NCBI GenBank assembly: GCA_047605165.1
Contig: JASGGG010000006.1
Span: 23 to 64,022 of the forward strand
From: Nocardioidaceae bacterium
GTDB taxonomy: Bacteria > Actinomycetota > Actinomycetes > Propionibacteriales > Nocardioidaceae
Direction of reading: 5' to 3'
DNA: 64,000 nt
In this document: piece after piece, positions 1 through 64,000 of the stretch
How positions within the stretch are numbered: position 1 is the stretch's first letter
How the letters are laid out: the number at the start of each line of letters is the position of its first letter
Notes under the pieces: model-generated
Told to the model about the DNA's origin: nothing
What the model saw: only the letters and a program-made list of their open reading frames with translations
The model's database searches: none
Translations under genes and position numbers: made by a program

Positions 1-105
1 GAAGTGGACGCTATGCGAACAGCCCGCGCGAATGGTGTCAGCGTGAACGCGCTGGCACGCCGATTCGGAGTTCACCGCGGCACGGTGTGGGCGAAGACCC
101 GGTGA
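1..105 (+). CDS. 3' end of a gene encoding a resolvase/invertase- or transposase-type helix-turn-helix domain (5' part outside the window)
   Basis: Frame 1 reads EVDAMRTARANGVSVNALARRFGVHRGTVWAKTR then TGA at 103-105. The pattern G.S...LA..FGV.R.TV is typical of C-terminal HTH of serine resolvases and IS accessory proteins. Confidence 0.4.
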   Translation, partial: EVDAMRTARANGVSVNALARRFGVHRGTVWAKTR

Positions 106-518
106 TGATCGCTACCGACGGCGTGGGAGTTGAACTGTTCCGTTCCCCCTCGCACATGTATCGTGGGCCACGACGGCACCCCTTCACGGTGCAGTCCGCG
201 TCCCCGGAGGTTGCCACATCGCGGGGACACTCTCGTATCCAATCCCCTCAGCCTACGACCCCAAGCACCACACGCCCCCGACCAGGACATTGGCACCAAG
301 ATGGATACCCCCTTTTGCGCGAACTGTTCGAGGTCATGGCCCGTCGCCAGGGCCGCGCCCACGATCGCGCCTGCCGAGGTGCCGACGATCCGGTCCGCGG
401 CGGCCAGGTCCACACCGCTGTGCTTGAGTCCGACCAGCAGGCCGGCGGTCCAGGCGGTGCCGATCGGTCCTCCGCCGCCGAGGACGAGCACCGGGCCCTT
501 ATTGCCGGCGATCGTCAC
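72..518 (-). pseudogene. patatin-like phospholipase, N-terminal fragment only
   Basis: The N-terminus MTIAGNKGPVLVLGGGGPIGTAW...VGTSAGAIVGAALA carries the patatin GGGxxG oxyanion and GxSxG motifs. Recognisable sequence ends after about 70 aa (near nt 300). The rest of the ORF is R/G/W-rich frame noise. Confidence 0.5.
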
Positions 519-934
519 TGGTTGCCGCTGAGGTCGTGCGTGTGCAAGCCAGGACTGTCGGGGTCGATGTTCCAGCTGACGACCCGGCGGGGGTGGATGC
601 GGATGAGGTGCGTGCTCAGGCGCGGGTCTGCGGCGGGTTCGTGGGCTTGTTCGGCCGGTCCGCGGACCTCCAAGAAGCGCATCCCGTCGGGGCCGTCGCC
701 GATGGCATCGTCGACGACGAACGCGACGTTGGGGTGGGCGGCGATGTTGCGGTACTTGGCGGAGTGCTCCATGTCGATCCCCGCGATGTCGATCGTCCCT
801 AGGCGGGTGTTGTAGTGGTAGCCGACCGGCTTGTTCTGTGGGGTGCCGTTGGGGGCGACGGTCGCCAGGCGCCCGTGGTGATGGCTGGTCAGATAGTCGA
901 TGTGCGCGTCGTCGAGTGGCATGTCAGACCTCAA
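515..934 (-). CDS. PPOX-class F420-dependent / pyridoxamine 5'-phosphate oxidase family protein
   Basis: 139-aa ORF. LTSHHHGRLATVAPNGTPQNKPVGY...NIAAHPNVAFVVDD is typical of the PPOX split-barrel family. The start may be the internal Met at 922. Confidence 0.75.
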   Translation of the reverse strand: MRSDMPLDDAHIDYLTSHHHGRLATVAPNGTPQNKPVGYHYNTRLGTIDIAGIDMEHSAKYRNIAAHPNVAFVVDDAIGDGPDGMRFLEVRGPAEQAHEPAADPRLSTHLIRIHPRRVVSWNIDPDSPGLHTHDLSGNQ

Positions 935-1895
935 GGAGCGTTTTGCCGGTGACCGCTCGGGATTCGATCGCCCGGTGCGCGTCAGAGGCGTGCGCCAGCG
1001 GGAACGTCTGGCCGATGACCGGCGCGATGTCCCGATCCCCGGCCCGGGAAAGGATCAGGGTTGTCAGCCGGGCGCCCGCGGCCGCGTCGAGCTGCACCCG
1101 GTCGATCCCCAGCACGGTAATCCCGCGCCTGGTCGCCTCGGCGGGGTCGATCGGCGCGAAACCTCCGGCGGGCGCTCCGTGGGCTGAGAACCGGCCACCC
1201 GCCGCCGTCACCCCGAACGCGGCGCGGCCGATCTGACCACCGACACCATCGAAGATGACGTCGGCCCCGTGCCCGCCGATCAGCTGCGACGCCTGCGCAA
1301 CCCAGTCAGGCCGGGTGTAGTCGACGGTCTGATCGGCGCCGAGTCGAGTCGCGAGCGCCAGCTTGTGCTCGCCGCGGGCCGCGGCCAGGACGCGGGCACC
1401 AGCCCGGTGAGCGAGTTGGACCAGCAGTGCGCCAAGCCCGCCGGCCGCGCCGAGCACCACGACCCACTCGCCGGGCTGGGGTTCGGTGGCCTCGATCAGA
1501 GCCAGGGCCGTGCGACCGTCATGCAACAGCGCCGCCGCGGTGGGCAGATCGACACCATCAGGGACGGGGATCAACCGATCGACCGGCACCACGGCCTGCT
1601 CCCGGTATCCGCCGTCGTCAGGCGTGTCGGCCACCACCCGCCGTCCAATCCAGCTCGGGTCCGTATCGGGACCGACCGAGGCGACGATGCCTGCCACCCC
1701 AGCGCCGGGCACGTACGGCGGGCGCGCCGGGAACCACTCGCGGGCCAGCCCCGCCCGAATCTGGGTGTCGAGGTACAGCACGGGCGCGACCTCGACTCCC
1801 ACCACCGCGTCGCCGGTCGCCGGGGCCGGCGACGGAAGCTGAGTGAGTTCCAGGACCTCCGGTCCGCCGAACGCAACGGCGTGGATGGCACGCAT
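924..1895 (-). CDS. NADPH:quinone oxidoreductase / zinc-type alcohol dehydrogenase (MDR superfamily)
   Basis: MRAIHAVAFGGPEVLEL... and the Rossmann motif VVVLGAAGGLGALLVQLA. A GAAGGAGG RBS precedes the ATG at 1895. The gene is divergent from a TetR gene. Confidence 0.85.
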   Translation of the reverse strand: MRAIHAVAFGGPEVLELTQLPSPAPATGDAVVGVEVAPVLYLDTQIRAGLAREWFPARPPYVPGAGVAGIVASVGPDTDPSWIGRRVVADTPDDGGYREQAVVPVDRLIPVPDGVDLPTAAALLHDGRTALALIEATEPQPGEWVVVLGAAGGLGALLVQLAHRAGARVLAAARGEHKLALATRLGADQTVDYTRPDWVAQASQLIGGHGADVIFDGVGGQIGRAAFGVTAAGGRFSAHGAPAGGFAPIDPAEATRRGITVLGIDRVQLDAAAGARLTTLILSRAGDRDIAPVIGQTFPLAHASDAHRAIESRAVTGKTLLEV

Positions 1896-1966
1896 ACCGA
1901 CCTCCTTCATCGTTAGTGAATACCCTAAGCATAGGGCGTGCCCTATGAAAGTAGTAGGATGAGGCC

Positions 1967-2635
1967 ATGACCGAGCCGGGGCTGCGGGCGCGCAAGAAGC
2001 AGCAGACGCGGCGGCTGATCGCCGAAACCGCAGCCCGACTATTCGCCGAGGCCGGATACGAGAACGTGGCCGTCATCGACGTCGCCCGCGCCGCCGACGT
2101 GGCCGAGCAGACGGTCTACAACTACTTCCCGACCAAGGAGCACCTGGTCCTCGACCAGGCCGATGCGCTGCGAGACCGCCTCGTCGCCCTGATCCTTGAC
2201 CGCCCGCCAGGAGTCACCCCAGCGGCCGCGATCAAAGACGAAGCGCTCGCCTACGTCGCGGGGAACGCGTCGCTGCCCATCGAGCAGATCCGCGGGGGAC
2301 TCGGCCACCTCGCCACCCTCAGCCCAGGCGTACGCCGGCTATGCCTAGAAATGACCGACCACCTCGCCGACGCCATCGCGCCAGCGCTGCTCACCAGCAC
2401 CGACATTGACGATCCGGGCGTCGCCAAGCTGCACGCCATCGCGCTGGCCTGGGTGTTTCAGACCATCACCGACCACACCGGCCGGTACGCCCACCAAGGC
2501 CACACACCCAAACAGATCGCCGACCAACTCCGCCCCACGATCACCGCCATGCTCGACGACCTCGACCAGTGGCCCACCACCAGACCCCCGACATCAAACC
2601 GCAAGACACGCCGGGAACGACCAGTGCGGCGCTGA
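1967..2635 (+). CDS. TetR/AcrR family transcriptional regulator
   Basis: N-terminal HTH RKKQQTRRLIAETAARLFAEAGYENVAVIDVARAADVAEQTVYNYFPTKEHL. Confidence 0.9.
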   Translation: MTEPGLRARKKQQTRRLIAETAARLFAEAGYENVAVIDVARAADVAEQTVYNYFPTKEHLVLDQADALRDRLVALILDRPPGVTPAAAIKDEALAYVAGNASLPIEQIRGGLGHLATLSPGVRRLCLEMTDHLADAIAPALLTSTDIDDPGVAKLHAIALAWVFQTITDHTGRYAHQGHTPKQIADQLRPTITAMLDDLDQWPTTRPPTSNRKTRRERPVRR

Positions 2636-2654
2636 GCACCGGAACAACCCTGGA

Positions 2655-3030
2655 TTGACCGCCGCGAGCGACAAGCTGCTCGCGGCGCACTTCGCCGACG
2701 CCATCGACTTGCCCACGTTGAAACGGCACCAAGACCGCGTCCGCGCGGGCCTGGCCGACGTGAACCGGCGTCTCGCGGAACACGACGAGCACCACACCGG
2801 AGGGCGGGCATTCCTCCATGACTCGCTACGGCTGCTCACCGACGCCCACCATGCCTACGCCCGATCCGGCGACGCCGACCGCAGGCTCGCGTGCCAAGCG
2901 TTCTACACCCGCCTCGACATCACCGACGACGAACAACTCCGCCCACGCCTGGCCGAGCCGTTCGCCACCATCATCCGCGAAGCGCGCGAATGCGGCGACG
3001 ACGGGGGCGAGGAGCCCTTACGGGAACATG
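2655..3030 (+). pseudogene. C-terminal remnant of a large serine recombinase
   Basis: KLLAAHFADAIDLPTLKRHQDRVRAGLADVNRRL...RRLACQAFYTRLDITDDEQL matches the conserved coiled-coil C-terminal tail of actinobacterial large serine recombinases. There is no catalytic N-terminal domain upstream, because the TetR gene occupies that space. Confidence 0.6.
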
Positions 3031-3072
3031 GCACGCCCACGCACGTCGCGTGTTCCCGTAAGACACTTTGGG

Positions 3073-3145
3073 TGGAGCATAGGAGACTCGAACTCCTGAC
3101 ATCTGCCTTGCAAAGGCAGCGCTCTACCAACTGAGCTAATGCCCC
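3073..3145 (-). tRNA. tRNA-Ala(TGC)
   Basis: Reverse complement is GGGGCATTAGCTCAGTTGGTAGAGCGCTGCCTTTGCAAGGCAGATGTCAGGAGTTCGAGTCTCCTATGCTCCA. It forms a full cloverleaf with anticodon loop TT-TGC-AA and the G3:U70 Ala identity pair. Confidence 0.9.
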
Positions 3146-3161
3146 CTGTTGAGTTATCCAG

Positions 3162-3206
3162 CGTCCTGCTTGCAAAGCAGGCGCGCTACCAATTGCGCCA
3201 TGCCCC
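3162..3206 (-). pseudogene. orphan 5' half of a tRNA-Ala(TGC)-like gene (acceptor 5' strand, D arm, anticodon arm; no T arm)
   Basis: Reverse complement is GGGGCATGGCGCAATTGGTAGCGCGCCTGCTTTGCAAGCAGGACG. Downstream sequence (CTGGATAACTCAACAG) cannot form a T arm or a 3' acceptor strand. Confidence 0.6.
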
Positions 3207-3230
3207 TGGTGGGCGTTGGCGCCGCTGGCC

Positions 3231-3350
3231 CTACTCGACGTTGTCGGTGGCCTCGGCCCACAGAGCTGCTTCCTGTTTGCTCGACTTGAGCTTGCGGAAG
3301 GCGAAGACCGCGCCGACAGCGGCGAGTGCGATAAGGAGAAGCTTCTTCAT
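3231..3350 (-). CDS. DLW-39 family small membrane protein (39 aa)
   Basis: MKKLLLIALAAVGAVFAFRKLKSSKQEAALWAEATDNVE with an AGGAG-like RBS. It sits between tRNA-Ile and tRNA-Ala, as in other Actinomycetota. Confidence 0.7.
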   Translation of the reverse strand: MKKLLLIALAAVGAVFAFRKLKSSKQEAALWAEATDNVE

Positions 3351-3387
3351 AGGAGTGCCTCCAAGGGCGGCGGTGGATGGGCTCCGG

Positions 3388-3461
3388 TGGGCCTAGGAGG
3401 ACTTGAACCTCCGACCTCTTCCTTATCAGGGAAGCGCTCTAACCGTCTGAGCTATAGGCCC
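3388..3461 (-). tRNA. tRNA-Ile(GAT)
   Basis: Reverse complement is GGGCCTATAGCTCAGACGGTTAGAGCGCTTCCCTGATAAGGAAGAGGTCGGAGGTTCAAGTCCTCCTAGGCCCA, with anticodon loop CT-GAT-AA. Confidence 0.92.
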
Positions 3462-3556
3462 GCACAACGATCGGCCAAGCCCGCCTGAGGCGACACGTGG
3501 CCGACGACGAAGATTACCCCAAAGCAGGGAACGGTCACAAAACCGCGGTGGGGTGG

Positions 3557-3645
3557 AGTTGTGGCCGATGGTGACTGTGCAAGGGGCGGAAACGCTGTCG
3601 GCATCGGCCACAATCCGGCGACAGTTGCCACCATCGGCCACTTTG
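3557..3645. repeat. intergenic structured repeat built from TGTGGCCGATGG / CCATCGGCCACA modules (copy A)
   Basis: Three modules at 3559-3572, 3601-3618 and 3624-3641. The 18-mers GCATCGGCCACAATCCGG and GTTGCCACCATCGGCCAC recur at 12882-12899 (inverted) and 12952-12969 (direct). Confidence 0.7.
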
Positions 3646-3852
3646 CGGCGCCAGCCAGGGACGAGTACGCCGTCGATGAGCTGGTGCAGGTGCCGCCGGA
3701 AGCGCTCGACCACGGCTGGCTGTCGGGTCGTCCTGCCGGCGGGTCACGGGCTCAACCTAGCCCAGCCCGCCCCCGGAGGATGGGAGCGCTGGGTCGTGGC
3801 AGTAGCAGTGGCACGGAAGGGGCAGCCCTCACCACGCCGTAGGCTCGACAGC

Positions 3853-4560
3853 GTGTCCGCCCTGCTGTCGCCGCGCATGCTCGCGTTGCACGTGGTAGCG
3901 CTGGCGGCCATCGGGACGGCGGTGCTGCTCGGCACGTGGCAGTACGACGTGTGGGCCGACCACCGGCACGACCAGGCAGCGAAGCTCGCCCATCAGGCGC
4001 CCCGGCCACTCGACGACCTGCTCGGCCCCGACGACCCGTTCAGCAACGACGCGGTCGGAAGACCGGTCACCTTCACGGGGAACTGGGACGCCGCGCACAC
4101 CACTACCGTGACCTCGGGCGCGGGGGAGTGGGTGGTCACGCCGGTACGGATCGGCGACTCCGCGATCCTCGTCGCCCGAGGCAGCACCACCCCAGGGAAG
4201 GCGGCCGCACCGGTCAGCGGCCAGATCACGGTCACCGGCTGGCTGCAACCCAGCGCCGACGCGGGCGACGAAACCGTCGGCGTACGCGTCGCCGACTTCG
4301 TGCAGGAGATCGACACCGACCTCTACAGCGGGTACGTCATCGCCCGGACCCCGCAGGACCCGGGGCTCGCACCGATCACCCCCGACCAACTCCCCGAGGC
4401 CGACTCGTTCACGAGCATCCGCAACCTGCTCTACGCCCTGGAGTGGTGGGTGTTCGCGGGCTTCGCCGGATTCATCTGGTGGCGCTGGTGCCGCGACGAG
4501 GTGGCCCGGGTCAGGGCTGGGGCGCCAACGCAGGATGCTCCGACCGCACCCGCTGCATGA
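3853..4560 (+). CDS. SURF1 family cytochrome oxidase assembly protein
   Basis: LGTWQYDVW...VTGWLQP...DSFTSIRNLLYALEWWVFAGFAGFIWWRW, with two terminal TM segments. GTG start inferred at 3853. Confidence 0.75.
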   Translation: MSALLSPRMLALHVVALAAIGTAVLLGTWQYDVWADHRHDQAAKLAHQAPRPLDDLLGPDDPFSNDAVGRPVTFTGNWDAAHTTTVTSGAGEWVVTPVRIGDSAILVARGSTTPGKAAAPVSGQITVTGWLQPSADAGDETVGVRVADFVQEIDTDLYSGYVIARTPQDPGLAPITPDQLPEADSFTSIRNLLYALEWWVFAGFAGFIWWRWCRDEVARVRAGAPTQDAPTAPAA

Positions 4561-4852
4561 CCTTGTGCTCGACGAAGAACATCAAGACCGGTACGAGCCC
4601 GGCGGCCAGCATGACGAGGGTGTACGGGATGCTCCAGCCGGCCTTGCGTGCCAGCAGGATCGCGACCACGAAGTAGGCGATGTAGAACCAGCCGTGGATC
4701 GGCCAGAGGAACGCGAGATTCTCGCCGAACCGCTGCGGCGATGATCCCTCGGTCAGCAGGTACTTGCACAAGGAGCCGATGGTGGCGACGAGCAGCAGGA
4801 CGCCGACGATCAGGGCGAGTGGGCGATACCACCGGACGAGACTGGCCACCAC
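4511..4852 (-). CDS. DUF3817-type integral membrane protein
   Basis: 113 aa with 3-4 TM segments. It carries the motif WPIHGWFYIAYFVVAILLARKAGWS. Confidence 0.7.
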   Translation of the reverse strand: MVASLVRWYRPLALIVGVLLLVATIGSLCKYLLTEGSSPQRFGENLAFLWPIHGWFYIAYFVVAILLARKAGWSIPYTLVMLAAGLVPVLMFFVEHKVMQRVRSEHPALAPQP

Positions 4853-4962
4853 CCCAGATTAGGCAGCGGCCAAAGCGACCGAGCCAACGGGTCACAGCGG
4901 CACTCGTGGACCGGGTCGACCGCGACACGCAGGACCCGAACGACCGGGGGATCGCCGGTTCC

Positions 4963-6171
4963 TCAGTCGTGCCAGTTCGGCACCGTCGGGTGGTCGCTGG
5001 GATCCTCGCTGTTCGGGCTGATGTTCATCGCCGTCGCGAGCTCGCCGACGTTCCACCACCAATTGGGCACCTCGCGGGTGCTGTCGCTGGGTCCGAACAG
5101 GTCGAAGGTGAGGTCGGGCGTGCTGATCTTGATGGCGACGGTGTCGACCCGGTTGTAGGTCTCGTTGTCGTGGTAGCCGAGTATCCAGATGACGCCCGGG
5201 CGGTGGGCGGTGGCCTTGGCCCAGCGGATGACGTTGTCCTTGCTCCACGCGAAGCACATGCTGCCGTCGTCGAGCCGCACCTGCCGGTTGAGTTTCGTGC
5301 ACGGCATCGGGTCGACGATCGGCGCCTTCCCGGCCACGGTCAGGATGTCGACGGTGGCGGGAGACCAGCGCCCCTTGGCCGGGACCTTGAGGTGTGCTCC
5401 GACCGCGTCCGGTCCGAGGACGTCGAGCGTGGACGGCCCGGCGGCGGACGGAGTGAAGTCGGCGTAGCGGATCACCTCCGCGGCAAGCTCCTCCGGCTCC
5501 GTGCGACCTGCCGCCGGCTTGTCGGGCGGCGACTCGGGGCCGGTGTAGGAAGGGATCTGCTTACCCGCGGCAACGGTGTCGTGGTTCATCGCGAAGGTGA
5601 AGTCCGGGTCGAGTACGATCGCCCGCAGCTGGTCGAGGTCGAGCGGGAAGTGCGTGGCGGAGCGTGGATCGGTCTTGATCTCGGAGGACTCGACCTGCGC
5701 GAAGGCGATCTCGTCGTCGTGGACGAAGGTGTAGCTCGCGTACCCGGGCTCTTCCTCGGGCGCTTCTCGCTCCCAGGCGTACACGAGGGTCCCGCCGTCG
5801 GTCTTCTCGTCGTCGCAGCCGCCGCGCTCCTGCTGTTCGGGCTGACAGGTGAGCCGCTCGCGCTCCTTCGCCGACAGGTCGGAGAGCCGGGAGAGCCGGA
5901 GCCGCACAGTGAGGGCGCGGCCGTTCTCGGTGCCCTCGGGGTCGACGCCGTAGTCGACGTCAGCCGCTACGTAGGCAGGGTCTCCCCACTCGGAGTACTC
6001 ACCGCGGGTGCGCTTGGCCGTCTTCGTGATGTGCTCGATGGCGACCGCAGCCAGACCTCGGGCGGTCGCTGTGCCGGTCTGGCCACCGGCTGTGGCTACG
6101 TCGTCGCCGCAGGAGGACAGCAAGGCCGTCGCGACGAGCAGGCTCGCCGCGATGGTCCCCGCATGCCGCAC
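4963..6171 (-). CDS. hypothetical secreted lipoprotein
   Basis: Signal peptide plus lipobox MRHAGTIAASLLVATALLSSCGDD. 402 aa with no recognisable catalytic motif. Confidence 0.65.
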   Translation of the reverse strand: MRHAGTIAASLLVATALLSSCGDDVATAGGQTGTATARGLAAVAIEHITKTAKRTRGEYSEWGDPAYVAADVDYGVDPEGTENGRALTVRLRLSRLSDLSAKERERLTCQPEQQERGGCDDEKTDGGTLVYAWEREAPEEEPGYASYTFVHDDEIAFAQVESSEIKTDPRSATHFPLDLDQLRAIVLDPDFTFAMNHDTVAAGKQIPSYTGPESPPDKPAAGRTEPEELAAEVIRYADFTPSAAGPSTLDVLGPDAVGAHLKVPAKGRWSPATVDILTVAGKAPIVDPMPCTKLNRQVRLDDGSMCFAWSKDNVIRWAKATAHRPGVIWILGYHDNETYNRVDTVAIKISTPDLTFDLFGPSDSTREVPNWWWNVGELATAMNISPNSEDPSDHPTVPNWHD

Positions 6172-6177
6172 TGCCGC

Positions 6178-6405
6178 TCAGTCTTGTTCGGCCTGGTCGG
6201 ACAAGTCCTCGTCGGGTGCGGCGCCGTCGATCGGCTCCTCTGCCGTGGGCTCCGGAACAGCGGCGGGCTCCGGAACAGCGGCGGGCTCGGGGACGGGAGC
6301 TGGAGCAGGGGCCGACTCCCAGGCCGGCTCCTTCTGCCCGGTCAGCTTCTTGACAACGGCTGCGGCGACTGCTCCGAGCCCGGCAAGGATGAGAAGTTTT
6401 CGCAT
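6178..6405 (-). CDS. small membrane-anchored protein with acidic Pro/Ala/Glu tail (DLW-39-like N-terminus)
   Basis: MRKLLILAGLGAVAAAVVKKLTGQKEPAWESAPAPAPVPEPAAVPEPAAVPEPTAEEPIDGAAPDEDLSDQAEQD. It lies inside a longer shadow ORF, and an 18-bp tandem duplication lies at 6247-6282. Confidence 0.55.
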   Translation of the reverse strand: MRKLLILAGLGAVAAAVVKKLTGQKEPAWESAPAPAPVPEPAAVPEPAAVPEPTAEEPIDGAAPDEDLSDQAEQD

Positions 6406-6528
6406 AGGGACATCTTGCCCGGTGGACGCAGCAGATACACCCCCGTGACAAGATCGGTTTCGCCGGCAACCGCAGGCACGACGACGTACGAGCGACGCAC
6501 CAAACGATGTAAAGAGAGTGACGACGGC

Positions 6529-7044
6529 ATGGCCGAGACCTACGCGACCCTCAAGACCAACAAGGGTGACATCGTCATCCACCTGCTCCCCAACCACGCG
6601 CCCAAGACGGTGGCGAACTTCGTGGAATTGGCGCAGGGTACCAAGGAGGGCGCCAACAAGCAGGGACCGTTCTACGACGGGCTCACCTTCCACCGCGTCA
6701 TCGACGACTTCATGATCCAGGGCGGCTGCCCGCTCGGCACCGGCACCGGCGACCCCGGCTACCGCTTCGACGACGAGATCCACCCCGAGCTCGTGTTCGA
6801 CCGCCCCTACCTGCTGGCGATGGCCAATGCGGGCATCCAGGGCGGCAAGGGCACGAACGGCTCCCAGTTCTTCATCACGCTGGCCCCCACTGGGTGGCTC
6901 AACCGCAAGCACACGATCTTCGGTGAGGTCACCGACGACGCCTCCCAGGCCGTGGTCGACGCGATCGGGAAGGTCGCGACCGGCGCGATGGACCGCCCGA
7001 CCGACCCGGTCGTCATCGAGTCGGTGACCGTCGAGGAGCGCTGA
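6529..7044 (+). CDS. ppiA: peptidyl-prolyl cis-trans isomerase (cyclophilin type)
   Basis: FHRVIDDFMIQGGCPLGTGTGDPGY...MANAGIQGGKGTNGSQFFIT...HTIFGEV. Confidence 0.95.
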   Translation: MAETYATLKTNKGDIVIHLLPNHAPKTVANFVELAQGTKEGANKQGPFYDGLTFHRVIDDFMIQGGCPLGTGTGDPGYRFDDEIHPELVFDRPYLLAMANAGIQGGKGTNGSQFFITLAPTGWLNRKHTIFGEVTDDASQAVVDAIGKVATGAMDRPTDPVVIESVTVEER

Positions 7045-7053
7045 GCGCTCGCG

Positions 7054-7944
7054 TTGACCGATCCCACCCCACCGGACACAGTCCCGGTCTGCTACCGCCA
7101 CCCCGGCAAGGAGACCTACATCTCCTGCCAACGGTGCGGCAAGCCGATCTGCCCGGACTGCATGCGTTCGGCGGCGGTGGGATTCCAGTGCCCGGACTGC
7201 GTCAAGGAGGGCGCCAAGAGCACCCGGTCCGGCCGCACTCCGTACGGCGGTGAGATCAGCCGGCATCCGGCGCGCACCACGCAGGTCCTGATCGGCGTCA
7301 ACGCCGCGGTCTGGTTGCTGATCCTGGCGACGGGAGCCGCCGACAGCCTCTGGGTCGGCCGGCTCGCGCTCGTACCCGACACCACCTGCGTGCAGGGCAA
7401 CGCGCTTGGCTGCACCCAGGTCGTCGACGGGGTCGCCAACGGCGACTGGTGGCAGCTGGTCACCTCGATGTTCGCCCACGTCCAGGTCTGGCACATCGGC
7501 TTCAACATGCTCGCCCTGTGGGTGCTCGGACCGCAGCTCGAGCTGTTCCTCGGCCGGACGAGATACCTGGCGGTGTACCTGCTCTCCGGCCTCGCCGGCA
7601 GCGTCTGCGTCTACTGGTTCGAGAGCCCGAACTCGCTGACCCTGGGAGCCTCCGGCGCACTGTTCGGCGTGATGGGTGCGCTCGCGGTCATCGCGCTCAA
7701 GCTGCACGGCAACGTCAGCGGCCTGCTGACCTGGATCGCGATCAACTTCGCGTTCACGTTCATGCCGGGCATGAACATCTCCTGGCAGGGACACCTCGGC
7801 GGTTTCGCCGGCGGTTGCCTGCTGGCAGCGTTGATCGTGTACGCCCCCCGCCAGCTCCGCGCACCGGTCCAGATCGGCGGCCTGGCCGCCTTCACGCTCG
7901 TCCTCCTCGGCCTGATCGTCGCCCGCACCCTCGCGTTGGCTTAG
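7054..7944 (+). CDS. rhomboid family intramembrane serine protease with N-terminal zinc ribbon
   Basis: CYRHPGKETYISCQRCGKPICPDC...CPDC is followed by six TM segments, the GASGALFG catalytic Ser and the WHIGFNM motif. Confidence 0.9.
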   Translation: MTDPTPPDTVPVCYRHPGKETYISCQRCGKPICPDCMRSAAVGFQCPDCVKEGAKSTRSGRTPYGGEISRHPARTTQVLIGVNAAVWLLILATGAADSLWVGRLALVPDTTCVQGNALGCTQVVDGVANGDWWQLVTSMFAHVQVWHIGFNMLALWVLGPQLELFLGRTRYLAVYLLSGLAGSVCVYWFESPNSLTLGASGALFGVMGALAVIALKLHGNVSGLLTWIAINFAFTFMPGMNISWQGHLGGFAGGCLLAALIVYAPRQLRAPVQIGGLAAFTLVLLGLIVARTLALA

Positions 7945-7960
7945 GGGACCGCTGATTTCT

Positions 7961-8111
7961 CGGGTGTATCGAGCCGGTTTCGGTCGTCGAGTGCGCCGAG
8001 CTTGCGAGGTGTGTATCGAGACGCCGACGTGATCTCGATACGCCCGCCTCGTTCCTCGCCGGGCACTCGATCGCCGGTTGCGTCCGGCTTGTTCCTCGAG
8101 GGGCACTCGAT
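7961..8111. repeat. intergenic repeat cluster (GTGTATCGAG x2, 9-bp inverted repeat, 21-bp direct repeat at 40-bp spacing)
   Basis: GTATCGAGA(11 nt)TCTCGATAC lies at 8013-8041. GTTCCTCGCCGGGCACTCGAT at 8051-8071 matches GTTCCTCGAGGGGCACTCGAT at 8091-8111 at 19 of 21 positions. Confidence 0.6.
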
Positions 8112-8136
8112 TCCGAGGTTTAATCGCAAGCTTGGG

Positions 8137-8958
8137 TCAGGCTGCGGCGACCTGCTGAGGCCGGGGGAAGTAGCCCCGGAGCTTGGCGGGTGCGGCGAAC
8201 GGTGTCCAGTTGGCGACGTCCACCGCGAGCCGGTCGAGCACGGCGTAGACGGCCGCTGGCTGCACGCCCATGCCGAGGTGGCTGGAGTAGACCTCGACGT
8301 TCTCGGTGAGTGGGCCGGCGGGGTAGACGCAAGCGTGCCAGTGGACGACGCCGTCACTGCGGCTGAAGATCGACGTCGTCGGGAGCTTGGGGCGCGCCGC
8401 GCGGCGCCACTTGTCGAACGCGAACTCCGCGAGGTGCAGCGCCTCGTGCTTCTCGTACTCGCTCTGGGCCCGCGACTGCCTGGGGCTGGTGATCGTCATC
8501 GGGCTGCCGAGCGTGATCAACCGGTCGACCAGGCCGACGTGCCGGCGAGCGAGCTCCGCACCCAGGAAACCCCCGAGGCTCTGCCCGATGACGCTCACCG
8601 GCTGATCGTGGCGGGAACTGATCGAGACGAGCAGCTCGTCGAGACCCGAGATGGCCTGCCGGGTCGGGCCGACGTTGGTGCCCAGACCCCATCCGTACGT
8701 GTTGTAGCCGACCTCGGTGAGCAGGCTCCGCAGGGGCTTGGTCGACCAGTCGCCCGCGTTCAGCCCGGGAATCACCAGGACCGGCCGGCCACCCCCGTCG
8801 CGGCCGTGCCGCAGCCATTCGCGCGCCGCGTAGAACCAGCCCAGCTCGCTCATCGCACGCCCGCCCTCGGTGAGCCCGAACAGCAACGGCGGCGGGACCT
8901 CGTGCGACCGGGTCATCGGAGGCAACCGCCAGATTCCGGCTTGAGGGGCTTGAAACAT
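8137..8958 (-). CDS. alpha/beta hydrolase
   Basis: RPVLVIPGLNAGD...VSVIGQSLGG (GxSxG). It is divergent from phaC, and the start is uncertain (8958 or internal). Confidence 0.7.
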   Translation of the reverse strand: MFQAPQAGIWRLPPMTRSHEVPPPLLFGLTEGGRAMSELGWFYAAREWLRHGRDGGGRPVLVIPGLNAGDWSTKPLRSLLTEVGYNTYGWGLGTNVGPTRQAISGLDELLVSISSRHDQPVSVIGQSLGGFLGAELARRHVGLVDRLITLGSPMTITSPRQSRAQSEYEKHEALHLAEFAFDKWRRAARPKLPTTSIFSRSDGVVHWHACVYPAGPLTENVEVYSSHLGMGVQPAAVYAVLDRLAVDVANWTPFAAPAKLRGYFPRPQQVAAA

Positions 8959-9049
8959 GACGATGGATTCATGTTTGCTGATACTACTAGCTGATGTGAT
9001 GGCTGTCACGAGCACTCCCTCGGCGCGGTCTGATCCTCGAGGAGATCCT

Positions 9050-10753
9050 ATGACCACTGGCGAAACCGCCCGCGATGTCCACGTGACCAGCTCGGCGGGC
9101 GCCGGCTTCGAAACGGTCGTCGCTGCCGCCGCCGCGCGCGGCGGCGGCGGGTACCTGCCCGTCAAGGAACTGATCGAGTTGCTCGAGGCGTTGCAGCGAG
9201 ACCCCGAGATGCTGCAACGTCACATCTCGGCATTCATGACCGACGCGATGTCGATCGCGATGAGCGCTGTGGCAGGGGCCCCCGTCCAGGACGACCGCTT
9301 CCGGGACAAGGCGTGGCAGGGCAATCCGGTGATGAGCAGCGTCGCGCGAAGCTACCTGGCCTGCTGCGACACGGTGATGGCGATCCTCGACGACGCGGAC
9401 CTGGAGTGGCGTACCCGGGAGCGGCTACGCGCGCCGATCGAGAACATCCTGGCCGGCCTGTCACCGACCAACAACCCGTGGACCAACCCGCAGGCGTGGC
9501 AGGAGTTCGTCGCCACCGACGGGGAGAGCCTGCGCCGCGGCCTGGCCAACCTCGCCAAGGACCTCGCCTCCCCGACCCGGCTCCCGGCGGGTGTGGATCG
9601 CTCCGCGTTCACGCTGGGCGAGAACATCGCCGCGACTCCGGGCAAGATCGTGCGGCGCGAGCGGCTGTACGAGCTGATCGACTACCTGCCTCGCACCGAC
9701 GTCGTCGACGAGATCCCGGTGCTGATGGTCCCGTCTCCGGTCAACAAGTACTACCTGCTCGACCTCGAACCGGAGAAGTCGATCGTGGGTGCTCACCTCG
9801 ACCGGGGCCGGCGCCTGTTCGTGCCGTCGTGGGTCCAGCCGGACTACACACATGCCGACGTCGGGTTCGACGCCTACGTCGAGGCGCTCGTCGAGGCGCT
9901 CGAGACGGTCGCGGAGATCACCGGTCAGGATCGAGTGCATCTGCTCGGGCTCTGCGGCGGCGGGCAGATCGTGCTGATGACCGCCGCCTACCTGGCAGCG
10001 ATCGACCGGCAGGATCTACTCGCGACACTCACGATCGGCATCGCCGTGGTCGACTTCCACGAGGCACAGTCGATGGTGTTCCTCGACGAGGAGACGGCAG
10101 AGCTGGCTATCGCGCAGGCCAAGAAGGAGGGCGTCTTCAGCGCGGTCGACACGGCACGCTCGTTCGCGCTGATGCGGCCGATCGAGGGGGTGTGGAACGG
10201 CGTGGTCAACAACTACGTGCTCGGCAGAACCCCCCCGGCGGTAGCGCTGCTGTACTGGGCGGCCGACCAGACCAACATGGCCGCGCGGTTCGGCGAGGAC
10301 ATGATCCGCACGGGGCTCAGCAACGGCCTGACCAAGCCCGGCGGCGTGACAGTTCTGGGCCAGCCGCTCGACACCCGCAAGATCACCGTCGACACCTATG
10401 TGCTGGGCGCATCCACCGACCACATCTCACCGTGGAAGCACTGCTATCGCACGCTCGACATGGTCGGTGGCGACCGGACCTTCGTGCTCGCCAACGGTGG
10501 CCACGCGATCGCGATCTCCCGGCCGCACGACCACCCGAAGAGCTGCTACTGGACCGGTGCGGTGACGGGGACTGACCCCGACAGCTGGCTGGCGGCCGCC
10601 GAACAGCACCAGGACAGCTGGTGGAACCACTGGACCGCCTGGATCGAAGAACGCACCCCGCAGAAGGTGCCGGCCCCGGAGAAGCCCGGCAGCCGGAAGC
10701 ATCCGGTCCTGGGGGACGCGCCGGGCGAGTACGTCAAGGCCGTCTTCGCCTGA
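9050..10753 (+). CDS. phaC: class I poly(R)-hydroxyalkanoate synthase
   Basis: DRFRDKAWQGNP...NNPWTNP...PVLMVPSPVNKYYLLDL...lipase-box GLCGGG...TDHISPW. A GGAG RBS precedes the ATG at 9050. Confidence 0.85.
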   Translation: MTTGETARDVHVTSSAGAGFETVVAAAAARGGGGYLPVKELIELLEALQRDPEMLQRHISAFMTDAMSIAMSAVAGAPVQDDRFRDKAWQGNPVMSSVARSYLACCDTVMAILDDADLEWRTRERLRAPIENILAGLSPTNNPWTNPQAWQEFVATDGESLRRGLANLAKDLASPTRLPAGVDRSAFTLGENIAATPGKIVRRERLYELIDYLPRTDVVDEIPVLMVPSPVNKYYLLDLEPEKSIVGAHLDRGRRLFVPSWVQPDYTHADVGFDAYVEALVEALETVAEITGQDRVHLLGLCGGGQIVLMTAAYLAAIDRQDLLATLTIGIAVVDFHEAQSMVFLDEETAELAIAQAKKEGVFSAVDTARSFALMRPIEGVWNGVVNNYVLGRTPPAVALLYWAADQTNMAARFGEDMIRTGLSNGLTKPGGVTVLGQPLDTRKITVDTYVLGASTDHISPWKHCYRTLDMVGGDRTFVLANGGHAIAISRPHDHPKSCYWTGAVTGTDPDSWLAAAEQHQDSWWNHWTAWIEERTPQKVPAPEKPGSRKHPVLGDAPGEYVKAVFA

Positions 10754-10785
10754 GCCTCTCAGGTGCCGGACGAGGAGAGGAGTCG

Positions 10786-11457
10786 GTGGTGAACCGAGGG
10801 GCTCCGGCGGCCGTGGGTCCGGGGCTCGCGGATGCCTCCTTGCTCCGTGAGCCGCCGCGTACGCCTCGAGGCGCACGCCGGAAGGCAACGCTGGTCGCCG
10901 CCGCCCGGACCGTCTTCGAGCGCGACGGGTACGTCGATGCGCGGGTCGCCGACATCACCGCCGAGGCCGGCTGCGCGACCGGTTGCTTCTACCTCTACTT
11001 CGCGACCAAGGAGGAGATCCTGCATGCCGTCCTCGACTCGGTGCAGGACGACATGTTGCATCCGGGTCTCGGCCCCGAACTGGCCGCGGCCCACGCGCCG
11101 CCGTACACGACGATCGAGGCCGGCATCCGGGCGTACCTGTTGGCCTACCAGCGCCATGCCCGGCTGATGGGCCTGCTCGAGCAGATCGCGGCGGTCGACC
11201 CGCGTTTCGCAGAGTTCCGGCTGGCTCGCAGCAGGGCGTTCGTGGAGCGCAACGCCCAGGTCATCGCGAGTCTGCAGGCCAAGGGCCAGGCCGACGGCGA
11301 CGTCGATCCACTCCAGATCGCGCCGGCACTCTCGGCGATGGTCAGCCGTCTCGCCTACCAGGCCTTCTGCATCGAGCGGGGCTCCGTTGTCCTCGATGTG
11401 CTTGTCGAGACCTGTACGACGATCTGGGCGAAGACGCTGGGGCTCTCACGCGACTGA
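10786..11457 (+). CDS. TetR family transcriptional regulator
   Basis: RKATLVAAARTVFERDGYVDARVADITAEAGCATGCFYLYFATKEEIL. GTG start with a GGAGAGG RBS. Confidence 0.85.
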   Translation: MVNRGAPAAVGPGLADASLLREPPRTPRGARRKATLVAAARTVFERDGYVDARVADITAEAGCATGCFYLYFATKEEILHAVLDSVQDDMLHPGLGPELAAAHAPPYTTIEAGIRAYLLAYQRHARLMGLLEQIAAVDPRFAEFRLARSRAFVERNAQVIASLQAKGQADGDVDPLQIAPALSAMVSRLAYQAFCIERGSVVLDVLVETCTTIWAKTLGLSRD

Positions 11458-11530
11458 GGAAGTTACATGCGTGTAGTTCTCCACAAGGTAATCCCCACCT
11501 GTGGGTAGCCGCGGGTCAGGGTGGGAGCGG

Positions 11531-11950
11531 CTACTCCCACTTGGTGGCGAAGATGAATCCGGTGGCGATGAAGCCGATCCCGACACCGAGGTTCCACTGG
11601 CCGAGGTCGGACAGCAGCGGGAAGTTCGCGGAGTTCGCGGTGAAGTAGTAGAGGACGATCCAGGCCAGGCCGAGCAGGAAGCAGCCGAGCATCCCGATCA
11701 CCACGCCGCGGCCACGGCCCAGCGGAGCGTTGCGCGCGGAGGCGACCAGCAGGGCGAGAATGACCAGGCCGAAGCCGATCAGCCAGTTCCAGTCGCCCAG
11801 GTCGTACATCCAGCTGATCTTGTCGTCAATGCCCTTGACGTCGTACACCACGACCCAGGCAATGCCCACCAGCGCCAACAGCGCGGCAATCGCAGTGCGC
11901 GGGATGCTCAGCTTGTCGGGGGCCGAAGCTACTGGGTTTCGGTTGGACAC
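11531..11950 (-). CDS. crgA: cell division protein CrgA, unusually long (139 aa, apparent internal duplication giving 4 TM)
   Basis: It has the typical C-terminal ...GFIFATKWE and conserved synteny position. The two halves share G(I/L)AW(V/I)V(V/L)Y and DLG(D/Q)WN motifs. Confidence 0.8.
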   Translation of the reverse strand: MSNRNPVASAPDKLSIPRTAIAALLALVGIAWVVVYDVKGIDDKISWMYDLGDWNWLIGFGLVILALLVASARNAPLGRGRGVVIGMLGCFLLGLAWIVLYYFTANSANFPLLSDLGQWNLGVGIGFIATGFIFATKWE

Positions 11951-12026
11951 GATGACTCCTCAGCCGGTTGGGCAGTTCTCGCAGGCGCGGGTTGTGACCG
12001 CGCGCGCCTCGGCTAGCGTAGTCGGC

Positions 12027-12863
12027 GTGACCGAGCCCACGAGTCACCGGGAGCAGCCCGGTGCGGCGCCCCGCTGGCGGGTGCGGATCGGCGAGGCATT
12101 GCGGCACCGGCACTCCGAGCGGGGCCGCCGGCCGGCCCTCTGGCGGCTGCTCACCCCCGCCGTGTTCGTGCTCGCGGGGGTGCTGTTCGTGACCAGCGCG
12201 GTCAGCAGTGAGGGCACCGATCTGCGCCCCAGCCGCTACCAGGACCTCGCCGACCTGGCCGACAAGCGGTCCGACTCGCTCGCCGAGCTCAACGCCGAGC
12301 TGGCGCGGTTGCGTGAGCAGGTCGACGAGCTCACCGCCGGGGTGCAGAGTCAGGAGCTCACCCAGGCTCAGGCCAAGCTGCACCAGGCCCGGATCGCCGC
12401 CGGAGTCGAGGCCGTCACCGGTCCGGGGCTCCAGGTCACCCTGGACGACGCCCCTGCGACGATGCTGGACGACGACGAGGACGACGTCAGCCTGAAGCTC
12501 GTGCACCAGCAGGACATCCAGGCGGTCGTGAATGCGCTGTGGGCCGGCGGCGCGGAGGCCATCACCCTGCAGGGACAGCGGATCACCTCGACCAGCGGCA
12601 TCAAGTGCGTGGGCAACAGCGTGCTGCTGCAAGGCGTGGCCTACCCACCGCCGTACGTCATCGCCGCTATCGGCGACCATGACCGGCTCCAGGCAAGCCT
12701 CGACACCGACCCGGCCGTGCAGCTCTACGCGCAGGACGCGGAGCGCTACGACATGGGGTACGACGTCACCGTCGAGGACAAGCTGGAGTTCTCGGCCTAC
12801 AACGGCTCCCTGGACACCCGCTACGCCCAAGTCCTGCCGACGCCGAACCCCAAGGATCTCTAG
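12027..12863 (+). CDS. DUF881 domain protein (Rv0012-like, division-associated)
   Basis: TM, coiled coil, then VTGPGLQVTLDD...VHQQDIQAVVNALWAGGAEAITLQGQRI...PPYVIAAIGD. Confidence 0.8.
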   Translation: MTEPTSHREQPGAAPRWRVRIGEALRHRHSERGRRPALWRLLTPAVFVLAGVLFVTSAVSSEGTDLRPSRYQDLADLADKRSDSLAELNAELARLREQVDELTAGVQSQELTQAQAKLHQARIAAGVEAVTGPGLQVTLDDAPATMLDDDEDDVSLKLVHQQDIQAVVNALWAGGAEAITLQGQRITSTSGIKCVGNSVLLQGVAYPPPYVIAAIGDHDRLQASLDTDPAVQLYAQDAERYDMGYDVTVEDKLEFSAYNGSLDTRYAQVLPTPNPKDL

Positions 12864-12881
12864 CCTTCTTGGACCTCGCTG

Positions 12882-12972
12882 CCGGATTGTGGCCGATGCC
12901 GGCAACCAAAGCCGGGTTGTGGCCGATGGCGGCCGTGACACGCCGGGGTGCGTTGCCACCATCGGCCACAAA
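12882..12972. repeat. intergenic structured repeat, copy B of the TGTGGCCGATGG family
   Basis: Modules at 12882-12902, 12917-12929 and 12952-12971. It lies between the convergent DUF881 and pknB genes. Confidence 0.7.
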
Positions 12973-12998
12973 CCCGCGTCGTTCGATGGGTGTGTCTG

Positions 12999-14759
12999 CT
13001 ACTCCCCGTCGTCATCGACGGTCGGTGTCTCGGTGGGTGTCTCCGTCGGTGTCTCGGTCGGTGTCACGGAGGGTGTCGGTGTGGGCACATACGTCGACAC
13101 GACCAGCACGATCGTGGTGCCCTTCTCCTGCTTGGTGCCGGCGCCCGGGGTCTGCGACAGCACCTCTCCGGCCGTCGCTTCGGTGGTGGCATCTTCCACG
13201 GTCTGGACGTTGAAGCCGGCATTGTCGAGCGTCTCGGTGGCGTCGTCGATGGTCATGCCGACGACCTTCGGCACCTCGATCGGGCCGGTCGCCCAGTAGA
13301 CCTTGACCAGCTTGCCGACCTGGTACGAGGTACCGGCGACCGGGTCGGTGGCCACCACCGTGTCGGCATCGGCGCCTGGCTGGTCTCGCTGGATCAGCTT
13401 GACCCTGAAGCCCAGTGCTATCAGCTGCGCTTCGGCGGCCTCCTTGTCCTTGCCGAACAGCGGCGGAATCTGCTCCTCCTCCGGGCCCGTCGACACCACG
13501 ACGTTGACGGCGGTGCCGGGCGCGACTTCCTCCAGCGGATCGGGATCCTGGGAGATGATCTTGCCCTTCTCGACATCCGCGCTGGCCTGCTCGGTCTGCT
13601 CGCCCAGCTTCAGGTCCCGTGCCTTGAGCTCGGCGGTGGCCTCCTTGACGGTCAGGTTGGTGATGCGGGGGACCTCGCTCCGCTCCGCCGGCGAGTTGAA
13701 CATCTGGGCGCCGAACGCGACCGCCGCGCCGAGCAGTGCCACGATCACCACGCCCATCAGGATCAGCGGCCACTTCTTGCGCCGAGGCTCGTCTTCGTCC
13801 TCGTCGAGGGAGCCGAACATGGCAGTCGGTTCCTCGGGCAGCTGTTCGACCATCGGCGGCGCGACCGGCGCCGGGGCGGTGACGGGTTTGCCCTCCAGGA
13901 AGCGGGTGATGTCGGCACGCATCGCGGCGGCACTCTGGTAGCGCTCCCCGATCGGTTTGGCCAACGCCTTCATCACGATCGCGTCGATCTCCGGCGGGAT
14001 CGAGTCGTCGATCGACGACGGCGGCTTGGCTTGCTCGCGTACGTGCTGGTAGGCCACCGACACCGGGCTGTCCCCGACGAACGGTGGCCGTCCGGTCAGC
14101 AGCTCGTACAGCAGGCATCCGGCGGAGTAGACGTCGCTGCGGAAGTCGACGGTCTCCCCGCGCGCCTGCTCCGGGGAGAGGTACTGCGCGGTGCCGACGA
14201 CCGCCGCGGTCTGGGTCATCGCCGACGAGGTGTCGGCCAGCGCCCGGGCGATGCCGAAGTCCATCACCTTCACGTCGCCCGAGGGAGTGAGCATCACGTT
14301 GGCAGGCTTGATGTCACGGTGGATGATGCCCGCGCGGTGGGAGTAGTCGAGCGCGGAGAGGACGCCGGACGCGATCTCCAGCGCCCGCTCCGGAAGCACC
14401 CGGCGACCCTCGCGCAGGATCTGGCGCAGCGTACGCCCGGGGACGTACTCCATGACGATGTAGGGATGCGGGTGCCCGTCGGGCCCGATCTCCTCACCGG
14501 TGTCGTAGACCGCGGCGATGGCCGGATGGTTGAGCGAGGCCGCCGACTGTGCCTCCCGGCGGAACCGGGTCTGGAACGTCGGGTCGTCGACGAGGTCGCC
14601 GCGCAGCCGCTTGATCGCCACCACCCGGCTCAGCCGGATGTCGGTGCCCTTGCGCACCTCGGCCATGCCGCCGCGGCCGAGCAACTCGCCGACCTCGTAG
14701 CGACCGCCGAGCACAGTCGGCCCAGTCGTTCCCTGCGGGCCACCAGCGTTCTCAGTCAT
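12999..14759 (-). CDS. pknB: Ser/Thr protein kinase with extracellular PASTA repeats
   Basis: GRGGMAEVRKG, HRDIKPANVM, DFGIA and SPEQ motifs, then a TM segment and PASTA repeats. The C-terminal tail is a TPTE repeat. Confidence 0.95.
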   Translation of the reverse strand: MTENAGGPQGTTGPTVLGGRYEVGELLGRGGMAEVRKGTDIRLSRVVAIKRLRGDLVDDPTFQTRFRREAQSAASLNHPAIAAVYDTGEEIGPDGHPHPYIVMEYVPGRTLRQILREGRRVLPERALEIASGVLSALDYSHRAGIIHRDIKPANVMLTPSGDVKVMDFGIARALADTSSAMTQTAAVVGTAQYLSPEQARGETVDFRSDVYSAGCLLYELLTGRPPFVGDSPVSVAYQHVREQAKPPSSIDDSIPPEIDAIVMKALAKPIGERYQSAAAMRADITRFLEGKPVTAPAPVAPPMVEQLPEEPTAMFGSLDEDEDEPRRKKWPLILMGVVIVALLGAAVAFGAQMFNSPAERSEVPRITNLTVKEATAELKARDLKLGEQTEQASADVEKGKIISQDPDPLEEVAPGTAVNVVVSTGPEEEQIPPLFGKDKEAAEAQLIALGFRVKLIQRDQPGADADTVVATDPVAGTSYQVGKLVKVYWATGPIEVPKVVGMTIDDATETLDNAGFNVQTVEDATTEATAGEVLSQTPGAGTKQEKGTTIVLVVSTYVPTPTPSVTPTETPTETPTETPTVDDDGE

Positions 14760-14814
14760 CCTCGTTCGCTCATCTCTGGGCTTGTCCTACTCATCGGGAC
14801 CCACTCGTCGGGGT

Positions 14815-16281
14815 TCACTTGTCCAGCACCGCTTCCATCACGGCCTTGGCGATCGGCGCGGCCAGGCCGCTGCCCGAGATCTGGTCGCGGTCCACGCCGG
14901 CGTCCTGCACCAGCACGGCCACCGCGACCTTCGCCTCGTCGGCGGGCGCGAAGGAGACGAACCAGGCGTACGGCGGGCGGTTCTTCGCGCTCTGCGCGGT
15001 GCCGGTCTTGCCGGCCACGCGTACGCCCGAGATCTGGGCGGTGGTGCCGGTGCCCTGGTCGACCACCGACACCATCATCTGGATCAGGTCGGTCGCCGAA
15101 GCCCGGCTCATCGCCCGCTTCCCCGGCAGTGGCTCGGGGTCGGTCTTGGCCAGCACCGACAGGTCGGGCGCACGCTCCTCCTCGACGAGGTACGGCTTCA
15201 TCACCTCGCCGTAGTTGGCGATCCCGGCGCCGACCATCGCCATCTGCAGCGGCGTCGCGGCCACGTTGTACTGCCCGATTGCCGACAGCGCGGTCTGGGG
15301 CTTGTCGAGCTTCTCGGGGAACACACTCTGTACCTGGCCGTTGAGGTCGTCGAGGTAGTGCTGGTCGAAGCCGAACGCCTCGGCCTGTTCGCGCAGCACC
15401 TTGTCGCCCAGGTCGAGGCCGATCGACCCGAACGACACGTTGCACGACACGTCCAGCGCCTGGGTCAGCGTGATCGGGTCGCCACCGCAGGTGCCGCCGT
15501 TCTCGTTGACCAGGTCGACCGTAGTCTGGGGCAGGTCGAGCTGTGCGCCACCCTTGACCTTCGTGGTCGGTGTGTAGCCGTGCTGCAGCGCCGCGGCGGC
15601 GGTGACCAGCTTGAAGGTCGACCCAGGTGGCAGCCGCAGCTGGATGCCGCGGTTCATCAGCGGCTCGTCGGCATCCGTGGTCAGCCGCTTCCAGTTCTTC
15701 TCTACCGAGGACAGGTCGTGACTGGCCAGCAGCCGGGGGTCGTACGTCGGTGACGAGACCATGGCGAGGATGCGTCCGGTCGCGGGCTGGATCGCGACCA
15801 CGGAGGCCTTCACGCCGGAGCCGAGCTTCCGGATTCCGTCGTAGGCTGCCGTCTGCGCGGCCGGGTCGATCGTCAGCGTGACCGACCCGCCCTTGGTCTG
15901 GCGATCCTTGACCAGGTCGGTGACCCGGTTGACGAACAGCCGGGAGTCGCTGCCCGACAGCACCGTGTTCTTGGTCTGCTCCACGGCGTTGCGACCGTAG
16001 AGGTAGCTGAACCAGCCGGTGACCTGGGCGTACTTGAAGGGCTGTGGGTACTTGCGCTGGAACTTGAACCGGTCCTTGGCCGGCACGCTCTGCGCGACGG
16101 CGTCTCCGGAGACGATGATCGCGCCGCGCTGGCGGGAAAACTCGGCATCGGTCACCCGGCGGTTGTCGGGGCGGTCGTTGAGGCTCGCGGCCTTGAAGTA
16201 CTGCAGGTAGGTGGCGTTGAGCAGCAGCGCGAAGAACATCAGTGCGCACACCACGGCGACGACGCGGATCGGGCGGTTCAC
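14815..16281 (-). CDS. pbpA: class B penicillin-binding protein (transpeptidase)
   Basis: N-terminal TM, PPGSTFK (SxxK), SCN and KTGTA motifs. It follows rodA in the conserved cluster. Confidence 0.93.
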   Translation of the reverse strand: MNRPIRVVAVVCALMFFALLLNATYLQYFKAASLNDRPDNRRVTDAEFSRQRGAIIVSGDAVAQSVPAKDRFKFQRKYPQPFKYAQVTGWFSYLYGRNAVEQTKNTVLSGSDSRLFVNRVTDLVKDRQTKGGSVTLTIDPAAQTAAYDGIRKLGSGVKASVVAIQPATGRILAMVSSPTYDPRLLASHDLSSVEKNWKRLTTDADEPLMNRGIQLRLPPGSTFKLVTAAAALQHGYTPTTKVKGGAQLDLPQTTVDLVNENGGTCGGDPITLTQALDVSCNVSFGSIGLDLGDKVLREQAEAFGFDQHYLDDLNGQVQSVFPEKLDKPQTALSAIGQYNVAATPLQMAMVGAGIANYGEVMKPYLVEEERAPDLSVLAKTDPEPLPGKRAMSRASATDLIQMMVSVVDQGTGTTAQISGVRVAGKTGTAQSAKNRPPYAWFVSFAPADEAKVAVAVLVQDAGVDRDQISGSGLAAPIAKAVMEAVLDK

Positions 16282-17720
16282 GGCACCACCACGACCTGGG
16301 TCTCGTCGTCCGATCCTTCGAGGGAGCGAGCATCGGGATCGGCTGGCTCGCTGGCACCGGCGATCGGGGTCAGGTCGAGCGGGGTGAGATCGGGCGGTGG
16401 CCGGCGCGCATGGTCGGAGATGCGCAGCAGCAGCGCGAGCACGACCCAGTTCGCGACCAGGCTGGAGCCGCCGTAGGACAGGAACGGTGTGGTCAGGCCG
16501 GTCAACGGGATGAGCTTGGTGACGCCGCCGACGACCACGAACACCTGCAGAGCGATCACCACCCCGAGGCCGGTCGCGAGCAGCTTGCCGAAGTTGTCGC
16601 GACAGATCAGCGCGGTGCGCAGGGCGCGCTCGACCAGCAGGCCGTAGAGCAGGATGATCGCGATCAGGCCGGTCAGGCCCAACTCCTCAGCGAACGCGCC
16701 GACGATGAAGTCGCTGTAGGCGAAGGGGATCTTGTCGGGTGAGCCCATGCCCAGGCCGCGGCCGAGGAGGCCACCCCACGCCATCCCGTACAGGGACTGG
16801 ATGATCTGGGTGAACACGTCCGGTTCCGCCCACGGGTCGAGCCAGCCGTCGACCCGCCTCTGCACGTGTCCGAACTGGGTATACGCCGCGAATGCGCCGA
16901 GCAGGAACAGAAGCGCGCCGACCACCAGCCAGCCGGGCCGCTCGGTCGCGACGTACAACATGATCACGAACAGCCCGAAGAACAGCAGACTCGAGCCGAG
17001 GTCACGCTGCCCGACCAGGATCACCATGCTGGCCGCCCACATCAGCAGCAGCGGCCCGAGGTCGCGGGCGCGGGGCAGGTCGATGCGGAGTACGCGGTGG
17101 CCGGCCAGGGCGAGCGCGTCGCGGTGCACCACCAGATAGCCGGCGAAGAACACGACCAGCAGCACCTTCGCGGCCTCACCGGGCTGGAAGCTGAAGCCGC
17201 CGATGCCGATCCAGATGCGGGCGCCGTGGATGGACTTCCCGATGCCCGGCAGCATCGGCACGATCAGCAACACGATGGAGGCCAGACCACAGGTGTACGT
17301 CGCGCGCGTGAGGAAGCGGTGGTCGCGCAGGATCAGCAGTACCCCGACGAACAACACCACGCCGACGGTCATCCATTGCAGTTGCTTGGCCGCCAGGTGC
17401 CCGACGCCGGGCATGTCGGTGAGGTCGAGGCGGTGGATCATCGCCAGGCCCATCCCGTTGAGGGCGGCCGCGATCGGCAGGATCACCGGGTCGCTGTAGG
17501 GCGCGACCCAACGGATCGTGATGTGGCAGGCGAGCAGCAGCCCGGCCAGCCAGAGCCCGTAGTTGACGATGTTGGCAGGGACCTGGTCCTGCGCGCCCAT
17601 GCCGACGGCGGCGTACGCTCCGATGCCGACGACCAGGCTCTCGACCAGCAGGAACAACTCGGCACCGCGCCGACGGCGGTGGACGAACCCGGTGCGTTGG
17701 GTGGGCGACGCGGTGCTCAT
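16278..17720 (-). CDS. rodA: FtsW/RodA/SpoVE family peptidoglycan polymerase
   Basis: Polytopic membrane protein ending ...TGLTTPFLSYGGSSLVANW. Its stop overlaps the pbpA start. Confidence 0.93.
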   Translation of the reverse strand: MSTASPTQRTGFVHRRRRGAELFLLVESLVVGIGAYAAVGMGAQDQVPANIVNYGLWLAGLLLACHITIRWVAPYSDPVILPIAAALNGMGLAMIHRLDLTDMPGVGHLAAKQLQWMTVGVVLFVGVLLILRDHRFLTRATYTCGLASIVLLIVPMLPGIGKSIHGARIWIGIGGFSFQPGEAAKVLLVVFFAGYLVVHRDALALAGHRVLRIDLPRARDLGPLLLMWAASMVILVGQRDLGSSLLFFGLFVIMLYVATERPGWLVVGALLFLLGAFAAYTQFGHVQRRVDGWLDPWAEPDVFTQIIQSLYGMAWGGLLGRGLGMGSPDKIPFAYSDFIVGAFAEELGLTGLIAIILLYGLLVERALRTALICRDNFGKLLATGLGVVIALQVFVVVGGVTKLIPLTGLTTPFLSYGGSSLVANWVVLALLLRISDHARRPPPDLTPLDLTPIAGASEPADPDARSLEGSDDETQVVVVP

Positions 17721-19243
17721 GGCGTCGCCTCGATGCAGTCGGGTGGAGCGATCGTCGGTGTCGGGCTGGCGGTGGGGGAGCTCGACGGTGTCTTGCTGGG
17801 GGTCTTGCTGGGCGCTTTGCTGGGGGTCGCAGCGGGGGTCTTGGTGGCCTTCTTCGACGGGGTCTTGGTCGGGCTGGCCTTCTTGGTGGATGCCGGCGGT
17901 GTGGGTGTCGGAGTCGCGGCCGACGGGGTGTCGCAGGTGCGGGCGAGCCCCATCAGGCTCTCGTCCATGATCCGCCGGGCGTCGGCCAGGCTGTCGGCGT
18001 CGATGCCGTCGCGTACCTGTTCGGCGTTGTAGGCGGGCAGCGACTCGATGGTGATCCGGGACCGCTCGACCACCGAGTTGAGCGAGACGCCGGGTGGATT
18101 GACGGCCACGCCGCGGAAGATCGTGACGTACCCGTCGGACACCGAGACGTAGTACTGCTTCTGGGTCCAGCGGTACGCGGCCGCGCCCAGCCCGACGATC
18201 AGCAGCAGGGTCAGGGAGAGGTACGCCAGCCGGCGCAGCCAGAGTAGCCGGCGGGGCGCCCGGAGTGCATAGCGCTGCTCCTCCGGATCGATGTCGTCGA
18301 TGTTGTCGACGAAGACGTCACCGCTCCAGTCGCCGTTACCGTCGCGGTCGGCTTCGCCGGGGACCGGAGGGAGGTCCGCGGCGGTGTGACGGGCGTCCGG
18401 GTCGAGCTTGCGGGGGAGGACGGCGGCCGACCCCACCAGCATCGCGCCGGCGGTCTGCCCGGCGGCCTCTTCGGCACTCGGTTCGCCGGCCTGGTCGCGC
18501 TCGTTTTCCCGGGGCACCCGTTCCACGTCTGCGACGAGCACGGTCACGTTGTCGGTGGTGCCCAGGTCGAGGGCGGTGCGCACGATCGCGACCGCCGCGT
18601 AGTCGACGGTGCCTCGGCCGAGCTCGGCCGCCATCCGGGTGTTGTCGAGCGGCCCCGAGGCGCCGTCGCTGCAGAACAACAGCCGGTCGCCGGGCTCCAG
18701 ATCGACGTGGAAGAGGTCAGGTGCTGTCTCGTGTACGCCGTCCACGGCCCGCAGGATCAGGTTGCGGTGCGGGTGGGTGCGCGACTCCTCCTCGGTGATC
18801 CGGCCCTCGTCGACCAGGGACTGTACGAAGGTGTGGTCCTTGGTGAGCTGGGTGATCTCGCCGTCGCGGAGCCGGTAGGCACGGCTATCGCCCACGTGCG
18901 CGACGCCGAGCCGGGTGCCGTCGAACAGCCCGGCGGTCACCGTCGTACTCGTGCCCATCAGCTCGGGGTCGCGCTCGACCAGTTCGGCGATGCGGTCGTG
19001 GACGCGATGCACCGCGCCGGCGAGGGCTTCCAGGAGGTCCCCGGCCGGAGGCTCGTCGAGGCGCTGAAGTGTCGTGATCGCGGTATGGCTGGCCACGTCG
19101 CCGTACGCCGCGCCGCCCACGCCGTCGGCGATCGCCAGCAGGTGGGGGCCGGCGTACCCGGCGTCCTGGTTGTCCTTGCGGTAGCGGCCCAGGTCGGACA
19201 GCGCCGAGTATCGGAGCCGGAGCCGGCTCGTCTCGCTGGCCAC
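17717..19243 (-). CDS. pstP: PP2C-family Ser/Thr phosphatase with TM and Pro/Thr/Lys-rich extracellular tail
   Basis: RKDNQDAGY, AIADGVGG, LLFCSDG and DNVTVLVADV motifs. The GTG start shares a G with the fhaB TAG stop at 19243. Confidence 0.92.
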   Translation of the reverse strand: MASETSRLRLRYSALSDLGRYRKDNQDAGYAGPHLLAIADGVGGAAYGDVASHTAITTLQRLDEPPAGDLLEALAGAVHRVHDRIAELVERDPELMGTSTTVTAGLFDGTRLGVAHVGDSRAYRLRDGEITQLTKDHTFVQSLVDEGRITEEESRTHPHRNLILRAVDGVHETAPDLFHVDLEPGDRLLFCSDGASGPLDNTRMAAELGRGTVDYAAVAIVRTALDLGTTDNVTVLVADVERVPRENERDQAGEPSAEEAAGQTAGAMLVGSAAVLPRKLDPDARHTAADLPPVPGEADRDGNGDWSGDVFVDNIDDIDPEEQRYALRAPRRLLWLRRLAYLSLTLLLIVGLGAAAYRWTQKQYYVSVSDGYVTIFRGVAVNPPGVSLNSVVERSRITIESLPAYNAEQVRDGIDADSLADARRIMDESLMGLARTCDTPSAATPTPTPPASTKKASPTKTPSKKATKTPAATPSKAPSKTPSKTPSSSPTASPTPTIAPPDCIEATP

Positions 19244-19761
19244 TACTTCCTCAGCTCCATCGTGGTCTTGCCGATGCGGATGCGCTGGCCGGGTGTGAGG
19301 GCGGTGGGCTGGGTGATGCGGTGGTTCTCGATGTAGGTGCCGTTGGTGGAGCCGAGGTCTTCGACGTACCACTGGTCGCCCGAGTTCGCGATGCGTGCGT
19401 GCCGGGTCGAGACGTAGTCGTCGTCGAGGCGGATCTGCGCGTCGGTGCCGCGTCCGATCAGCAGGGGAGCCAGGTCGAGGGAGATGGTGTCGCCGGCGTT
19501 GGGGCCGTCGACGATGTAGACGTGACTGGGCGCGCCGCGCGGCCGCTTCGTACTCCCCGCCTGCTTCGCAGCCTTGGCGTTGGCCTTCTGCTGTGCCTTC
19601 TGTTGGGCTTTGGCCTCGCGGCGGCCGGCCCGGGAGGTCTCGACGCGGGCACCGAACATGTCGCTGCGGATAACGGAGACGACGGAGAGCACGAACGTCC
19701 ACAGCACCACCAGGTAGGCGAGCCGGATCAGCAGCAGCGTGAAGTCAGTCGACATCGGCAC
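19243..19761 (-). CDS. fhaB: FHA domain protein FhaB/FipA
   Basis: N-terminal TM plus a C-terminal FHA domain (LIGRGTDAQIRLDDDYVSTRHARI...DLGSTNGTYI). Confidence 0.9.
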   Translation of the reverse strand: MPMSTDFTLLLIRLAYLVVLWTFVLSVVSVIRSDMFGARVETSRAGRREAKAQQKAQQKANAKAAKQAGSTKRPRGAPSHVYIVDGPNAGDTISLDLAPLLIGRGTDAQIRLDDDYVSTRHARIANSGDQWYVEDLGSTNGTYIENHRITQPTALTPGQRIRIGKTTMELRK

Positions 19762-20494
19762 CGCCGGTGACCAGGCGTACGACCAGCTCGGTGTTGCCGA
19801 TCTTGACTACGCTGCCGTCGCCGACCGCGGTGCGCTCGATGCGGTGGCCGTCGACCAGGGTGCCGTTGGTGGAGCCGAGGTCGATCACCCCGACCTTGGG
19901 CGGCTGATGGTCGGTGACGCGGATCTCGGCGTGCTTGCGGCTGACCCCGGGGTCGTTGATGCGCAGGTCGGCCTCCGGGCCACGCCCCACGATGAGGCCG
20001 GGCGGCAACACGAGCTGCTCGGCACCGTTGACCTCCAGCATCACGCTGACCTGCTTGGCGGCCTTGCTCGCCGCGCGTCGCGCGAAGAAGCCGCCTTCGT
20101 CGTCGGTCGCCGTAGGGGTCACCGCGGCGGTCGCCACGCCTTTGACCCGGAACCGCCCAGTCGACAGGTCGTCGGCGCGGTGGAAGTCGATCGCCACGTC
20201 GCCCGCGAAGACGTAGTGCTGTTCGTCGGCGTGCTCGCGCAGCAGCTCGGTCAGCTCTTGGCTGAGGGTGCCGGCGTACGGCGCCAGCCGGTCGTAGTCG
20301 GCCGACGCCAGCTCGATGTCGAACGAGTTGGGCACCAGCCGTCGATCACGCGACACGACCTGCGCGTTGTTGTCCACCTCACGCTGGAGTGCGGCGGCCA
20401 GCTCGACCGGCTGCACCGCGCTGCGGAAGGCCCGGGCGAACGTACCGCTGACCACCTGCTCGAGTCGGTTCTCGAATCGCTGCAGCAAGCCCAT
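19745..20494 (-). CDS. fhaA: FhaA (DUF3662 + FHA domain)
   Basis: MGLLQRFENRLEQVVSGTFARAF... with a C-terminal FHA domain (VGRGPEADLRINDPGVSRKHAEI...DLGSTNGT). Confidence 0.9.
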   Translation of the reverse strand: MGLLQRFENRLEQVVSGTFARAFRSAVQPVELAAALQREVDNNAQVVSRDRRLVPNSFDIELASADYDRLAPYAGTLSQELTELLREHADEQHYVFAGDVAIDFHRADDLSTGRFRVKGVATAAVTPTATDDEGGFFARRAASKAAKQVSVMLEVNGAEQLVLPPGLIVGRGPEADLRINDPGVSRKHAEIRVTDHQPPKVGVIDLGSTNGTLVDGHRIERTAVGDGSVVKIGNTELVVRLVTGGADVD

Positions 20495-20648
20495 GTCGCC
20501 TCCTCCCACTCCTTCGGCGTACGTCGTCGGTCGACGCGCATCGCCCTCCCCCAACTGGCGTACGCGCGTGCGTCTGATCGATCGTATCGGGGCCGGCCCG
20601 CCAGTTTGGGCAGGCTCAAGCAGGTGGGTTACCCTTACACGGCTTCTG

Positions 20649-20732
20649 GCGCGAGTGGCGGAATAGGCAGACGCGCACGGTTCAGGTCCGTGTGCCCGAA
20701 AGGGCGTGGGGGTTCAACTCCCCCCTCGCGCA
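20649..20732 (+). tRNA. tRNA-Leu(CAG), long variable arm
   Basis: GCGCGAGTGGCGGAATAGGCAGACGCGCACGGTTCAGGTCCGTGTGCCCGAAAGGGCGTGGGGGTTCAACTCCCCCCTCGCGCA, with anticodon loop TT-CAG-GT. Confidence 0.92.
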
Positions 20733-20753
20733 CGCGAAGGCAAGACGGTGGAA

Positions 20754-20775
20754 CCCCAGGTCATCCTGGGGTTTC
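20754..20775 (+). terminator. hairpin CCCCAGG-TCAT-CCTGGGG followed by TTTC, just after tRNA-Leu
   Basis: Perfect 7-bp stem followed by a short T tract. Confidence 0.4.
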
Positions 20776-20850
20776 GCTCATTTCTGGGCGTACCCTCATG
20801 GCACGTGTTAGCACGGCGTTAGCACCAGCACCTATACGGGAGGTGTTGAG

Positions 20851-22134
20851 ATGGCTTGGATCACCAAGCGCAAGCGCGCCGACGGCGGAGTCTCGGTGAC
20901 CGTCGTGTGGCGCCACGGAGGCGCGCGTGACGGCGCCTACCAGTCCGAGACTTTCGGGGCGGGCAGCGATGCCCAGAACCTCGCGCGTGCCGATGGCTTC
21001 AAGAAGATGGTCGACGCGGCTGGCCAGCGCTGGCCGGACGGCTGGGTCCGAGGTGAGGGCTTCGTCCGTCCGCCCGGCGAGACCGACCCGATGAAGACGC
21101 CACCGAGGTTCATTGACGTCGGTGAGAAGTACGTCCGCCAGATCGTCGATCTCTCGCCGGGCCAGCGCAAGAAGTACCTGGGCAACCTCCGGGTCCTGGA
21201 GAAGACCAAGGTGTCAGGGTCGTACGTCTTCACCCGGCCGGTCTCCGCGATCACCGAGGCTGACCTGAAGGCGTGGCTGATCGAGTGGGACAGGTCGCTG
21301 AAGACGAAAGCCAACTACCACGGCCTGATGCACGGCATCTTCGCCTACGCCCTCAAGCAGGGTCACCTGACGTCGAACCCGGCGATCGGGACCGCCCCGA
21401 AGCAGTCGCGGGTCAAGCAGTCACGACCCGAACTGCGGTTCTTGACGGAGAAAGAGCTCGGCCGGGCTGCCGAGCTGGCGGGGAAATACGGCGACCTGCT
21501 CGCGGTCACCGCGGCCACGGGGCTGCGGTTCGGTGAGGTGAGTGCGCTGTGGGTCAAGGATGTCGACCTGGCCCATCGCACGATCCGGGTGAACAAGGCG
21601 TGGAAGGAGGAGGGAGACGACGGCGCGACCGATATTCCGGGCTGGCTGGCCAAGCAACTGCGGCCCAAGCACACGATGCGCGACCATTACCTGGGCAACC
21701 CCAAGACCCCGAAGTCACGCAGGACGATCACCATCCCGCCAACCATCGCCAAGGTGTTGGCCCAGTGGATGAAGGACAAGGCGCCCGACGACTTCGTCTT
21801 CACCACTAGAACCGGCCGGCCGCTGCACAACGCCGACTTCTACACCCACCACTGGTCGAAGCTGCAGAAGAAGCTGGAGGCCGAAGGGGTCGCACGCTTC
21901 CGGTTCCACGACCTACGCCACACCCACGTTGCCTGGCTGATCGCGGGCGGCGCTCCGCTCCCGCACATCCAGGCAAGGTTGGGACACGAGTCGATCACCA
22001 CCACCATCGACACCTACGGACACCTCCTGCCCGCTGGCGACGAGCTGATCTCCAGCATCTTGGAGGCCGCGCTGGCGGGCGAGACCATCCGGCCAGCGCA
22101 GGTGGGGAAGCCGAGCGCGAGGATGAGCGAATGA
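20851..22134 (+). CDS. int: tyrosine-type site-specific integrase
   Basis: The C-terminal catalytic region includes ...RFHDLRHTHVAWLIAGGAPLPHIQARLGHESITTTIDTYGHLL (R..H..R..Y signature elements). It is adjacent to a tRNA. Confidence 0.92.
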   Translation: MAWITKRKRADGGVSVTVVWRHGGARDGAYQSETFGAGSDAQNLARADGFKKMVDAAGQRWPDGWVRGEGFVRPPGETDPMKTPPRFIDVGEKYVRQIVDLSPGQRKKYLGNLRVLEKTKVSGSYVFTRPVSAITEADLKAWLIEWDRSLKTKANYHGLMHGIFAYALKQGHLTSNPAIGTAPKQSRVKQSRPELRFLTEKELGRAAELAGKYGDLLAVTAATGLRFGEVSALWVKDVDLAHRTIRVNKAWKEEGDDGATDIPGWLAKQLRPKHTMRDHYLGNPKTPKSRRTITIPPTIAKVLAQWMKDKAPDDFVFTTRTGRPLHNADFYTHHWSKLQKKLEAEGVARFRFHDLRHTHVAWLIAGGAPLPHIQARLGHESITTTIDTYGHLLPAGDELISSILEAALAGETIRPAQVGKPSARMSE

Positions 22135-22736
22135 TTGAGCCCGGAGCCGTCCACGCCGGTCGATACGACGGAGACGACGTCGAGGCGGTCGCCGCCGCGC
22201 TCAAGGAGGCGGCCAGCCGCGCCGAGGTCGACGCGACCCCACTCGTCTTGAGCGTGGCCGCGGCAACCGGCGGAGTCGCTCGCCGACTTGATACCCGATT
22301 GAAGTCCCGCGAGTCGATCCTGGAGAAGCTCGGGAGGTTCCGCGGCCGCCGCACGCCGCAGTTCCGCCTTGAACGGTTCAACGACGCGCTGCGCTACACG
22401 ATCGTCTACCCCGACCTCATCTACTGGCGCGCGGTCCGTGCCAGCCAAACCGCTCTGGACGATCACGGCTGCGAGGTCCGGACTGTGCTCGACCGATGGG
22501 GTTCGGACAACTATCGCGGGATCAACATGACCGTGCGTGACCCGGCAGGCTTCGACTTCGAGATCCAGCTCCACACCGAGGTCAGCCTGGCAGCGGCGGA
22601 GCAGACCCACCCCAGCTACGAGGAGGAGCGCAAGCATCACCCCCGCTCCGCCCGAGCGCAAGAGCTGCGCACCTCGCAGAGCGAGGTCTGGGAACTCGTC
22701 CCGGTCCCACCAGGCGCCCCGGAGGTACACTCATGA
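22131..22736 (+). CDS. RelA/SpoT-fold nucleotide pyrophosphokinase domain protein (small alarmone synthetase-like; toxSAS candidate)
   Basis: TRLKSRESILEKL, NDALRYTIVY, NYRGINMTVR, FDFEIQLHT and THPSYEE follow the order of the RelA_SpoT synthetase motifs. Its ATGA overlaps the integrase stop. Confidence 0.7.
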   Translation: MIEPGAVHAGRYDGDDVEAVAAALKEAASRAEVDATPLVLSVAAATGGVARRLDTRLKSRESILEKLGRFRGRRTPQFRLERFNDALRYTIVYPDLIYWRAVRASQTALDDHGCEVRTVLDRWGSDNYRGINMTVRDPAGFDFEIQLHTEVSLAAAEQTHPSYEEERKHHPRSARAQELRTSQSEVWELVPVPPGAPEVHS

Positions 22737-22945
22737 ACATGGAGTACTACAAGTTCTCGGCGGGCCGAGGATACGAGTACGTCCGCCTCGACCGGGCAGG
22801 CATGACTGCCTGGTACTTCGACGACCTCGACCTGGAGTGGGTCGAGCAGCCCGCCTACTTCACGGAGATCATCTCCAACGGCGGCGGTGTGCCTATGACC
22901 GAGTCTGAGGCGCTTGACGCTGTCGGCCACCTCCAGTCGGCCTGA
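22733..22945 (+). CDS. small hypothetical protein (70 aa), candidate cognate antitoxin/immunity of the RSH gene
   Basis: Its ATGA overlaps the stop of the RSH gene. I recognise no family. Confidence 0.45.
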   Translation: MNMEYYKFSAGRGYEYVRLDRAGMTAWYFDDLDLEWVEQPAYFTEIISNGGGVPMTESEALDAVGHLQSA

Positions 22946-23024
22946 TCCGGCGTCTCCGCAGGTCGCACGGTCCCGCTGAATCAGCGGCACCGCTGAGCCT
23001 GCGCGTCGGCTCCCAGCCGAATCA

Positions 23025-23267
23025 TCAGAGCTTCGACCGCCGCCGGTCTCGCTGGAACGGCAGAAGCTGGGCCGTGACGGGCTGCTCGCAGGAGGTGATG
23101 AACTCGTCGAGGTATTCGATCTTGAATCGGATGTGCTTGCCGACCCTTGCGTGGCGGATCTTGCCGTCGCGGACGGCGTCGGCGACCCAGCGTTCGGGCA
23201 CGTTGAGGTACGCCGCTGCCTCGGCTGTGTCGAGCAGCGGTTGACGGGCTGGCGCGGGTGTGGCCAC
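23025..23267 (-). CDS. excisionase-type helix-turn-helix DNA-binding protein
   Basis: LLDTAEAAAYLNVPERWVADAVRDGKIRHARVGKHIRFKIEYLDEFI is a MerR/Xis-like HTH_17 pattern. Confidence 0.75.
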   Translation of the reverse strand: MATPAPARQPLLDTAEAAAYLNVPERWVADAVRDGKIRHARVGKHIRFKIEYLDEFITSCEQPVTAQLLPFQRDRRRSKL

Positions 23268-23303
23268 GGCGTACCTCCTTCCTTGTTGAGACTGAGACGT
23301 CGG

Positions 23304-23504
23304 TCAGCTGAGGTGCTGGCGGCCTTCGGCGCTGTTGATCCACTCCTTGACGCGGCTCGTCCGATAGACGACGCGGCGGCCGAGTCGGAAGCCGTGGGGC
23401 GGTTGGCCCAGGTGGCGGCGCCAGCGCAGGCTGTCGACGCTCATGCGGCAGATCTTGGCGACCTCCTCGATGAACAGCAGCGGGTCTTCGGGTTCGGGTG
23501 TCAT
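23304..23504 (-). CDS. AlpA/Xis-family helix-turn-helix protein (66 aa)
   Basis: MTPEPEDPLLFIEEVAKICRMSVDSLRWRRHLGQPPHGFRLGRRVVYRTSRVKEWI. The upstream extension of the ORF looks non-coding. Confidence 0.7.
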   Translation of the reverse strand: MTPEPEDPLLFIEEVAKICRMSVDSLRWRRHLGQPPHGFRLGRRVVYRTSRVKEWINSAEGRQHLS

Positions 23505-23610
23505 GTGCTTCTCCTGTCTCTGGTCTTCTGGGGTGACCAAGTGATCAGGCGGGGTCTGAGTGGACACCGCCGGTGGTGGTTGCCTTTCAGCGTGCTCAGG
23601 CAACGCACCA

Positions 23611-23962
23611 AAACACGCCCGTCCCGGCTGCGCCCGTCCTGCCCGATCGGGGAGGGCGCAGGACGGGCGTTGGGACGGGCGCGGGGTGTTTGCGCTGGTC
23701 AGCGCGTTCTCGGGCATCGCCCCTCCTTTCGTAGGTAAAACCTCTGTCGGCGCTGTTGCCGAGCTGTTGGTGAGGTGTTCCGGGCGGGTCGCCGGGCACA
23801 CCTCGCTCGCCCCGACGCGCACGTTGTAGGTGTGCGCCCGTCCCCAAGGGGACAGGACGGGCGTTACCGGATGCGTTCCCCCTGTCCGCGTTCTGGAGGG
23901 GGAACCTTGGGGGAACCTCGCTCCCGGTTCCTGCGTCGTTGCAGGTCAGCGTGCGTTCCCCC
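23611..23962. promoter_or_regulatory. iteron/inverted-repeat-dense non-coding block (candidate oriT and/or operator array)
   Basis: GCCCGTCC/GGACGGGC occurs six times as three inverted pairs (23617, 23632, 23661, 23673, 23836, 23855). GTTCCCCC/GGGGGAAC occurs four times (23875, 23898, 23909, 23955). No convincing ORF spans 23505-24104. Confidence 0.5.
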
Positions 23963-24104
23963 CCGAAATTTCAACGATTCTTCGGAGTCCTCCTTGCTCC
24001 GGGGTTCGACGACGCCGGTGTTCTCCCCGATAAGGGGATAGGCAACGAGTACGTGGCCAAATCGGACGCATCTGAGTCCTCGGCGGTCCTGCCGGCGGAG
24101 TGGG

Positions 24105-27100
24105 TCAGAAGCCGATGCCCGGTCCCTGGCGGTCGGCTCCGGGGCCGTACGTTGGTATCGGGTCAGGGGCCTGTAGCCGGCGCCGGGCTGCGGCGTCGTG
24201 TTCGCGGGCTGCTCGCAAGCGTGCGGCAACACGAGCAGCTTCCTGGGCGGCTTCCCGGTCGGCGGCCCACTGGTCGTGTTCGGCATCCAATCGTCCGGCC
24301 GGGAGGACACGGATCTCGGGGGCGCGGGTGAGGGTGTGGACGCGCTGGTCGGCGACGCGCACCTGCGGGGCAAGCCTGTCGAGGTCGGCCTGGACCTGGT
24401 CCAGTAGTTCGGGCAGATCCGGGTGATAGGCCACCGGCGCGTAGGGCCGCAGCCTCGCCGCAAGATCGTCCTGGTCTGCGCGGAGCGCAGCCTTGGCGTC
24501 GTCGACGACCCGACCGGCGCTGCGGAGCCTTGCTCGGAGGAGTGGGGCTTCGGGGTGCGCCCGTGCGGTGGCGTGCTGTGCGACTTGGGTGATCGTGGCC
24601 TGGAGACGATCCCGCTCGCCGTAGCCGATCTGGCGGCGGACCTGCTCGGGGTCGCCGGATAGCTCAGGCAGAAGGGGCCGCCACTTCTCAGCCCACCTGT
24701 TGAGGACGTCGTGGGCATCGCGGACCTGGCGGCGGTGCAGCCCGAGTGGCCCGGCACCGTCGTGGATCGTCGTGAGGGCATCAGCGACGGCGGGCTGATC
24801 GGCGTTCCACCCTCGCCGCAGGTCGGCGATGGTGTTCTCGGTCTCTGCGGTCATGGCCGCATCCAGGTCCCGTACCGTCGACTGGATCCGGTTCAGCCGA
24901 CGGATCGCCCCGTCGAGGCGATGACGTAGTTGTGTCTGCCTGGGTGCGGATTCCTCGCGGATCGCGCGCACGGCTTCGGTCTGCTGCCGCTGCTGGTCGA
25001 GCCGCTCCCACCGGGTGGTGAGGTCGGCCCGGACCGTCCAAGCGGCACGGAGCCGGTCGAGCACGACGTCGATGGGTCGTTGGGGTGCGTACCGTTCCAT
25101 CTCTTCGGCGGCCTGCTTCGCTGCGTGGGCTGGCCCGAGGTCGGCACGGTCGTGGCCCATGACCTGGTCCCAGATAACGCGAGCTTGGTCTACGTCCTCG
25201 GCCACGATGTGGGCGATGTTGTTGTCGCGTCCGCGTGTCATCCCGACGTAGGCCGCCGAGGCCGACGTGGTCTCCGCGATCAGCATGTGCCCGGTGCTGG
25301 TCGTCTCGCCCTGGGCGCCGTAGACCGTGGTGGCGTAGGCCAGCTCAACCTGGGTCCGGGCGTACGACGCTGGCACGCTCCGGGCGGCGGCGAACCGTTC
25401 CCGCCCCGCAGGGGTCAGGGTGAGCGAGCCGTCCTCACCGACGGCGGCGACGGTCCACGAGTCGCGGTTGGCGACCCCGAGGTCGTGGTCGTTGAGTCGG
25501 GTCGCGACTCGATCCCCGACACCGATGCGCTCCCCAGCCTCGGTGAACACCACCCGAGTGTCATCGACCACGCCACTGGCGACACGCTGGTCACGGATGA
25601 TCCCGTTCAACGCCGCCACCTGGGCACGCGAGTCGGCTATCACCAACAGCCCAGAGCCTGCGCCGGGAGCTGATGCTACTTCTGCTGCGACCGCGTGCAG
25701 CCGCTCGACCTCGGAGGCATGGACGTGGATGTGGCCGCGGGCGAGGAGGGCGTCGAACACCTCCCCAGAAGCCTCCCCAACATGCTCACCAGACGGCTCA
25801 CCAAGTCTGGTCCCGCGGCGCATCGCCAAGGAGATCGCGGCATAGTCGGGCTCGGCGAAGCGGTGCACCACATCGAGTTCGACGACGGCCTCGGGTGCGG
25901 CCCATCGGGCTGCGAGGTCGAGTACGCCGCCGCGACCGACTGCGGGGAGCTGATGGCGATCCCCGACGAGCGCGATCCGGGCGCCGGTCCGGTCAGCGAC
26001 TTGGAAGAGGGCGTGAGCGGTGTCCTGGTCGAGCATGCCCGCCTCGTCGACGAGCAACAGGTCGCCCTTGCCGAGCGTGGTCGCGGGCGGCTGGGTCGGT
26101 TCGTGAGTCCCGCGGCCGTCGTCATCCCACCGCCAGCCGTACTCGTGCACCAGGGCCGCCACAGAGCGAGCCTCGGCAGCAGTCTTGGCGGCGACGTGGG
26201 CAGCCTTCAACGTCGGCGTCACCACGACCAGCCGGTGACCCTGCCGCTCCAGCAGATCCCGAGTCGCGGCCAGAGTCGTCGTCTTCCCAGCCCCGGCTGC
26301 ACCCTCGACCACCACCAGCCGTCCAATCCCCGCAAGGACAGCGACGGCGTCCCGCTGCGCTTGGTCCAGCCCGGCCAGCAACGACACGGACTGTGCTGGC
26401 TCGAGCCGACCGGCGGCGCGCTGGACCATCGCCGCGACCAGGTCGGCCTCGACCGCCAACACACGCAGCGAGGTCAGCGAGCGAACGTGCTCGGGCCCGC
26501 CCTGCTGATCCAACAGGGGCACACTCAGAGCGACGGCACGCGCGGTGATGTCCTCGGCCAACTCGATCCGCACACTTACCTCGGCGACCAGGCCGGTCGC
26601 GGCGATCCACTCCTCGACCCCGCCCCGGAGGTCCGCGGCATTCCAGGCCGACCTGGCTGCACCCAGCCGGGAGACCACAAGATCGGCCGCCCCGTCCCGG
26701 TCCAGCGACCCGACCGCCGGCCCCATGGGCGGGATCGGCAGACCGGGCTGCGCGGGGTCGCGGTAGCCAAGCTGGTGCAACACGGCATTCCACACCGCGA
26801 CCATCTCGGCCCCGTCCGGCACCACCGCGTGCTGCGGCCCGCTGGTTGAGTTCTGCTTCTGCGGCCGGGCCTCGGCCCACGCTCGCCGGTCCCATCCCTG
26901 CCGTAGACGTGGCCCGGGCTCCTCGCCGGGGTGGTCGGCGCGCCAATCGGCCTCGTAGCGGCCCAGGTTGCGCCCGATCTGCGCCGTACGCGCCGAGAAC
27001 TGGCCCACATACGGCGCCAGCTCGACTACCTCAGCCGTGGCGGGGTCCATCGTGAACCCCTGCGCCGCCAAAACGGCCCGGAACTCGGGGTCGGTGGCGA

Positions 27101-27702
27101 CCGCGGCGTGACCGATGCCGTTGATCGCCGCGACCATGTCCCGCACCCCGACCGAGTGCAGACCCCGCCACTTCCCCTCGGCGGACACCCTGGCGTTGAC
27201 CTGCAAGTGAAGGTGCCGGTGCGGGTCACCGGCACGGGAGGTGTAGTGCCGGATCACCGCCGCCTCGATCTGCTCCACTGGGACCTGGACCTGCCGGCCA
27301 CGCGGCCCGACTCGGGTCGTGGCGTGTTCGGCCAGCCAGCCGATGATCTGCTCCGCTGCCCGATCCTGAGCAGCATCCAGTGCCTCGGAGACCTCCGGAT
27401 GCAACGCCGCGGCCAGCGACCAGGTCTTGGGTCCGTTGACGGTGACCTCGACGAACCGCAACGCCTTGCCGTCGTCGCGAAGCCGGCCCTTCGCCTTGCC
27501 GGTGTCGACGTCGTAGCCGGCGACCCAGCGCTCGTAGGTCTCACCGTCCAGCTCACCCTGCCCGCGCGGCCGATGCGCCCGGTGAGGCGGTGTAGCGGGT
27601 CGCGACCCCTGAGCCCTCGGCCAGGTAGTAGTCGTCGGCGCGGGAGTGGTCGGCCTCGACGTAGGCCCGCGCCGCAGCCGCAGACCCGCGGTAGAACTTC
27701 AC
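24105..27702 (-). pseudogene. MobF/TrwC-type relaxase fused to RecD-like helicase (TraA-like), interrupted by one frameshift near 27553
   Basis: The N-terminal frame reads VKFYRGSAAAARAYVEADHSRADDYYLAEG... and stops at a TGA at 27553-27555. The adjacent frame continues ELDGETYERWVAGYDVDTGKAKGRLRDDGKALRFVEVTVNGPKTWSLAA...HRHLHLQVNARV. The helicase Walker A is EGAAGAGKTT. Confidence 0.8.
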
Positions 27703-28026
27703 CCCACCATGCACACCGACCATCCCACAGTTGCTCTGGACGAGGCCCGCAACGAGTGCCAACAACGTCCAACGACTACCCTGAAAATGACGCTCGGCCC
27801 GCCCAGGTGGGGCGGACCGATCTACGTACTTCGTAGCATGCGTGCAGCGGATTTGGGCAGGTCAGACGGCGTGTTGCGAGCAGAACTCGGGTAAGGCTGA
27901 GGGTCGAGCTGGTGGTCGTTGGTGGCAGTGATTGAGTCGACCAGCGGGTGGGGTCAGTGGGGCAGGCGACCACCTGCTCCCTGCGGCGGAGACCAACGGT
28001 GGTCGGTCCGTCGAAACCGGTGTCCG

Positions 28027-28449
28027 CTAGTCAGCGAGTCGCACGACGGTGCACCCGGACAATACGGCGGATTCGAGGATCGCCATCGCCCCGTCGGAGA
28101 CGCAGAGATTGAAGGACTGGTCCAACCAGAAGTCAGAGCGTCCGGGTGCGCCGGTAACCTGAAGCCATCGGTAATCTCGGTGCTCGGCCTTCCCGTAGAG
28201 CTGTCGGTAGTTGTCGCTGGGTCGGACGGGGGCCTTCGTCAGCTTGAAGCCGTCCAGGTGGGCCTTCTTAAGTCGGGATCCGAGTTGGTCGCTCACGAGG
28301 AACACAGGGAACGACGTGATCAGCTCATCGGTCTCCGGTTGGTCCAGCACGTACTCGAGGCGCTTGACCTTCGGCGGGTGGGTGCTGGTGTCGAGGTCGG
28401 TGTCGGGGCCGAGTTCGCCGGCCACTTGGGGGTCGAGTCGGTAGGGCAT
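28027..28449 (-). CDS. candidate immunity protein for the upstream nuclease toxin
   Basis: This 140-aa cytoplasmic-looking protein starts 2 nt after the toxin stop. The arrangement is typical of polymorphic toxin-immunity pairs. Confidence 0.55.
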   Translation of the reverse strand: MPYRLDPQVAGELGPDTDLDTSTHPPKVKRLEYVLDQPETDELITSFPVFLVSDQLGSRLKKAHLDGFKLTKAPVRPSDNYRQLYGKAEHRDYRWLQVTGAPGRSDFWLDQSFNLCVSDGAMAILESAVLSGCTVVRLAD

Positions 28450-28451
28450 CG

Positions 28452-30404
28452 CTAGCCGATCTTAGGAGTGAAGAGGTGGCCGAACTTACGGTCGATCTCC
28501 GTGGCCTCGTTGAGGATGTCCTCACGAGTCGTCGATGATGCGGGATGGGTCTTGTAGAACTCGTCCCACGCCTTCCGAATGTCGCTCAGATGCAGCGAGG
28601 AATTCAGCTCGTTGGGGATGCCACGCAGGTTCTCGAGCGAGTGGATCTCCGAAGCCGTGAACTTGCCCGGGTACCGGGTGAGCACGCTCTGCTCGATTGC
28701 GTGGTGCACGACGACCTCGCCCTTGAGTTCGGGATTGGCCGCGAAGAACGTTGCCCGGTAGTTGGTGCTTGTAGCTTCGCCGACTGTCGCTCTGACGGTG
28801 GCGACGCTCCGAGCGGCTTCGGTCTCAGCCTTGACTACCGCGGCGCTCGGTCGTGCAGCCTCGGCGACCTTGGCCACGCGCACTGCCTCGGTGGCGACCT
28901 TGGCAGCCTTGGCGATCTTGGTGAAGGCGAGACCCGGGACGGCGGCGGCCAGCGAGAGGCCGGCTTCGGTGTAGTCGCCTTGGACGGTGTACCAGGTCGC
29001 GTTCGTCGCTGCAGCACCGATGCCGATGGCGTCGAAGGGCGGAGGAGCGAAGGTCGAGAGAGACAGGATGTCGAGCACGTTGTGACCCCAGTGCTCGATC
29101 CAGTGCCACAGCTCCTTGGCGACCGCGACGACGCAGTGCCCGTAGTCGAGCGGGTTCCAGGAACAGCCGCTCCCTTCCTTCATGCTCTTGGCCAGACCCT
29201 GCAGCACCTGCGAGTCGCCGAGCGGCGTGCCGCCGGCTGCCTCGGCCACGGCTTCGGTCACTCCGCCGGTCGAGTCGATGGCGGAGTTCAGGGCGGTGAG
29301 CGTCGCGGTCATCCCGACGTTGTTGCCGTCGGATGCGGTCGGGAAGTGGTGCTCGAAGAACAGGTAGTGGGTGAACTTTCCGACCGGGTGATCCGAGCCG
29401 TCGTAGGAGATGTTCTCCGTCCCGGGCTCGAAGTCAGTGAAGGCCCAGTCGCTCGCGGTCGGGTTCGAGGTGAGCGCCGCCGTCATGGCGAGCATGCCGT
29501 CGGTCAGGTAAGCCCCGTCAGGCGCGGGCGCATACTTCGCATCGTCCAGACGCGCCTCGGACCAGCCGTTGTCGCCGTGGGCTTGGTCGTACTCCGTGTA
29601 GGTCGTCGTCAGTGCCATTAGGAAGTTGTTCGACCAGTAGCCGCGGGAGATCAGCAGGAGCAGGTTCTGCTTGTTGGCGATGTCCTGGTCAGTGCGCTGC
29701 TTGGTGGCTGCGTCCGGCGGATCGGCGGACTCGCTGTACAAATCCGTCGGAGCGGTTGTCGCCTGGATAAGGTTGTCCGACCATGCCAGCGGGAGCGATT
29801 CATCGCCGGTGCCGTGAGTTGCTAAGGCCAGGGTCCCCGCAAGGTCGGTCAGGGTGTTCTCGTAGGCGGTTGTGTCAATGCCTGCCCGGAACGGCGTCGT
29901 GGTGCCGGCGACCGAAGCTAGCGCGTCGCCAAGCATGCGCGGGGTGGTCTGCGATGCGAAGAGGTAAGCAAAGTCGGGGCTACCGCGGTGGGCCGCGAGC
30001 TGCTTGTCGAGTGCCGCAAGGTCCGGCTTCCGGAGCGCCTTGACGGCCGCGGCTGCCTCGCGGTGGTCCTTCCACTGCTGATCGTGGAAGGTCGGGAGTT
30101 GCGTGTAGGCGATCGCGGCTCCCGCGATGATGGCCAGGATGATTGCCGTGGCCACCGCGGCGATCCATCGCGGTCGCTTCGGTTTGCTGAAGGTCAGGTT
30201 GGTCCGGCGCTTGTCGGGCTGCTCGTCGTCCAGCTTCCAGCACTTGGCCTCCCACCTGCCGACGACATGGTCGCGCCGGGAGTGGCGTACGCGCTTCGTC
30301 CTGAGGTTCTGTCGCGGGGTGCGCGAGGAGGCGCCGCCCTCACGGGCTGCGCGACTCTCTGGCCCAGCGGTTGTCAACTCTGCTTCTCCTGACGACTCCG
30401 TCAC
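28452..30404 (-). CDS. membrane-anchored polymorphic-toxin-like protein with C-terminal xHH-type HNH/EndoVII-fold nuclease domain
   Basis: A basic N-terminus is followed by one TM segment (WIAAVATAIILAIIAGAAIAY) and a domain of about 400 aa of unknown fold. A pre-toxin-like linker (GDYTEAGLSLAAAVPGLAFTKIAKAAK) precedes the tip, which reads EVVVHHAIEQ...ENLRGIPNELNSSLH (HH..N..H spacing). Confidence 0.6.
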   Translation of the reverse strand: MTESSGEAELTTAGPESRAAREGGASSRTPRQNLRTKRVRHSRRDHVVGRWEAKCWKLDDEQPDKRRTNLTFSKPKRPRWIAAVATAIILAIIAGAAIAYTQLPTFHDQQWKDHREAAAAVKALRKPDLAALDKQLAAHRGSPDFAYLFASQTTPRMLGDALASVAGTTTPFRAGIDTTAYENTLTDLAGTLALATHGTGDESLPLAWSDNLIQATTAPTDLYSESADPPDAATKQRTDQDIANKQNLLLLISRGYWSNNFLMALTTTYTEYDQAHGDNGWSEARLDDAKYAPAPDGAYLTDGMLAMTAALTSNPTASDWAFTDFEPGTENISYDGSDHPVGKFTHYLFFEHHFPTASDGNNVGMTATLTALNSAIDSTGGVTEAVAEAAGGTPLGDSQVLQGLAKSMKEGSGCSWNPLDYGHCVVAVAKELWHWIEHWGHNVLDILSLSTFAPPPFDAIGIGAAATNATWYTVQGDYTEAGLSLAAAVPGLAFTKIAKAAKVATEAVRVAKVAEAARPSAAVVKAETEAARSVATVRATVGEATSTNYRATFFAANPELKGEVVVHHAIEQSVLTRYPGKFTASEIHSLENLRGIPNELNSSLHLSDIRKAWDEFYKTHPASSTTREDILNEATEIDRKFGHLFTPKIG

Positions 30405-30552
30405 GACGGGGGCGAGGCTACTTCGATCCGCGCCCCTGGGTGGTCAGAACCTGATCGTCCGAAACGAACGGGCAGACCTTACGGCCGCAGGCCGACACAA
30501 ATCGTTTCACGGGACCGTCCGCCGCCGCCCGCAAGGGGGCAGGCAGACGGTC

Positions 30553-32208
30553 TCAGCGGAGCCCGAGGTGTTTGGCGACATCCTGGCCACCGACCGCGGT
30601 CACGACGTCGGGGTCACCGACAACGACCAGCAGATCGGTGGCGCGGGACATCCCGACGTAGAGGCGCTCGCGGGCGCGGTCGCGGGTGCCGTCTTCGTTG
30701 AGGCAGAGCACGACAGCGGAGCGTTCCAAGCCTTTACAGCCCAGGACGTGGCCGTAGAAGACCTCCTCACCGTCGAAGTAGTTGGCCCAGTAGCCCCGCT
30801 GGCCTTCCTGCTCCTGTTGCATGACTTGGGTCCAGTGCCGTGATCCTGTGGTGATGAGTGCGACCTGCCCTGGCTCCCAGCCTTCCTCGTCGAGTAGGCG
30901 GATGACCTGGTCGTCGGCGACCTCGACCGCATCGTGCACGGCGGCGGGCAGGAATCGGACCTCGGGTCCGGTTCCGCCGCGGGCGTACATCCGTGAGGGT
31001 GCGAGTGGGGCGAATGCCTCGGCGATCTGCCTGGTGTTGCGCAGGCAGTGATCGAGCACGAGCGGGACCAACGGCACGGGTGGGCGCCCAAAGCGGCCGA
31101 AGATGCGCTGATTCTCATCGGAGAACACGTAGAGGCCACCGTCGGTCTCGTCGCGCAGCGCGGCGATCAGCGGGGTCCACCAGGAGTCGGCGAAGTCCTG
31201 GGCCTCGTCGACGACGATGGCGTCGAACCGCTTGCCTTTGGGCAGTTGCCGCGCGAGTTCGGCCATGCGCCGCGGAAGCTCTTCTTCCCAGAAGGCTGAG
31301 GCGGCTCGGTCGCCGAATTCGGTCAGGCCCCACTCGGCGGCGAGTTCCTCGAAGGTTCCGACGAACGCGGGGCGGTCCTTCCTGGGCCAGGACGTGACCT
31401 GTCGTTTGAGGTGCTCGGCCAGCCCGATCGAGTAGCAGAGCAGCGCGGTGCGCTGGGCTTTGCGGTCGTGGCGGCCTCGGGTGAGCTCCTTGGCTTGCTG
31501 GAGCGCGAGCACTGTCTTGCCGCTGCCGGCGCCGCCACGGACCTCGACGCGGTTGAGCAGTCGGGTGACCGAGAGGATGAGGCTCTGCTGGTCGGTGAGC
31601 CGGTCGGCGGTGGCCTGCCGGTCGAGTGCTTCGGCGTTGACGTCGTAGGTCGTGGTCAGTCGTCCGCCGAGGATCTCGGCGAGGGCTTCGGTGTCGTCTG
31701 GGGTGAGGGTGCGGCGGTTGGTCTCCATGTCGTGGGCGTTGCGCCGTAGCCGGGTGATCAGGGTGGGTAGGTCGTCGCGGTCGTGCAAGGCGTGGCGAGG
31801 CAGGTCGGGCAGGTCCTGGGGCGGGAAGGTGCTGTACGGGACGACGACGCCGTGTGCCCAGGCGACTCGTCCTCGGCCGCCCCAGCGAGGGTCGGCCTCT
31901 ACGTAGCGTCGGATGGCGTGCTTGGCGTCGCGGGCTTGGTCGACCGGGTGGATCCACTTCGACTCGCCGGCGACGGTCTGGATCCAGCCGTCCTCGTACC
32001 AGACCGACGAGCCCTTGACCTCAAGCACGAGCACGCCGAAGTCCGGCATCACCACGATCAGGTCCGCTTCGTAGTCCCGGTTCTCGTCGGTGAGCCGGAA
32101 GTTGGCGAACAGCAGATCGTCTGGTCCGAGCCCGTTCCGTAGTCGCTCCCAGGTCTGCTGTTCGGAGTTGGTGGCGAACTGCGGGGATTCTGGGAAGAGC
32201 CTCACCAC
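30553..32208 (-). CDS. NERD domain fused to UvrD/RecD-like SF1 helicase/ATPase
   Basis: NERD motif ADLIVVMPDFGVLVLEVKG, Walker A GGAGSGKT, Walker B VVDEAQDF and C-terminal YVGMSRATDLLVVV. Confidence 0.8.
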   Translation of the reverse strand: MVRLFPESPQFATNSEQQTWERLRNGLGPDDLLFANFRLTDENRDYEADLIVVMPDFGVLVLEVKGSSVWYEDGWIQTVAGESKWIHPVDQARDAKHAIRRYVEADPRWGGRGRVAWAHGVVVPYSTFPPQDLPDLPRHALHDRDDLPTLITRLRRNAHDMETNRRTLTPDDTEALAEILGGRLTTTYDVNAEALDRQATADRLTDQQSLILSVTRLLNRVEVRGGAGSGKTVLALQQAKELTRGRHDRKAQRTALLCYSIGLAEHLKRQVTSWPRKDRPAFVGTFEELAAEWGLTEFGDRAASAFWEEELPRRMAELARQLPKGKRFDAIVVDEAQDFADSWWTPLIAALRDETDGGLYVFSDENQRIFGRFGRPPVPLVPLVLDHCLRNTRQIAEAFAPLAPSRMYARGGTGPEVRFLPAAVHDAVEVADDQVIRLLDEEGWEPGQVALITTGSRHWTQVMQQEQEGQRGYWANYFDGEEVFYGHVLGCKGLERSAVVLCLNEDGTRDRARERLYVGMSRATDLLVVVGDPDVVTAVGGQDVAKHLGLR

Positions 32209-33233
32209 GGCTCCGGAGCCACTTCGTGATGAGCGAGGAGGCGCTTGGCTAGACCTGGACCTTCGCTGACCAGGCCGGCGGGACGCAGGATGCGGGTCTC
32301 TGGCCCGGAGGCGAGGGTGATCAGGCCGACGCGCCAGCCGACCGGCTCCAGCAGGTCGACATCGACGGTGAATCCGTCGGCTGTGTCGGCGATGACCGCG
32401 CTGCCTTCGGCGTATTCATCGAGCGCCCAACGGGCGCGGTGGGGCAGCTGCACGCGGACGGTGGTTGTTGCGCGTTGCTCCCTGAGTAGTACCTCAGCGT
32501 CGGCGCCGGGCGCGAAAGTCTCATCGAGCACCTCCGCGTCGCGGATGTTGGAGACGAGGTAGGTGCGGAGCCTGCCGTTCGCGGTGACCGGCCCAGCGTC
32601 GACCTCCCAGCCTCGCACCGTCGTCTGCACGAGCCGCCAGGGTTCGATGGTGCGCTCGACGACCCCTGTCTCCCACTGTCGGGAGTAGCGGATGCGGACT
32701 TTGCGTCGCTGGGCCGAGGCTTGTTGTAGGCAGTCGAGGAACGCTGGGCGCCAGAGGTTGTCTGTGAGGGACTCGGTGTCGCCGCCCATGAGTGTCTCGG
32801 CGATGATCCAGACTGCGGATTCGAGGACCGGGTCGCCTTCCGGCGCTTGGAGGTCGAGGGCCGCGCTGGCGGCTGCGTGGATGAGGGCGAGCTCTCCGGC
32901 GTCGAGGTACTCGACACCGAGGTCCTGGGGCTCTTCCACGAGACGCACGACGAGCGCACTTGCGGGGTCGGCCTCGCGGTTCTCATCGTCTTCGGGGGCC
33001 TCGTCCTGCTCGTCGTTTGCGCCGGTCCATTCCAGGACTCGTCGGCGGGTCAGGCCCATCCAGATGCCGATGTCGGCCGCGTAGTAGGCGAGCAGGTCTT
33101 CGCGCAGCTCGTCGGCGTCGATGCCGCACTCATCGGCCAGCATTGAGAGCGGCACGCCGTCGGGGTGGGCGTGGAGTTGGTCGAAGACATCGAGCAATCG
33201 TGCGATGCGACGTACGTAGGACGGTGTGGCCAT
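32202..33233 (-). CDS. WYL-domain transcriptional regulator, PafC-like
   Basis: N-terminal wHTH (RRIARLLDVFDQLHAHPDGVPLSMLADECGIDADELREDL) is followed by an acidic insert. The WYL-type core reads VRIRYSRQWETGVVERTIEPWRLV, with a C-terminal extension. Confidence 0.75.
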   Translation of the reverse strand: MATPSYVRRIARLLDVFDQLHAHPDGVPLSMLADECGIDADELREDLLAYYAADIGIWMGLTRRRVLEWTGANDEQDEAPEDDENREADPASALVVRLVEEPQDLGVEYLDAGELALIHAAASAALDLQAPEGDPVLESAVWIIAETLMGGDTESLTDNLWRPAFLDCLQQASAQRRKVRIRYSRQWETGVVERTIEPWRLVQTTVRGWEVDAGPVTANGRLRTYLVSNIRDAEVLDETFAPGADAEVLLREQRATTTVRVQLPHRARWALDEYAEGSAVIADTADGFTVDVDLLEPVGWRVGLITLASGPETRILRPAGLVSEGPGLAKRLLAHHEVAPEPW

Positions 33234-33234
33234 C

Positions 33235-34143
33235 TCAAACGCCTGCCATCTCGCGCAGCTCGGACAGCATCTCCTCGCGGAAGTCCTCCGGACCGACGAC
33301 CTGGATTCGCTCGCCCAGCATGTAGAGCCGCGCGCGCATGGCGGCCCGGTGAGTCACATGATAGGTCAGCAGATGCGTGCCGCCCTCAGCGACGTGGCGC
33401 TCGGTCGGCTCTTGGAGCCACCGCACCACGTCGGGCAGGAACTCGTCCGGGACGGCGATCGTCACGTCGGTCGACTCATCGGCCTCCCAGCGCAGCGGGT
33501 GCAGGGCCAGTCGGCCGACAGGCTCGACCCGGTCCGCGGTACCGGCTTGTCCGAGGTGGACCTCGCTCATCCGAGAGACCACGAAGTGCTTCACCTCTGC
33601 GTGACCGTCTTCTCTGCCGCTGAGGTACCACTGGCTGTTCTGGTGACGCACGCTGGCCGGATGCACGATTCGGTCGCGGCCGTTGTAGCGGAATCGGATG
33701 AGCGCATGGCGCTGTACGGCACGCATCGCGGCATCGAGGTGCTCCAGCTCTTCCGGATGCTTGACCGCGATGTCGGGGACCGGCCGCACCGCCTCGGGCT
33801 CCAGCCCGAGCCGTAAAGCGAGGTCGCTCCGGTCTGCCAGGAGCGCGGTCCGTTGGAGCGCGGTCTGCTCGGCGGCGTTGAGCCGCAGGCGAAGCCGACT
33901 GTCGCCTGTGCGCAGCCGCCACACCGCGTCAGCGCGGGCAGGGGCGATGTTGTCGATCTGCCAGCCTTGGCTTCGCAGGTGCCGGAACTCGCGGCCCAGT
34001 GCGTCGGTGGAGTCGTTGGCGTCGAATCCCGCGATCCGCATCAAGGTCGCGGCCGGCACGCCACGCTCACCGGCGTCAGAGAGTACGGCCGTCAGCCGGA
34101 TGAGTCGCTCCATCGGCTCGCGCTGCTTCCGTCCCCGTGCCAC
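33235..34143 (-). CDS. WYL-domain transcriptional regulator, PafB-like
   Basis: ERLIRLTAVLSDAGERGVPAATLMRIAG...FRHLRSQGWQI is the HTH. The WYL core is LIRFRYNGRDRIVHPASVRHQNSQWYLSG. GTG start inferred at 34143. Confidence 0.75.
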   Translation of the reverse strand: MARGRKQREPMERLIRLTAVLSDAGERGVPAATLMRIAGFDANDSTDALGREFRHLRSQGWQIDNIAPARADAVWRLRTGDSRLRLRLNAAEQTALQRTALLADRSDLALRLGLEPEAVRPVPDIAVKHPEELEHLDAAMRAVQRHALIRFRYNGRDRIVHPASVRHQNSQWYLSGREDGHAEVKHFVVSRMSEVHLGQAGTADRVEPVGRLALHPLRWEADESTDVTIAVPDEFLPDVVRWLQEPTERHVAEGGTHLLTYHVTHRAAMRARLYMLGERIQVVGPEDFREEMLSELREMAGV

Positions 34144-34315
34144 AGGCCCATTCTGGCCGGTCGATCCCGCTCCTCGCAGACGTTCCAGGCGCCGGTCGGA
34201 CGCTCGACCGCGATTTGTGTCGGCAGCCGGCCCTACACCTATCCCCGACAACACCGACCGCGGCCAACGGGTCGCATCCGGCTCGACCGCGAGTCGTGCA
34301 CCAACGGAGGGCACC

Positions 34316-34669
34316 ATGTCTTACTCACAGCTTCCCCCGGCGCCTGATGGCGCCATCAGCAGCGCCCACAAGGGCAGCAACGGCCTCGCCGTCGCCGGGT
34401 TCGTCCTCGGCCTCCTGGGCCTGCTCGGCTCCTTCATCCCTGTCGTCAACATCGGCGCGATCGTGCTGGCCGTGATCGGCCTCGTCCTAGCCGGCATCGG
34501 CCTTGCGCGCTCGAAGTCGGCCCGAGGCGGCAAGGGTCTGGCCATCGCCGGCCTCATCCTCAGTGTCCTGGGCATCATCATCGCCATCATCATCGACGTC
34601 GCCGTCGGCAACGCCTTCCACAAGGCCACCAGCAACAGCGTCGACACCAGCACGGTAAAGACACCCTGA
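34316..34669 (+). CDS. DUF4190-type small membrane protein; stop codon supplied by the IS3 terminal repeat
   Basis: MSYSQLPPAPDG...GLAVAGFVLGLLGLLGSFIPVVNIGAIVLAVIGLVLAGIGL.... The TGA at 34667-34669 is the first three bases of the IS inverted repeat. Confidence 0.7.
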   Translation: MSYSQLPPAPDGAISSAHKGSNGLAVAGFVLGLLGLLGSFIPVVNIGAIVLAVIGLVLAGIGLARSKSARGGKGLAIAGLILSVLGIIIAIIIDVAVGNAFHKATSNSVDTSTVKTP

Positions 34670-34717
34670 ACCGCCCCGGCGTGTCCGGAGAGCTGATTCG
34701 TTGGAAGGATCACTCTC

Positions 34718-35041
34718 ATGTCACGACCCTCGAAGTACACCCCGGAGCTGCGTGAGCGCGCGGTGCGGATGGTGATGGAGTCTAGGCAGGATTATCCGCA
34801 CGAGGCCGCGGCGATCAGGTCGGTCGCGGGCAAGCTCGGGATCACCTCGCCCGAGTCGCTGCGCAAGTGGCTGCGCCAGGCCGAGATCGATGGCGGTACC
34901 CGTCCGGGGAAGACCAGTGAGGAGATTGCTGAGATCAAGAGCCTCAAGAAGGAGGTCGCCGAGCTTCGGCGGGCCAACGAGATCTTGAAGGCGGCCTCGG
35001 CTTTCTTCGCGGCGGAGCTCGACCGCCCCAACAGGTTCTGA
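34718..35041 (+). CDS. IS3 transposase OrfA (HTH/leucine zipper)
   Basis: MSRPSKYTPELRERAVRMV...ESLRKWLRQAEIDGG...EIKSLKKEVAELRRANEILKAASAFFAAELD. Confidence 0.9.
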   Translation: MSRPSKYTPELRERAVRMVMESRQDYPHEAAAIRSVAGKLGITSPESLRKWLRQAEIDGGTRPGKTSEEIAEIKSLKKEVAELRRANEILKAASAFFAAELDRPNRF

Positions 35042-35958
35042 TCGACTTCATCGCTGCTCACAAAGACGAGTTCGGGGTCGAGCCGATCTCTCGCGTGCTC
35101 GCTGAGCACGGGATCAAGATCGCCCCGTCCACCTTCTACGAGGCCGTCAGTCGGCGGCCCTCGAAACGAGTGCTCCGCGACGCTGAACTGGTCGCGCTGA
35201 TCGAGGCCGAGCGTGGCCGACAGAAGCTGATCGCGAGGTTCGGGGCCAGGAAGATGTGGCTCCACCTGCGAGGCAGGGGCCACGACGTCGCGCGGTGCAC
35301 CATCGAGCGGCTCTACCGCGAGCAGGGCTGGCAAGGCGCCCTGCGGCTGAAGAAGATCCGCACCACCATCGGCGACCCCGCGGCCGAACGGCCACTTGAC
35401 CGGGTCGACCGACACTTCTGGGCGTCGCGCCCGAACCAGCTGTGGGTAGCCGACTTCACCTACGTCGCGACCTGGGCCGGCACCGTCTATGTCGCGTTCG
35501 TCTTCGACGTCTTCAGCCGGCGGATCGTCGGGTGGAGGGCGGCCACCCGGATGACCACCGACCTGGTGCTGGACACCTTGGAGCATGCGATCTGGACGCG
35601 TCGCCAGCAGGGCGTCACCGACCTATCGGGACTCATCCATCACACCGATGCCGGGTCCCAATACGTCAGTTTCGCGTTCACACAACGTCTTGTCGACGAG
35701 GGCGTCGACCCGTCGGTTGGCTCGATTGGCGACGCCTACGATAACGCGCTCGCGGAGTCACAGATCGGGCTCTACAAGGCCGAGTTGATCCGACCCGAAG
35801 GCCCTTGGCGCGGGGTCGAGCATGTCGAACTGGAGACCCTGAACTGGGTCGACTTCTTCAACAACGAGCGCCCCCACGAGGCCCTCGACGACCTCACCCC
35901 GATGGCCGCCGAAGAACTCCACTACGCTGCAAGGAACCGGCTCAAGCCGACCGGCTGA
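35040..35958 (+). CDS. IS3 transposase OrfB (DDE integrase core), expressed via -1 frameshift from OrfA
   Basis: The -1 frame is open from about 35020 (..QQVLIDFIAAHKDEFGVEPISRVL..). Motifs: WVADFTYV, HTDAGSQYVS and YDNALAES. Confidence 0.85.
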
Positions 35959-36088
35959 GCCAAGAAACCCAGCCTCCGGAATCTCCGGGGCGGTTCAAGG
36001 TGACGGGCGTCGCCCGCTATCCGGCCGACGAGACAGGCACGCTTGCCGAGTGGGCCGCGTCCGAGCCCTGGCGTCTGCGTCCGCGCCA

Positions 36089-36577
36089 GTGAGCCGCGAT
36101 GCTGCCTTCACCGCGTTCGTCACGGCGCGACGCGCTCACCTGCTGAGAACCGCGTACGCGATCACCGGCGACCAGCACACCGCCGAGGACCTGCTCCAGA
36201 CGGCGCTGGTGAAGCTGTACGTCGCGTGGCCCCGGTTGCGGCGCGCTGGCGCCGCGGAGGCGTACGTTCGCACCACCCTGGTGCGGGCCAACATCGACGA
36301 GTCCCGGCGGCCGTGGCGGCGTGAGATCAGCACCGACGTGCCGCCGGAGACTCCGGTGAACGACCCGGAACCGGAGACGAGCGGCCTCTTCGCGGCGCTC
36401 CAGGAGCTACCACCAATGCAACGCAAGGTGATCGTGCTGCGGCACTGGCTCGATCTCTCCGTGGAGCAGACCGCCGACGAGCTCGGTGTTTCGCCTGGCA
36501 CGGTCAAGACCCACAGCCACCGCGCCCTGACCGCGCTGCGCGCCAGCCGCGTGATCCAAGGCCAACCGCCACAGTGA
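36089..36577 (+). CDS. ECF (SigE/SigM-like) RNA polymerase sigma-70 family factor
   Basis: Region 2 is AEDLLQTALVKLYVAWPRL and region 4 is QRKVIVLRHWLDLSVEQTADELGVSPGTVKTHSHRAL. There is no adjacent anti-sigma ORF. Confidence 0.85.
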   Translation: MSRDAAFTAFVTARRAHLLRTAYAITGDQHTAEDLLQTALVKLYVAWPRLRRAGAAEAYVRTTLVRANIDESRRPWRREISTDVPPETPVNDPEPETSGLFAALQELPPMQRKVIVLRHWLDLSVEQTADELGVSPGTVKTHSHRALTALRASRVIQGQPPQ

Positions 36578-36644
36578 TCCGCTCGTGCGCCGGTGGCCAC
36601 GTCCCGATCACCAGCCAATGCCGGGTCGTGTCGGACGACGGTAG

Positions 36645-37409
36645 TCAGCTACTGACGCTCTGGCTGACGTTCTGTCGGCGGGCGTAGGTCAGGGCGATGC
36701 CCCCGGCGGCCGCGCGAAGCAGGGCCGCGTGTCGCTCGGGGCGAAAGCTCGTGGATGGTCCGGTGGCGCTGATCGCGGCGACAGCATGCTCGCTCGGGTC
36801 CAGGATCGGCGCGGCCACGCAGGCCACCCCGGCCACCGACTCCTCGTGCTCGTACGCGACCCCCGTGCTCACCACCTGCTCGAGCTGTTTGCGCAGCCGG
36901 CCCGGCGCGACCACGGTGTGCGGAGTACGCCGGGCCAGCGGTCCAGCGAGGATGCGCGCGATGGCCTCGTCCCCGGCGTACGCCAGCAGCGCCTTGCCCA
37001 AACCGGTGCAGTAGAGCGGCATCCGGCCGCCGAGCCTCGTCGGCAGGGGCACCTGCCGGTGCCCGCCGATCTTGGCGACATAGGCGACCTGGTCGCCGTC
37101 GGGCACGCCGAGGTTCACGACCTGCTTGGTGCGCTCGTACACGTCCTGCATGAAGGGCGTGGCGACCTCGATCAGGCTGCGTTGGGCGGTCGCACGCATA
37201 CCGAGGTCGAACAGCCCGGTGCCGAGCCGGTAACCGCCGGGTGTCCGCTCCAGCCATTGGCTGGCTACGAGATCGCCGGCGATGCGGTGCACCGTCGGCT
37301 TGGCCAGGCCGGTACGACCGGTCAGCTGCGCCAGGGACAACTCGCGGTCCTCGGCGGTGAACGCGTCGAGCACCGCCAGCACCTTGCCCAGCACGGTCCC
37401 GGTGTCCAT
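36645..37409 (-). CDS. IclR family transcriptional regulator
   Basis: LGKVLAVLDAFTAEDRELSLAQLTGRTGLAKPTVHRIAGDL... with a C-terminal IclR effector domain. Confidence 0.9.
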   Translation of the reverse strand: MDTGTVLGKVLAVLDAFTAEDRELSLAQLTGRTGLAKPTVHRIAGDLVASQWLERTPGGYRLGTGLFDLGMRATAQRSLIEVATPFMQDVYERTKQVVNLGVPDGDQVAYVAKIGGHRQVPLPTRLGGRMPLYCTGLGKALLAYAGDEAIARILAGPLARRTPHTVVAPGRLRKQLEQVVSTGVAYEHEESVAGVACVAAPILDPSEHAVAAISATGPSTSFRPERHAALLRAAAGGIALTYARRQNVSQSVSS

Positions 37410-37477
37410 GACCCTCCGTTCCAGTCAGTGGAACACAAGCCTAGTCCAGCCCGTACGGGAAGGGGCAGGCTGAGGGC

Positions 37478-38278
37478 ATGACAGACGACAAGAGCGCCGC
37501 GATCGCCGAAGCGGTCGCGCGCATTGCCGAGGCAACCGAGACGCGGGTCCCCTGCGCGCCGGTCCGCGACCTGATCGGCACCGACGACCTCGACGCGGCC
37601 TACGCCGTGCAACAGGGTCTGGTCCGGCGACGGCTCGACGTGGGCGCCACGGTGGTGGGACGCAAGATCGGTGCGACCTCCCAGGCCGTGCAGGACCAGC
37701 TCGGCGTGGACCAGCCCGACTTCGGCTATCTGCTGGCCGACATGGACGTCAGCCCGGATGACGTGGCTGGGGACCCGATCTCGATGGAGCGGCTGCTGCA
37801 GCCGCGCGTGGAGGCCGAGGTCGCGTTCGTGCTCGGCGCCGACCTCGACGGGGACCTGACCGACGAGACGGTGCGCGCCGCGGTGGCGTATGCGCTGCCC
37901 TCGATCGAGATCGTCGACTCGCGCATCGCCGGCTGGGACATCACCTTCGCCGACACGGTCGCCGACAACGCGTCGAGCGGGCTCTATGTCGTCGGTACCG
38001 ACCGGCGTACGCTCGACGACTTCGAACCGGTCGGCGTCACGATGAGCCTGTCGATCAACGGCGAGATCCGCTCCACCGGCAACGGCGCCGCCTGCCTGGG
38101 CGATCCGCTCAACGCCCTGCTCTGGCTGGCCAAGCAGGCCAAGACGTTCGGTGATCCGCTCCGCGCCGGGCAGGTCATCCTGTCGGGCGCGCTCGGCCCG
38201 TTCGTCCCCTTCGAGTCCGGTGACCGTGTGGTCGCCGAGATCGAGACCCTCGGATCTATCAGCATCTGCTTCAAGTGA
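37478..38278 (+). CDS. mhpD: 2-keto-4-pentenoate hydratase
   Basis: [31 protein letters not shown]...EAEVAFVLG...IVDSRI. It is followed by the dehydrogenase and aldolase genes. Confidence 0.85.
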
Positions 38279-38286
38279 GGACACCC

Positions 38287-39195
38287 ATGGCCACGAAGAC
38301 CGCAGCGATCGTCGGGTCCGGCAACATCGGCACCGACCTGATGTACAAGCTCCTGCGCAGCCAGGAAATGGGCGGGGGTATCGAGCCGCGCTGGATGATC
38401 GGCGTCGACCCCGACAGCGAGGGACTCAAGCGTGCCGCGGCTCTGGGCCTGACCGCCAGCCACGAGGGTGTCGACTGGCTGCTCAAGCAGGACGAGCTGC
38501 CCGACCTGGTGTTCGAGGCGACGTCGGCGTACGTCCACCGCGAGTACGCGCCCCGGTACGAGGAGGCGGGCATCCGGGCCATCGACCTGACGCCGGCCGC
38601 CGTCGGCCCCGCGGTCATCCCACCGGTCAACGGCGACGCCCATCTCGACGCGATGAACGTCAACATGATCACCTGCGGCGGCCAGGCCACGATCCCGATG
38701 GTCAACGCGGTCTCCCGGGTGACGCCAGTGTCCTACGCCGAGATCGTCGCGTCGGTCTCCTCGGTTTCCGCAGGCCCCGGCACCCGGCAGAACATCGACG
38801 AGTTCACCCGCACGACGTCGGCCGGCGTACGCGACATCGGCGGCGCCGACGAGGGCAAGGCCATCATCATCCTCAACCCGGCGGAGCCGCCGATGATCAT
38901 GCGCGACACGATCTTCTGCGCCGCTGCGCCCGAGGTGTACGAGACGTTGCAGGACGAGATCCGCGAGTCCGTGCAGCGGATGGCCGAGGCCGTGCAGGAG
39001 TACGTCCCCGGCTACCGGCTGCTCCAAGATCCGCAGATCGACCCGCCGTCGGACTACACCAAGAACCGCACGCTGGTCAGCGTGTTCGTCGAGGTGGAGG
39101 GGGCCGGTGACTTCCTGCCGCCGTACTCCGGGAACCTCGACATCATGACCGCCGCCGCCACCCAGGTGGCCCAAAGAATGGCAGGTGCCTTCTGA
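38287..39195 (+). CDS. mhpF: acetaldehyde dehydrogenase (acetylating)
   Basis: [22 protein letters not shown]...[23 protein letters not shown] precedes the start. Confidence 0.9.
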
Positions 39196-40280
39196 TGAGC
39201 ATCGGACCCGTCTCCACCGTCCGCCCCGAGAACCAGTTGGCCGTCACCTACGACGACACCCTGGATCTGCGGCTGACCGACACCTCCCTCCGCGACGGCT
39301 CGCACCACAAACGGCACCAGTTCACGACCACCGAGGTGCGCGACATCGTCGCCGCGCTCGACGACGCGGGCGTCCCCGTGCTCGAGGTGACCCACGGCGA
39401 CGGTCTGGGTGGGTCGTCGTTCAACTACGGCTTCTCCCGCACCCCCGAGCAGGAGCTGATCAAGGTCGCCGCCGAGACGGCCAAGCGCGCCAAGATCGCC
39501 TTCCTGATGCTGCCCGGCGTCGGCACCAAGGACGACATCCGCGCGGCGCAGGACAACGGCGGCGTCATCTGCCGGGTCGCCACCCACTGCACCGAGGCCG
39601 ACGTGTCCGAGCAGCACTTCCGGCTCGCCCGCGACCTGGGCCTGGAGACCGTCGGCTTCCTGATGATGAGCCACACCCAGCCGCCCGAGGTGCTGGCCAA
39701 GCAGGCCAGGATCATGGTCGACGCCGGCTGCCAGTGCGTGTACGTGGTGGACTCCGGTGGCGCGCTCATCATGGAGGCGACCGGTGACCGGGTCGCCGCC
39801 GTACACGCCGAGATCGGCAACGAGGCGCGGGTCGGCTTTCATGGCCACGAGAACCTCGGCCTGGGCGTCGCCAACACGATCATCGCCGCCCGCAACGGCG
39901 CCACCCAGATCGACGGGTCCGTACGCCGCTACGGCGCCGGCGCCGGCAACACCCCGCTGGAGGCGTTCGTCGGCGTCTGCGACAAGCTCGGCTGGAAGAC
40001 CGGCGTGGACTTCCTCAAGATCGTCGACGCCGCCGAGGACGTCGTGCTCCCCACGATGCCGGAAGAGTGCACGCTCAACCGGATGACGCTGATGATGGGG
40101 TACGCCGGGGTCTACTCCAGCTTCCTCAAGCACGCCGAGCGGCAGGCCGAGCGCTACGGGGTCAGTGGCGCGCAGATCCTGCTCGAGGCCGGCAACCGCA
40201 AGCTCATCGGAGGCCAGGAGGACCAGCTCATCGACATCGCCCTGCAACTCAAGGCCAAGCAGGACGCCAACGCCTGCTGA
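39195..40280 (+). CDS. mhpE: 4-hydroxy-2-oxovalerate aldolase
   Basis: [17 protein letters not shown]...[11 protein letters not shown]...[15 protein letters not shown]. Confidence 0.9.
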
Positions 40281-40284
40281 AAGA

Positions 40285-41118
40285 TCAACCAGCAGAGCGG
40301 CAATCAAGGCGGGTGAGAGTCCAAGACTGCTGTCTCCTGTGATTCCGCAGTGCGCGCTGGTGGGCCTCGGCCAGACGGGCCATCGCTCGACCGGGCTCAC
40401 GGATGTCTGCTCCGGTCAGCCGGGTCGCTTCCAGCCCGTGAGCCCGGAAACCTGCCTCGCGGTGTACGTCGTCGGAGTGCCGACGGGCGCTGCGGTGGTC
40501 GGCGCCGTCGTACTCGCAAACCAGTCCGCTCTCGGGATCGAGGAGGTCGGGGTAGCCGAGCAGTGCTCCGGTGTGGCTGTAGACGGGTTGGTTCACCAAA
40601 GGCTGCGGCAGGCCGGCTCGGATCCAGATCGTTCGGGTGCGGCTCTCTTGGGGGGACCGACTCTCCGAAGAGGCCAGCGCCAGAGCCCGTCGCGCTATCG
40701 GCATTCCGCGGCGGGAGAAGTTCTGGTCGACATAGCCGGCCAGATTGGTGATGCTGGTCAATTCGGCTGCGGCAGCCATGTCGACGGTGACCACGGCCTC
40801 AGTCAGGGACTGCCCGCGGCGGGTCTGGTCGAAGACCGCACGGAGCACGGTCGTACACCGCACGCCCTGCACCAACACCACCTCGTCGTCGGTCAGCGGA
40901 TCGGTGACTATCTGCACACCTGGCCGCCGTCGCCGGGACTCCCCTGGCGCCACGAGCATCACCGGCAGCGGAGTCACCCCATCTCCCTCAAGGCCGTCGA
41001 AGAATCCGCCGCCGTGCAGGCGCAAGGCAGCCCAGCCGGTCACCGCCCCGCGCGGCACCAACACCGAGGCCTCCGCCGCCCGCTGCTCCGGCCGGCTGGG
41101 ATCGACATGGGAGGGCAC
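40285..41118 (-). CDS. DUF559/Vsr-like endonuclease-domain protein (AbiEi-N-like N-terminus)
   Basis: The C-terminus GYPDLLDPESGLVCEYDGADHRSARRHSDDVHREAGFRAHGLEATR fits the DUF559 pattern common in Actinomycetota. Confidence 0.55.
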   Translation of the reverse strand: MPSHVDPSRPEQRAAEASVLVPRGAVTGWAALRLHGGGFFDGLEGDGVTPLPVMLVAPGESRRRRPGVQIVTDPLTDDEVVLVQGVRCTTVLRAVFDQTRRGQSLTEAVVTVDMAAAAELTSITNLAGYVDQNFSRRGMPIARRALALASSESRSPQESRTRTIWIRAGLPQPLVNQPVYSHTGALLGYPDLLDPESGLVCEYDGADHRSARRHSDDVHREAGFRAHGLEATRLTGADIREPGRAMARLAEAHQRALRNHRRQQSWTLTRLDCRSAG

Positions 41119-41403
41119 CTAGAAGCCGTGGCTGCTCTTGCGCCAGTGCGGGCCCCTTGCCTGCGCCCGAGTCGGGCCATCGACGCCGGTGGAGTCCATC
41201 CGCACAGGAAGGACCGGGGTCTCGGGCATCCGCCAGGCCGACCAACGGTGTGGTTCAAGATCGCGCATGATCCGATCATGCGGATCACCCCCGACAGATC
41301 TGTTCCAAATGGCTGCGATTCGGCGGTGAGGGCAACCACTTGGAACAGATTGAGCCGGAGTCAGGGCTCGTCTCCAGGGCCGCCGCGAACCCGCGCTGGG
41401 TAG

Positions 41404-43534
<2,131 letters not shown>

Positions 43535-43550
43535 CCAGCCGGCGGGCAGT

Positions 43551-43955
43551 TCAGGCGGCAGGCGCTTGGTCCACGGGAATCGCCTCGACCTCGGACAACG
43601 CGGCGAGGGAGATGACTGCCGGCGGAGCCAGGCCAAGCTCATCGTCCGGGCCAACCAGGATCTCCTCGTAGCCGGTGAACGCCCCGGTCTCGGGGTCGGC
43701 GAACAAGATCAGTTGTTGTGAGGCTGTGGCTCCGGGCGCCACCAGTGCGACCGCGTTGCGGTCGAGGCGGTCTCGGACGGTACCGAGCGAGGTCACGTCA
43801 GGGCGTTCGGCGAGTGCTTGCCAGAATGCCGGCGGGCGCACCCGCCAGTGGAACTGCTCGAGCGTCTCAACCTCAAACGCGGCAACGTGGACGCCGAGTT
43901 CGAGCGCCGCGAAGCGGCGTACGCCGAAGAGCACGGGCTCGCCGACGGATCGCAT
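43551..43955 (-). CDS. hypothetical protein
   Basis: 134-aa ORF with reasonable codon pattern. I recognise no family. Confidence 0.4.
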   Translation of the reverse strand: MRSVGEPVLFGVRRFAALELGVHVAAFEVETLEQFHWRVRPPAFWQALAERPDVTSLGTVRDRLDRNAVALVAPGATASQQLILFADPETGAFTGYEEILVGPDDELGLAPPAVISLAALSEVEAIPVDQAPAA

Positions 43956-43957
43956 AG

Positions 43958-44398
43958 GTGAGCATTGCCTCCGTGATCGCGAGGATTGTCCTGGTGCTGG
44001 TGATGCTCTTCGGAGCGGCCGGCTGCAAGGGCGACGCCGAACGCGCCGGTGCGGACATGGCAGCTGCCACGGCCGGAGACATCACGTACTACCTCCAAAA
44101 TCATGTCGTCACCCCCGGCGCCTCAGAGAGACGGCAGCTTGGTGCCGTGCGGCGCTGGTTGGCGGACCCGTCAGACGGCTATCTCAACGAGTACCCCGAG
44201 CCGATGATCCAGGTGTTGGCGGATGGCGATCACAAGATCGAGATCGCGGTTTACGACTATGGAGAGACCCCCGCTATCGATGGAAAGGACGGTGCGTGGG
44301 GCATCGCCTGTCGCCGGTACACGGTGGATGCGTCGGGTCAGCTCCAGGCGAGCTCGTTCGCGTGCCCGTCGAGCCTTCCGAGCAGACCACCGTACTAA
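43958..44398 (+). CDS. hypothetical lipoprotein
   Basis: Signal peptide plus lipobox IVLVLVMLFGAAGCKG. Confidence 0.6.
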   Translation: MSIASVIARIVLVLVMLFGAAGCKGDAERAGADMAAATAGDITYYLQNHVVTPGASERRQLGAVRRWLADPSDGYLNEYPEPMIQVLADGDHKIEIAVYDYGETPAIDGKDGAWGIACRRYTVDASGQLQASSFACPSSLPSRPPY

Positions 44399-44416
44399 TG
44401 GCGTATCAGCCTCACG

Positions 44417-45496
44417 TCATGGAACAACCCTCCACAGCCGCGAGACCCTGCGCGCACCCGCAAACTGACGCCAGGCCTGCGCACCCGGGGTCGTGTCCGA
44501 CAGCGCATCGACGGCGAGCACGAACGCTGCCGCGGTGTAGGTGGTCTGCTCGTCGGGCCAGTGCACCTGCTCGGGGAGCACGATGCCGGTCCAGTAGAGG
44601 CCGTTCTCGTGGCGCAGCTTGGCGGCGCTGGCGACCAGCTCCACTGCCCGCGTACGCTCCCCCAGCGCATCCAGGGCCAGGGCCAGCTCGCAGGTCTCGG
44701 CACCGGTAAACCACGGGTTGGTCACCACGCAGCGGATCCCGGCGCCGGGTTGCACGAACTCGTCCCACCGAGACGCGATCAGGTCGCGACCCGCTTCGCC
44801 CCGGACCGCGCCGCCGAGCACCGGGTAGTACCAGTCCATCGAGAAGTTCGACTTGTCCAGGAACAGGTCGCGGTGCCGGCTCAGCGCGTCCCTGAGGCGG
44901 TCGGCGATGACTCCCCAATCGGGGCGAGGGTCGTCGAGCAGCTCACCGAGTGCGACTCCGGCGAGCAGCGCGTGGTGGATGCTCGCGCTGCCGGCGACCA
45001 GCGCCTCCTCGTTGACCTTCCCCGGGGTGCTGCCTGGGTTGCCATCGAGGGCGTACTCCTGCGACCAGGCGATACCGCCGAAGGGCAGCTGTCGGTCGGC
45101 TGCGTAGTCGAGGGCCAGGCGTACGTGCGGCCAGAGCCGGCGCACGAAGCCGAGGTCACGGCGCACCAGCCAGTGGTGCCAGACCCCGACCGCGACATAG
45201 GCGGTCATGTTCGTGTCGCCGCTGGGGTCCTCGACCACGCCGCCGGTGATCCGCATCGGCAGCGAGCCGTCGGGGCGCTGGTGGTCGATCCACCACTGGT
45301 ACGCCAGCTCCGCGGCCTCCACCTCGCCGCCGACGAGCATCGCCATGGCCGCCTCGACGTGGTTCCAGGGGTCGATGTGCGGGTCGCCCGCCGCCCAGGG
45401 CACTCCGCCGTCGGGCTGCTGGATCCGTGCCAGCGCGGCCGCGGTGGCGGCGATCTCCTCCGCGCTGACGACTCCGGGCAGGGCGGGCAGGCCCAT
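44417..45496 (-). CDS. prenyltransferase/squalene-oxidase-repeat (terpenoid cyclase-fold) protein
   Basis: Repeated QxxDGG/W-type motifs (IQQPDGGVPW, HQRPDGSLPM, LPFGGIAWSQ). It is the last gene of the GT-MT operon. Confidence 0.6.
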   Translation of the reverse strand: MGLPALPGVVSAEEIAATAAALARIQQPDGGVPWAAGDPHIDPWNHVEAAMAMLVGGEVEAAELAYQWWIDHQRPDGSLPMRITGGVVEDPSGDTNMTAYVAVGVWHHWLVRRDLGFVRRLWPHVRLALDYAADRQLPFGGIAWSQEYALDGNPGSTPGKVNEEALVAGSASIHHALLAGVALGELLDDPRPDWGVIADRLRDALSRHRDLFLDKSNFSMDWYYPVLGGAVRGEAGRDLIASRWDEFVQPGAGIRCVVTNPWFTGAETCELALALDALGERTRAVELVASAAKLRHENGLYWTGIVLPEQVHWPDEQTTYTAAAFVLAVDALSDTTPGAQAWRQFAGARRVSRLWRVVP

Positions 45497-46227
45497 CAGC
45501 CGGCGGTCTCGGGCTTGCGGAAGTAGAGCACCAGACTCTTACCGATCAGCGGGTTGAGTGCCTTCTCGGTCAGGTGGGTGACCGTGCTGATGCGCGGGGT
45601 CTTCATGATGTCCCAGACGAGGACCTGGTGGTACGCCTTGACCAGCGGATTCCTGTCGTTGTCGACGCCGACGGCACACTTGAGCCACCAGTACGGGGAA
45701 TGCAGCGCGTGCGCGTAGCCCTTGCCGTCATACGTCAGACCCGCGGCCTCCAGCTTCCCGACCAGCTCGTCGCCGGTGTAGATGCGCACGTGCCCGCCCT
45801 CGACCTCGTGGTAGGCGTCGGACAGTGCCCAGCAGATCTTCTCCGGCAGCCACCGGGGGACGGTGACGGCGACGGTGCCACCCGGGCGGGTCACCCGGGC
45901 CAACTCGGCGATCGCGCGCTGGTCGTCACCGATGTGCTCCAGCACCTCCGAGGCGACCACCCGGTCGAACTCGCCGTCGGCGAACGGCAGGTCGAGTGCA
46001 TCGCCCTGCTTGACGTCGGCCTCGGCGCCTACGGGCACCTCGCCCGCCTCGCGCATGGCCGCAAAGAGGTCGCCGACACCGGCCAGCTCGTCGGCGTCCT
46101 GGTCGAAGGCGACCACGTCCGCGCCGCGGCGGTAGCTCTCGAAGGCGTGCCGGCCGGCACCGCAGCCCAGGTCCAGCACACGGTCGCCGGGGCGCAACCC
46201 GAGCCGGTCGAAGTCGACGGTCAGCAC
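45496..46227 (-). CDS. class I SAM-dependent methyltransferase
   Basis: VLDLGCGAGRHA...VVASEVLEHI...PGGTVAVTVP. Confidence 0.85.
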   Translation of the reverse strand: MLTVDFDRLGLRPGDRVLDLGCGAGRHAFESYRRGADVVAFDQDADELAGVGDLFAAMREAGEVPVGAEADVKQGDALDLPFADGEFDRVVASEVLEHIGDDQRAIAELARVTRPGGTVAVTVPRWLPEKICWALSDAYHEVEGGHVRIYTGDELVGKLEAAGLTYDGKGYAHALHSPYWWLKCAVGVDNDRNPLVKAYHQVLVWDIMKTPRISTVTHLTEKALNPLIGKSLVLYFRKPETAG

Positions 46228-47480
46228 GCCGGCCCCCTCGTCTCCGCGATCACTTGCTCGTACGCGGCCGCTGTCTTGACCGCCACCGCGTGCCAGGAGA
46301 ACCGTTCCAGAGCTCGCTCCCTGCCGGCCGCGCCCATCCGGGCGCGTCGCTCGGGGTCGTCGAGCAGCGCCTCGAGCGCGAGGGTCAGTTCGCCGACGTC
46401 ACCGGGGGCGACCAGATCGGCGCACAGCCCGTCGGGACCGACCACCTCGGGGATCGCGCCGGCCCGGCTGACCACCAGAGGGGTGGCGCAGGCCATCAGC
46501 TCGGCGGTCGGCAGCGAGAAGCCCTCGTACAGCGACGGAACGCAGGCGATCTCCGCCGAGCCCATCACCCGGACCAGCTCCGCATCCGAGATGCCGTTGA
46601 CGAACGTGACGTGCTCGCCGATCCCCCGTTGCTCGATCAGCTGCTCGGTGCGTCCGCCGGGGGTCGGCTTGGTGACGAGTACGAGCGACACGTCGCGCTC
46701 GGTGCGCAGCTTGGCGAACGCTTCCAGCAGCGTCGCGATGCCCTTCATCGGCGCGTCGGCGCTGGCCATCGCCATGATCCGGCCCGGCACCCGTGGCTCG
46801 GTCGGCGGCACGAAGCCCGCGTCGACACCGAGCGGGATCACCTCGATCTGGGTGGGATCGACGCCGAAGTCGGCGGCGATGTCCCTGGCCGAGCTCTCCG
46901 AGACGGTCAGGATCCGGCCGATCCGGCGCGCGACGTGACCCTGCATCCGCAGGAACCCGTACCAGCGGGGCAGCGACCGGCGCTTCTTGAAGCCCTCCCA
47001 ACCACCGATGTCCTCGGCCGCCGCGAGGTCGATGCGGCGGTCGAAGGTGATCGGGTGGTGGATCGAGGTGATGAACGGAACTCCGAGCGCCTTGATGTCG
47101 AGCATCCCGTGACCAAGCGTCTGGTTGTCGTGCACGATGTCGAAGTCGCCGGCCCGGTCCGTCAGCAGCCGGGCCACCCGCTTGCTGAACGTACGCGGCT
47201 CGGGGAACCCGCCGGCGCACATGATCGCGAACTCCTGCACGTCGGTCAGGTCGCGGAACTCACGCCACTGGGGGATCCGGAACGGATCGGGCTCGCGGTA
47301 GAGGTCGAGACTGGGCACCTTGGTCAACGTCACACCGTCGTCGAGCTCGGGATACGGCTGCCCGGAGAACACCTCGACCTCGTGGCCGAGAGCCACCAGC
47401 TCCCGGCTCAGATGCCGCAGATAGATGCCCTGGCCGCCGCAGTGGGGTTTGCTGCGATACGACAGCAGAGCAATGCGCAC
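46221..47480 (-). CDS. glycosyltransferase family 4 (GT-B fold)
   Basis: MRIALLSYRSKPHCGGQGIYLRHLSREL...the C-terminal part includes EGFSLPTAELMACATPLV. Confidence 0.85.
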   Translation of the reverse strand: MRIALLSYRSKPHCGGQGIYLRHLSRELVALGHEVEVFSGQPYPELDDGVTLTKVPSLDLYREPDPFRIPQWREFRDLTDVQEFAIMCAGGFPEPRTFSKRVARLLTDRAGDFDIVHDNQTLGHGMLDIKALGVPFITSIHHPITFDRRIDLAAAEDIGGWEGFKKRRSLPRWYGFLRMQGHVARRIGRILTVSESSARDIAADFGVDPTQIEVIPLGVDAGFVPPTEPRVPGRIMAMASADAPMKGIATLLEAFAKLRTERDVSLVLVTKPTPGGRTEQLIEQRGIGEHVTFVNGISDAELVRVMGSAEIACVPSLYEGFSLPTAELMACATPLVVSRAGAIPEVVGPDGLCADLVAPGDVGELTLALEALLDDPERRARMGAAGRERALERFSWHAVAVKTAAAYEQVIAETRGPAC

Positions 47481-47499
47481 GGTCCTAGCCTAGCGACGG

Positions 47500-48510
47500 T
47501 CAGTGACCGCGGGGGCCGGTCTCCTCGTCTCGTCGCTCCGGTGTCTGGCGGCGGCCGACGACGAGGCTGGCGACGACGGTGACGGCCAGGATCACCACGA
47601 TCGCGGTCAGCGACCAGACGATGCTGATCTCGGGGGCACCGTGGATCGGGTGGCCGCCGTTGACGAACGGCAGCTCGTTGGTGTGCATGGCGTGCAGCAC
47701 CAGCTTGATGCCGATGAAGCCGAGCAGCACAGCCAGGCCGTAGGTGAGGAAGATCAGCCGCTCCAGCAGTCCGCCGATCAGGAAGTAGAGCTGGCGCAGG
47801 CCCATCAGCGCGAAGATGTTCGCGGTCAGCACCAGGTAGGCCTCCTGGGTGAGACCGAAGATCGCCGGGATGGAGTCGAGCGCGAAAAGCAGATCGGTGG
47901 TGCCGAGCCCGACGATCACCAGCAGCATCGGGGTGAACAGTCGCTTGCCGTTCACCCGCACCCACGCCTTGGAGCCGTGCCAGCCCTCGGTCATCGGCAG
48001 CTTGCCGCGCAGCCACCGCACCACCGGGCCTTCCTCGTACTCGTCCTCGTCCTCCGGCCCCTGCAAAGCCAGCTTGACCGCGGTGTAGACGAGGAACGCG
48101 CCGAAGATGTAGAAGACCCAGCTGAACTGCTCGATCGCCGTGGCGCCGATCGCGATGAAGATCGCCCGGAAGACCAGCGCGAGCACGATGCCGACCATGA
48201 GCGCCGACTGCTGCAGCTCCCGTGGCACGGCTAGGCGGCTCATGATGATGATGAAGATGAACAGGTTGTCGATCGACAGGGAGTACTCGGTCAGCCACCC
48301 GGCGAAGAACTCGGTGCCGTACTGGTGCCCGGCGAACACCCAGACCCCGATGCCGAACAGGATCGCGAGACCGATGTAGACCGACAAGGCGATCGAGACC
48401 TCGGCTCGGCTCGGCTCGCGGGGGCGCCGGGCGATCACGAACACGTCGAAGACGAGCACCGCGAGAGTGATGGCCAGGGTGACTACCCAGAGCCACGCGG
48501 GAACGTTCAT
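47500..48510 (-). CDS. TerC family integral membrane protein
   Basis: GWLTEYSLSIDNLFIF...TDLLFALDSIPAIF; polytopic. Confidence 0.88.
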   Translation of the reverse strand: MNVPAWLWVVTLAITLAVLVFDVFVIARRPREPSRAEVSIALSVYIGLAILFGIGVWVFAGHQYGTEFFAGWLTEYSLSIDNLFIFIIIMSRLAVPRELQQSALMVGIVLALVFRAIFIAIGATAIEQFSWVFYIFGAFLVYTAVKLALQGPEDEDEYEEGPVVRWLRGKLPMTEGWHGSKAWVRVNGKRLFTPMLLVIVGLGTTDLLFALDSIPAIFGLTQEAYLVLTANIFALMGLRQLYFLIGGLLERLIFLTYGLAVLLGFIGIKLVLHAMHTNELPFVNGGHPIHGAPEISIVWSLTAIVVILAVTVVASLVVGRRQTPERRDEETGPRGH

Positions 48511-48514
48511 GGAT

Positions 48515-48640
48515 CCTCCGGATCAGGCATCCGGAGGTCTCTTCCGCCGCAACCGAGACTGCGACCGACGGCGCCGGGTGGCTATCGAGCCACCGTGATG
48601 ACGACACCATCGCCGGGGAATACTCCCCTCCAAGCGGACA
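48515..48640 (-). promoter_or_regulatory. probable yybP-ykoY (Mn2+) riboswitch in the TerC leader
   Basis: On the minus strand, GGAGGGGAGUAU (48621-48632) pairs with ...GGAAGAGACCUCC (48533-48545), giving a P1 helix GGAGG/CCUCC. The 3' strand CCUCCGG can alternatively pair with the CCGGAGG RBS 5 nt before the ATG. Confidence 0.5.
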
Positions 48641-48813
48641 TGCTAGCGGATCGCGGGTGAGACCGTTGTCGCGACAACTGGCCCAGTGCATCGCAGGTCG
48701 TGCTTATGACACCTGTGAGCGCTTGGTCGCCAACTCCCCGGCGCGGTGCCTGTCGCTGCCGCGGCCGCGCGACTTCTTTCGGAGGACGCGGGGCTCGGGA
48801 ACGCTGAGAATGG

Positions 48814-49485
48814 TCACCGAATCGGTCGGGCCGACACGTCATCACCGTCGACGGTGAGCTGCCACTCAGCTCCGGGGCGTACGTGGGCGACGAGGGCCGG
48901 CTGGAGCACGGCGAGATTGGTGCCCCCGGGGTCGCGGACTGCGGGGTAACGCACTCCCCCGGCCTGGCGCGCCAGGAGGTCGGCGGCGAGCGCCTGGCCG
49001 GCGAGGTAGCTGTCGGGGTCGAGACAGCGATTGGACTTCGCCGAGCCGTCGGAGAGGTCGGCGAAGTCGTCGGCGTGGATGTCGCTGAGGAACTCGCGGT
49101 AGCTCACGACTTCGGAGGTGAGACCGATCTCGGCCAGCATCACCCGCCGGTGGAAACCCACCTCGGCGATCGCGGTCTCGACCTCGAGCGCGCAGTACCA
49201 GGCGCCGCGACGCCGGTCGTGGAATCGGGCGCCGGTGCCGGCATAGGCGAAGGAGGCGTTGACGATCTTGGAGTAAGGGACACCGAAGACCATGTCGGCC
49301 CGACCGAGGCCGCCGGGGTGTCGCTCCTCCTGCGCCTGCAGCCGCGCGTTGGTGGCGGCTGCCAGCTGGTTGAGAGCAGCCAAGTCGTCGGCGGTATCCG
49401 CTAGCGCCTGGAGCGAGGACTCGTCGGGGTCGGCGTAGGCGTCGGGGATCAGCCGGCTGGTGGCATCGTGGGCCACCGACACCAT
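48814..49485 (-). CDS. RES domain toxin (MbcT/ParT-like NAD+-targeting family)
   Basis: GARFHDRRRGAWYCALEVETAIAEV...VSYREF...GVRYPAVRDPGGTNLAVL shows R..E..S family features. It lies downstream of a DUF2384 gene. Confidence 0.8.
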   Translation of the reverse strand: MVSVAHDATSRLIPDAYADPDESSLQALADTADDLAALNQLAAATNARLQAQEERHPGGLGRADMVFGVPYSKIVNASFAYAGTGARFHDRRRGAWYCALEVETAIAEVGFHRRVMLAEIGLTSEVVSYREFLSDIHADDFADLSDGSAKSNRCLDPDSYLAGQALAADLLARQAGGVRYPAVRDPGGTNLAVLQPALVAHVRPGAEWQLTVDGDDVSARPIR

Positions 49486-49514
49486 CCGCGGCCAGCCCCG
49501 TGCTGGTCGATTGC

Positions 49515-49952
49515 TCACCGGCCGCCGCGGCGACCGTCGAGCAGGGCGCGCACCTCGACCATCGCGGGGATCCCGCCCTCGCGCATCACCTCGAGTGGCG
49601 TACGCCCGCCGAAGACCGGGTTGGTGTTGGGCAGTTGGATCCACATCCGGGCGATCTCGGCTGAGTGGATCGCCTGCAGCGCGGTGTGGATCCCCAGCAG
49701 CAGCGAGGCGCGCGTGAGCCGGTCCACACCGAGATCGCGCGGCGGCCGGTTGCGCCAGGCATGCCAGGTGCTGGCGGAGACGCCGCCGAGGAGATCCTGC
49801 ATCTGCTCGGCGGTGAGCTTCCACTGGGTGGCCAGTCGGTGCATCGCCGTGACGGCGGCTGGTGTGAGCCGCACCCGGGTTGCGTCCTCGCGGAGGTCGG
49901 GCCACTCGCCGATCTCGTACCGGGTGGCCGGTGCCCGCATCTTCACTAACAT
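49515..49952 (-). CDS. Xre-type/DUF2384 antitoxin (MbcA/ParS-like)
   Basis: LTAEQMQDLLGGVSASTWHAWRN...RASLLLGIHTALQAIH...WIQLPNTNPVFGGRTPLEVM. Confidence 0.8.
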   Translation of the reverse strand: MLVKMRAPATRYEIGEWPDLREDATRVRLTPAAVTAMHRLATQWKLTAEQMQDLLGGVSASTWHAWRNRPPRDLGVDRLTRASLLLGIHTALQAIHSAEIARMWIQLPNTNPVFGGRTPLEVMREGGIPAMVEVRALLDGRRGGR

Positions 49953-49999
49953 GGCGCCTCCGATCTTGGACTAAGCATACTCCAGAATCAGAGGACTGG

Positions 50000-52111
50000 C
50001 TATCGTACCCCGGCCTCGAGCATCTGCCGCAACTCCTTCTTGAGCTCGCCGATCTCGTCACGCAGCCGGGCCGCGACCTCGAACTGCAACGCGGCGGCCG
50101 CCGCGTGCATCTGGTCGGTGAGCTGGTGGACCAGGTCGGCCAGGTCCGTGGACGGCAATCCCGCGAGACCGGAGTCCACGCCGTCGGTCGACCGCAGCTT
50201 CGGGGTCGGGGAGCCTGCCCTCTTGGGGTCGAGGTGGGACCAGGTCGCGATCAGCGCCTCGGTGTTCTCGTCCTCGCGGGCGAGCATCTCGGTGATGTCG
50301 GCGATCTTCTTGCGCAGCGGCGTCGGGTCGATGCCGTTGGCCTCGTTGTAGGCAATCTGCTTGGCGCGCCGGCGATTGGTCTCGTCGATGGCCGCCTCCA
50401 TCGAGTCGGTGATGCGGTCGGCGTACATGACCACCTGGCCCGACACGTTGCGGGCAGCCCGGCCGATCGTCTGGATCAGCGACTTCTCCGAGCGCAGGAA
50501 GCCCTCCTTGTCGGCGTCCAGGATCGCGACCAGCGACACCTCGGGCAGGTCGAGGCCCTCACGGAGCAGGTTGATGCCGACGAGCACGTCGAAGGTGCCC
50601 AGCCGCAGGTCGCGCAGCAGCTCGATGCGTTTGAGTGTGTCCACCTCGGAGTGGAGGTACTGGGTGCGGATGCCGGCCTCGACGAGGTAGTCGGTGAGAT
50701 CCTCGGCCATCTTCTTGGTCAACGTCGTGACCAGGACTCGCTCGTTCTTCTCGGTGCGCTCCCGGATCTCACCGATCAGGTCGTCGATCTGGCCCTTGGT
50801 CTGCCGCACGATCACCTCGGGGTCGACCAAGCCCGTGGGCCGGATGATCTGCTCCACGGCGTGTTCGACGCCGCCGATCCGGTCGAGCTCGTAGTCACCG
50901 GGCGTCGCCGAGAGGTAGATCGTCTGGCCGATGCGTTCGAGGAACTCCTCCCAGCGCAGCGGCCGGTTGTCCATCGCGCTGGGCAATCGGAAGCCGTGGT
51001 CGACCAGGTTGCGCTTGCGCGACATGTCGCCTTCGTACATCCCGCCGATCTGCGGCACGGTCACATGCGACTCGTCGATGACCAGCAGGAAGTCCTCGGG
51101 GAAGTAGTCAAGCAGACAGTTGGGCGCCGAGCCCCGGCCGCGGCCGTCGATGTGCATCGAGTAGTTCTCGATGCCCGAGCAGCTACCGACCTGCCGCATC
51201 ATCTCGATGTCGTAGGTGGTGCGCATCCGCAGCCGCTGCGCCTCCAGCAGCTTGCCCTGCCGCTCGAACGTCGCGAGCTGCTCGGTGAGCTCCGCCTCGA
51301 TACCGGCGATCGCCCGCTCCATCCGCTCCGGTCCGGCGACGTAGTGGGTGGCGGGGAAGATGTAGAGCTCGTTGTCCTCGGTGACGACCTCGCCGGTGAC
51401 CGGGTGCAGCGTCATCAGCCGCTCCACCTCGTCGCCGAAGAACTCGATGCGGACCGCGTGCTCCTCGTACACCGGGAAGACCTCGAGCGTGTCGCCCCGG
51501 ACCCGGAACGTGCCACGCGTGAAGGAGAGGTCGTTACGGGCGTACTGGATCTCGACGAGCCGGCGCAGCAGCTGGTCGCGGTCGTGCTCCTCCCCGACCC
51601 GCAGCCGCACCATCCGGTCGACGTACTCCTGTGGCGTGCCGAGACCGTAGATGCAGGACACCGACGCGACCACCACCACGTCACGGCGGGTCAGCAGCGA
51701 GTTGGTGGCGGAATGCCGCAGCCGCTCCACCTCGTCGTTGATCGAGGAGTCCTTCTCGATGTAGGTATCGGTCTGCGGGATGTAGGCCTCAGGCTGGTAG
51801 TAGTCGTAGTAGGAGACGAAATACTCGACCGCGTTGTTGGGCAGCAGCTGCCGCAACTCGGTGGCGAACTGCGCGGCCAGGGTCTTGTTGGGCTGCATCA
51901 CCAGCGTCGGCCGCTGCAGCTGCTCGATCGCCCACGCGATCGACGCCGTCTTGCCGGTACCGGTCGCACCCAGCAGCACCACATCCTGCTCGCCGCTGTC
52001 GATCCGCTCGGCGATCTCCGCGATCGCGGCAGGCTGGTCGCCCGACGGCTGGTAGTCGGAGATGACCTCGAAGGGCGCGATGCGGCGAGCGAGATCGGTG
52101 ACAGGCCTCAT
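50000..52111 (-). CDS. uvrB: excinuclease ABC subunit B
   Basis: [12 protein letters not shown]...[10 protein letters not shown]...DESHVT...with a C-terminal UVR motif. Confidence 0.97.
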
Positions 52112-52178
52112 GGCTTCGAGCCTACCGAGACACGGGGACAGTCCTGCCAGATCATCACCACCCCGTTAGGGTTCCTCC

Positions 52179-53417
52179 GTGACCAGTCCCCGAACGATCT
52201 CGAGCGTGGCGCGCCGCACGCTGCTCGGGTTCTTCGGTCTCCAGTTAATAGTCGCGCTCGCACTGACCCTGATCGACTCGTACCGCCGACGGGGCAAGAA
52301 GCCCAAGCCGTTCCCCGTCACGCCGCCCACCGAGACGACCGTCGGCGAGAGCGTCGTGACGGCGTACACCTATGGTCAGGACCTCTACGCGGACATGCTG
52401 GCGGCGATCGGCTCGGCACGCAGCCTGGTGCTGTTCGAGAGCTACATCTGGAAAGGCGACGAGACCGGCGAGCGGTTCAAGGCGGCTCTCAACGAGGCAG
52501 CAGCACGTGGCGTCGACGTTTACGTCGTCTACGACCGGTTCGCGAACCTGGTCGTCAGCCCGCGGTTCAAGCGGTTCGGCCCGCGGGTCAACGTGCTGGG
52601 CTATCCGGTGTACGGCGCGGGCTGGCGGTTCTTCGACCTGCGCCGGTACGGACGCGACCACCGCAAAATCCTCGTGGTCGACGACGAGGTCGCGTTCGCC
52701 GGCGGCTACAACATCGGCTCCGCGTACGCCACCCAATGGCGGGACACCCACGTGCGGATCACCGGTGCCGGGGTCTCCGACCTGCGCCGCGCGTTCGCCG
52801 ACTTCTGGAACCTCAACCGGAGGACCAGGCACGGTGCCCCGCTGCTGCTGGAGGCACCGTCGCACTGGGAGCCGACGATCCGGGTGCACCGCAACGTGCC
52901 GAGGCTGCTGATGTTCCCGATCCGGGCGATGTATCTGGAGGCCGTCAACAAGGCAAGCAAGAACATCTGGATGACCCATGCCTACTTCATTCCCGACGCC
53001 GACATGGCCGACGCGCTCGTCACGGCCGCGCGTCGCGGCGTCGACGTGCGGATCCTGCTTCCCGCGGTCTCCAACCACGTCGTCGCGGACTGGCTCTCGC
53101 GCGGCTACTACGGCGAGCTCCTCGCCGCCGGTGTGCGGATCCTGCGCTACCAGGACGCGATGATGCACGCCAAGACCGCCACCGTCGACGGCCAGTGGTC
53201 GACGATCGGCACCGCCAACCTCGACCGGCTCTCGCTGACCGGGAACTACGAGATCAACCTCGAGATCATCCACCCCGGCATGGCCGCCGAGATGGAGCGG
53301 ATCTTCCTTACCGACAGCACCAACGCCGCCGAGCTCACCGCCGAGCAGTGGGCGCGCCGCGGGATCCACAAGAAGTTCACCGAACTGCTGCTCGCGCCCT
53401 TGCGACCGCTGCTTTAG
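52179..53417 (+). CDS. cardiolipin synthase / phospholipase D family (two HKD motifs)
   Basis: HRKILVVDDEVAFAGGYN and HAKTATVDGQWSTIGTANLD. Confidence 0.85.
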   Translation: MTSPRTISSVARRTLLGFFGLQLIVALALTLIDSYRRRGKKPKPFPVTPPTETTVGESVVTAYTYGQDLYADMLAAIGSARSLVLFESYIWKGDETGERFKAALNEAAARGVDVYVVYDRFANLVVSPRFKRFGPRVNVLGYPVYGAGWRFFDLRRYGRDHRKILVVDDEVAFAGGYNIGSAYATQWRDTHVRITGAGVSDLRRAFADFWNLNRRTRHGAPLLLEAPSHWEPTIRVHRNVPRLLMFPIRAMYLEAVNKASKNIWMTHAYFIPDADMADALVTAARRGVDVRILLPAVSNHVVADWLSRGYYGELLAAGVRILRYQDAMMHAKTATVDGQWSTIGTANLDRLSLTGNYEINLEIIHPGMAAEMERIFLTDSTNAAELTAEQWARRGIHKKFTELLLAPLRPLL

Positions 53418-53660
53418 TGCACAGTGCCAAAGAACAGGCAGTAGCGCCGGATTCAGCCCGAAGGTGCCTTGTCAGCGCCGTACTTCCTGTTGATTGGCAT
53501 CGAGGCGTCTGCGACCGGGCAGCGGCAGCCACCGCCGTCGCGCCGCCTTCACGCCTGCCAGCCTATGGGGCCTCCGGCCTGGCCTGTAAGAGAAGTCCGC
53601 GACTTCGGCGCCTGGCGTCCGCTCGGCGTCTCCGTCGGTGGCGGCTGGCAGGCTGGGCGC

Positions 53661-55157
53661 ATGCTGCTGCGGGATCTCGTCGCCACGTCGCGGGCTGTCG
53701 CCGCGGCGCGGTCGCGGCTGGAGAAACGGCGACTACTCGCCGACGCGCTGCGGGCGGCTGATCCTGGCGAGATCGAGGTGGTGGCCGCGTTCCTCGCCGG
53801 TGCTCCTCGGCAGCGCCGGGTCGGGGTGGGCTGGCGCGGGCTCTCCTCGCTGCCCGAGCCTGCGTCGGTCGAGACGCTCACCGTCGTGGAGATCGACGCC
53901 GCGCTCGATGCATTGACCGACATCGGCGGCGTGGGCTCGATCGCGGTCCGCTCGGAGGCGGTCGAAGCGCTCTTCTCGCGGGTGACCGCCGACGAGCAGG
54001 AGTTCCTGCGCGCACTGATCTTCGAGAACCTGCGCCAAGGCGCGCTCGACTCGGTGCTGCTGGACGCGATCGCCGAAGCTGCCGAGGTTCCGATCACGGA
54101 GGTGCGCCGGGCCGCGATGTTCAGCGGACCGTCCGGTCCGGTCGCTGCCGCCGCCCTCGCCGGGGGCAGCGAGGCGCTGGCCGCGTTCCGACTGGAGATC
54201 GGCCGACCGGTCCGACCCATGCTCGCCTCCCCCGCCCCTTCCCTGGACGCGGCCATCGACGGCGTACGCGCGGAGGCCGGGGCTTTCGCCGTTGACGCCA
54301 AGCTCGACGGCATACGCGTCCAGATCCACCGGACCGGCGCCGACGTGTCCGTCTTCTCGCGCAGCCTCGACGATCTGACCGACCGCCTCCCGGGTGTGGT
54401 CGCGGCGGCGCGGTCGTTCGCGTCGGACCGGTTCGTGCTCGACGGCGAGGCACTCGCACTGGATGACGACGGCCGGGCGCGGATCTTCCAGGAGTCGGTG
54501 TCGATGCAGTTCCCGATGGTGCCGCGCTTCTTCGACCTTCTGCACGTCGACGGCGACGACCTGACCGAGGCGACCGCGGCCGAACGGTACGAACGCCTCA
54601 CCACCCTCGTACCCGCCGACCTGCTCGTAGAACGTCTCGTCACCGCCGACCCGGAGGAGGCAGCCGCCTTCAACATCGAGGTTCTGAAGCGAGGGAACGA
54701 GGGCGTGGTGGTCAAAGACCTGTCCTCGACCTATGCCGCCGGACGGCGCGGCTCGGCCTGGCTCAAAGTGAAACCAAGGCACACCCTGGACCTGGTCGTA
54801 CTCGCCGTCGAATGGGGCAGCGGCCGCCGGCACGGCACCTTGTCCAACATCCACCTCGGAGCCCGCGACGGCGACGGCTTCGTGATGCTGGGCAAGACCT
54901 TCAAGGGCATGACCGACCGGATGCTGGCCTGGCAGACCGAGCGCTTCCTCGAGTTGGAAACACGCCGCGACGGGCACGTCGTCTACGTCCGCCCCGAGCA
55001 GGTGGTCGAGATCGCCTTCGACGGAGTCCAGCGATCGACCCGCTATCCCGGCGGGGTGGCACTCCGCTTCGCGCGAGTGCTGCGCTACCGCGACGACAAG
55101 ACCGCGGACGAGGCCGACACGATCGAGACCGTGCGTGACACCGGGCGGCGGCGCTAG
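53661..55157 (+). CDS. ATP-dependent DNA ligase (LigB-like)
   Basis: The adenylation motif is AVDAKLDGIRVQIH (KxDG). Also EGVVVKD and WLKVK. ATG at 53661. Confidence 0.88.
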   Translation: MLLRDLVATSRAVAAARSRLEKRRLLADALRAADPGEIEVVAAFLAGAPRQRRVGVGWRGLSSLPEPASVETLTVVEIDAALDALTDIGGVGSIAVRSEAVEALFSRVTADEQEFLRALIFENLRQGALDSVLLDAIAEAAEVPITEVRRAAMFSGPSGPVAAAALAGGSEALAAFRLEIGRPVRPMLASPAPSLDAAIDGVRAEAGAFAVDAKLDGIRVQIHRTGADVSVFSRSLDDLTDRLPGVVAAARSFASDRFVLDGEALALDDDGRARIFQESVSMQFPMVPRFFDLLHVDGDDLTEATAAERYERLTTLVPADLLVERLVTADPEEAAAFNIEVLKRGNEGVVVKDLSSTYAAGRRGSAWLKVKPRHTLDLVVLAVEWGSGRRHGTLSNIHLGARDGDGFVMLGKTFKGMTDRMLAWQTERFLELETRRDGHVVYVRPEQVVEIAFDGVQRSTRYPGGVALRFARVLRYRDDKTADEADTIETVRDTGRRR

Positions 55158-56014
55158 CCGCGGGGCCGGATCAGCGCTTCTTGGGCGACGGACGCCGCGA
55201 GTGCACCGTCGCGGGTGAACAACTCACCGAAGATCAGGCCACGAGCACCCGAGGCCGAGGGCGACCTCTGGACATAGAGCAGCCACTCGTCGGCGCGGAA
55301 GGGACGGTGGAACCACACCGCGTGGTCCAGCGACGCGGCCTGCACCGAGGCCTCGAAGTCACCCTGGCGGTGCGGGATCAGCGATGTCCGGATCAGGGTG
55401 AGGTCGGACAGGTAGGTCAGCGCGGCCTGGTGCACCACCGGACTGTTCGGGAGCCTGCCGATGACCCTGACCCAGTACTGGGCCTTCGCGGGATGCTCGT
55501 CCGTGTCCGGCAGGTCGCCGGAGGTGGAGTCGCCTGCCCGGCGGAGCTCGAGGGCCGCCCAGTCCTTGCTCCACTGGTCCGCTCGCTCGCCGGCGGTAGC
55601 CCGTGCCAGCGCGCCCACATCGGGGCAATCCTCGGGCGGTGGCGCGGCAGGCATCTTGTCCTGGTGTTCGAATCCGGTCTCGTGCACCTGGAAGTTCGCG
55701 GTCAGCGCGAAGATCGGGTGACCGTGCTGGCGGGCCAGCACCCGGCGGGAGGAGAAGCTACGGCCGTCGCGCAGCGGATCGACGTCGTAGATGATCGGGA
55801 CTCTCGGGTCGCCCGGCCGCAGGAAGTATGCGTGCAGGGAGTGAATCGCCCGGTCGTCGGTGGTCGTGCGAGCAGCGGCTACCAGTGCCTGGGCGGCGAC
55901 CTGACCACCGAAAACCCGCTGCAGGGCGGTATCGGGCTGCTTGCCGCGGAACAGATTCAGGTCCAGCGGTTCGAGATCGAGGATCTCGGCCAGCTCGTCG
56001 GCATTGGTCGGCAT
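55154..56014 (-). CDS. tesB: acyl-CoA thioesterase II
   Basis: LDLEPLDLNLFRG...HSLHAYFLRPGD...double hotdog layout. Confidence 0.85.
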   Translation of the reverse strand: MPTNADELAEILDLEPLDLNLFRGKQPDTALQRVFGGQVAAQALVAAARTTTDDRAIHSLHAYFLRPGDPRVPIIYDVDPLRDGRSFSSRRVLARQHGHPIFALTANFQVHETGFEHQDKMPAAPPPEDCPDVGALARATAGERADQWSKDWAALELRRAGDSTSGDLPDTDEHPAKAQYWVRVIGRLPNSPVVHQAALTYLSDLTLIRTSLIPHRQGDFEASVQAASLDHAVWFHRPFRADEWLLYVQRSPSASGARGLIFGELFTRDGALAASVAQEALIRPRG

Positions 56015-56941
56015 CTACTGCTCCTCAGGCGTGTCGAGGCCGGCGAGGAAGCGCTCGAACTCGGCACCGATCTCCTCCGCGGTGGGCAGCTCCCGCTCGT
56101 GCGCGAGCGGCAGGGTCTCCTCGTCGGTCCGGAATGCGTCGTACTGCTGCTCCAGACCCAACACGACCTCGCGTACTTCCTCGGAATCGGCAACCTGGGC
56201 TGCGATGGCCTGACTCGCCGAGTCGGCCAGAAGTCGCAGGGACGCCAGTTCCCACTCGAGACCCGCGACGGCCCCGACCGACTCCAGCAGCCGCAGCGAT
56301 GCCTCGGGGTAGTCGAGGTTCGCGACGTAGTGCGGCACGTGAGCGACGAAGCCCATCGCGTGCTGGCCCCACTCCCCCAGCCGAAGCTCCAGCACCGACG
56401 CCGCGCTCGCGGGGATGCGGATCTCACCGCGCCACACGTTCTCCTGCACCAGCAGCGACGGATCGGTCGCATGGTTGGTGAGCATGATCGGCCGGGTATG
56501 CGGCACCGCCATCGGCACGGCGCCCAGCGCGACCGACAGGCGCACGCCGAGCTTCTCGACCACCGCGCGGAAGTCGCTGGCGAACGCCTCCCAGTGCGTG
56601 TCCGGCTCCGGGCCGTGCAGCAACAGGAACGGTGTCTCGTGGCGGTCGTGACAGAGGCGCACGAGCAGCCGCGGGGTGTCGTAGTCCCGATATGCATGCT
56701 CGGCGAAGGTCAGCGCGGGCCGCCGTGCCCGGTAGTCGTAGAACGCGTCGATGTCGAAGCTCGCAACCACGCGGCTGTTGCCCTGGGACAGCAGGTGGTC
56801 CACCGCGATCCGGGTGGCGTTGCCCGCGTCGAGGAAGCCGCTGAGTGCATAGACGAGCACCGGCCCGGAGTCGTGCGCGCGCAGTTCGCCGAGCTCGGGT
56901 ACGTCGTCGACGATGTGTACGAAACGAGGGGCGTTCGCCAT
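56015..56941 (-). CDS. PAC2 (proteasome assembly chaperone 2) family protein
   Basis: PVLVYALSGFLDAGNATR...GAVPMAVPHTRP. Confidence 0.75.
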   Translation of the reverse strand: MANAPRFVHIVDDVPELGELRAHDSGPVLVYALSGFLDAGNATRIAVDHLLSQGNSRVVASFDIDAFYDYRARRPALTFAEHAYRDYDTPRLLVRLCHDRHETPFLLLHGPEPDTHWEAFASDFRAVVEKLGVRLSVALGAVPMAVPHTRPIMLTNHATDPSLLVQENVWRGEIRIPASAASVLELRLGEWGQHAMGFVAHVPHYVANLDYPEASLRLLESVGAVAGLEWELASLRLLADSASQAIAAQVADSEEVREVVLGLEQQYDAFRTDEETLPLAHERELPTAEEIGAEFERFLAGLDTPEEQ

Positions 56942-56979
56942 GGGTCGAGCCTATCGGTGCCTGCTGCTCCGCCGCGGGA

Positions 56980-58872
56980 CTACCGCAGCGCAGCCAGTGT
57001 GTCGGCTGCGATCGTCTCGGCGTCGAGGCCGATATCGGCCAGGATCTTGGCGCGTTTGGCGTGGTCGAGGAAGCGCTGCGGGATGCCGTGCAGGCGAACC
57101 GGCGTGGTCACCCCGGCCTCGGTGAGCGTCTGCAGGAGCACCGACCCGCATCCGCCGACGATGCCGTTGTCCTCGACACTCACCACGAGCCGGTGTGCGC
57201 CGGCGAGCTCGACGAGCGCGGGATCGACGGGCTTGACCCACCGGGGGTCGACGACGGTGACACCCAGACCCGAGGCCACCAGCTTCGCCGCGGCCTCGAC
57301 AGCTACCGAGCCCATCGCACCGACCGCGACGACGAGCACGTCCCGCGCACCCTCGCGGACCAGCACATCGCCGCCGCCCACCGTGTCGACGGCTTCGATG
57401 TCGTCGGGGGGCGGGCCTTTCGGGAAGCGTAGGACCGTAGGCGCGTCGGAGACCTCGACCGCCTCGCGTAGCAGCTCACGCAGCCGGGTCGCGTCACGGG
57501 GCGCCGCCAGCCGGAGGCCAGGCACCACCTGGAGGATCGAGAGGTCCCACATGCCGTTGTGCGACGCGCCGTCGTCGCCGGTCACGCCGGACCGGTCGAG
57601 CACGAACGTCACCCCGCACCGGTGCAGCGCCACGTCCATCAGCACCTGGTCGAACGCGCGGTTGAGGAACGTCGCGTAGATCGCCACGACCGGATGCAGT
57701 CCACCCATCGCGAGTCCGGCGGCCGAGGTGGTGGCGTGCTGCTCGGCGATGCCGACGTCGAAGACCCGCTCGGGGAACTTCTCGGCGAAGCGGTCCAGCC
57801 CGACCGGGTGCAGCATCGCCGCGGTGATGCCGACGACGTCGGGCCGGTCGGCCGCGATCGAGACGATCTCGTCGGCGAACACGTCGGTCCAGATCGTCGC
57901 GCGCGGCTTCTCGACCCCGGTCTCGACATCGAACGGTCCCGGGGAGTGGAACTGGTCGGCCTCGTGGTTCTCAGCCGCGTCGTACCCGAAGCCCTTCTTG
58001 GTGAGCACGTGCACGATGACCGGACCACCGAACCCCTTGGCGCTGCTCAGCGCCGCCTCGACCGCCGAGAGGTCGTGCCCGTCGACTGGGCCGACGTACT
58101 TCAGGCCGAGATCCTCGAACAGGCCCTGGGGCGCGAGCGCGTCCTTGACACCCTTCTTCATCGCGTGCAGCGCGTCGTAGACAGCAGGACCGACACCCGG
58201 TACGCCGTTGAGCCGCCGCTTGACCGCATCGAGCATCGGCTCGTACCGCGGGCTGGTCCGCAGCCGGGTCAGTGCCGTTGCGAGGCCGCCGACGGTCGGC
58301 GTGTACGAACGGCCGTTGTCGTTGACGACCATGACCAGTCGGCGGTGTTCCCCACCGTCCGCGGCGATGTTGTTCAGCGCCTCCCAGGCCATGCCCCCGG
58401 TGAGCGCGCCGTCCCCGATCAGCGCCACCACGTGCCGGTCGTCACCCTGGAGGTGGTATGCCTTCGCGAGGCCGTCGGCGTAGGACAACGCAGTTGACGC
58501 ATGCGAGTTCTCGACGATGTCGTGGTCGGACTCCCGCTGGCTCGGATAGCCGGAGAGCCCGCCCTCGGTGCGCAGCGTGTCGAACGCGTCGGCGCGCCCG
58601 GTCAACAACTTGTGCACGTAGGCCTGGTGACCGGTGTCGAACACGATTCGGTCGCGCGGCGAGTCGAAGACCCGGTGCAGCGCGATCGTCAGTTCGACGA
58701 CGCCGAGGTTCGGCCCGAGATGGCCGCCCCGCGGCGAGCAGGTGGCCACCAGCCGGTCCCGGATCTCGGCGGCGAGTGCGGTCAACTGCTCCGGGCCGAG
58801 ACCTCGTAGGTCGGCCGGCCCGGAGATCGACTCCAGGATCGAAACTGGCATCGGATCCTGCTGCCCCATCAC
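56980..58872 (-). CDS. dxs: 1-deoxy-D-xylulose-5-phosphate synthase
   Basis: [14 protein letters not shown]...[15 protein letters not shown]...IAEQHA. Confidence 0.97.
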
Positions 58873-59013
58873 GCTCGCTTTCGCTTCGATCCGGTCGTCG
58901 GCGCCGGAAGCATCCAGTCTAGGACGTGGCGGGTCAGACCTCCCCTGATCAGCCGCGCAGCAGGTTCCGAAGCACGTACTGCATGATGCCCTTCCAACTA
59001 CTACACTAATTCT

Positions 59014-60498
59014 GTGACCACGAGCCGGACCAAGACCAGCGCTGCCGTCTACTGCCGCATTTCCAAGGACTCTACCGGTGAGGGCGCGGGCGTTGAACGG
59101 CAGCGCGCCGCCTGCATGGAGCTCGCGGCTTCTCGCGGCTGGTCAATCGATCCCGCCAACGTCTACATCGAGAACGACACCTCAGCCACCACCGGCAGGC
59201 GACCCAAGTACGACAGGATGATCGCCGCCGCCGAGGCTGGGAACGTCAGCGTCATCATCGCCTGGCACGTCGACCGCCTCACCCGCAAGGTGACCGAGAT
59301 CGAGGATCTCATCGCGCTATCGGAGCGCACCGGCGTCAAAGTGACGACCGTCTCCGGTGACCTCGACCTCACGACCGACAGCGGTCGCCTGGTAGGCCGC
59401 ATCCTGGCATCGGTAGCCCGCGGCGAGGTTGAGCGCAAGGGCGCACGGCAACGGGCAGCCAACCTCCAACGCGCCGAAGATGGCAAGCCACCACACACCG
59501 GCCGTGCGTTCGGGTACGACCTAGACGGCACCATCCGGCCCGATGAGGCCGAGGTCGTCCGCGAGCTCTACACGCGCTTCGCCGCCGGCGCTGGCCTGCA
59601 CACCTTGGTGACCTGGCTCAGCGACACCGGGCAACTCAACACCCGCGGCAAGGCTTGGACCAGGGCGGGGGTACGCGACCTCTTGCAAAACCCTCGCTAC
59701 ATCGCCGAGCGTTGGATCTTGCGCGGGTACGGCAAGGACCGTGTTCGCGAGTACGTCGGCCCAGGCGCCTGGGAGCCCATCGTCAGCGAGGACACGTTCC
59801 GCGCCGTGGCGTCGATCCTGGCCGAGCCGTCTCGACGCGAGAAGTACGGAAGGAACGGCAACGTGCGCAAGTATTGGGGAGCCGCCTGCTTCCGTTGTGG
59901 GGTGTGTGGGTCGTTGGTCAAGACGAACTACGGCAGCATCAAGCACAAGGACGGCAGCACCGTCGTCTACCGCAAGTACCTCTGTGCCGAGAAGTGGTGT
60001 GTCAGCAGGCGCGCCGACTACATCGACGAGTACGTCGAGGCCGTCATCTGCGCACGCCTCCGCGACCCGCGCATCGTCGCCGCGATGGCTACCGAGCAGG
60101 ACGCTGGCGCCGTGCGCAAGCTGCGCGACGAGGCCAACACGTTGCGCAGCCGCATCGATGGTCTAGCAGGCGACTACGCCGACGGGCTGCTGACGGCACG
60201 CCAAGTGAAGGTCGCTACCGATCGGGCTGAGGCACGCCTTCGCGAGGTCGAGTCCCGGCTCGCAGACCTCGGCTCGGCGAACGCGCTTGGCCAAGTCGTC
60301 GGAGCCACCGACCCCGCCACGGCTTGGCTTGCCCTCGACCCCGAGTCCCGAGCGAGCATCGCCAGCGCGCTGTGCACGGTGTACCTCGACCGTCAGCCGC
60401 GTGGTCGGCGTCCGTCCGACCGCAACCCCGAGAAGGTCGCGGAGTGGACCGAGAAGATGACGAGCACGATTCGTATCGAGTGGAAGGGAGCGCCGTGA
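59014..60498 (+). CDS. large serine recombinase (phage-type integrase)
   Basis: [11 protein letters not shown]...GVERQ...[12 protein letters not shown] is the resolvase catalytic domain. It is followed by the recombinase domain, a Cys-rich zinc ribbon (CFRCGVCG...CAEKWC) and a coiled coil. Confidence 0.92.
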
Positions 60499-60782
60499 AG
60501 CTCCTACTGAAGGTGGTCTGCGGAAAGTGTGGCAACAAGATCGGTGAGGTGTACGCCGACGGAGGCGACTTCCACTATCGCCCCCAGTGGCCGACTATGC
60601 CTGCCGGTGACGATGGACCGATAGCCCGGGCGTCGAAGCAGGACTCTTTGACCTCCGGCCGATTCTGGTGCCTAAGGCACGGCTGGACCAACGCGACGGA
60701 GGTAGATGCTGCTGCCCGCGAGGCAGGCGGCACCCAAAGAGGCAAGACACTCCGAGCGCATGTAACTCCAACCGGTCACTAG
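60495..60782 (+). CDS. small hypothetical protein with CxxC motif
   Basis: [20 protein letters not shown].... Its GTGA overlaps the recombinase stop. Confidence 0.45.
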   Translation: MKLLLKVVCGKCGNKIGEVYADGGDFHYRPQWPTMPAGDDGPIARASKQDSLTSGRFWCLRHGWTNATEVDAAAREAGGTQRGKTLRAHVTPTGH

Positions 60783-60889
60783 CTGCTACCCTGTTATTGC
60801 TCGGATAAGGACTCCGTATCAGTGGACTCCCCAACCAATGACAGTGCAGGCGAGCACCTGCGGTAACTCCTGTATGTGGAGGCCGTCAG

Positions 60890-61105
60890 GTGCTTTCGTT
60901 GTCTTCGAACCACTACCGCGGCAAGGTAGCCGCGCTGTCACGCTCACGTGCTGCCGACGATCCCGAGCTCGTCGAGGCCAAGCGCAACTATCACGCCGAG
61001 AAGCTCGCCGAGCGGGTCGGGCAGGTCGTCAACTCGGCTCCACCGATGACGACCGAACAGGTCGACCGCATCGTCTCCATCCTGCGGGGTGGTGTCCGTG
61101 CCTGA
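60890..61105 (+). CDS. small hypothetical phage-like protein
   Basis: 71-aa ORF, charged and helical-looking. It overlaps the next gene's start. Confidence 0.4.
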   Translation: MLSLSSNHYRGKVAALSRSRAADDPELVEAKRNYHAEKLAERVGQVVNSAPPMTTEQVDRIVSILRGGVRA

Positions 61106-61583
61106 GAACGAAAGCCGCCCCACCATCGGCGGGGCGGCCTCACAGCCGTTCGGAGTCGGCATCACCAGTGTAGGACCGTCATTCGACCGCAGCGTGTACC
61201 AACGTCGCCATTGGGCGCGCCAGCTCATCGACCGAGCTGCTGGCCCGATTCCACGGTATGGCTCCCCCGAATGGCTGAGACTGCCCGAGGGCAGCGCCGA
61301 GAAGGTCGCGGCGTGCGTCATCGCTGCTGAATGCTGGGCGGTCGATGGCGACGACGTACCAGGCCGGCTCGCGGCCGAGCTGGCCGAGGAACGAGCAGCG
61401 TTCCAGCGCGCCGAGGATGCCGACTACCGCGAGCGTGCCGAGCAGCACCGCCTCGAGTGGGCCTATCTCGGGCGTACTTCGGTGCCTGCTCGACGTGCTG
61501 AGCAGCAGGTGCCGCCCCGCGACTTGTACGAGATTGGGCGTGACCATCTGCGGCTGGTTCGGGGCGGTGGTGGTGCGGCATGA
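61089..61583 (+). CDS. DUF2742-like protein
   Basis: YGSPEWLRLPEGSAEKVAACVIAAECWA is the signature seen in actinobacterial integrated elements. Confidence 0.6.
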   Translation: MVSVPENESRPTIGGAASQPFGVGITSVGPSFDRSVYQRRHWARQLIDRAAGPIPRYGSPEWLRLPEGSAEKVAACVIAAECWAVDGDDVPGRLAAELAEERAAFQRAEDADYRERAEQHRLEWAYLGRTSVPARRAEQQVPPRDLYEIGRDHLRLVRGGGGAA

Positions 61584-62980
61584 GTGACACCGCTGCTTGG
61601 ATTCCGCCCAACGACCCCGACCACATCCCCGATTGCGGCACCGCCTACCTCGTTCATCAGGCTGCACCCGTCGAGGTACACAGGGGTCAGGCTCGGCTCG
61701 CCTATCGGCTGGCGAAAACGTACGCCGACAAGCTGATGTACGTGCACGGCATCGGCTGGCACGAATGGGACGGCTGGCGATGGATCGAGGACCGCCACGG
61801 CGCCGCCAAACGGGCCGTGCTCGACGAGCTACGCCGAGCACTAGCGGAATCCCTCGACGATGCCGACCTCCGCAAGGACGTGCGCAAGTGCGAGTCCTCT
61901 ACCGGCGTGGCCGGTGTGCTCGACCTGGCATCGGCGCTGGATGAGTTCGCGGTCACCCTCGACGACCTCGACTCCGACCCGTACCTGCTCAACACTGAGT
62001 CCGGCACCCTGGACCTGCGTACCGGTCACCTGTACGCCCATCGGCCAAGCGACCGGATTACCAAGGTCACCGGGTGTTCGTACCGGAACAACTGTTCAGG
62101 TGAAGTGTTCGAGCGGTTCCTGGCCGAGGTGCTGCCCGACGCCGCGGTACGGACGTTCGTGCAGACGGTGTTCGGTCTGGCGCTGCTGGGCAAGGTGACC
62201 GAGCACGTTCTGCCGATCTTCACCGGCACCGGCCGCAACGGCAAGAGCACCCTTCTCAATGTCGTGCGGGCAGCGTTGGGCGACTACGCCATCGAGGCCG
62301 AGCCCGACCTGCTCATCGAACGCGACCGTGCCCACCCCACCGGGCTACTCGACCTACGCGGCACCCGGCTAGCGGTCTGCCAGGAGTCCGACGAGGGCCG
62401 CCGCCTGGCCGTTGCGACCGTCAAGCGGCTGACCGGCGGCGACGCGATCAGAGCTCGCCGGATGCGCAGCGACTTCGTCGAGTTCATCCCCAGCCACACA
62501 GCAGTCCTGGTTACCAACCACAAGCCCCGAGTGCCCGGTGACGACCCGGCCCTGTGGCGCCGCCTGCGCGTGGTCCCGTTCGACGTGGTGGTGCCCGACC
62601 CTGACCCGCACCTCCCCGACCGGCTCGACCTCGAACGCGCCGCCGCGCTGGCCTGGGCCGTGCAGGGTTACCACCGGTACGCCAAGGACGGCCTGACCGC
62701 ACCCGAAGCCGTCTGCGCTGCCACCGAGGGCTACCGCACCGCCAGCGACGTGCTGGGCCGCTACCTCGACGAACGCACCATCACCGGCGGACCAGCCCTG
62801 TACGCCAGAGCCGGCGAGCTGTTCGCCGACTGGCAAGCCTGGTGCGCCCGAACCGGCGAACGGGCCGGCCGCGCCAACGAGTTCAGCCAAGCGCTCGAAC
62901 AGCGGGGATTCAGCCGCGAGCGCCGCAAGATCGGGTACGTCTACATCGGCCTCGGGCTCACTGCCAGAGAGGACGGGTGA
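61580..62980 (+). CDS. phage/plasmid primase, P4 family (D5-type NTPase C-terminal domain)
   Basis: Walker A is FTGTGRNGKST and Walker B is AVCQESDEG. Also TGGDAIRARRMRSDFVEF and PHTAVLVTNHKP. Confidence 0.85.
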   Translation: MSDTAAWIPPNDPDHIPDCGTAYLVHQAAPVEVHRGQARLAYRLAKTYADKLMYVHGIGWHEWDGWRWIEDRHGAAKRAVLDELRRALAESLDDADLRKDVRKCESSTGVAGVLDLASALDEFAVTLDDLDSDPYLLNTESGTLDLRTGHLYAHRPSDRITKVTGCSYRNNCSGEVFERFLAEVLPDAAVRTFVQTVFGLALLGKVTEHVLPIFTGTGRNGKSTLLNVVRAALGDYAIEAEPDLLIERDRAHPTGLLDLRGTRLAVCQESDEGRRLAVATVKRLTGGDAIRARRMRSDFVEFIPSHTAVLVTNHKPRVPGDDPALWRRLRVVPFDVVVPDPDPHLPDRLDLERAAALAWAVQGYHRYAKDGLTAPEAVCAATEGYRTASDVLGRYLDERTITGGPALYARAGELFADWQAWCARTGERAGRANEFSQALEQRGFSRERRKIGYVYIGLGLTAREDG

Positions 62981-63044
62981 ACCCTGGTGCACCCTCTCCG
63001 GCATACCTCCCACGCGCGCGCACATTCAAAGTTTCACGAACAGG

Positions 63045-63260
63045 GTGCACCAGCCTGCACCACCACCCGAACAGGAGCACTCAGCCGTGACCCAATACCG
63101 CTGCCCAACCTGCGGTGTCGCCCTACGTATCAAGAACGGTCGTACCCACCTCGCACACGCCACCTGGTGCCGCTGGGCACCACGACCCAAGCCCGCGGTC
63201 GTGGTGCTGACCACCTCGGCCACCCACGACAACAACGACACCGAGAAGGAGAACCAATGA
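63045..63260 (+). CDS. small hypothetical protein (CxxC...C zinc-ribbon-like)
   Basis: YRCPTCGVALRIKNGRTHLAHATWC. The start is uncertain. Confidence 0.35.
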   Translation: MHQPAPPPEQEHSAVTQYRCPTCGVALRIKNGRTHLAHATWCRWAPRPKPAVVVLTTSATHDNNDTEKENQ

Positions 63261-63490
63261 GCTGGCCCGAGGTACTCGACGAGATGACCAGCGACGAGCT
63301 GGACGTCTACTGCCGCGATGCATGGGAGGACGCGCGCGCCATCGCCGATCGGGAAGGCGAGGACAGCCGCCGTGCCCGGGCATGGCGACAGGTGGCACAG
63401 GAGGCCAGCACCGTCCGTGGGGAACGCGCTACAGCCTGGGCCAACGCCTCGGCCTGGCTGTTCGGTCCCGCGGCCGAGGAGGAGATGTGA
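63257..63490 (+). CDS. small acidic hypothetical protein
   Basis: MSWPEVLDEMTSDELDVYCRDAWEDARAIADREGEDS.... Its ATGA overlaps the previous stop. Confidence 0.45.
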   Translation: MSWPEVLDEMTSDELDVYCRDAWEDARAIADREGEDSRRARAWRQVAQEASTVRGERATAWANASAWLFGPAAEEEM

Positions 63491-63520
63491 GCGGGTGCTC
63501 GCACTCTGAGTTTTTTTAGA
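63491..63520 (+). terminator. possible intrinsic terminator (imperfect GC hairpin + T7 run)
   Basis: GCGGGTGCTCGCACTCTGAGTTTTTTT. A 7-T run is very unusual in this GC-rich context. Confidence 0.35.
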
Positions 63521-63771
63521 ACCGGAATGTCCGAGATGACCCGGGTTGCACGACTTTCACACACAGAGCGGTCTGGTGGGGTTCTCGCCTGGTTCTCCGA
63601 GCTTTCTGTCGGGTCTCGTCGCTGTTCCCCGATTGTGTCGGTTGGCTGTGTCAGACTGGTTGCAGGTCGTGAACCGGTGGACTCCGGACCGCCCGCGGGT
63701 GTGGATGCACCCAACCGCTTGAGCCGTGGATTCGGCTCGCACCTCACCATCTCTACTTTCAGGAGTCCACT

Positions 63772-64000
63772 GTGACCATCGAATACCGAACCAACGACCC
63801 GGATGCACCGCCCAAGGCGCTCAAGGCTATGGCCGACAGCCTTGAGCGCCTTGAGGACGAGCGCAACCACCGCGACCCCGGCGTGCGCACGCTTCTCGAG
63901 ATGCTGCCCGAGGGTGTCCGCTCCATTGCCGACCTCCCCGATGCTCAGGTCGGCGCGCTGCGGGAAAAGATGCTGAACAAGGCGACCAACATCGCCACAA
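63772..64000 (+). CDS. hypothetical protein, 5' part only (runs off the window)
   Basis: A GTG follows an AGGAG RBS. The open frame reads VTIEYRTNDPDAPPKALKAMADSLERLEDERNHRDPGVRTLLEMLPEG... to the window end. Confidence 0.45.
   Translation, partial: MTIEYRTNDPDAPPKALKAMADSLERLEDERNHRDPGVRTLLEMLPEGVRSIADLPDAQVGALREKMLNKATNIAT

Follow-up and report, generated by a model that had tools for sequence, protein, structure and literature searches.

A bare alarmone synthetase of the Apk1/Tas1-SaEAS toxin clade and its predicted immunity protein, encoded next to the integrase gene of a tRNA-Leu-associated actinobacterial island

Toxic RSH enzymes are an active field of research, which includes T6SS and T7SS effectors, phage MuF toxins, the CapRel defence systems and the secreted enzyme SaEAS. 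Among the characterized relatives of the small alarmone synthetase (SAS) described here, some produce only (p)ppApp, some only (p)ppGpp, and some both. To our knowledge, there are only two structural modes by which such enzymes are neutralized: Tis1-like proteins block the acceptor site and pZFD modules block the donor site.

One toxin-immunity pair of this kind is Apk1/Tas1-Tis1 of Pseudomonas aeruginosa (PDB 6ox6), in which the gene for a T6SS (p)ppApp synthetase is followed by one for a small protein inhibitor. In Apk1 the toxin is the C-terminal domain of a T6SS carrier of the PAAR/Rhs type. SaEAS of Streptomyces albidoflavus (PDB 8vx3) has a SYNTH-only architecture with a conserved C-terminal ‘VPVPPG’ tail; it is a secreted protein with a Sec signal peptide and lacks an immunity gene (PMC12691689). 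The same toxin domain is found behind N-terminal trafficking domains in polymorphic toxins with LXG/T7SS, Rhs, DUF4157, MuF or XopAD carriers (for example AaEAS), which are presumably delivered to other cells (PMC12691689). The toxSASs of type II toxin-antitoxin systems (FaRel, FaRel2, PhRel, PhRel2 and CapRel) form a different branch of the RSH tree. They are single-domain toxins that arrest growth, are encoded on phages, prophages and islands, and are neutralized by an adjacent protein (Jimmy et al., 2020; Kurata et al., 2021; PMC11782079). Their antitoxins have pZFD, PanA, Tis1-like or SAH hydrolase domains, and the tRNA-targeting toxSASs are neutralized by pZFD (PMC11782079).

Here we describe a pair of genes that shares the logic of these systems, a toxin-like gene followed by one for a small protein, but in which the SAS stands alone and is coupled to an integrase gene. 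The analysed window, 64,000 nucleotides in all, is from a contig of a Nocardioidaceae metagenome-assembled genome whose host was called a soil actinobacterium. The relevant features are as follows.

20649..20733, plus strand: tRNA-Leu(CAG), probable integration site (attL side), found with ARAGORN
20851..22134, plus strand: tyrosine integrase (int), 427 aa (Pfam Phage_integrase, E 5.9e-24)
22131..22736, plus strand: stand-alone SAS with a SYNTH domain only, 201 aa, predicted toxin
22733..22945, plus strand: predicted cognate immunity/antitoxin protein (imm), 70 aa, unnamed family
22947..23009, no strand: GC-rich stem-loop between the convergent imm and xis genes, possible bidirectional terminator (RNA fold)
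23025..23267, minus strand: excisionase-like HTH_17 gene (xis), island backbone (Pfam HTH_17, E 2.4e-13)
23304..23822, minus strand: second HTH_17-like small regulator, island backbone (Pfam HTH_17, E 1.3e-4, residues 118-164)
24105..27765, minus strand: MobF/TrwC relaxase-helicase, apparently split (Pfam TrwC and AAA_30)

The SAS start codon at 22131 overlaps the integrase TGA (22132-22134), and the imm start codon at 22733 overlaps the SAS TGA (22734-22736), in both cases as ATGA. An earlier note on this DNA had pointed to these two couplings and quoted a set of synthetase motifs; the ORF coordinates confirm the former and all of the latter are in the sequence. A Shine-Dalgarno-like AGGA/GGAGG can be read 7 nt before the ATG of both SAS and imm. 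Both ORFs look like real genes because their codon-position GC profiles are coding-like (GC1/GC2/GC3 of 0.72/0.49/0.83 for SAS and 0.61/0.41/0.86 for the 70-aa ORF), because homologues exist for each, and because the small ORF has a dN/dS of 0.12 against its closest homologue (L001), which indicates purifying selection. In the NCBI annotation both are hypothetical proteins (QM655_02150 and QM655_02155), and the latter begins at the next Met, giving 68 aa. A scan for sigma-70-like promoters found none, a result of little weight in an actinobacterium.

The three genes belong to an island that combines a tRNA-adjacent tyrosine recombinase with an excisionase and a relaxase, and the same backbone is present in the sibling islands L001 and L011. 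The integrase is 84% identical to that of L011 and 77% to that of L001, and the excisionase-like protein is 66% and 83% identical, respectively. The second regulator, whose true start is probably internal, has a homologue in L001, and the relaxase is 53% identical to the L001 relaxase. The relaxase gene apparently lies in two pieces, an N-terminal stretch of 70 aa (27553-27765) and the rest (24105-27461). The TrwC match starts at model position 74, and the N-terminal ‘DDYYLAEG’ piece is in the separate ORF. We found no attR in the window when we searched for direct repeats, for copies of the tRNA 3′ end with at most 3 mismatches, and for exact 11-mers from 20640-20850. The same tRNA lies 270 bp upstream of a homologous SAS-imm pair in L008.

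The SAS sequence contains RLKSRESILEKL at residues 56-67, DALRYTIV at 85-92, YRGINMTV at 128-135, FEIQLHT at 143-149 and HPSYEE at 160-165. The earlier note had proposed a check with the Pfam profile RelA_SpoT (PF04607), and the result fell short: the match spans SAS residues 55-166 and model positions 1-111 of 113, but scores 18.6 bits (E 0.0023), below the gathering cut-off of 27. In the AlphaFold2 (AF2) model (pLDDT 85.9, pTM 0.83), SAS has the central antiparallel β-sheet with flanking helices of the SYNTH fold. Foldseek ranks SaEAS 8vx3 first (TM 0.76, E 2e-12), followed by Tas1 and then by RelP/RelQ. The best 34 PDB matches (E≤1e-3) are all RSH synthetases (SaEAS, Tas1, RelP, RelQ and FaRel2), and Rel appears just below this cut-off. 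Pfam finds no HD hydrolase, regulatory or other extra domain. Thus, the claim that SAS has an RSH synthetase fold with neither a hydrolase nor a regulatory domain holds.

To judge the active site, we took residue roles from PMC12691689 and PMC11782079 and used 8vx3 as the alignment reference, looking for the catalytic Asp, the R-x-K-x3-S-x3-K helix, D-x-x-R (adenine/phosphate ligands) and E-x-Q. All of the proposed catalytic and ATP-binding residues are present (R56, K58, S62, K66, D85, R88, N132, E144 and Q146), so the catalytic set is intact, as the earlier note had it. Five of them (D85, R88, N132, E144 and Q146) align to D121, R124, N169, E182 and Q184 of SaEAS, which are its active-site residues (PMC12691689). 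These five, together with K58 and K66, are invariant across the SAS homologue alignment (A1).

Sequence searches point to the same relatives. By phmmer against the PDB, SAS matches SaEAS 8vx3 with E 4.4e-16 at about 30% identity and Tas1 with E 0.06; the Foldseek E value for the Apk1/Tas1 structure is 6e-7. SAS is also 39% identical (E 9e-35) to A0A653XCT7_9ACTN, a member of the published list of Apk1 homologues (Files S3b/S4, PMC12691689), and further matches are the domains at the C-termini of XopAD effectors (E 3e-28) and MuF head proteins (E 2e-10). Identity to the domains of the polymorphic toxins is 26-43%. An exhaustive phmmer search returned 2,630 representative proteins, a mix of stand-alone forms of 175-210 aa and C-terminal domains of proteins of 400-4,000 aa. 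With tblastn against plasmids and phages we recovered known XopAD/RipS and MuF carriers; a few Rhodococcus and Streptomyces plasmid matches were left aside. Because of the matches to 8vx3 and then to Tas1/Apk1, and because of the catalytic residues, sequence and modelled structure place SAS in the published Apk1/Tas1-SaEAS toxin clade and probably not with FaRel, PhRel or CapRel. SAS shares with SaEAS the SYNTH-only architecture and the ‘VPVPPG’ tail. It differs in that its N-terminus, MIEPGAVHAGRYDGDD, is acidic and polar, without a hydrophobic signal peptide as read from the sequence, and in that it is coupled to a small partner gene.

The earlier note had instead likened SAS to the FaRel, PhRel and CapRel families, which are not its nearest relatives. 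The Foldseek TM to FaRel2 is 0.38-0.40 compared with 0.76 to SaEAS, and in the phmmer search of the PDB with SAS, chains of FaRel2 and CapRel are absent at E≤10. SAS is probably not a member of any named toxSAS subfamily (FaRel, FaRel2, PhRel, PhRel2 or CapRel), and none of the antitoxin domains of those systems was detected in the window pair. These results bear on whether SAS is a tRNA-targeting toxSAS of the FaRel2/PhRel/CapRel type, which would pyrophosphorylate the 3′-CCA end of tRNA and act in abortive infection when a phage trigger frees it from its inhibitor. The stand-alone architecture with an adjacent small inhibitor is what such a system would have, the mobile island carries defence-like cargo (a WYL regulator and a NERD-UvrD helicase with matches to the defence models of PADLOC), and the RSH fold is compatible in principle with a tRNA acceptor (PMC11782079). 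We nevertheless consider a tRNA target improbable, given the distance from FaRel2 and CapRel, a partner without a pZFD-like fold match, and a nearest clade whose characterized members are all nucleotide pyrophosphokinases (PMC12691689). A CapRel-like fused toxin-antitoxin was rejected, as SAS has no C-terminal pZFD. A literature search on toxSAS on integrative elements returned nothing specific.

The fold and catalytic residues are common to SAS, RelP and RelQ, and one could read SAS as a harmless RelP/RelQ-type synthetase with a housekeeping or regulatory part in the stringent response, followed by an ORF that is unrelated or a regulator. However, RelP and RelQ, at 15-20% identity and TM 0.5-0.6, are much further from SAS than the toxin clade is. 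The SAS gene is rare and lies on a horizontally acquired island; in the sibling islands it is frameshifted or replaced, and it is always tied to a small partner that diverges with it. We rejected a housekeeping role, which seems very improbable to us, because SAS groups with toxins, its setting is mobile and its partner is obligate.

The 70-aa partner has no meaningful match in Pfam, NCBIfam or PHROGs, in keeping with the earlier note, which recognized no family for it. Its AF2 model (pLDDT 81.6) shows a small β-sheet and a C-terminal helix. Foldseek of this model gave a best E of 0.9 against the PDB and no significant or informative match against BFVD, and no chain of 6ox6, 8pu1, 8pu3 or 7ztb is among the matches listed. 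A profile built from 16 small ORFs found nothing relevant among PDB sequences (best E 1.3, an RNA polymerase), and neither by sequence nor by Foldseek does the partner match a PDB chain, that of Tis1 among them. Without a Pfam family or a fold match in the PDB, the 70-aa protein resembles neither Tis1 nor the pZFD antitoxins.

Homologous loci keep the small ORF together with the SAS gene, the opposite of what the earlier note had named as grounds for refuting its reading. In L002, L005, L008 and L011 the 70-aa protein is 50-88% identical and its gene abuts the SAS gene. Every close SAS homologue is followed by a homologous ORF of 70-71 aa, overlapping or abutting (loci L002/L003, L005-L007, L008-L010 and L011). 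More distant toxins without signal peptides also have a small downstream ORF, and most of these ORFs align with the 70-aa family (L013, L015, L021, L022, L024, L025 and L026; hhalign probability 94.9%, E 4e-8). The alignment is less certain for the small ORFs after the L004 and L016 toxins, and L014 is the one exception, where the downstream ORF encodes an unrelated 173-aa protein. At the profile level, the 70-aa protein falls into a family of small unannotated proteins, at least 1,712 in number, encoded immediately behind such toxin domains across many lineages; when we looked up three members, a SAS gene lay immediately upstream in all three. The SaEAS-like genes with a Sec signal (L017-L020) have no ORF of the 70-aa family downstream, in agreement with the report that exported SAS forms lack immunity genes (PMC12691689).

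Thus, the 70-aa protein is probably the immunity (antitoxin) protein of SAS, as predicted from this conserved placement. The family is large and uncharacterized, and the toxin type itself is already known. The earlier suggestion of a new toxSAS/antitoxin subfamily is right in that the partner family is uncharacterized, but it is overstated, because the partner belongs to a large unannotated family that follows such toxins in many lineages and is not peculiar to this pair.

The sibling islands show how the pair evolves. Between the window and L011, identity is 84% for int and 66% for xis, but about 53% for SAS and 54% for imm; SAS and imm diverge in parallel. In L011 the toxin gene is frameshifted and the small gene is kept. 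In L001 a BrnT-like 76-aa ORF and an RHH antitoxin-like gene stand precisely in place of the SAS ORF, and again the small gene is kept. Since a BrnT-like/RHH pair has been swapped in for SAS, this slot hosts toxin modules. Direct coupling to an integrase gene had been called unusual; it recurs in L011, and the cassette is also found without an integrase in L002, L005 and L008.

The retention of imm under purifying selection after the toxin has been lost (L001) or frameshifted (L011) suggests another possibility. SAS could be an exported or contact-delivered antibacterial effector (‘EAS’; Ahmad et al., 2025) that travels by a conjugation-associated or type VII-like route, with the 70-aa protein guarding kin. 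Selection on a small gene that has outlived its toxin fits protection against an incoming exported toxin at least as well as it fits addiction. Orphan immunity genes are typical of interbacterial toxins. In addition, most of the clade consists of trafficked toxins (LXG/T7SS-type, Rhs, DUF4157, MuF, XopAD and Sec), and Streptomyces homologues without a signal peptide are encoded beside the conjugation genes TrwB/TrwK/TrwI (PMC12691689); the island itself bears a TrwC relaxase. Set against this, SAS is a bare SYNTH domain without a signal peptide, and Pfam finds no LXG, WXG, PAAR, Rhs, MuF, DUF4157 or XopAD-repeat targeting module. The scanned island ORFs included no identifiable gene for a T4SS, a T7SS or an FtsK-like translocase, the relaxase is apparently encoded in two pieces, and L002 and L005 carry the cassette with no mobility or secretion genes in the locus. 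We therefore regard delivery to other cells as unlikely.

We propose, with a probability of roughly 60%, that SAS and imm form a two-gene toxin-immunity cassette, similar to a type II toxin-antitoxin system, and that this cassette is cargo in the slot nearest the integrase of a mobilizable island that is integrated at tRNA-Leu, bears a relaxase and is probably decaying. In this model, SAS would be a cytoplasmic, domain-only RSH synthetase of the Apk1/Tas1-SaEAS clade that transfers pyrophosphate from ATP to the 3′-OH of purine nucleotides. Its acceptor specificity is not readable from sequence; the predicted product is (p)ppApp and/or (p)ppGpp, which would be made fast enough for growth arrest. 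The translationally coupled 70-aa protein is predicted to bind SAS and inhibit it stoichiometrically. As the pair would be read through from the integrase gene, it most plausibly stabilizes the island (addiction) and/or serves as an abortive-infection module. Some observations speak against this model. Most members of the SAS family are trafficked polymorphic toxins. Also, the RelA_SpoT score is below gathering and PADLOC has no match for SAS or the 70-aa protein.

It is conceivable, and we suggest it only tentatively, that the 70-aa protein is a third type of RSH-toxin inhibitor, with a β-sheet-plus-helix fold unrelated to Tis1 and pZFD, that serves the whole Apk1/EAS clade (at least 1,700 sequence clusters), and that the pair was captured here as an integrase-coupled module. 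If this is true, expression of the cassette would be tied to integrase transcription, and the cassette would police island loss or fire during excision or infection. The pair is compact (201 aa plus 70 aa), and its inhibitor matches neither the Tis1-like nor the pZFD module. Members of the 70-aa family lie behind hundreds of trafficked SAS toxins, so that a solved pair would annotate many ‘hypothetical’ immunity genes. The inhibitor may also be a handle for purifying SAS enzymes that are otherwise too toxic; the authors of the SaEAS study, lacking an immunity protein, could not purify the wild-type enzyme (PMC12691689). Finally, islands with an intact, a frameshifted and a replaced toxin, in which the small gene is always kept, offer a natural series on the turnover of integrase-adjacent cassettes.

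The stem-loop at 22947..23009 has a folding energy of -37.1 kcal/mol (z -2.77 compared with shuffles). It has no U-tract, so we can only infer that it acts as a terminator; it is possible that it ends the int-SAS-imm unit and the convergent xis side alike. Its core palindrome is kept in L001.

The best-supported reading of the 201-aa small alarmone synthetase (SAS) and its 70-aa partner is that they form a toxin–immunity cassette, for which we infer toxicity, product and binding. The window comes from a Nocardioidaceae MAG, and in it the two genes follow the island integrase in tandem, head to tail:

20851-22134, + strand, tyrosine integrase, int (Pfam Phage_integrase, E 6e-24)
22131-22736, + strand, 201-aa SAS ORF (ORF scan)
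22733-22945, + strand, 70-aa small ORF, imm (ORF scan)

The coordinates overlap at each junction, through an ATGA at int–SAS and at SAS–imm, which bears out the coupling of the three genes described in the earlier note. An AGGA/GGAGG Shine-Dalgarno-like element lies 7 nt 5' of the SAS ATG and of the imm ATG, and both ORFs show a codon-position G+C pattern (GC1/GC2/GC3) typical of real genes (the genome is 68% G+C). The gene for tRNA-Leu(CAG) precedes the integrase by 117 bp.

The earlier assignment of the 201-aa protein to the RelA_SpoT synthetases stands on active-site residues and fold, but not on the Pfam threshold: model positions 1-111 of 113 were covered at a score of 18.6 bits, short of the cut-off of 27. 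The motifs quoted for it are all present in the window. A phmmer search of the PDB found 8vx3 (E 4e-16), which is SaEAS, an exported alarmone synthetase of Streptomyces albidoflavus (PMC12691689), and Tas1 (6ox6, E 0.06). The SaEAS active-site residues D121, R124, N169, E182 and Q184 (PMC12691689) correspond to D85, R88, N132, E144 and Q146 of SAS, all five of which are invariant among homologues. SAS also has the basic R-x-K-x3-S-x3-K helix (R56, K58, S62, K66) that binds the ATP phosphates in FaRel2 (PMC11782079). Additionally, residues 14-199 align with the C-terminal domain of the XopAD/SKWP type III effectors (NCBIfam, E 3e-28), and its PHROGs alignment (E 2e-10) is to the C-terminus of a family of MuF-type head-morphogenesis proteins.

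When the AlphaFold2 model of SAS (pLDDT 85.9) was compared using Foldseek, SaEAS was the top match (TM 0.76, E 2e-12), followed by Tas1 and then by RelP and RelQ; the match to FaRel2 was weak (TM 0.38-0.40) and ranked below these. The published set of 1,369 Apk1/Tas1 homologues (PMC12691689) includes A0A653XCT7, a stand-alone protein from an actinobacterium, to which SAS is 39% identical (E 9e-35). An exhaustive phmmer search of 1.84 billion representatives gave 2,630 relatives (781 at E<=1e-10), a mixture of stand-alone proteins of 175-210 aa and C-terminal domains of proteins of 400-4,000 aa. Only about four representative clusters exceed ~48% identity to SAS; thus, the immediate subfamily is rare and the domain family large. 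We place SAS in the published Apk1/Tas1–SaEAS clade as a new member that is divergent and stands alone; it misses the Pfam threshold but has the fold and the active site. Export is the defining feature of the EAS proteins, and SAS does not share it: judging from its sequence, both a signal peptide and an N-terminal trafficking domain appear to be absent.

The 70-aa partner had been described as matching no recognised family, and searches of Pfam, NCBIfam, PADLOC and PDB sequences were indeed empty. Its AlphaFold2 model (pLDDT 81.6) has a five-stranded sheet and a C-terminal helix. Foldseek found nothing significant for it in the PDB (best E 0.9), which suggests that it is unlike both Tis1, the immunity protein of Tas1, and the pZFD antitoxins; matches in BFVD were borderline and only to uncharacterised phage proteins. 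SAS could instead be a toxin that targets tRNA, but this is unlikely because it is distant from FaRel2 and CapRel and its partner lacks the pZFD fold.

The small ORF is conserved with SAS. An ORF of 70-71 aa, 50-63% identical to that of the window, overlaps or abuts every close SAS homologue that we found in metagenomes (loci L002/L003, L005-L007, L008-L010 and L011). In the genome collection, distant SAS domains are carried by LXG/T7SS-like (L013), Rhs-like (L022), DUF4157 (L024) and MuF (L026) proteins, or occur as short or stand-alone forms (L015, L016, L021, L025). All eight have an ORF of 63-103 aa directly 3', and these ORFs share a YY strand at the N-terminus, an invariant Trp in the centre and an 'ISEdEA' helix at the C-terminus. 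In hhalign, the ORFs of the close loci aligned with those of the distant loci at 94.9% probability (E 4e-8), homology to the 70-aa family being less certain for the ORFs 3' of L004 and L016. In L014, another LXG/T7SS-like carrier, the next ORF is unrelated (173 aa). The Streptomyces Sec-signal SaEAS-like genes used as a negative control (L017-L020) had no small ORF of this family, in agreement with the report that exported forms lack immunity genes (PMC12691689). A profile search with the small-ORF family returned 1,712 clusters, every one labelled 'hypothetical', and all three look-ups begun from members of this family (four loci) showed an SAS homologue immediately upstream.

Sibling islands with the same backbone lie on two metagenomic contigs. 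In L011, int is 84%, SAS ~53% and imm 54% identical to the window, and the ATGA int–SAS overlap is kept; a 2-nt deletion in SAS (L011 1451-2051) shifts the frame after ~60 codons, and the downstream small ORF is intact. In L001, identity to the window is 77% for int, 86-88% for imm and 83% for xis, the excisionase-like gene. DNA homology runs through the last int codons and resumes at codon 3 of the small ORF, SAS having been replaced exactly (L001 1487-2046) by a 76-aa BrnT-like ORF and a 108-aa RHH protein similar to NikA, CopG-antitoxin and RelB-antitoxin. Purifying selection acts on the orphan small ORF of L001 (dN/dS 0.12, dS 0.66). Elsewhere, in L008 (118-1288), the pair is found 270 bp downstream of this tRNA-Leu(CAG), past a terminator hairpin and with no integrase between, and may be what is left of an island at this attachment site; in L002 and L005 the pair is surrounded by metabolic genes.

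SAS and the 70-aa protein are taken as a cognate pair because their linkage is conserved, they diverge in parallel while the flanks are conserved, the partner is absent beside Sec-exported relatives, the toxin gene is replaced by another toxin–antitoxin-like pair, and in decay the toxin goes first and the inhibitor stays. Retained orphan immunity genes, like the habits of the clade, would also fit an exported effector, but SAS has no trafficking signal and no secretion genes were identified on the island. For the toxin–immunity cassette, we propose that SAS would be a cytoplasmic, highly active pyrophosphokinase making (p)ppApp and/or (p)ppGpp, that the 70-aa protein may restrain it as a stoichiometric inhibitor, and that the ATGA overlap may couple inhibitor synthesis to toxin synthesis. 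The bare domain, the coupling to the integrase and the defence cargo are consistent with a role in island addiction or abortive infection.

The rest of the island is arranged as follows:

first downstream of the SAS–imm pair, stem-loop
after the stem-loop, two HTH_17 excisionase-like genes
24105-27765, - strand, TrwC/MobF relaxase-helicase in two ORFs
28027-30404, - strand, 650-aa ORF followed directly by a 140-aa ORF
30553-33233, - strand, NERD-UvrD helicase and WYL-domain regulator (WYL gene 32202-33233)
34718-35958, + strand, IS3-family transposase pair (HTH_Tnp_1 and rve), near the probable right end

This arrangement suggests an integrative mobilisable island that is decaying and carries defence-type cargo. 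The Pfam TrwC match of the main relaxase ORF (24105-27461, -) begins at model position 74, and the 'DDYYLAEG' tyrosine motif is on the N-terminal piece, which has a 70-aa ORF of its own (27553-27765, -); the split reflects either a frameshift that made a pseudogene or an error in the MAG assembly. In the 650-aa protein, a transmembrane segment lies at the N-terminal end and a 'VVHHAIEQ...' region at the C-terminal end. Neither this protein nor the 140-aa one matched anything in Pfam, NCBIfam or PADLOC, and the two may be a second toxin–immunity pair. The NERD-UvrD helicase, whose gene overlaps at its start with the 3' end of the WYL gene before it, matched RTasNERD-Hel (E 1e-29) and a NERD+UvrD candidate (E 5e-22) in PADLOC; together with WYL it is defence-like cargo. 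From ~36 kb the genes look like core genes (sigma factor, IclR regulator, meta-cleavage pathway), and no attR repeat was found within the window.

That a toxic SAS can be paired with a small inhibitor is already known, and small putative immunity ORFs 3' of T7SS-type clade members have been published (PMC12691689). Unreported in the literature searched are that these ORFs, by sequence, appear to form one large family, that this family is probably unrelated to Tis1 and pZFD in sequence or predicted fold, and that the cassette occupies an integrase-coupled slot with toxin-gene turnover. The main interest of the locus is this uncharacterised inhibitor family.

Left of tRNA-Leu, the genes at 12999-20554 (-) encode, among others, a PP2C phosphatase and proteins with FHA domains. 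From their translations, we presume that they resemble the conserved actinobacterial FhaA/FhaB/PstP cluster, which, if right, would place the island in a conserved, origin-proximal neighbourhood. Last, tRNA-Ala(TGC) and tRNA-Ile(GAT) adjoin each other at 3071-3461 (-), an arrangement like that of a 16S-23S rRNA spacer. The region at ~1-8 kb thus probably holds an rRNA operon, and some of the ORFs called in it are likely to be spurious.

What the first reader, a model, noticed from the sequence alone, without database searches (positions are those of the whole stretch)
28027..30404. Membrane-anchored polymorphic-toxin-like protein with xHH (HNH/EndoVII-fold) nuclease tip and an adjacent immunity gene, with no recognisable secretion-system marker
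The 650-aa protein has the following parts in order:
- a very basic N-terminus
- a single TM helix
- a domain of about 400 aa that I cannot assign
- a pre-toxin-like linker (GDYTEAGLSLAAAVPGLAFTKIAKAAK plus an Ala/Val/Lys-rich helix)
- a C-terminal tip of about 110 aa reading VVVHHAIEQ...NLRGIPNELNSSLH, which has the HH..N..H spacing of AHH/GHH/SHH-type toxin nucleases

A 140-aa cytoplasmic-type ORF starts 2 nt after its stop, which is the classic immunity position.

I see no WXG/LXG, Rhs/YD, CdiA or T7SS signature. This leaves the delivery route in a monoderm actinobacterium open. Possibilities are contact-dependent surface display, release by proteolysis, or a role during element transfer.

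By eye, the two genes look more AT-rich than their neighbours. I did not compute this.
Basis: partly seen in the sequence, partly recalled or inferred. Interest (0 to 1): 0.65.

Follow-up and report, generated by a model that had tools for sequence, protein, structure and literature searches.

The report
Membrane-anchored polymorphic nuclease toxin with immunity
This is a bacterial toxin gene with its antidote gene on a mobile genomic island: the toxin's conserved membrane-anchored body carries interchangeable DNA-cutting tips, an ordinary kind of bacterial weapon, though its body, tip and antidote families are all undescribed.

Summary
A 650-aa ORF (28452..30404, minus) and a 140-aa ORF (28027..28449, minus) lie 2 nt apart. 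The pair is among the most AT-rich stretches of the window.

The 650-aa protein is a true polymorphic toxin. More than 150 actinobacterial homologues share its transmembrane anchor, an all-alpha domain of about 330 aa with no match in Pfam or PDB, and a junction motif. After that motif they carry at least six unrelated C-terminal tips (GH-E, an HNH-like tip, REase-7, REase-9, an unknown tip, and this one).

This tip has no Pfam or NCBIfam model, but it defines a large family of at least 1191 clusters. The family always sits at the C-terminus, on Rhs, S-type pyocin, eCIS, PT-HINT and SLH proteins. The confident AlphaFold model is beta-beta-alpha, with invariant HH..N..N..H. Structure searches return mostly HNH nucleases, but none is significant.

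The 140-aa family follows this tip directly in Actinomycetota, Pseudomonadota and Bacillota, so it is the cognate immunity protein.

No secretion marker and no conserved accessory gene was found. The pair is cargo of an island at tRNA-Leu that carries an integrase and a frameshifted relaxase.

This is a new variant of a known kind, and its delivery route remains open.

The parts
28452..30404 (-). Polymorphic toxin gene (650 aa).
   Evidence: ORF listed. It has 157 homologues with E <= 1e-3. GC3 is 0.84, typical of coding sequence in this window.
30168..30404 (-). Basic N-terminal segment, predicted cytoplasmic (aa 1-79), with a conserved W-x3-GWE/L motif at aa 51-58.
   Evidence: Charge count. 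The motif is conserved in the alignment A1. The cytoplasmic location is inferred from the positive-inside rule.
30099..30167 (-). Single transmembrane helix (aa 80-102), read as a signal anchor.
   Evidence: Kyte-Doolittle maximum of 2.64 over 19 aa, preceded by KPKRPR. AlphaFold models it as the start of one long helix.
29106..30098 (-). Conserved all-alpha scaffold domain (aa 103-433), with a nearly invariant Cys pair at C414 and C424.
   Evidence: Conservation in alignments A1 and A3. The AlphaFold model has pLDDT 83 and pTM 0.83. There is no significant PDB fold match (best E 0.044, TM <= 0.27) and no Pfam or NCBIfam model.
28905..29105 (-). Pre-toxin junction module (aa 434-500): WGHxVLDILS...FAPPPF...ATNATWY..GDYxxAGLSLAAAVPGLAFTKIAK. 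This is the point after which the tips diverge.
   Evidence: Alignment A1. The same module lies between the Rhs core and PT-HINT in a Kutzneria Rhs toxin, and in the WXG-type toxin P0344 just before the same tip. It does not match Pfam PT-TG.
28767..28904 (-). Ala/Val/Lys-rich helical linker (aa 501-546).
   Evidence: Its length and sequence vary between homologues. AlphaFold predicts helices with lower pLDDT.
28455..28766 (-). C-terminal toxin tip (aa 547-650), a predicted His-Me finger (HNH-like) nuclease. The candidate catalytic residues are H567, H568, N592, N601 and H605.
   Evidence: The AlphaFold model has pLDDT 95 and a beta-beta-alpha topology. The residues are invariant or nearly so in A2 and A6. 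The profile finds 1191 cluster representatives, with the domain always C-terminal, on Rhs, pyocin-S, eCIS, PT-HINT and SLH scaffolds. Weak Foldseek matches are dominated by HNH nucleases. GC is lowest here, at 59.7%.
28027..28449 (-). Cognate immunity gene (140 aa), starting 2 nt after the toxin stop codon.
   Evidence: The family lies directly downstream of the tip in L001, L002, L027, L030 and L032.
27794..27820 (-). Terminator-like hairpin about 200 nt downstream of the immunity gene, a possible operon end.
   Evidence: The number of such sites is no greater than in shuffled sequence, so this is weak evidence.
20649..22134 (+). Left end of the island: tRNA-Leu(CAG) at 20649-20733, followed by a tyrosine integrase gene at 20851-22134.
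24105..27765 (-). TrwC/AAA_30 relaxase gene just downstream of the pair. It is frameshifted: the N-terminal 70 aa are in ORF 27553-27765 and the rest is in ORF 24105-27461.

Best explanation
The two genes are a polymorphic toxin-immunity pair. They are carried as cargo on an integrated, mobilisable genomic island of an actinobacterium.

How the toxin is built. It is inserted into the membrane through the general (Sec/YidC) route as a type II protein. The basic N-terminus stays inside the cell. One transmembrane helix anchors the protein. A conserved all-alpha domain of about 330 aa with a novel fold, a pre-toxin junction and a flexible helical linker then present a C-terminal tip of about 104 aa outside the membrane.

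What the tip does. It is a His-Me finger (HNH/EndoVII-like) metal-dependent nuclease. By analogy with colicin DNases, H568 would be the general base, H567, N601 and H605 the metal ligands, and N592 a structural residue. The tip kills a neighbouring cell that lacks the antidote by degrading its DNA.

What the 140-aa protein does. It is cytoplasmic. It binds and blocks the tip, both in the producing cell and in sister cells that carry the island.

How tips change. Tip-plus-immunity cassettes are exchanged by recombination at the junction motif.

Shown: the architecture, the tip polymorphism, the co-variation of tip and immunity, the reuse of this cassette on other delivery scaffolds, and the island context.

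Inferred: the outside topology, the nuclease chemistry, the binding of immunity protein to tip, and how the tip reaches and enters a target cell. Entry could follow contact or proteolytic release near the junction.
For: Architecture and polymorphism. There are 157 homologues. They are conserved through aa ~115-500 and diverge after GDYxxAGLSLAAAVPGLAF. Seven tip clusters were found among 119 homologues: GH-E 57, HNH-like 32, unknown 21, this tip 5, REase-9 2, REase-7 1 and one truncated.

Immunity co-varies with the tip:
- GH-E tips go with ankyrin proteins.
- HNH-like tips go with Tdi1_C proteins.
- This tip goes with the 140-aa family.

The cassette is portable. The tip profile finds 1191 cluster representatives, always C-terminal. 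The host proteins carry RHS, DUF6443, eCIS_core, PT-HINT, PT-TG, Pyocin_S or LysM domains, or SLH domains. The 140-aa family follows the tip in Luteibacter (31% identity, E 1e-25), in Vibrio and a metagenome (E 5e-44 and 7e-40), and in B. thuringiensis (E 1.6e-24).

Nuclease fold. The AlphaFold model has pLDDT 95. Strand 1 ends in HH, N592 precedes strand 2, and N601 and H605 lie on the following helix. These residues are invariant or nearly so. Six of the first 11 PDB matches, and 24 of the top 50 BFVD matches, are HNH or His-Me nucleases.

Topology. There is one transmembrane helix with a K/R-rich N-side, and a nearly invariant Cys pair in the large domain.

No partner. No neighbouring gene is shared across the 24 loci.

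Island. The order is tRNA-Leu, integrase, excisionase-like HTH genes, relaxase and IS3. The cassette has low GC.
Against: - No Pfam or NCBIfam nuclease model matches the tip, even at E <= 10.
- No Foldseek match is significant (best E 0.37 against PDB and 0.10 against BFVD).
- hhalign against the GH-E and HNH-like tips of sister proteins finds nothing.
- Toxicity, nuclease activity and neutralisation are untested.
- A protein anchored in the membrane by a domain of about 330 aa may not reach through an actinobacterial cell wall, so surface delivery needs an extra step that is not seen here.
- No RNA data exist for this locus.
- The neighbours include defence-like genes (a NERD helicase and WYL proteins), which would also suit an intracellular suicide role.
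Confidence: 0.75

Rival explanations
1. The pair is an intracellular suicide or defence module, or a toxin-antitoxin pair that stabilises the island. On this reading the toxin is never exported. It sits on the inner face of the membrane and kills its own cell, for example on phage infection or on loss of the island, when the immunity protein is depleted.
For: The pair lies next to a NERD+UvrD helicase with two WYL regulators. These match candidate defence models in PADLOC and recur beside the toxin in three loci. The pair is on a mobile island. No export partner was found.
Against: The positive-inside rule places the large domain outside. That domain has a nearly invariant Cys pair. The same tip-immunity cassette sits at the end of exported weapons: Rhs proteins, an S-type pyocin, an eCIS effector and an SLH surface protein. 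Sister tips pair with known immunity families of interbacterial toxins, namely ankyrin and Tdi1. Neither gene hits PADLOC.
Confidence: 0.1
2. The protein is a substrate of a specialised secretion machine encoded elsewhere: the Esx/type VII system, or the type IV conjugation apparatus of a helper element. On this reading the conserved N-terminal domain is the recognition or adaptor module for that machine.
For: The same junction module and tip occur on a WXG-type protein (P0344). Several homologues lie inside conjugative elements that carry Prim-Pol, ParB, NlpC/P60, coupling-protein and Tad pilus genes. Here a relaxase gene lies next to the pair.
Against: The protein has no WXG100, LXG or other type VII signature. 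An N-terminal transmembrane anchor after about 80 cytoplasmic residues is not typical of such substrates. The island in the window has no type IV secretion genes, and its relaxase is frameshifted. No secretion gene is a conserved neighbour across the 24 loci.
Confidence: 0.1
3. The tip is a toxin but not a nuclease. The conserved His, Asn and Glu residues would then serve another chemistry, such as a metallo-hydrolase acting on a different target.
For: There is no significant sequence or structure match to any characterised nuclease.
Against: The order of secondary-structure elements and the placement of HH, N, N and H fit the beta-beta-alpha-metal finger. Weak structural matches are overwhelmingly HNH nucleases. 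Every recognisable sister tip on this scaffold is a nuclease. The Luteibacter immunity homologue has a faint match to Imm11, a family linked to AHH, HNH and SHH toxins (PMC3482391).
Confidence: 0.15

Closest known systems
Sec-dependent polymorphic toxins with lineage-specific N-terminal domains: Neisseria MafB (MAFB-N/DUF1020), Microscilla N-domain toxins, and the BetaH toxins of S8-PTS in Gram-positives (PMC3482391 section 37; PMC9424270).
   Same: A general-secretion leader is followed by a conserved, clade-restricted N-terminal domain, then by interchangeable C-terminal toxin tips, each with its own immunity gene directly downstream. The loci are often on genomic islands. How the toxin gets beyond the membrane is unknown or only proposed.
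   Different: The leader here is an uncleaved transmembrane anchor that follows a basic cytoplasmic segment of about 80 aa. The domain is an all-alpha fold of about 330 aa with no Pfam model and no PDB match. There is no conserved partner gene, unlike MafA for MafB or the S8 peptidase for BetaH toxins. The family is restricted to Actinomycetota.
xHH-type HNH/EndoVII toxin domains (Tox-AHH, SHH, LHH and GHH2) and colicin E7/E9 DNases.
   Same: A double His ends the first strand. An Asn comes next, and a metal-binding N or H plus a further H four residues later lie on the following helix. N592 to N601 is 9 residues and N601 to H605 is 4. From my own recollection, unchecked here, colicin E9 has the same spacings (N118, H127, H131). 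The domain is small and C-terminal and has a dedicated immunity protein.
   Different: No Pfam model of these families matches the tip. The two strands are separated by a conserved insert of 24 residues that contains E571 and H588. The family has its own immunity family. It is best treated as a separate, unnamed branch of the His-Me finger superfamily.
Imm11 (PF07791/DUF1629), an immunity family linked to Tox-AHH, Tox-HNH and Tox-SHH.
   Same: It is a small cytoplasmic alpha+beta protein encoded directly downstream of an xHH-type toxin. The Luteibacter homologue gives a faint match of 13.2 bits.
   Different: That match is below the curated cut-off of 22.1 bits and covers only 24 positions. 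The window protein and the other homologues give no match.
Rhs and WXG-type polymorphic toxins of Actinomycetota.
   Same: They share the pre-toxin junction module (GHxxLD...NAxWYAxxGDYxxAGLSLAxAxP), and in P0344 also the same tip.
   Different: The window protein has no Rhs/YD repeats, no PT-HINT domain and no WXG domain.

Membership tests
Polymorphic toxin system (sensu Zhang et al. 2012, PMC3482391) | A conserved N-terminal region with unrelated, interchangeable C-terminal toxin domains among homologues. | tested here: met
   Seven tip clusters were found among 119 homologues after a conserved junction.
Polymorphic toxin system (sensu Zhang et al. 2012, PMC3482391) | An immunity gene directly downstream that co-varies with the tip. 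| tested here: met
   GH-E tips go with ankyrin, HNH-like tips with Tdi1_C, and this tip with the 140-aa family.
Polymorphic toxin system (sensu Zhang et al. 2012, PMC3482391) | The same toxin domain is reused on other delivery scaffolds. | tested here: met
   The tip occurs on Rhs, DUF6443, eCIS_core, PT-HINT, PT-TG, Pyocin_S, LysM and SLH proteins.
Polymorphic toxin system (sensu Zhang et al. 2012, PMC3482391) | Orphan tip/immunity cassettes downstream of the full-length gene. | tested here: not met
   tblastn with all tips and immunity proteins finds nothing else in the window. Short stand-alone tip genes do exist in other genomes, for example Luteibacter. This feature is common in such systems but not obligatory.
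Polymorphic toxin system (sensu Zhang et al. 2012, PMC3482391) | The tip is toxic and its cognate immunity protein protects against it. | not testable with these tools
   This needs expression and competition experiments.
His-Me finger / HNH-EndoVII superfamily | A beta-beta-alpha core, with the catalytic His at the end of strand 1 and the metal ligand on the helix. | tested here: met
   In the AlphaFold model (pLDDT 95), strand V564-H568 ends in HH, strand L593-P597 follows N592, and the helix from N598 carries N601 and H605. These residues are conserved.
His-Me finger / HNH-EndoVII superfamily | A statistically significant sequence-profile or structure match to a known member. | tested here: not met
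   Pfam gives no hit at E <= 10. A PDB sequence-profile search gives none. The best Foldseek E-values are 0.37 (PDB) and 0.10 (BFVD), although the hit lists are dominated by HNH nucleases. hhalign against sister tips gives nothing.
His-Me finger / HNH-EndoVII superfamily | Metal-dependent nuclease activity. | not testable with these tools
   This needs a biochemical assay.
Pfam Tox-AHH / Tox-SHH / Tox-GHH / LHH | A match to the family model at or above its gathering score. | tested here: not met
   No match was found for the full protein or for the tip alone, nor in ten host proteins of the tip family.
Imm11 (PF07791) | A match to the family model at or above its gathering score. | tested here: not met
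   The window protein gives no hit at E <= 10. The Luteibacter homologue scores 13.2 bits against a cut-off of 22.1.
Type VII (WXG100/LXG) substrates, Rhs, CdiA, MafB | The signature N-terminal or repeat domains (WXG100, LXG, RHS repeats, TPS/haemagglutinin, DUF1020). | tested here: not met
   Pfam gives zero families for the 650-aa protein at E <= 1.
Pre-toxin TG domain (PF14449) | A match of the junction region to the PT-TG model. | tested here: not met
   There is no hit at E <= 10 for aa 414-544. PT-TG is detected in another host of the same tip, P0313.
Integrative mobilisable/conjugative element (the setting of the pair) | A site-specific recombinase gene next to a tRNA gene, plus a relaxase gene. 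| tested here: met
   tRNA-Leu lies at 20649-20733 and a Phage_integrase gene at 20851-22134. A TrwC+AAA_30 relaxase gene is present but frameshifted.
Integrative mobilisable/conjugative element (the setting of the pair) | Flanking direct repeats (att sites) and a type IV secretion or coupling apparatus. | tested here: not met
   No second copy of the tRNA 3' end and no convincing direct repeat was found. No T4SS genes lie between 20.8 and 36 kb.

The most novel reading that the evidence does not exclude
The conserved all-alpha domain with its transmembrane anchor defines a previously unrecognised delivery route for contact-dependent toxins in Actinomycetota. This route would be independent of the Esx system. 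The toxin would be displayed on, or released from, the cell surface by the domain itself, with processing at the shared junction module. It would spread on conjugative and mobilisable elements, which would use it to eliminate neighbours, or failed recipients, that lack the element.
Probability: 0.3. Interest if true: 0.7.

Novelty: new variant of a known kind. Interest (0 to 1): 0.5.

Why it matters
Interbacterial toxins of Actinomycetota are known mainly from Esx/WXG substrates, Rhs proteins and the Streptomyces umbrella particles. This locus adds a family that carries none of those markers.

Three pieces of it are undescribed:
- a membrane-anchored scaffold domain with a confident but unmatched fold;
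- a very widespread toxin tip (at least 1191 clusters at 50% identity, on Rhs, pyocin, eCIS and SLH proteins in at least four phyla) that no Pfam or NCBIfam model covers;
- a matching immunity family.

Naming the tip and the immunity family would improve the annotation of many toxin loci. The scaffold makes it possible to test how a monoderm bacterium with a thick wall delivers a membrane-anchored nuclease. The recurrent presence of the family on conjugative and mobilisable islands also bears on how such elements compete and persist.

Tried and rejected
- Pfam, NCBIfam and PADLOC scans of the toxin, the tip alone and the immunity protein gave no usable hits.
- A PDB sequence-profile search with the tip alignment gave only a chance hit to amicyanin.
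- Foldseek with the tip against PDB and BFVD, and with the scaffold domain against PDB, gave no significant matches. The scaffold hits are generic alpha-solenoids with TM <= 0.27.
- hhalign of the tip profile against the GH-E, HNH-like and unknown tips of sister proteins gave no relationship. A 15-column alignment of ENLRGIPxxLN with SNMKxLDxxVN is suggestive but has E 0.16.
- A search for an attR copy of the tRNA-Leu 3' end, and for direct repeats bounding the island, found none.
- A search for a conserved neighbour that could act as a secretion or processing partner across 24 loci found none.
- A search for orphan cassettes in the window found none.
- A full-text search for the tip motifs found no paper. 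Literature searches found no description of this scaffold.
- The APD1 and APD2 domains that I recalled turned out to be Amoebophilus-specific and unrelated.
- Sequencing runs: only one soil metagenome holds part of the locus, and no RNA data exist, so expression could not be checked.
- A second transmembrane segment at the junction was rejected. The hydropathy there is 1.27 and the hydrophobic run is only 14 residues long.
Full report
**1. The observation**

The ORF list reproduces the finding exactly. A 650-aa ORF runs 28452..30404 on the minus strand. A 140-aa ORF runs 28027..28449 on the same strand and starts 2 nt after the first one's stop codon. Both have the high third-position GC of real genes in this window (0.84 and 0.82).

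The protein has a basic N-terminus, with 20 K+R against 11 D+E in the first 90 residues. It has a single strong hydrophobic helix at residues 80-102, preceded by KPKRPR. No second membrane segment is present.

The by-eye AT-richness is real. The pair is 65.1% GC, against 68.2 +/- 1.2% for windows of the same size, and only 4 of 617 such windows are lower. The tip is 59.7% GC and the 140-aa gene 63.4%. Pfam and NCBIfam return nothing for either protein.

**2. The 650-aa protein is a polymorphic toxin**

A search of 5.8 billion proteins gave 157 homologues. The named ones come from Nocardioides, Mumia, Cellulomonas, Ornithinimicrobium and Aeromicrobium. A scan of reference genomes added Aquihabitans, Thermoleophilaceae, Ancrocorticia, Janibacter and Acidimicrobiaceae, so the family is confined to Actinomycetota.

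In alignments, residues ~115-500 are conserved, up to the motif GDYxxAGLSLAAAVPGLAFTKIAK. The sequences become unrelated after it.

Clustering the last 115 residues of 119 homologues gives seven groups:

| Tip group | Members | Note |
|---|---|---|
| GH-E nuclease (PF14410) | 57 | |
| HNH-like, DLDHxIDLQ...N...N | 32 | weak match to Endonuclea_NS_2 |
| unassigned tip | 21 | no Pfam model |
| this tip | 5 | |
| Tox-REase-9 | 2 | |
| Tox-REase-7 | 1 | |
| truncated protein | 1 | |

Tip type does not follow scaffold similarity. P0004, the closest relative that lacks this tip (65% identity over the matched region), has the unassigned tip. P0005 and P0006 (56% and 49%) have this tip. This is the recombinational tip-swapping that defines polymorphic toxins (PMC3482391).

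**3. The tip**

No Pfam model matches the last ~104 residues, even at E <= 10. The domain is nonetheless very common. A word-based search found 66 short proteins at 55-70% identity, among them proteins of Luteibacter, Chromobacterium and a deltaproteobacterium. An exhaustive profile search of 1.84 billion cluster representatives found 1191 with E <= 0.001. In all 150 listed, the domain is at the extreme C-terminus of proteins 110 to 4750 aa long.

The host proteins carry the following domains:
- RHS repeats with DUF6531;
- DUF6443 (Chryseobacterium);
- the eCIS core domain;
- PT-HINT;
- PT-TG;
- LysM;
- the S-type pyocin domain (Vibrio ruber);
- S-layer homology domains, on B. thuringiensis and B. 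mycoides plasmids.

The tip is therefore a portable toxin module used by many delivery systems in at least four phyla.

The AlphaFold model built on 67 sequences is confident (pLDDT 95, pTM 0.86). It shows these elements:
- A strand, V564-H568, ends in the invariant HH.
- An insert of 24 residues follows, with conserved E571 and H588.
- A second strand, L593-P597, is preceded by the invariant N592.
- A long helix carries the near-invariant N601 and the invariant H605.

This is the order of elements of the beta-beta-alpha-metal (His-Me, HNH/EndoVII) finger. The N-to-N/H spacing of 9 residues and the further +4 spacing equal, from my recollection, those of the colicin E9 DNase motif.

No Foldseek match is significant. 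The best E is 0.37 against PDB and 0.10 against BFVD. The lists are far from random, however. Six of the first eleven PDB matches are HNH-containing proteins: the SspE C-terminal domain, HNH-Cascade, McrA and IscB. 24 of the top 50 BFVD matches are named HNH or homing endonucleases. One further match is a Bathycoccus virus protein, from a group in which Tox-AHH has been reported (PMC3482391).

hhalign against the sister GH-E and HNH-like tips finds nothing. My conclusion is that a His-Me nuclease is likely (about 0.7). It would be a separate, unnamed branch close to the xHH families. It is not a demonstrable member of Pfam AHH, SHH or GHH.

**4. The 140-aa protein is the cognate immunity protein**

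It has 29 homologues and no Pfam model.

The same family lies immediately downstream of the tip on unrelated scaffolds:

| Locus | Toxin setting | Match of the downstream gene |
|---|---|---|
| L001, Luteibacter | stand-alone tip gene | 31% identity, E 1e-25 |
| L027, metagenomic contig | short tip gene | E 7e-40 to the family profile |
| L030, Vibrio ruber | S-type pyocin | E 5e-44 |
| L029 | degraded Rhs locus | frameshifted copy |
| L032, B. thuringiensis plasmid | SLH protein | E 1.6e-24 |

Within the scaffold family, each tip type has its own downstream gene type: ankyrin for GH-E and Tdi1_C for the HNH-like tip.

**5. The scaffold and the delivery question**

Residues 80-560, modelled on 120 sequences, give a confident all-alpha domain with one small hairpin (pLDDT 83, pTM 0.83). 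It has no PDB counterpart. The best E is 0.044, all TM-scores are <= 0.27, and the hits are generic solenoids.

The positive-inside rule places this domain and the tip outside the membrane. So does a nearly invariant Cys pair (C414 and C424, in CSWNPLDYGHC). This topology is an inference.

The junction module (aa 434-500) is not private to this family. It lies between the Rhs core and PT-HINT in a Kutzneria Rhs toxin. It also precedes the same tip in the WXG-type protein P0344. It is best read as a pre-toxin module that marks the recombination point and perhaps a processing point. AlphaFold confidence drops at FAPPPF...ATNAT.

No gene is a shared neighbour across 24 loci. A Pfam census of 136 nearest neighbours gave 179 families. 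No dedicated secretion, anchoring or processing partner is therefore visible, unlike MafA for MafB or the S8 peptidase for BetaH toxins. The delivery step beyond membrane insertion remains unknown.

**6. Genomic setting**

The window carries the conserved actinobacterial pknB-pbpA-rodA-pstP-fhaA cluster at 13-20.5 kb. After it come, in order:
- tRNA-Leu(CAG), 20649-20733;
- a tyrosine integrase, 20851-22134;
- two excisionase-like HTH_17 genes;
- a TrwC/AAA_30 relaxase;
- the immunity gene and the toxin gene;
- a NERD+UvrD helicase;
- two WYL proteins;
- an IS3 element, 34718-35958.

The pair is thus cargo of an integrated island of the mobilisable type. The island looks decayed: the relaxase is frameshifted, no attR was found and no type IV secretion genes are present.

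Other members of the family sit in conjugative-element contexts. L004, L005 and L010 have Prim-Pol, ParB, NlpC/P60 and Tad pilus genes. L013 and L015 have relaxases. Coupling proteins and ArdC occur elsewhere. At least 6 of the 24 loci carry such markers.

**7. Comparison with what is known, and verdict**

The kind is known. Zhang et al. (PMC3482391, section 37) describe Sec-dependent polymorphic toxins with lineage-specific N-terminal domains (MAFB-N, the Microscilla N-domain) and propose that these domains anchor the toxin on the surface. The S8-PTS/BetaH system is a later example in Gram-positives (PMC9424270).

The present family works like these but is not a member of any of them. It has a different leader (an uncleaved anchor), an unmatched scaffold fold, no partner gene, and a tip and an immunity family that no library covers. 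I found no paper that describes them.

I rate the finding as a new variant of a known kind, of moderate interest (0.5). The open and testable question is how a membrane-anchored nuclease crosses from one walled monoderm cell to another.

Noticed in passing
window 27462-27765 and 24105-27461 (-): The TrwC relaxase gene next to the pair is split by a frameshift. The typical N-terminus (GGVKFYRG...DYYLAEG) is in one frame, in ORF 27553-27765. The rest (ELDGETYERWVAGYD...) continues in another frame. This is either a pseudogene or a sequencing error.
   Followed up: partly
window 30553-34317 (-): A NERD+UvrD-like helicase (551 aa) is followed by two WYL-domain proteins, one with a WCX domain. The helicase matches the PADLOC candidate defence models C3a187 and RTasNERD-Hel. 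The same trio lies beside the toxin in L002 and L016, but in a different order and orientation.
   Followed up: partly
window 20649-35958: An island is inserted next to tRNA-Leu(CAG), just after the conserved pknB-pbpA-rodA-pstP-fhaA cluster. It carries an integrase, two HTH_17 excisionase-like genes and an IS3 element (34718-35958) near its presumed right end. No attR repeat was found, so the right border is undefined.
   Followed up: partly
L032 (B. thuringiensis plasmid pSCG364) 914-4810; L030 (Vibrio ruber) 5001-6985: The same unannotated tip and immunity pair ends a 1131-aa S-layer-homology protein on Bacillus plasmids and a 517-aa S-type pyocin in Vibrio ruber. In public annotation the tip region itself carries no name.
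   Followed up: yes
L026 (Kutzneria sp. CA-103260) 4700-11254: A 2184-aa Rhs toxin carries the same junction module as the window protein, right after its Rhs core. PT-HINT and Tox-REase-7 follow, and the downstream gene encodes HEAT repeats. This pairing agrees with the REase-7 / Imm-HEAT link reported in PMC3482391.
   Followed up: partly
window 30230-30254 (aa 51-58) and homologues in A1: The predicted cytoplasmic N-terminal segment holds a conserved small motif (R-rich, then W-x3-GWE[LV], then LxFR[RK]) in many but not all homologues. Its role is unknown. It could be a regulatory or sorting element.
   Followed up: no
P0004 and 20 other homologues (tip cluster 'unk21'): A third common tip on this scaffold (21 of 119) has no Pfam match. 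Its downstream gene (98 aa in L012) has none either, so this is another unnamed toxin/immunity pair.
   Followed up: partly
L004 10001-12317 and flanks: A GH-E-tipped homologue with an ankyrin immunity gene sits in the middle of a conjugative-element-like region. That region carries DUF6112, NlpC/P60, ParB, Prim-Pol and a complete Tad pilus cluster with a 1004-aa LysM protein. L005 and L010 share this arrangement.
   Followed up: partly
window 3071-3461 (-): Adjacent tRNA-Ala(TGC) and tRNA-Ile(GAT) genes. I did not look at them further.
   Followed up: no

Follow-up and report, generated by a model that had tools for sequence, protein, structure and literature searches.

Among the closest described systems is PafBC, the actinobacterial DNA-damage activator known from Mycobacterium smegmatis and M. 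tuberculosis, from a fusion protein of Arthrobacter aurescens (PDB 6SJ9) and from RNA polymerase complexes (7P5X, 9FND), which is encoded by adjacent paralogous wHTH-WYL-WCX genes, B then C. In vivo PafBC reads the motif tGTCgg(N10)tA(N3)T together with a canonical -10 element and without a -35 element (PMC8635444), and its WYL ligand has been shown to be ssDNA (PMC11804915). ssDNA is reported as ligand also for SiwR, DriD, CapW and BrxR. DriD of Caulobacter and SiwR of M. smegmatis are ssDNA-sensing WYL+WCX activators with a few nearby targets, DriD inducing a small membrane division inhibitor and SiwR binding a -26 region, and BrxR and CapW are ssDNA-responsive WYL regulators whose genes come first in accessory or defence operons that mobile islands carry.

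Here we describe a mobile island in a Nocardioidaceae genome that holds its own PafB/PafC-like pair within a minus-strand operon. In the window, the whole 64-kb stretch of DNA that was analysed, a tRNA-Leu(CAG) gene (20649..20733, plus strand; ARAGORN) is directly followed by a tyrosine integrase gene (20851..22134, plus; Pfam Phage_integrase 6e-24), with an HTH_17 excisionase-like (Xis-like) gene (23025..23267, minus; Pfam HTH_17 3e-13) and a TrwC/MobF relaxase-helicase, delimited as a stop-to-stop ORF (24105..27698, minus; Pfam TrwC 6e-46, AAA_30 9e-42; NCBIfam MobF 1.6e-30, above cut-off), further along. These genes, and a polymorphic toxin gene described below, bear out the mobile-island context with a toxin nearby that an initial annotation had proposed, and tRNA-Leu(CAG) is the likely integration site on the attL side. 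A search for attR of the island found none and an IS3-family insertion sequence (34662..36002, plus; inverted repeats, HTH_Tnp_1 and rve domains, an ALIL frameshift element) lies at the right edge, so the right island border is undefined. The IS3 element is not part of the system, yet it disrupts it. Neither pafA nor proteasome genes were found within the 64 kb, in agreement with the initial annotation and in contrast to PafBC, which is linked to the Pup-proteasome locus, whereas this pair sits on a mobile island in an operon with a nuclease-helicase.

The three minus-strand ORFs that had been assigned to one operon (34143-33235, 33233-32202 and 32208-30553) were confirmed, neighbouring genes abutting or overlapping in each case. 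The stop codon of the first gene, WYL-A, and the start codon of the second, WYL-B, are 1 nt apart (...GTT TGA G ATG GCC...), and the WYL-B stop overlaps the GTG start of the helicase gene by 7 nt (...CCG TGG TGA over GTG GTG AGG), a geometry kept in N. dubius (8992/8994, 10007/10001) and in locus L086 (4460/4462, 5466/5460). The GTG start at 34143 is supported because the peptide ARGRKQREP is conserved upstream of MERL in orthologues. Profile searches upheld the PafB-like and PafC-like assignments: WYL-A, a wHTH-WYL-WCX protein (33235..34143, minus; Pfam WYL 3e-10, WCX 9e-07), matched the PafB half of 6SJ9 at 8e-12 as well as M. smegmatis PafB chains, and for WYL-B (32202..33233, minus; Pfam WYL 7e-09) the matches were the PafC half (2e-05) and M. 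smegmatis PafC (7p5x_AX; 1.4e-03), the two halves being hit in the right order. WYL-A also lies upstream of WYL-B wherever the contig includes upstream sequence (about 60 of 83 related loci scanned). DriD structures were matched by the WYL-A profile at about 1e-09 and BrxR, weakly, by the WYL-B profile (E 0.015); DriD and SiwR, however, are single-gene homodimers rather than a B/C pair, and neither has been described with a helicase or toxin partner.

Despite this profile-level homology to each half of PafBC, the pair is distant from it, with E values of 3e-04 and 1e-03 against the M. smegmatis chains. The residues that PafB needs to bind ssDNA are only partly kept in WYL-A, where R208 is replaced by K185 and R214 is retained as R191 but the equivalent of R211 is lost (V188), and WYL-B carries L226 and N229 where PafC has R201 and R204. 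The recognition helix of the WYL-A HTH is four residues shorter than that of PafB, spanning the R50 position. Judged from sequence, WYL-A/WYL-B is best read as a divergent paralogue of PafBC.

The operon is bracketed by two copies of an identical 13-nt core, GATTTGTGTCGGC, each in a PafBC-type promoter box of the arrangement TGTCGG, 10 nt, TAnnnT, here placed directly beside the genes. Box 1 (GATTTGTGTCGGCAGCCGGCCCTACACC; 34212..34239, plus) is divergent from WYL-A and faces a DUF4190 gene, and box 2 (GATTTGTGTCGGCCTGCGGCCGTAAGGT; 30476..30503, minus) lies between the helicase and toxin genes and faces the latter. Box 2 is the sole strict tGTCgg-N10-TAnnnT match across the 64 kb; the -10 element of DUF4190 promoters (TACACC, TAGACC, TACACA) ends in C or A instead of T. 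The TGTCGG of box 1 starts 98 nt 5' of the DUF4190 gene, and this distance to the ATG is 98-99 nt in the five loci in which both box and start codon were located. Across cassette loci the core TTGTGTCGG is invariant (9/9), and 50.7 kb of cassette DNA contain the pattern TGTGTCGG-N10/11-TA 14 times, whereas 1.42 Mb from other actinobacterial loci contain it five times, an approximately 80-fold enrichment. In both of the gene orders that we observed, an opposite-strand box stands no more than about 100 nt from where WYL-A starts, facing DUF4190 in type 1 and a gene of about 215 aa in type 2, the exception being L085, which is without the ~215-aa gene; in L086, the toxin gene is preceded by the same box as box 2. 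The unit is larger than the three genes first proposed: two flanking PafBC-type promoters, the DUF4190/DUF5067 gene and, in most copies, the polymorphic toxin belong to it. The initial annotation had also cast the WYL pair as a sensor gating a nuclease-helicase effector, but since the helicase gene is co-transcribed with the pair and the boxes are aimed at other genes, the anatomy does not show such wiring.

We propose instead, tentatively and with a little less than even confidence, that the locus is a regulatory cassette that moves horizontally and centres on a PafBC paralogue, which would activate the flanking promoters by sigma adaptation on a nucleic-acid ligand; the nuclease-helicase would generate this ligand or be a co-effector. 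WYL-A and WYL-B would pair up as a heterodimer holding a nucleic acid, most likely short ssDNA, in the WYL/WCX tunnel, and by analogy with PafBC the ligand-bound heterodimer would dock on RNA polymerase-SigA at promoters that have no -35 and in which 10 nt separate a -26 element, TGTCGG, from the TAnnnT -10 that follows it. The two promoters would then drive the outward genes, namely a DUF4190/DUF5067-type membrane protein on one side and the polymorphic toxin with its immunity gene on the other, an apparent regulon that is local, as opposed to the approximately 150 repair genes of PafBC. As for the least certain step, the NERD-SF1B nuclease-helicase, translationally coupled to the regulators, would bind to DNA ends, or to DNA that is damaged or foreign, and free ssDNA fragments that switch the pair on, as in AdnAB/RecBCD-type end processing; it may also act directly on the bound DNA. 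In such an element, toxin and membrane-factor output would respond to genotoxic stress, to invading DNA or to attack by the DNases of competitors, making the island a candidate for a portable damage- or invader-sensing circuit. Weighing against this reading are the partial loss of the ssDNA-binding residues, the shorter recognition helix of WYL-A, the -10 of the DUF4190 promoter, which does not end in T, and the helicase relatives without a WYL pair described below.

The same boxes could, however, be read by the host. They fit the general actinobacterial PafBC consensus, and in N. dubius boxes of this kind stand upstream of AdnAB-like and other genes. Host PafBC probably uses the same motif and could serve the cassette promoters. 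The flanking promoters would in that case belong to the host PafBC regulon, through which the element taps the host damage response much as colicins tap the SOS response, and the element's own pair, with its altered WYL-A recognition helix and missing key arginine, would be a competitor, a repressor or a timing device, or have another target. We regard this as fairly unlikely given that box and pair go closely together in either architecture, that box flanks are uniform within any one cassette, and that even distant WYL pairs of the same family (<=54% identity) have five boxes within 200 nt versus 0.29 expected. DNA-damage-induced transfer is well known in other integrative conjugative elements, and the pair might instead sense ssDNA arising from damage or from TrwC rolling-circle intermediates and tune excision, transfer or establishment, with the helicase as a transfer or replication accessory. 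The cassette generally occurs on or beside integrative or conjugative modules, with integrase, Xis-like and relaxase genes here and TraG, ArdC and ParB in L085 and L088. Yet no box was found before the int, xis or relaxase genes of the window, the boxes preceding toxin and membrane-protein genes; the elements that host the cassette differ in their transfer modules, which are unrelated, and within 10 kb of it in N. dubius neither an integrase nor a conjugation gene was called, all of which makes life-cycle control very unlikely.

The N-terminal region of the toxin (28452..30404, minus), about 480 aa long, is conserved and has a single TM helix, seen as a helix at 79-102 in its AF2 model; the C-terminal domain, about 170 aa long, is variable. 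Homologues match over the N-terminal 60-80% only, and their C-terminal domains vary (PF14410 GH-E, PF15650, PF15649). A 140-aa gene (28027..28449, minus; without a Pfam match, phrog_32682 at 4e-24) abuts the toxin stop, a position from which we infer an immunity role. The IS3 element cuts the DUF4190 gene (34316..34669, plus) down to 117 aa; in relatives, the full-length protein is about 272 aa long and carries a DUF5067-type ectodomain. In SOS-induced bacteriocins such as colicins and pyocins, toxin, immunity and release genes stand under DNA-damage control. The cassette resembles them in its toxin and immunity pair, small membrane-protein gene, damage-type promoters and mobile element; it differs in that the regulator would be an element-borne PafBC-type activator instead of host LexA, and in its toxin, which is of the actinobacterial polymorphic type and TM-anchored.

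The third gene of the operon (30553..32208, minus) encodes the NERD and SF1 fusion described in the initial annotation, with matches to Pfam NERD (6e-11) and UvrD-helicase and, slightly below the Pfam cut-off, UvrD_C_2, and with the motifs DLIVVMPDFGVLVLEVKG, GGAGSGKT, VVDEAQD and YVGMSRATDLLVVV. Across 15 orthologues there is no variation at NERD D49/E63/K65 or in Walker A, DEAQD or motif VI, and from these D/E-x-K, Walker A/B and motif VI residues the protein looks catalytically competent. Its description as a UvrD/RecD-type ATPase holds as far as SF1 is concerned, but the fold is SF1B-like (Upf1/Dna2/RecD/Schlafen) and not clearly UvrD-like: the top Foldseek matches share the nuclease and SF1B layout of Dna2, AdnAB/RecBCD and Schlafen 11/14, although with low TM-scores (about 0.3) and 13-17% identity, and with NERD here in place of a Dna2 or Schlafen nuclease. 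An N-terminal PD-(D/E)xK-type nuclease joined to an SF1 ATPase is likewise found in Nhi, C3a187 NERD+UvrD and the RT-associated NERD-helicase of UG34. PADLOC called no named system in the window, in keeping with the earlier view that the combination is not a recognised one, and gave partial, domain-level matches to the helicase (RTasNERD-Hel 1e-29; C3a187 NERD+UvrD 5e-22; GajB and Nhi weakly).

These matches raise the possibility of anti-phage or anti-plasmid defence, in which the nuclease-helicase degrades invading DNA and the WYL pair regulates it as BrxR does in BREX and CapW in CBASS. NERD domains are reported to be enriched in defence islands (PMC9226505), and WYL regulators commonly accompany defence systems (PMC9122601). 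The neighbourhoods of the helicase family are hypervariable, as is usual for accessory or defence genes, one copy adjoins ARPP-1, ADP-ribosyl glycohydrolase and REase-ARP conflict genes, and HEPN, GmrSD and MkoA-like genes share mobile elements with the cassette. We nonetheless consider defence unlikely. The PADLOC matches span only parts of the protein, the partners RT and GajA are absent, and the Nhi match is a negligible 40-residue Walker A stretch (E 7.6e-04); the pair and its promoter architecture are of the activator type that reads a -26 element, not that of the homodimeric repressors BrxR and CapW; the conserved boxes face the membrane-protein and toxin genes rather than the helicase; and a co-encoded immunity gene counts against an abortive-infection toxin.

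Recurrence of the cassette, which the initial annotation had anticipated, was observed in at least seven further loci, related Nocardioides loci among them, on elements of the integrative or conjugative type. The window, L084, L086, L089, L085, L088 and L170 hold the WYL pair together with the helicase and the DUF4190 gene, and most of them also the toxin; L172 retains toxin and helicase only. Helicase and WYL genes co-occur within this group, but 80 loci with helicase relatives at 47-68% identity are without the WYL pair and without the box (2 of 82), so their link is confined to one subclade and the helicase needs no such partner in general. In L094, whose WYL-B is 76% identical, no helicase was found in the 1.4 kb downstream, which likewise speaks against the favoured reading. 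Helicase, pair and toxin could be uncoupled cargo sharing one cargo region, a reading to which the mostly solitary helicase homologues lend some weight, as do the WYL pairs at <=54% identity, most of which have no helicase nearby, and a toxin homologue without the pair (L171). We judge it extremely improbable, because the stop/start overlap is conserved between loci, the gene set survives rearrangement into a second order, and the cassette helicases cluster as the closest group at 77-87% identity, versus <=70% for others with known context.

Three minus-strand open reading frames appear in the ORF listing of the window, WYL-A (33235-34143), WYL-B (32202-33233) and a nuclease-helicase (30553-32208), at the coordinates at which the initial annotation had read one translationally coupled operon. 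The window sequence bears this reading out: WYL-A and WYL-B are joined as TGA-G-ATG, and the helicase begins at a GTG that shares 7 nt with the stop of WYL-B (GTGGTGA). Gene calls from Nocardioides dubius and one Logan contig give the same junction geometry. Pfam assigns WYL and WCX domains to the first gene, a WYL domain to the second, in which neither WCX nor HTH was called, and NERD together with SF1 ATPase families to the third.

Profiles built from orthologues also uphold the proposal that the first two genes are PafB-like and PafC-like, respectively. The WYL-A profile aligns with residues 6-319, the PafB half, of the Arthrobacter PafBC fusion 6SJ9, our reference for residue alignment (8e-12), and in 7P5X and 9FND it finds the PafB chains from M. 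smegmatis; the WYL-B profile aligns with residues 348-385 and 475-652, the PafC half (2e-05), and, at 1.4e-03, with PafC of M. smegmatis. When single sequences were searched against the PDB, only DriD-type WYL proteins were returned for WYL-A and no match for WYL-B or the helicase, both of which required a profile. The cassette pair therefore resembles PafBC in consisting of adjacent paralogous genes, PafB-like then PafC-like, each with a full-length profile alignment to its own half of 6SJ9, and this order is kept in all related loci scanned that have both genes on the contig. By contrast, the known pafBC operon is tightly associated with pafA and the Pup-proteasome locus (PMC6789036), and, as the initial annotation had held, the cassette pair is separate from it: no Pup ligase (pafA) or proteasome gene occurs in the 64-kb window or beside the cassette copies in other loci. 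The relatives of WYL-B that share 45-55% identity belong to pairs on Nocardioidaceae chromosomes and bear the IMG name 'proteasome accessory factor C', and synteny comparison places several chromosomal pairs of ~50% identity in a common ABC-DUF3618-Cpn10-penicillin amidase context without pafA. Because the pair is only distantly similar to the mycobacterial proteins and the window holds no pafA or proteasome gene, it is, on sequence grounds, best called a divergent PafBC paralogue. Among loci with related pairs, one metagenome contig (L163, 3333-7058) carries two WYL-A/WYL-B pairs in tandem, and another locus (L097, ~2684-3250) encodes a 189-aa NERD-only protein 1.2 kb upstream of a WYL pair of 50% identity.

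PafBC is a heterodimer that activates by sigma adaptation, an unusual mechanism, upon binding ssDNA. Binding requires R181, Y196, R204, R208, R211 and R214 of the PafB WYL domain (PMC11804915), and those of its arginines that map with confidence are only partly kept in WYL-A: in the alignment to 6SJ9, R214 corresponds to R191, R208 to K185 and R211 to V188, the last of which is invariant in the orthologue alignment. WYL-A keeps the WYL motif as W172-Y173-L174, and in WYL-B the positions of PafC R201 and R204 are occupied by L226 and N229. A second difference lies in the HTH, where PafB reads the GTC guanines with R46 and R50 (PMC8635444). WYL-A R51 aligns with the first of these arginines and R54 and R57 lie near the second, in a recognition helix that is four residues shorter than that of PafB through a deletion spanning the R50 position. 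We excluded a repressor of the BrxR/CapW type, that is, a single homodimeric wHTH-WYL-WCX gene heading a defence operon, since the regulators here form a B/C pair and the BrxR match reaches only E 0.015; PADLOC recognised no defence system downstream of the pair.

In related loci the operon belongs to a cassette with two gene orders. Type 1, found in the window, in N. dubius (L084) and in two further loci (L086 and L089), consists of a divergent DUF4190 gene followed by WYL-A, WYL-B, the helicase and a toxin gene. Type 2 (L170, L088, L085 and, in part, L172) runs through toxin, helicase, a divergent ~215-aa gene, WYL-A, WYL-B, a divergent 68-aa gene and the DUF4190 gene. These cassettes are accompanied either by an integrase and Xis or by conjugative modules with TraG, ArdC and ParB. 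Copies decay, as seen from a frameshift that splits the helicase of L170 (11886-13534) and a transposase at the expected position of the WYL pair in L172 (3953-5275).

A repeat scan of the window found a 25-nt inverted repeat, with the core GATTTGTGTCGGC, that exactly brackets the operon. On the outward-facing strand, both copies read TGTCGG, 10 nt and then TAAGGT on the toxin side (30476-30497) or TACACC on the DUF4190 side (34218-34239). The PafBC motif determined in vivo is tGTCgg(N10)tA(N3)T, in which a -26 element works alongside a canonical -10 in the absence of a -35 (PMC8635444); the toxin-side box matches it exactly and is the only strict match in the 64 kb. The core TTGTGTCGG is invariant in all nine cassette loci that have this region, and the distance from box start to DUF4190 start codon is 98-99 nt in the five loci in which both were located. 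A further box precedes the toxin gene in L086, and in type 2 cassettes boxes precede the ~215-aa gene, which is divergent from WYL-A, and the 68-aa gene. The flanking boxes are thus putative PafBC-type sites by the published target-promoter motif, a further likeness of the cassette pair to PafBC. For the WYL operon itself, a sigma-70 consensus scan detected nothing promoter-like.

The analysis shows what the parts are, that they are linked and that PafBC-type promoters are present and conserved. By analogy with PafBC, DriD and SiwR (PMC8635444, PMC11804915, PMC10693628), we infer that the WYL pair may be a ligand-switched activator of the flanking promoters. A main rival, which shares the motif match with this reading, is that host PafBC drives the boxes and the element-borne pair modulates them. 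Against this rival stand the counts of an extended form of the box, 14 in 50.7 kb of cassette DNA versus 5 in 1.42 Mb of other loci (an ~80-fold enrichment), the occurrence of five boxes within 200 nt of distant pairs of the same WYL family versus 0.29 expected, and the flank that boxes have in common within each cassette, GGC(A/C) for type 1 cassettes and GGGGG for those of type 2.

Further PafBC-type boxes lie at 4852, 13661, 20351 and 20419 of the N. dubius locus, and the genes behind them encode AdnAB-like PDDEXK proteins, a 1143-aa MkoA-like RNaseH/AAA helicase, an ADP-ribosylglycohydrolase-DSPc protein and a DUF4352 protein; it looks as if damage-type promoters are clustered there on conflict-type genes surrounding the cassette. 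Within the conserved 5' UTR of the DUF4190 gene (34240-34315 in the window; the same region in L084-L093, L153 and L170) lies a short hairpin, GRCUCG-N4-CGAGYC, which across nine sequences shows one compensatory and three G-U changes. This covariation is too weak and we rejected a claim of RNA structure; the hairpin might act as an RNA element or as an operator.

The third gene encodes a NERD protein by both its Pfam score (PF08378, 43.3 bits versus a gathering cut-off of 22.1) and its putative catalytic acidic and lysine residues, with NERD D49/E63/K65, Walker A, Walker B DEAQD and motif VI invariant in 15 orthologues, and it has the motifs and the two predicted RecA-like domains of an SF1 helicase (UvrD/RecD/Upf1-like), with UvrD-helicase at 25.9 bits (cut-off 23) and UvrD_C_2 slightly below its cut-off (26.8 versus 27.4). 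The initial annotation's reading of NERD fused to an SF1 ATPase was therefore correct. An AlphaFold model (pLDDT 74) has Schlafen 11/14, Upf1, IGHMBP2, Dna2 and RecD as its best folds, with Foldseek matches to SF1B helicases at E down to 1e-12 and TM-scores near 0.3, and this model indicates a predicted layout of nuclease plus SF1B helicase.

Another main rival holds that the cassette is an anti-phage nuclease-helicase with a WYL regulator. PADLOC models of an RT-associated NERD-helicase (1e-29, residues 43-271) and a 'NERD+UvrD' candidate (5e-22) do match the protein, in part, and the GajB and Nhi models match fragments of it. The individual systems were nonetheless rejected: DRT/UG34, as the match is limited to residues 43-271 and neither the cassette nor its neighbouring genes include a reverse transcriptase; Gabija (GajA+GajB), as GajB matches are fragmentary at 2e-08 or weaker and neither flanking gene (toxin, WYL-B) is an OLD-family nuclease (GajA); and Nhi, as its match (E 7.6e-04) covers residues 204-244 only. 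No PADLOC system covers the whole gene set, in agreement with the view that the combination is not a named system.

More than 2,800 relatives of the helicase were found. The expectation of a conserved cassette holds for close relatives, since all those of at least 77% identity with readable context sit in the cassette, and fails beyond them: tblastn found no WYL pair adjoining the helicase, and there was no conserved neighbour gene, in 80 genome loci at 47-68% identity from Nocardioides, Terrabacter, Mycolicibacterium, Dietzia, Blastococcus and others. Coincidental cargo is a further main rival; the solitary relatives count for it, and the grouping of the cassette helicases as the closest relatives counts against it. 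With a PafBC-type box upstream of solitary orthologues in only 2/82, we rejected general membership of the helicase family in the PafBC regulon. Plasmid collections gave matches of only 27-31% identity (proteobacterial and Thermomicrobium), and phage collections one unannotated contig at 44%; neither was informative. In Nocardioides aquaticus (L001/L002, 1431-9266), a solitary orthologue stands beside ARPP-1, ADP-ribosyl glycohydrolase and REase-ARP genes, which are an NAD/ADP-ribose conflict system, followed by an HD-domain gene.

The gene downstream of the helicase (28452-30404) encodes 650 aa with a conserved N-terminal region of ~480 aa and one TM helix. It has 157 homologues, which align over 57-99% of its length and have variable C-termini (GH-E, Tox-REase-9 and Tox-REase-7), and a 140-aa gene abuts its stop. 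The shared N-terminal region, interchangeable C-termini and adjoining gene mark it as a member of a polymorphic toxin family, and the 140-aa gene is presumably its immunity gene. This pairing also bears on the anti-phage rival, in that a co-encoded immunity gene argues against the toxin as an abortive-infection effector. The C-terminal 170 aa of the toxin had no Pfam or NCBIfam match, and its AF2 model (pLDDT 70) found nothing in the PDB below E 0.1 by Foldseek. The immunity-like protein (28027-28449, minus strand) likewise had no Pfam or NCBIfam match; it strongly matches phrog_32682 (4e-24), a phage family of unknown function. On the other side of the operon, the product of the divergent gene at 34316 is a membrane anchor of the DUF4190 type, with relatives that are ~272 aa long and often carry a DUF5067 ectodomain. 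PADLOC, PHROGs and NCBIfam gave no functional name for the ~215-aa, 68-aa and DUF4190 proteins or the toxin.

Returning to the WYL pair as a ligand-switched activator, we speculate that the nuclease-helicase acts on DNA ends or foreign DNA to supply the ssDNA ligand of the pair, a role in keeping with its Dna2-like layout and with its translation together with the regulators; its solitary relatives show that the enzyme can work alone. We consider it improbable, if worth stating, that the whole forms a self-contained, transferable 'alarm-and-retaliate' circuit. Here the NERD-SF1B enzyme would produce short ssDNA from foreign DNA or from DNA with breaks, which phage, plasmid entry or the DNase toxin of a competitor could cause; the private PafBC paralogue would sense this ssDNA; and sigma adaptation at element-specific -26 promoters would fire the polymorphic toxin and the membrane factor. 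PafBC-type WYL activators are known, and what is new is the mobility, the apparent local regulon of their own and the coupling to a nuclease-helicase: a divergent PafB/PafC pair rides integrative and conjugative elements, bringing along a nuclease-helicase, a toxin module and -26-type promoters of its own. In the literature searched we found no paper that connects PafBC to either NERD helicases or polymorphic toxins. Were the proposed wiring true, sigma-adaptation activators could be modular, mobile switches, the cassette would offer a testable model for the origin of the ssDNA signal that WYL sensors read, and genotoxic or invader sensing would be tied to interbacterial toxin production in Actinomycetota. 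The full circuit would also be without precedent in two respects: a sigma-adaptation activator carried as mobile cargo together with a signal generator dedicated to it, and an actinobacterial polymorphic toxin under control of the DNA-damage type. Its few conserved promoters and genes make the cassette a compact experimental system.

In the window, the cassette sits on a tRNA-Leu island with an integrase, an Xis-like gene and a MobF relaxase, confirming the mobile setting read by the initial annotation. That the cassette controls the life cycle of its own element is the remaining main rival. An IS3-family element (34662-36002), with terminal inverted repeats and an ALIL frameshift RNA (34999-35127), cuts the DUF4190 gene after 117 codons. 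The window copy is therefore damaged, and copies of the N. dubius or L086 type are better suited to experiments. No target-site duplication is visible around the IS3 element, and no attR, sought as direct repeats of the tRNA-Leu 3' end (exact down to 12-mers, or 22-mers with at most five mismatches), was found; the sole 12-nt match, at 55303, is an unrelated chance match. Together these two results suggest that the island may have lost its right end in an IS-mediated deletion. In the relaxase gene (24105-27698, minus strand), the TrwC domain begins near codon 47 of the frame taken from stop to stop, upstream of the first listed ATG/GTG/TTG (27461), so the gene may have an unusual start or a damaged 5' end. 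Elsewhere in the window, an Xre/MbcA/ParS-type antitoxin gene (49515-49970, minus strand), presumably adjoined by a RES/MbcT-type toxin partner, lies near uvrB (50000-52165), and at the window's right end (58987-62980) there is another mobile element, which encodes a primase-helicase (D5_N/DUF5906) and a large serine recombinase.
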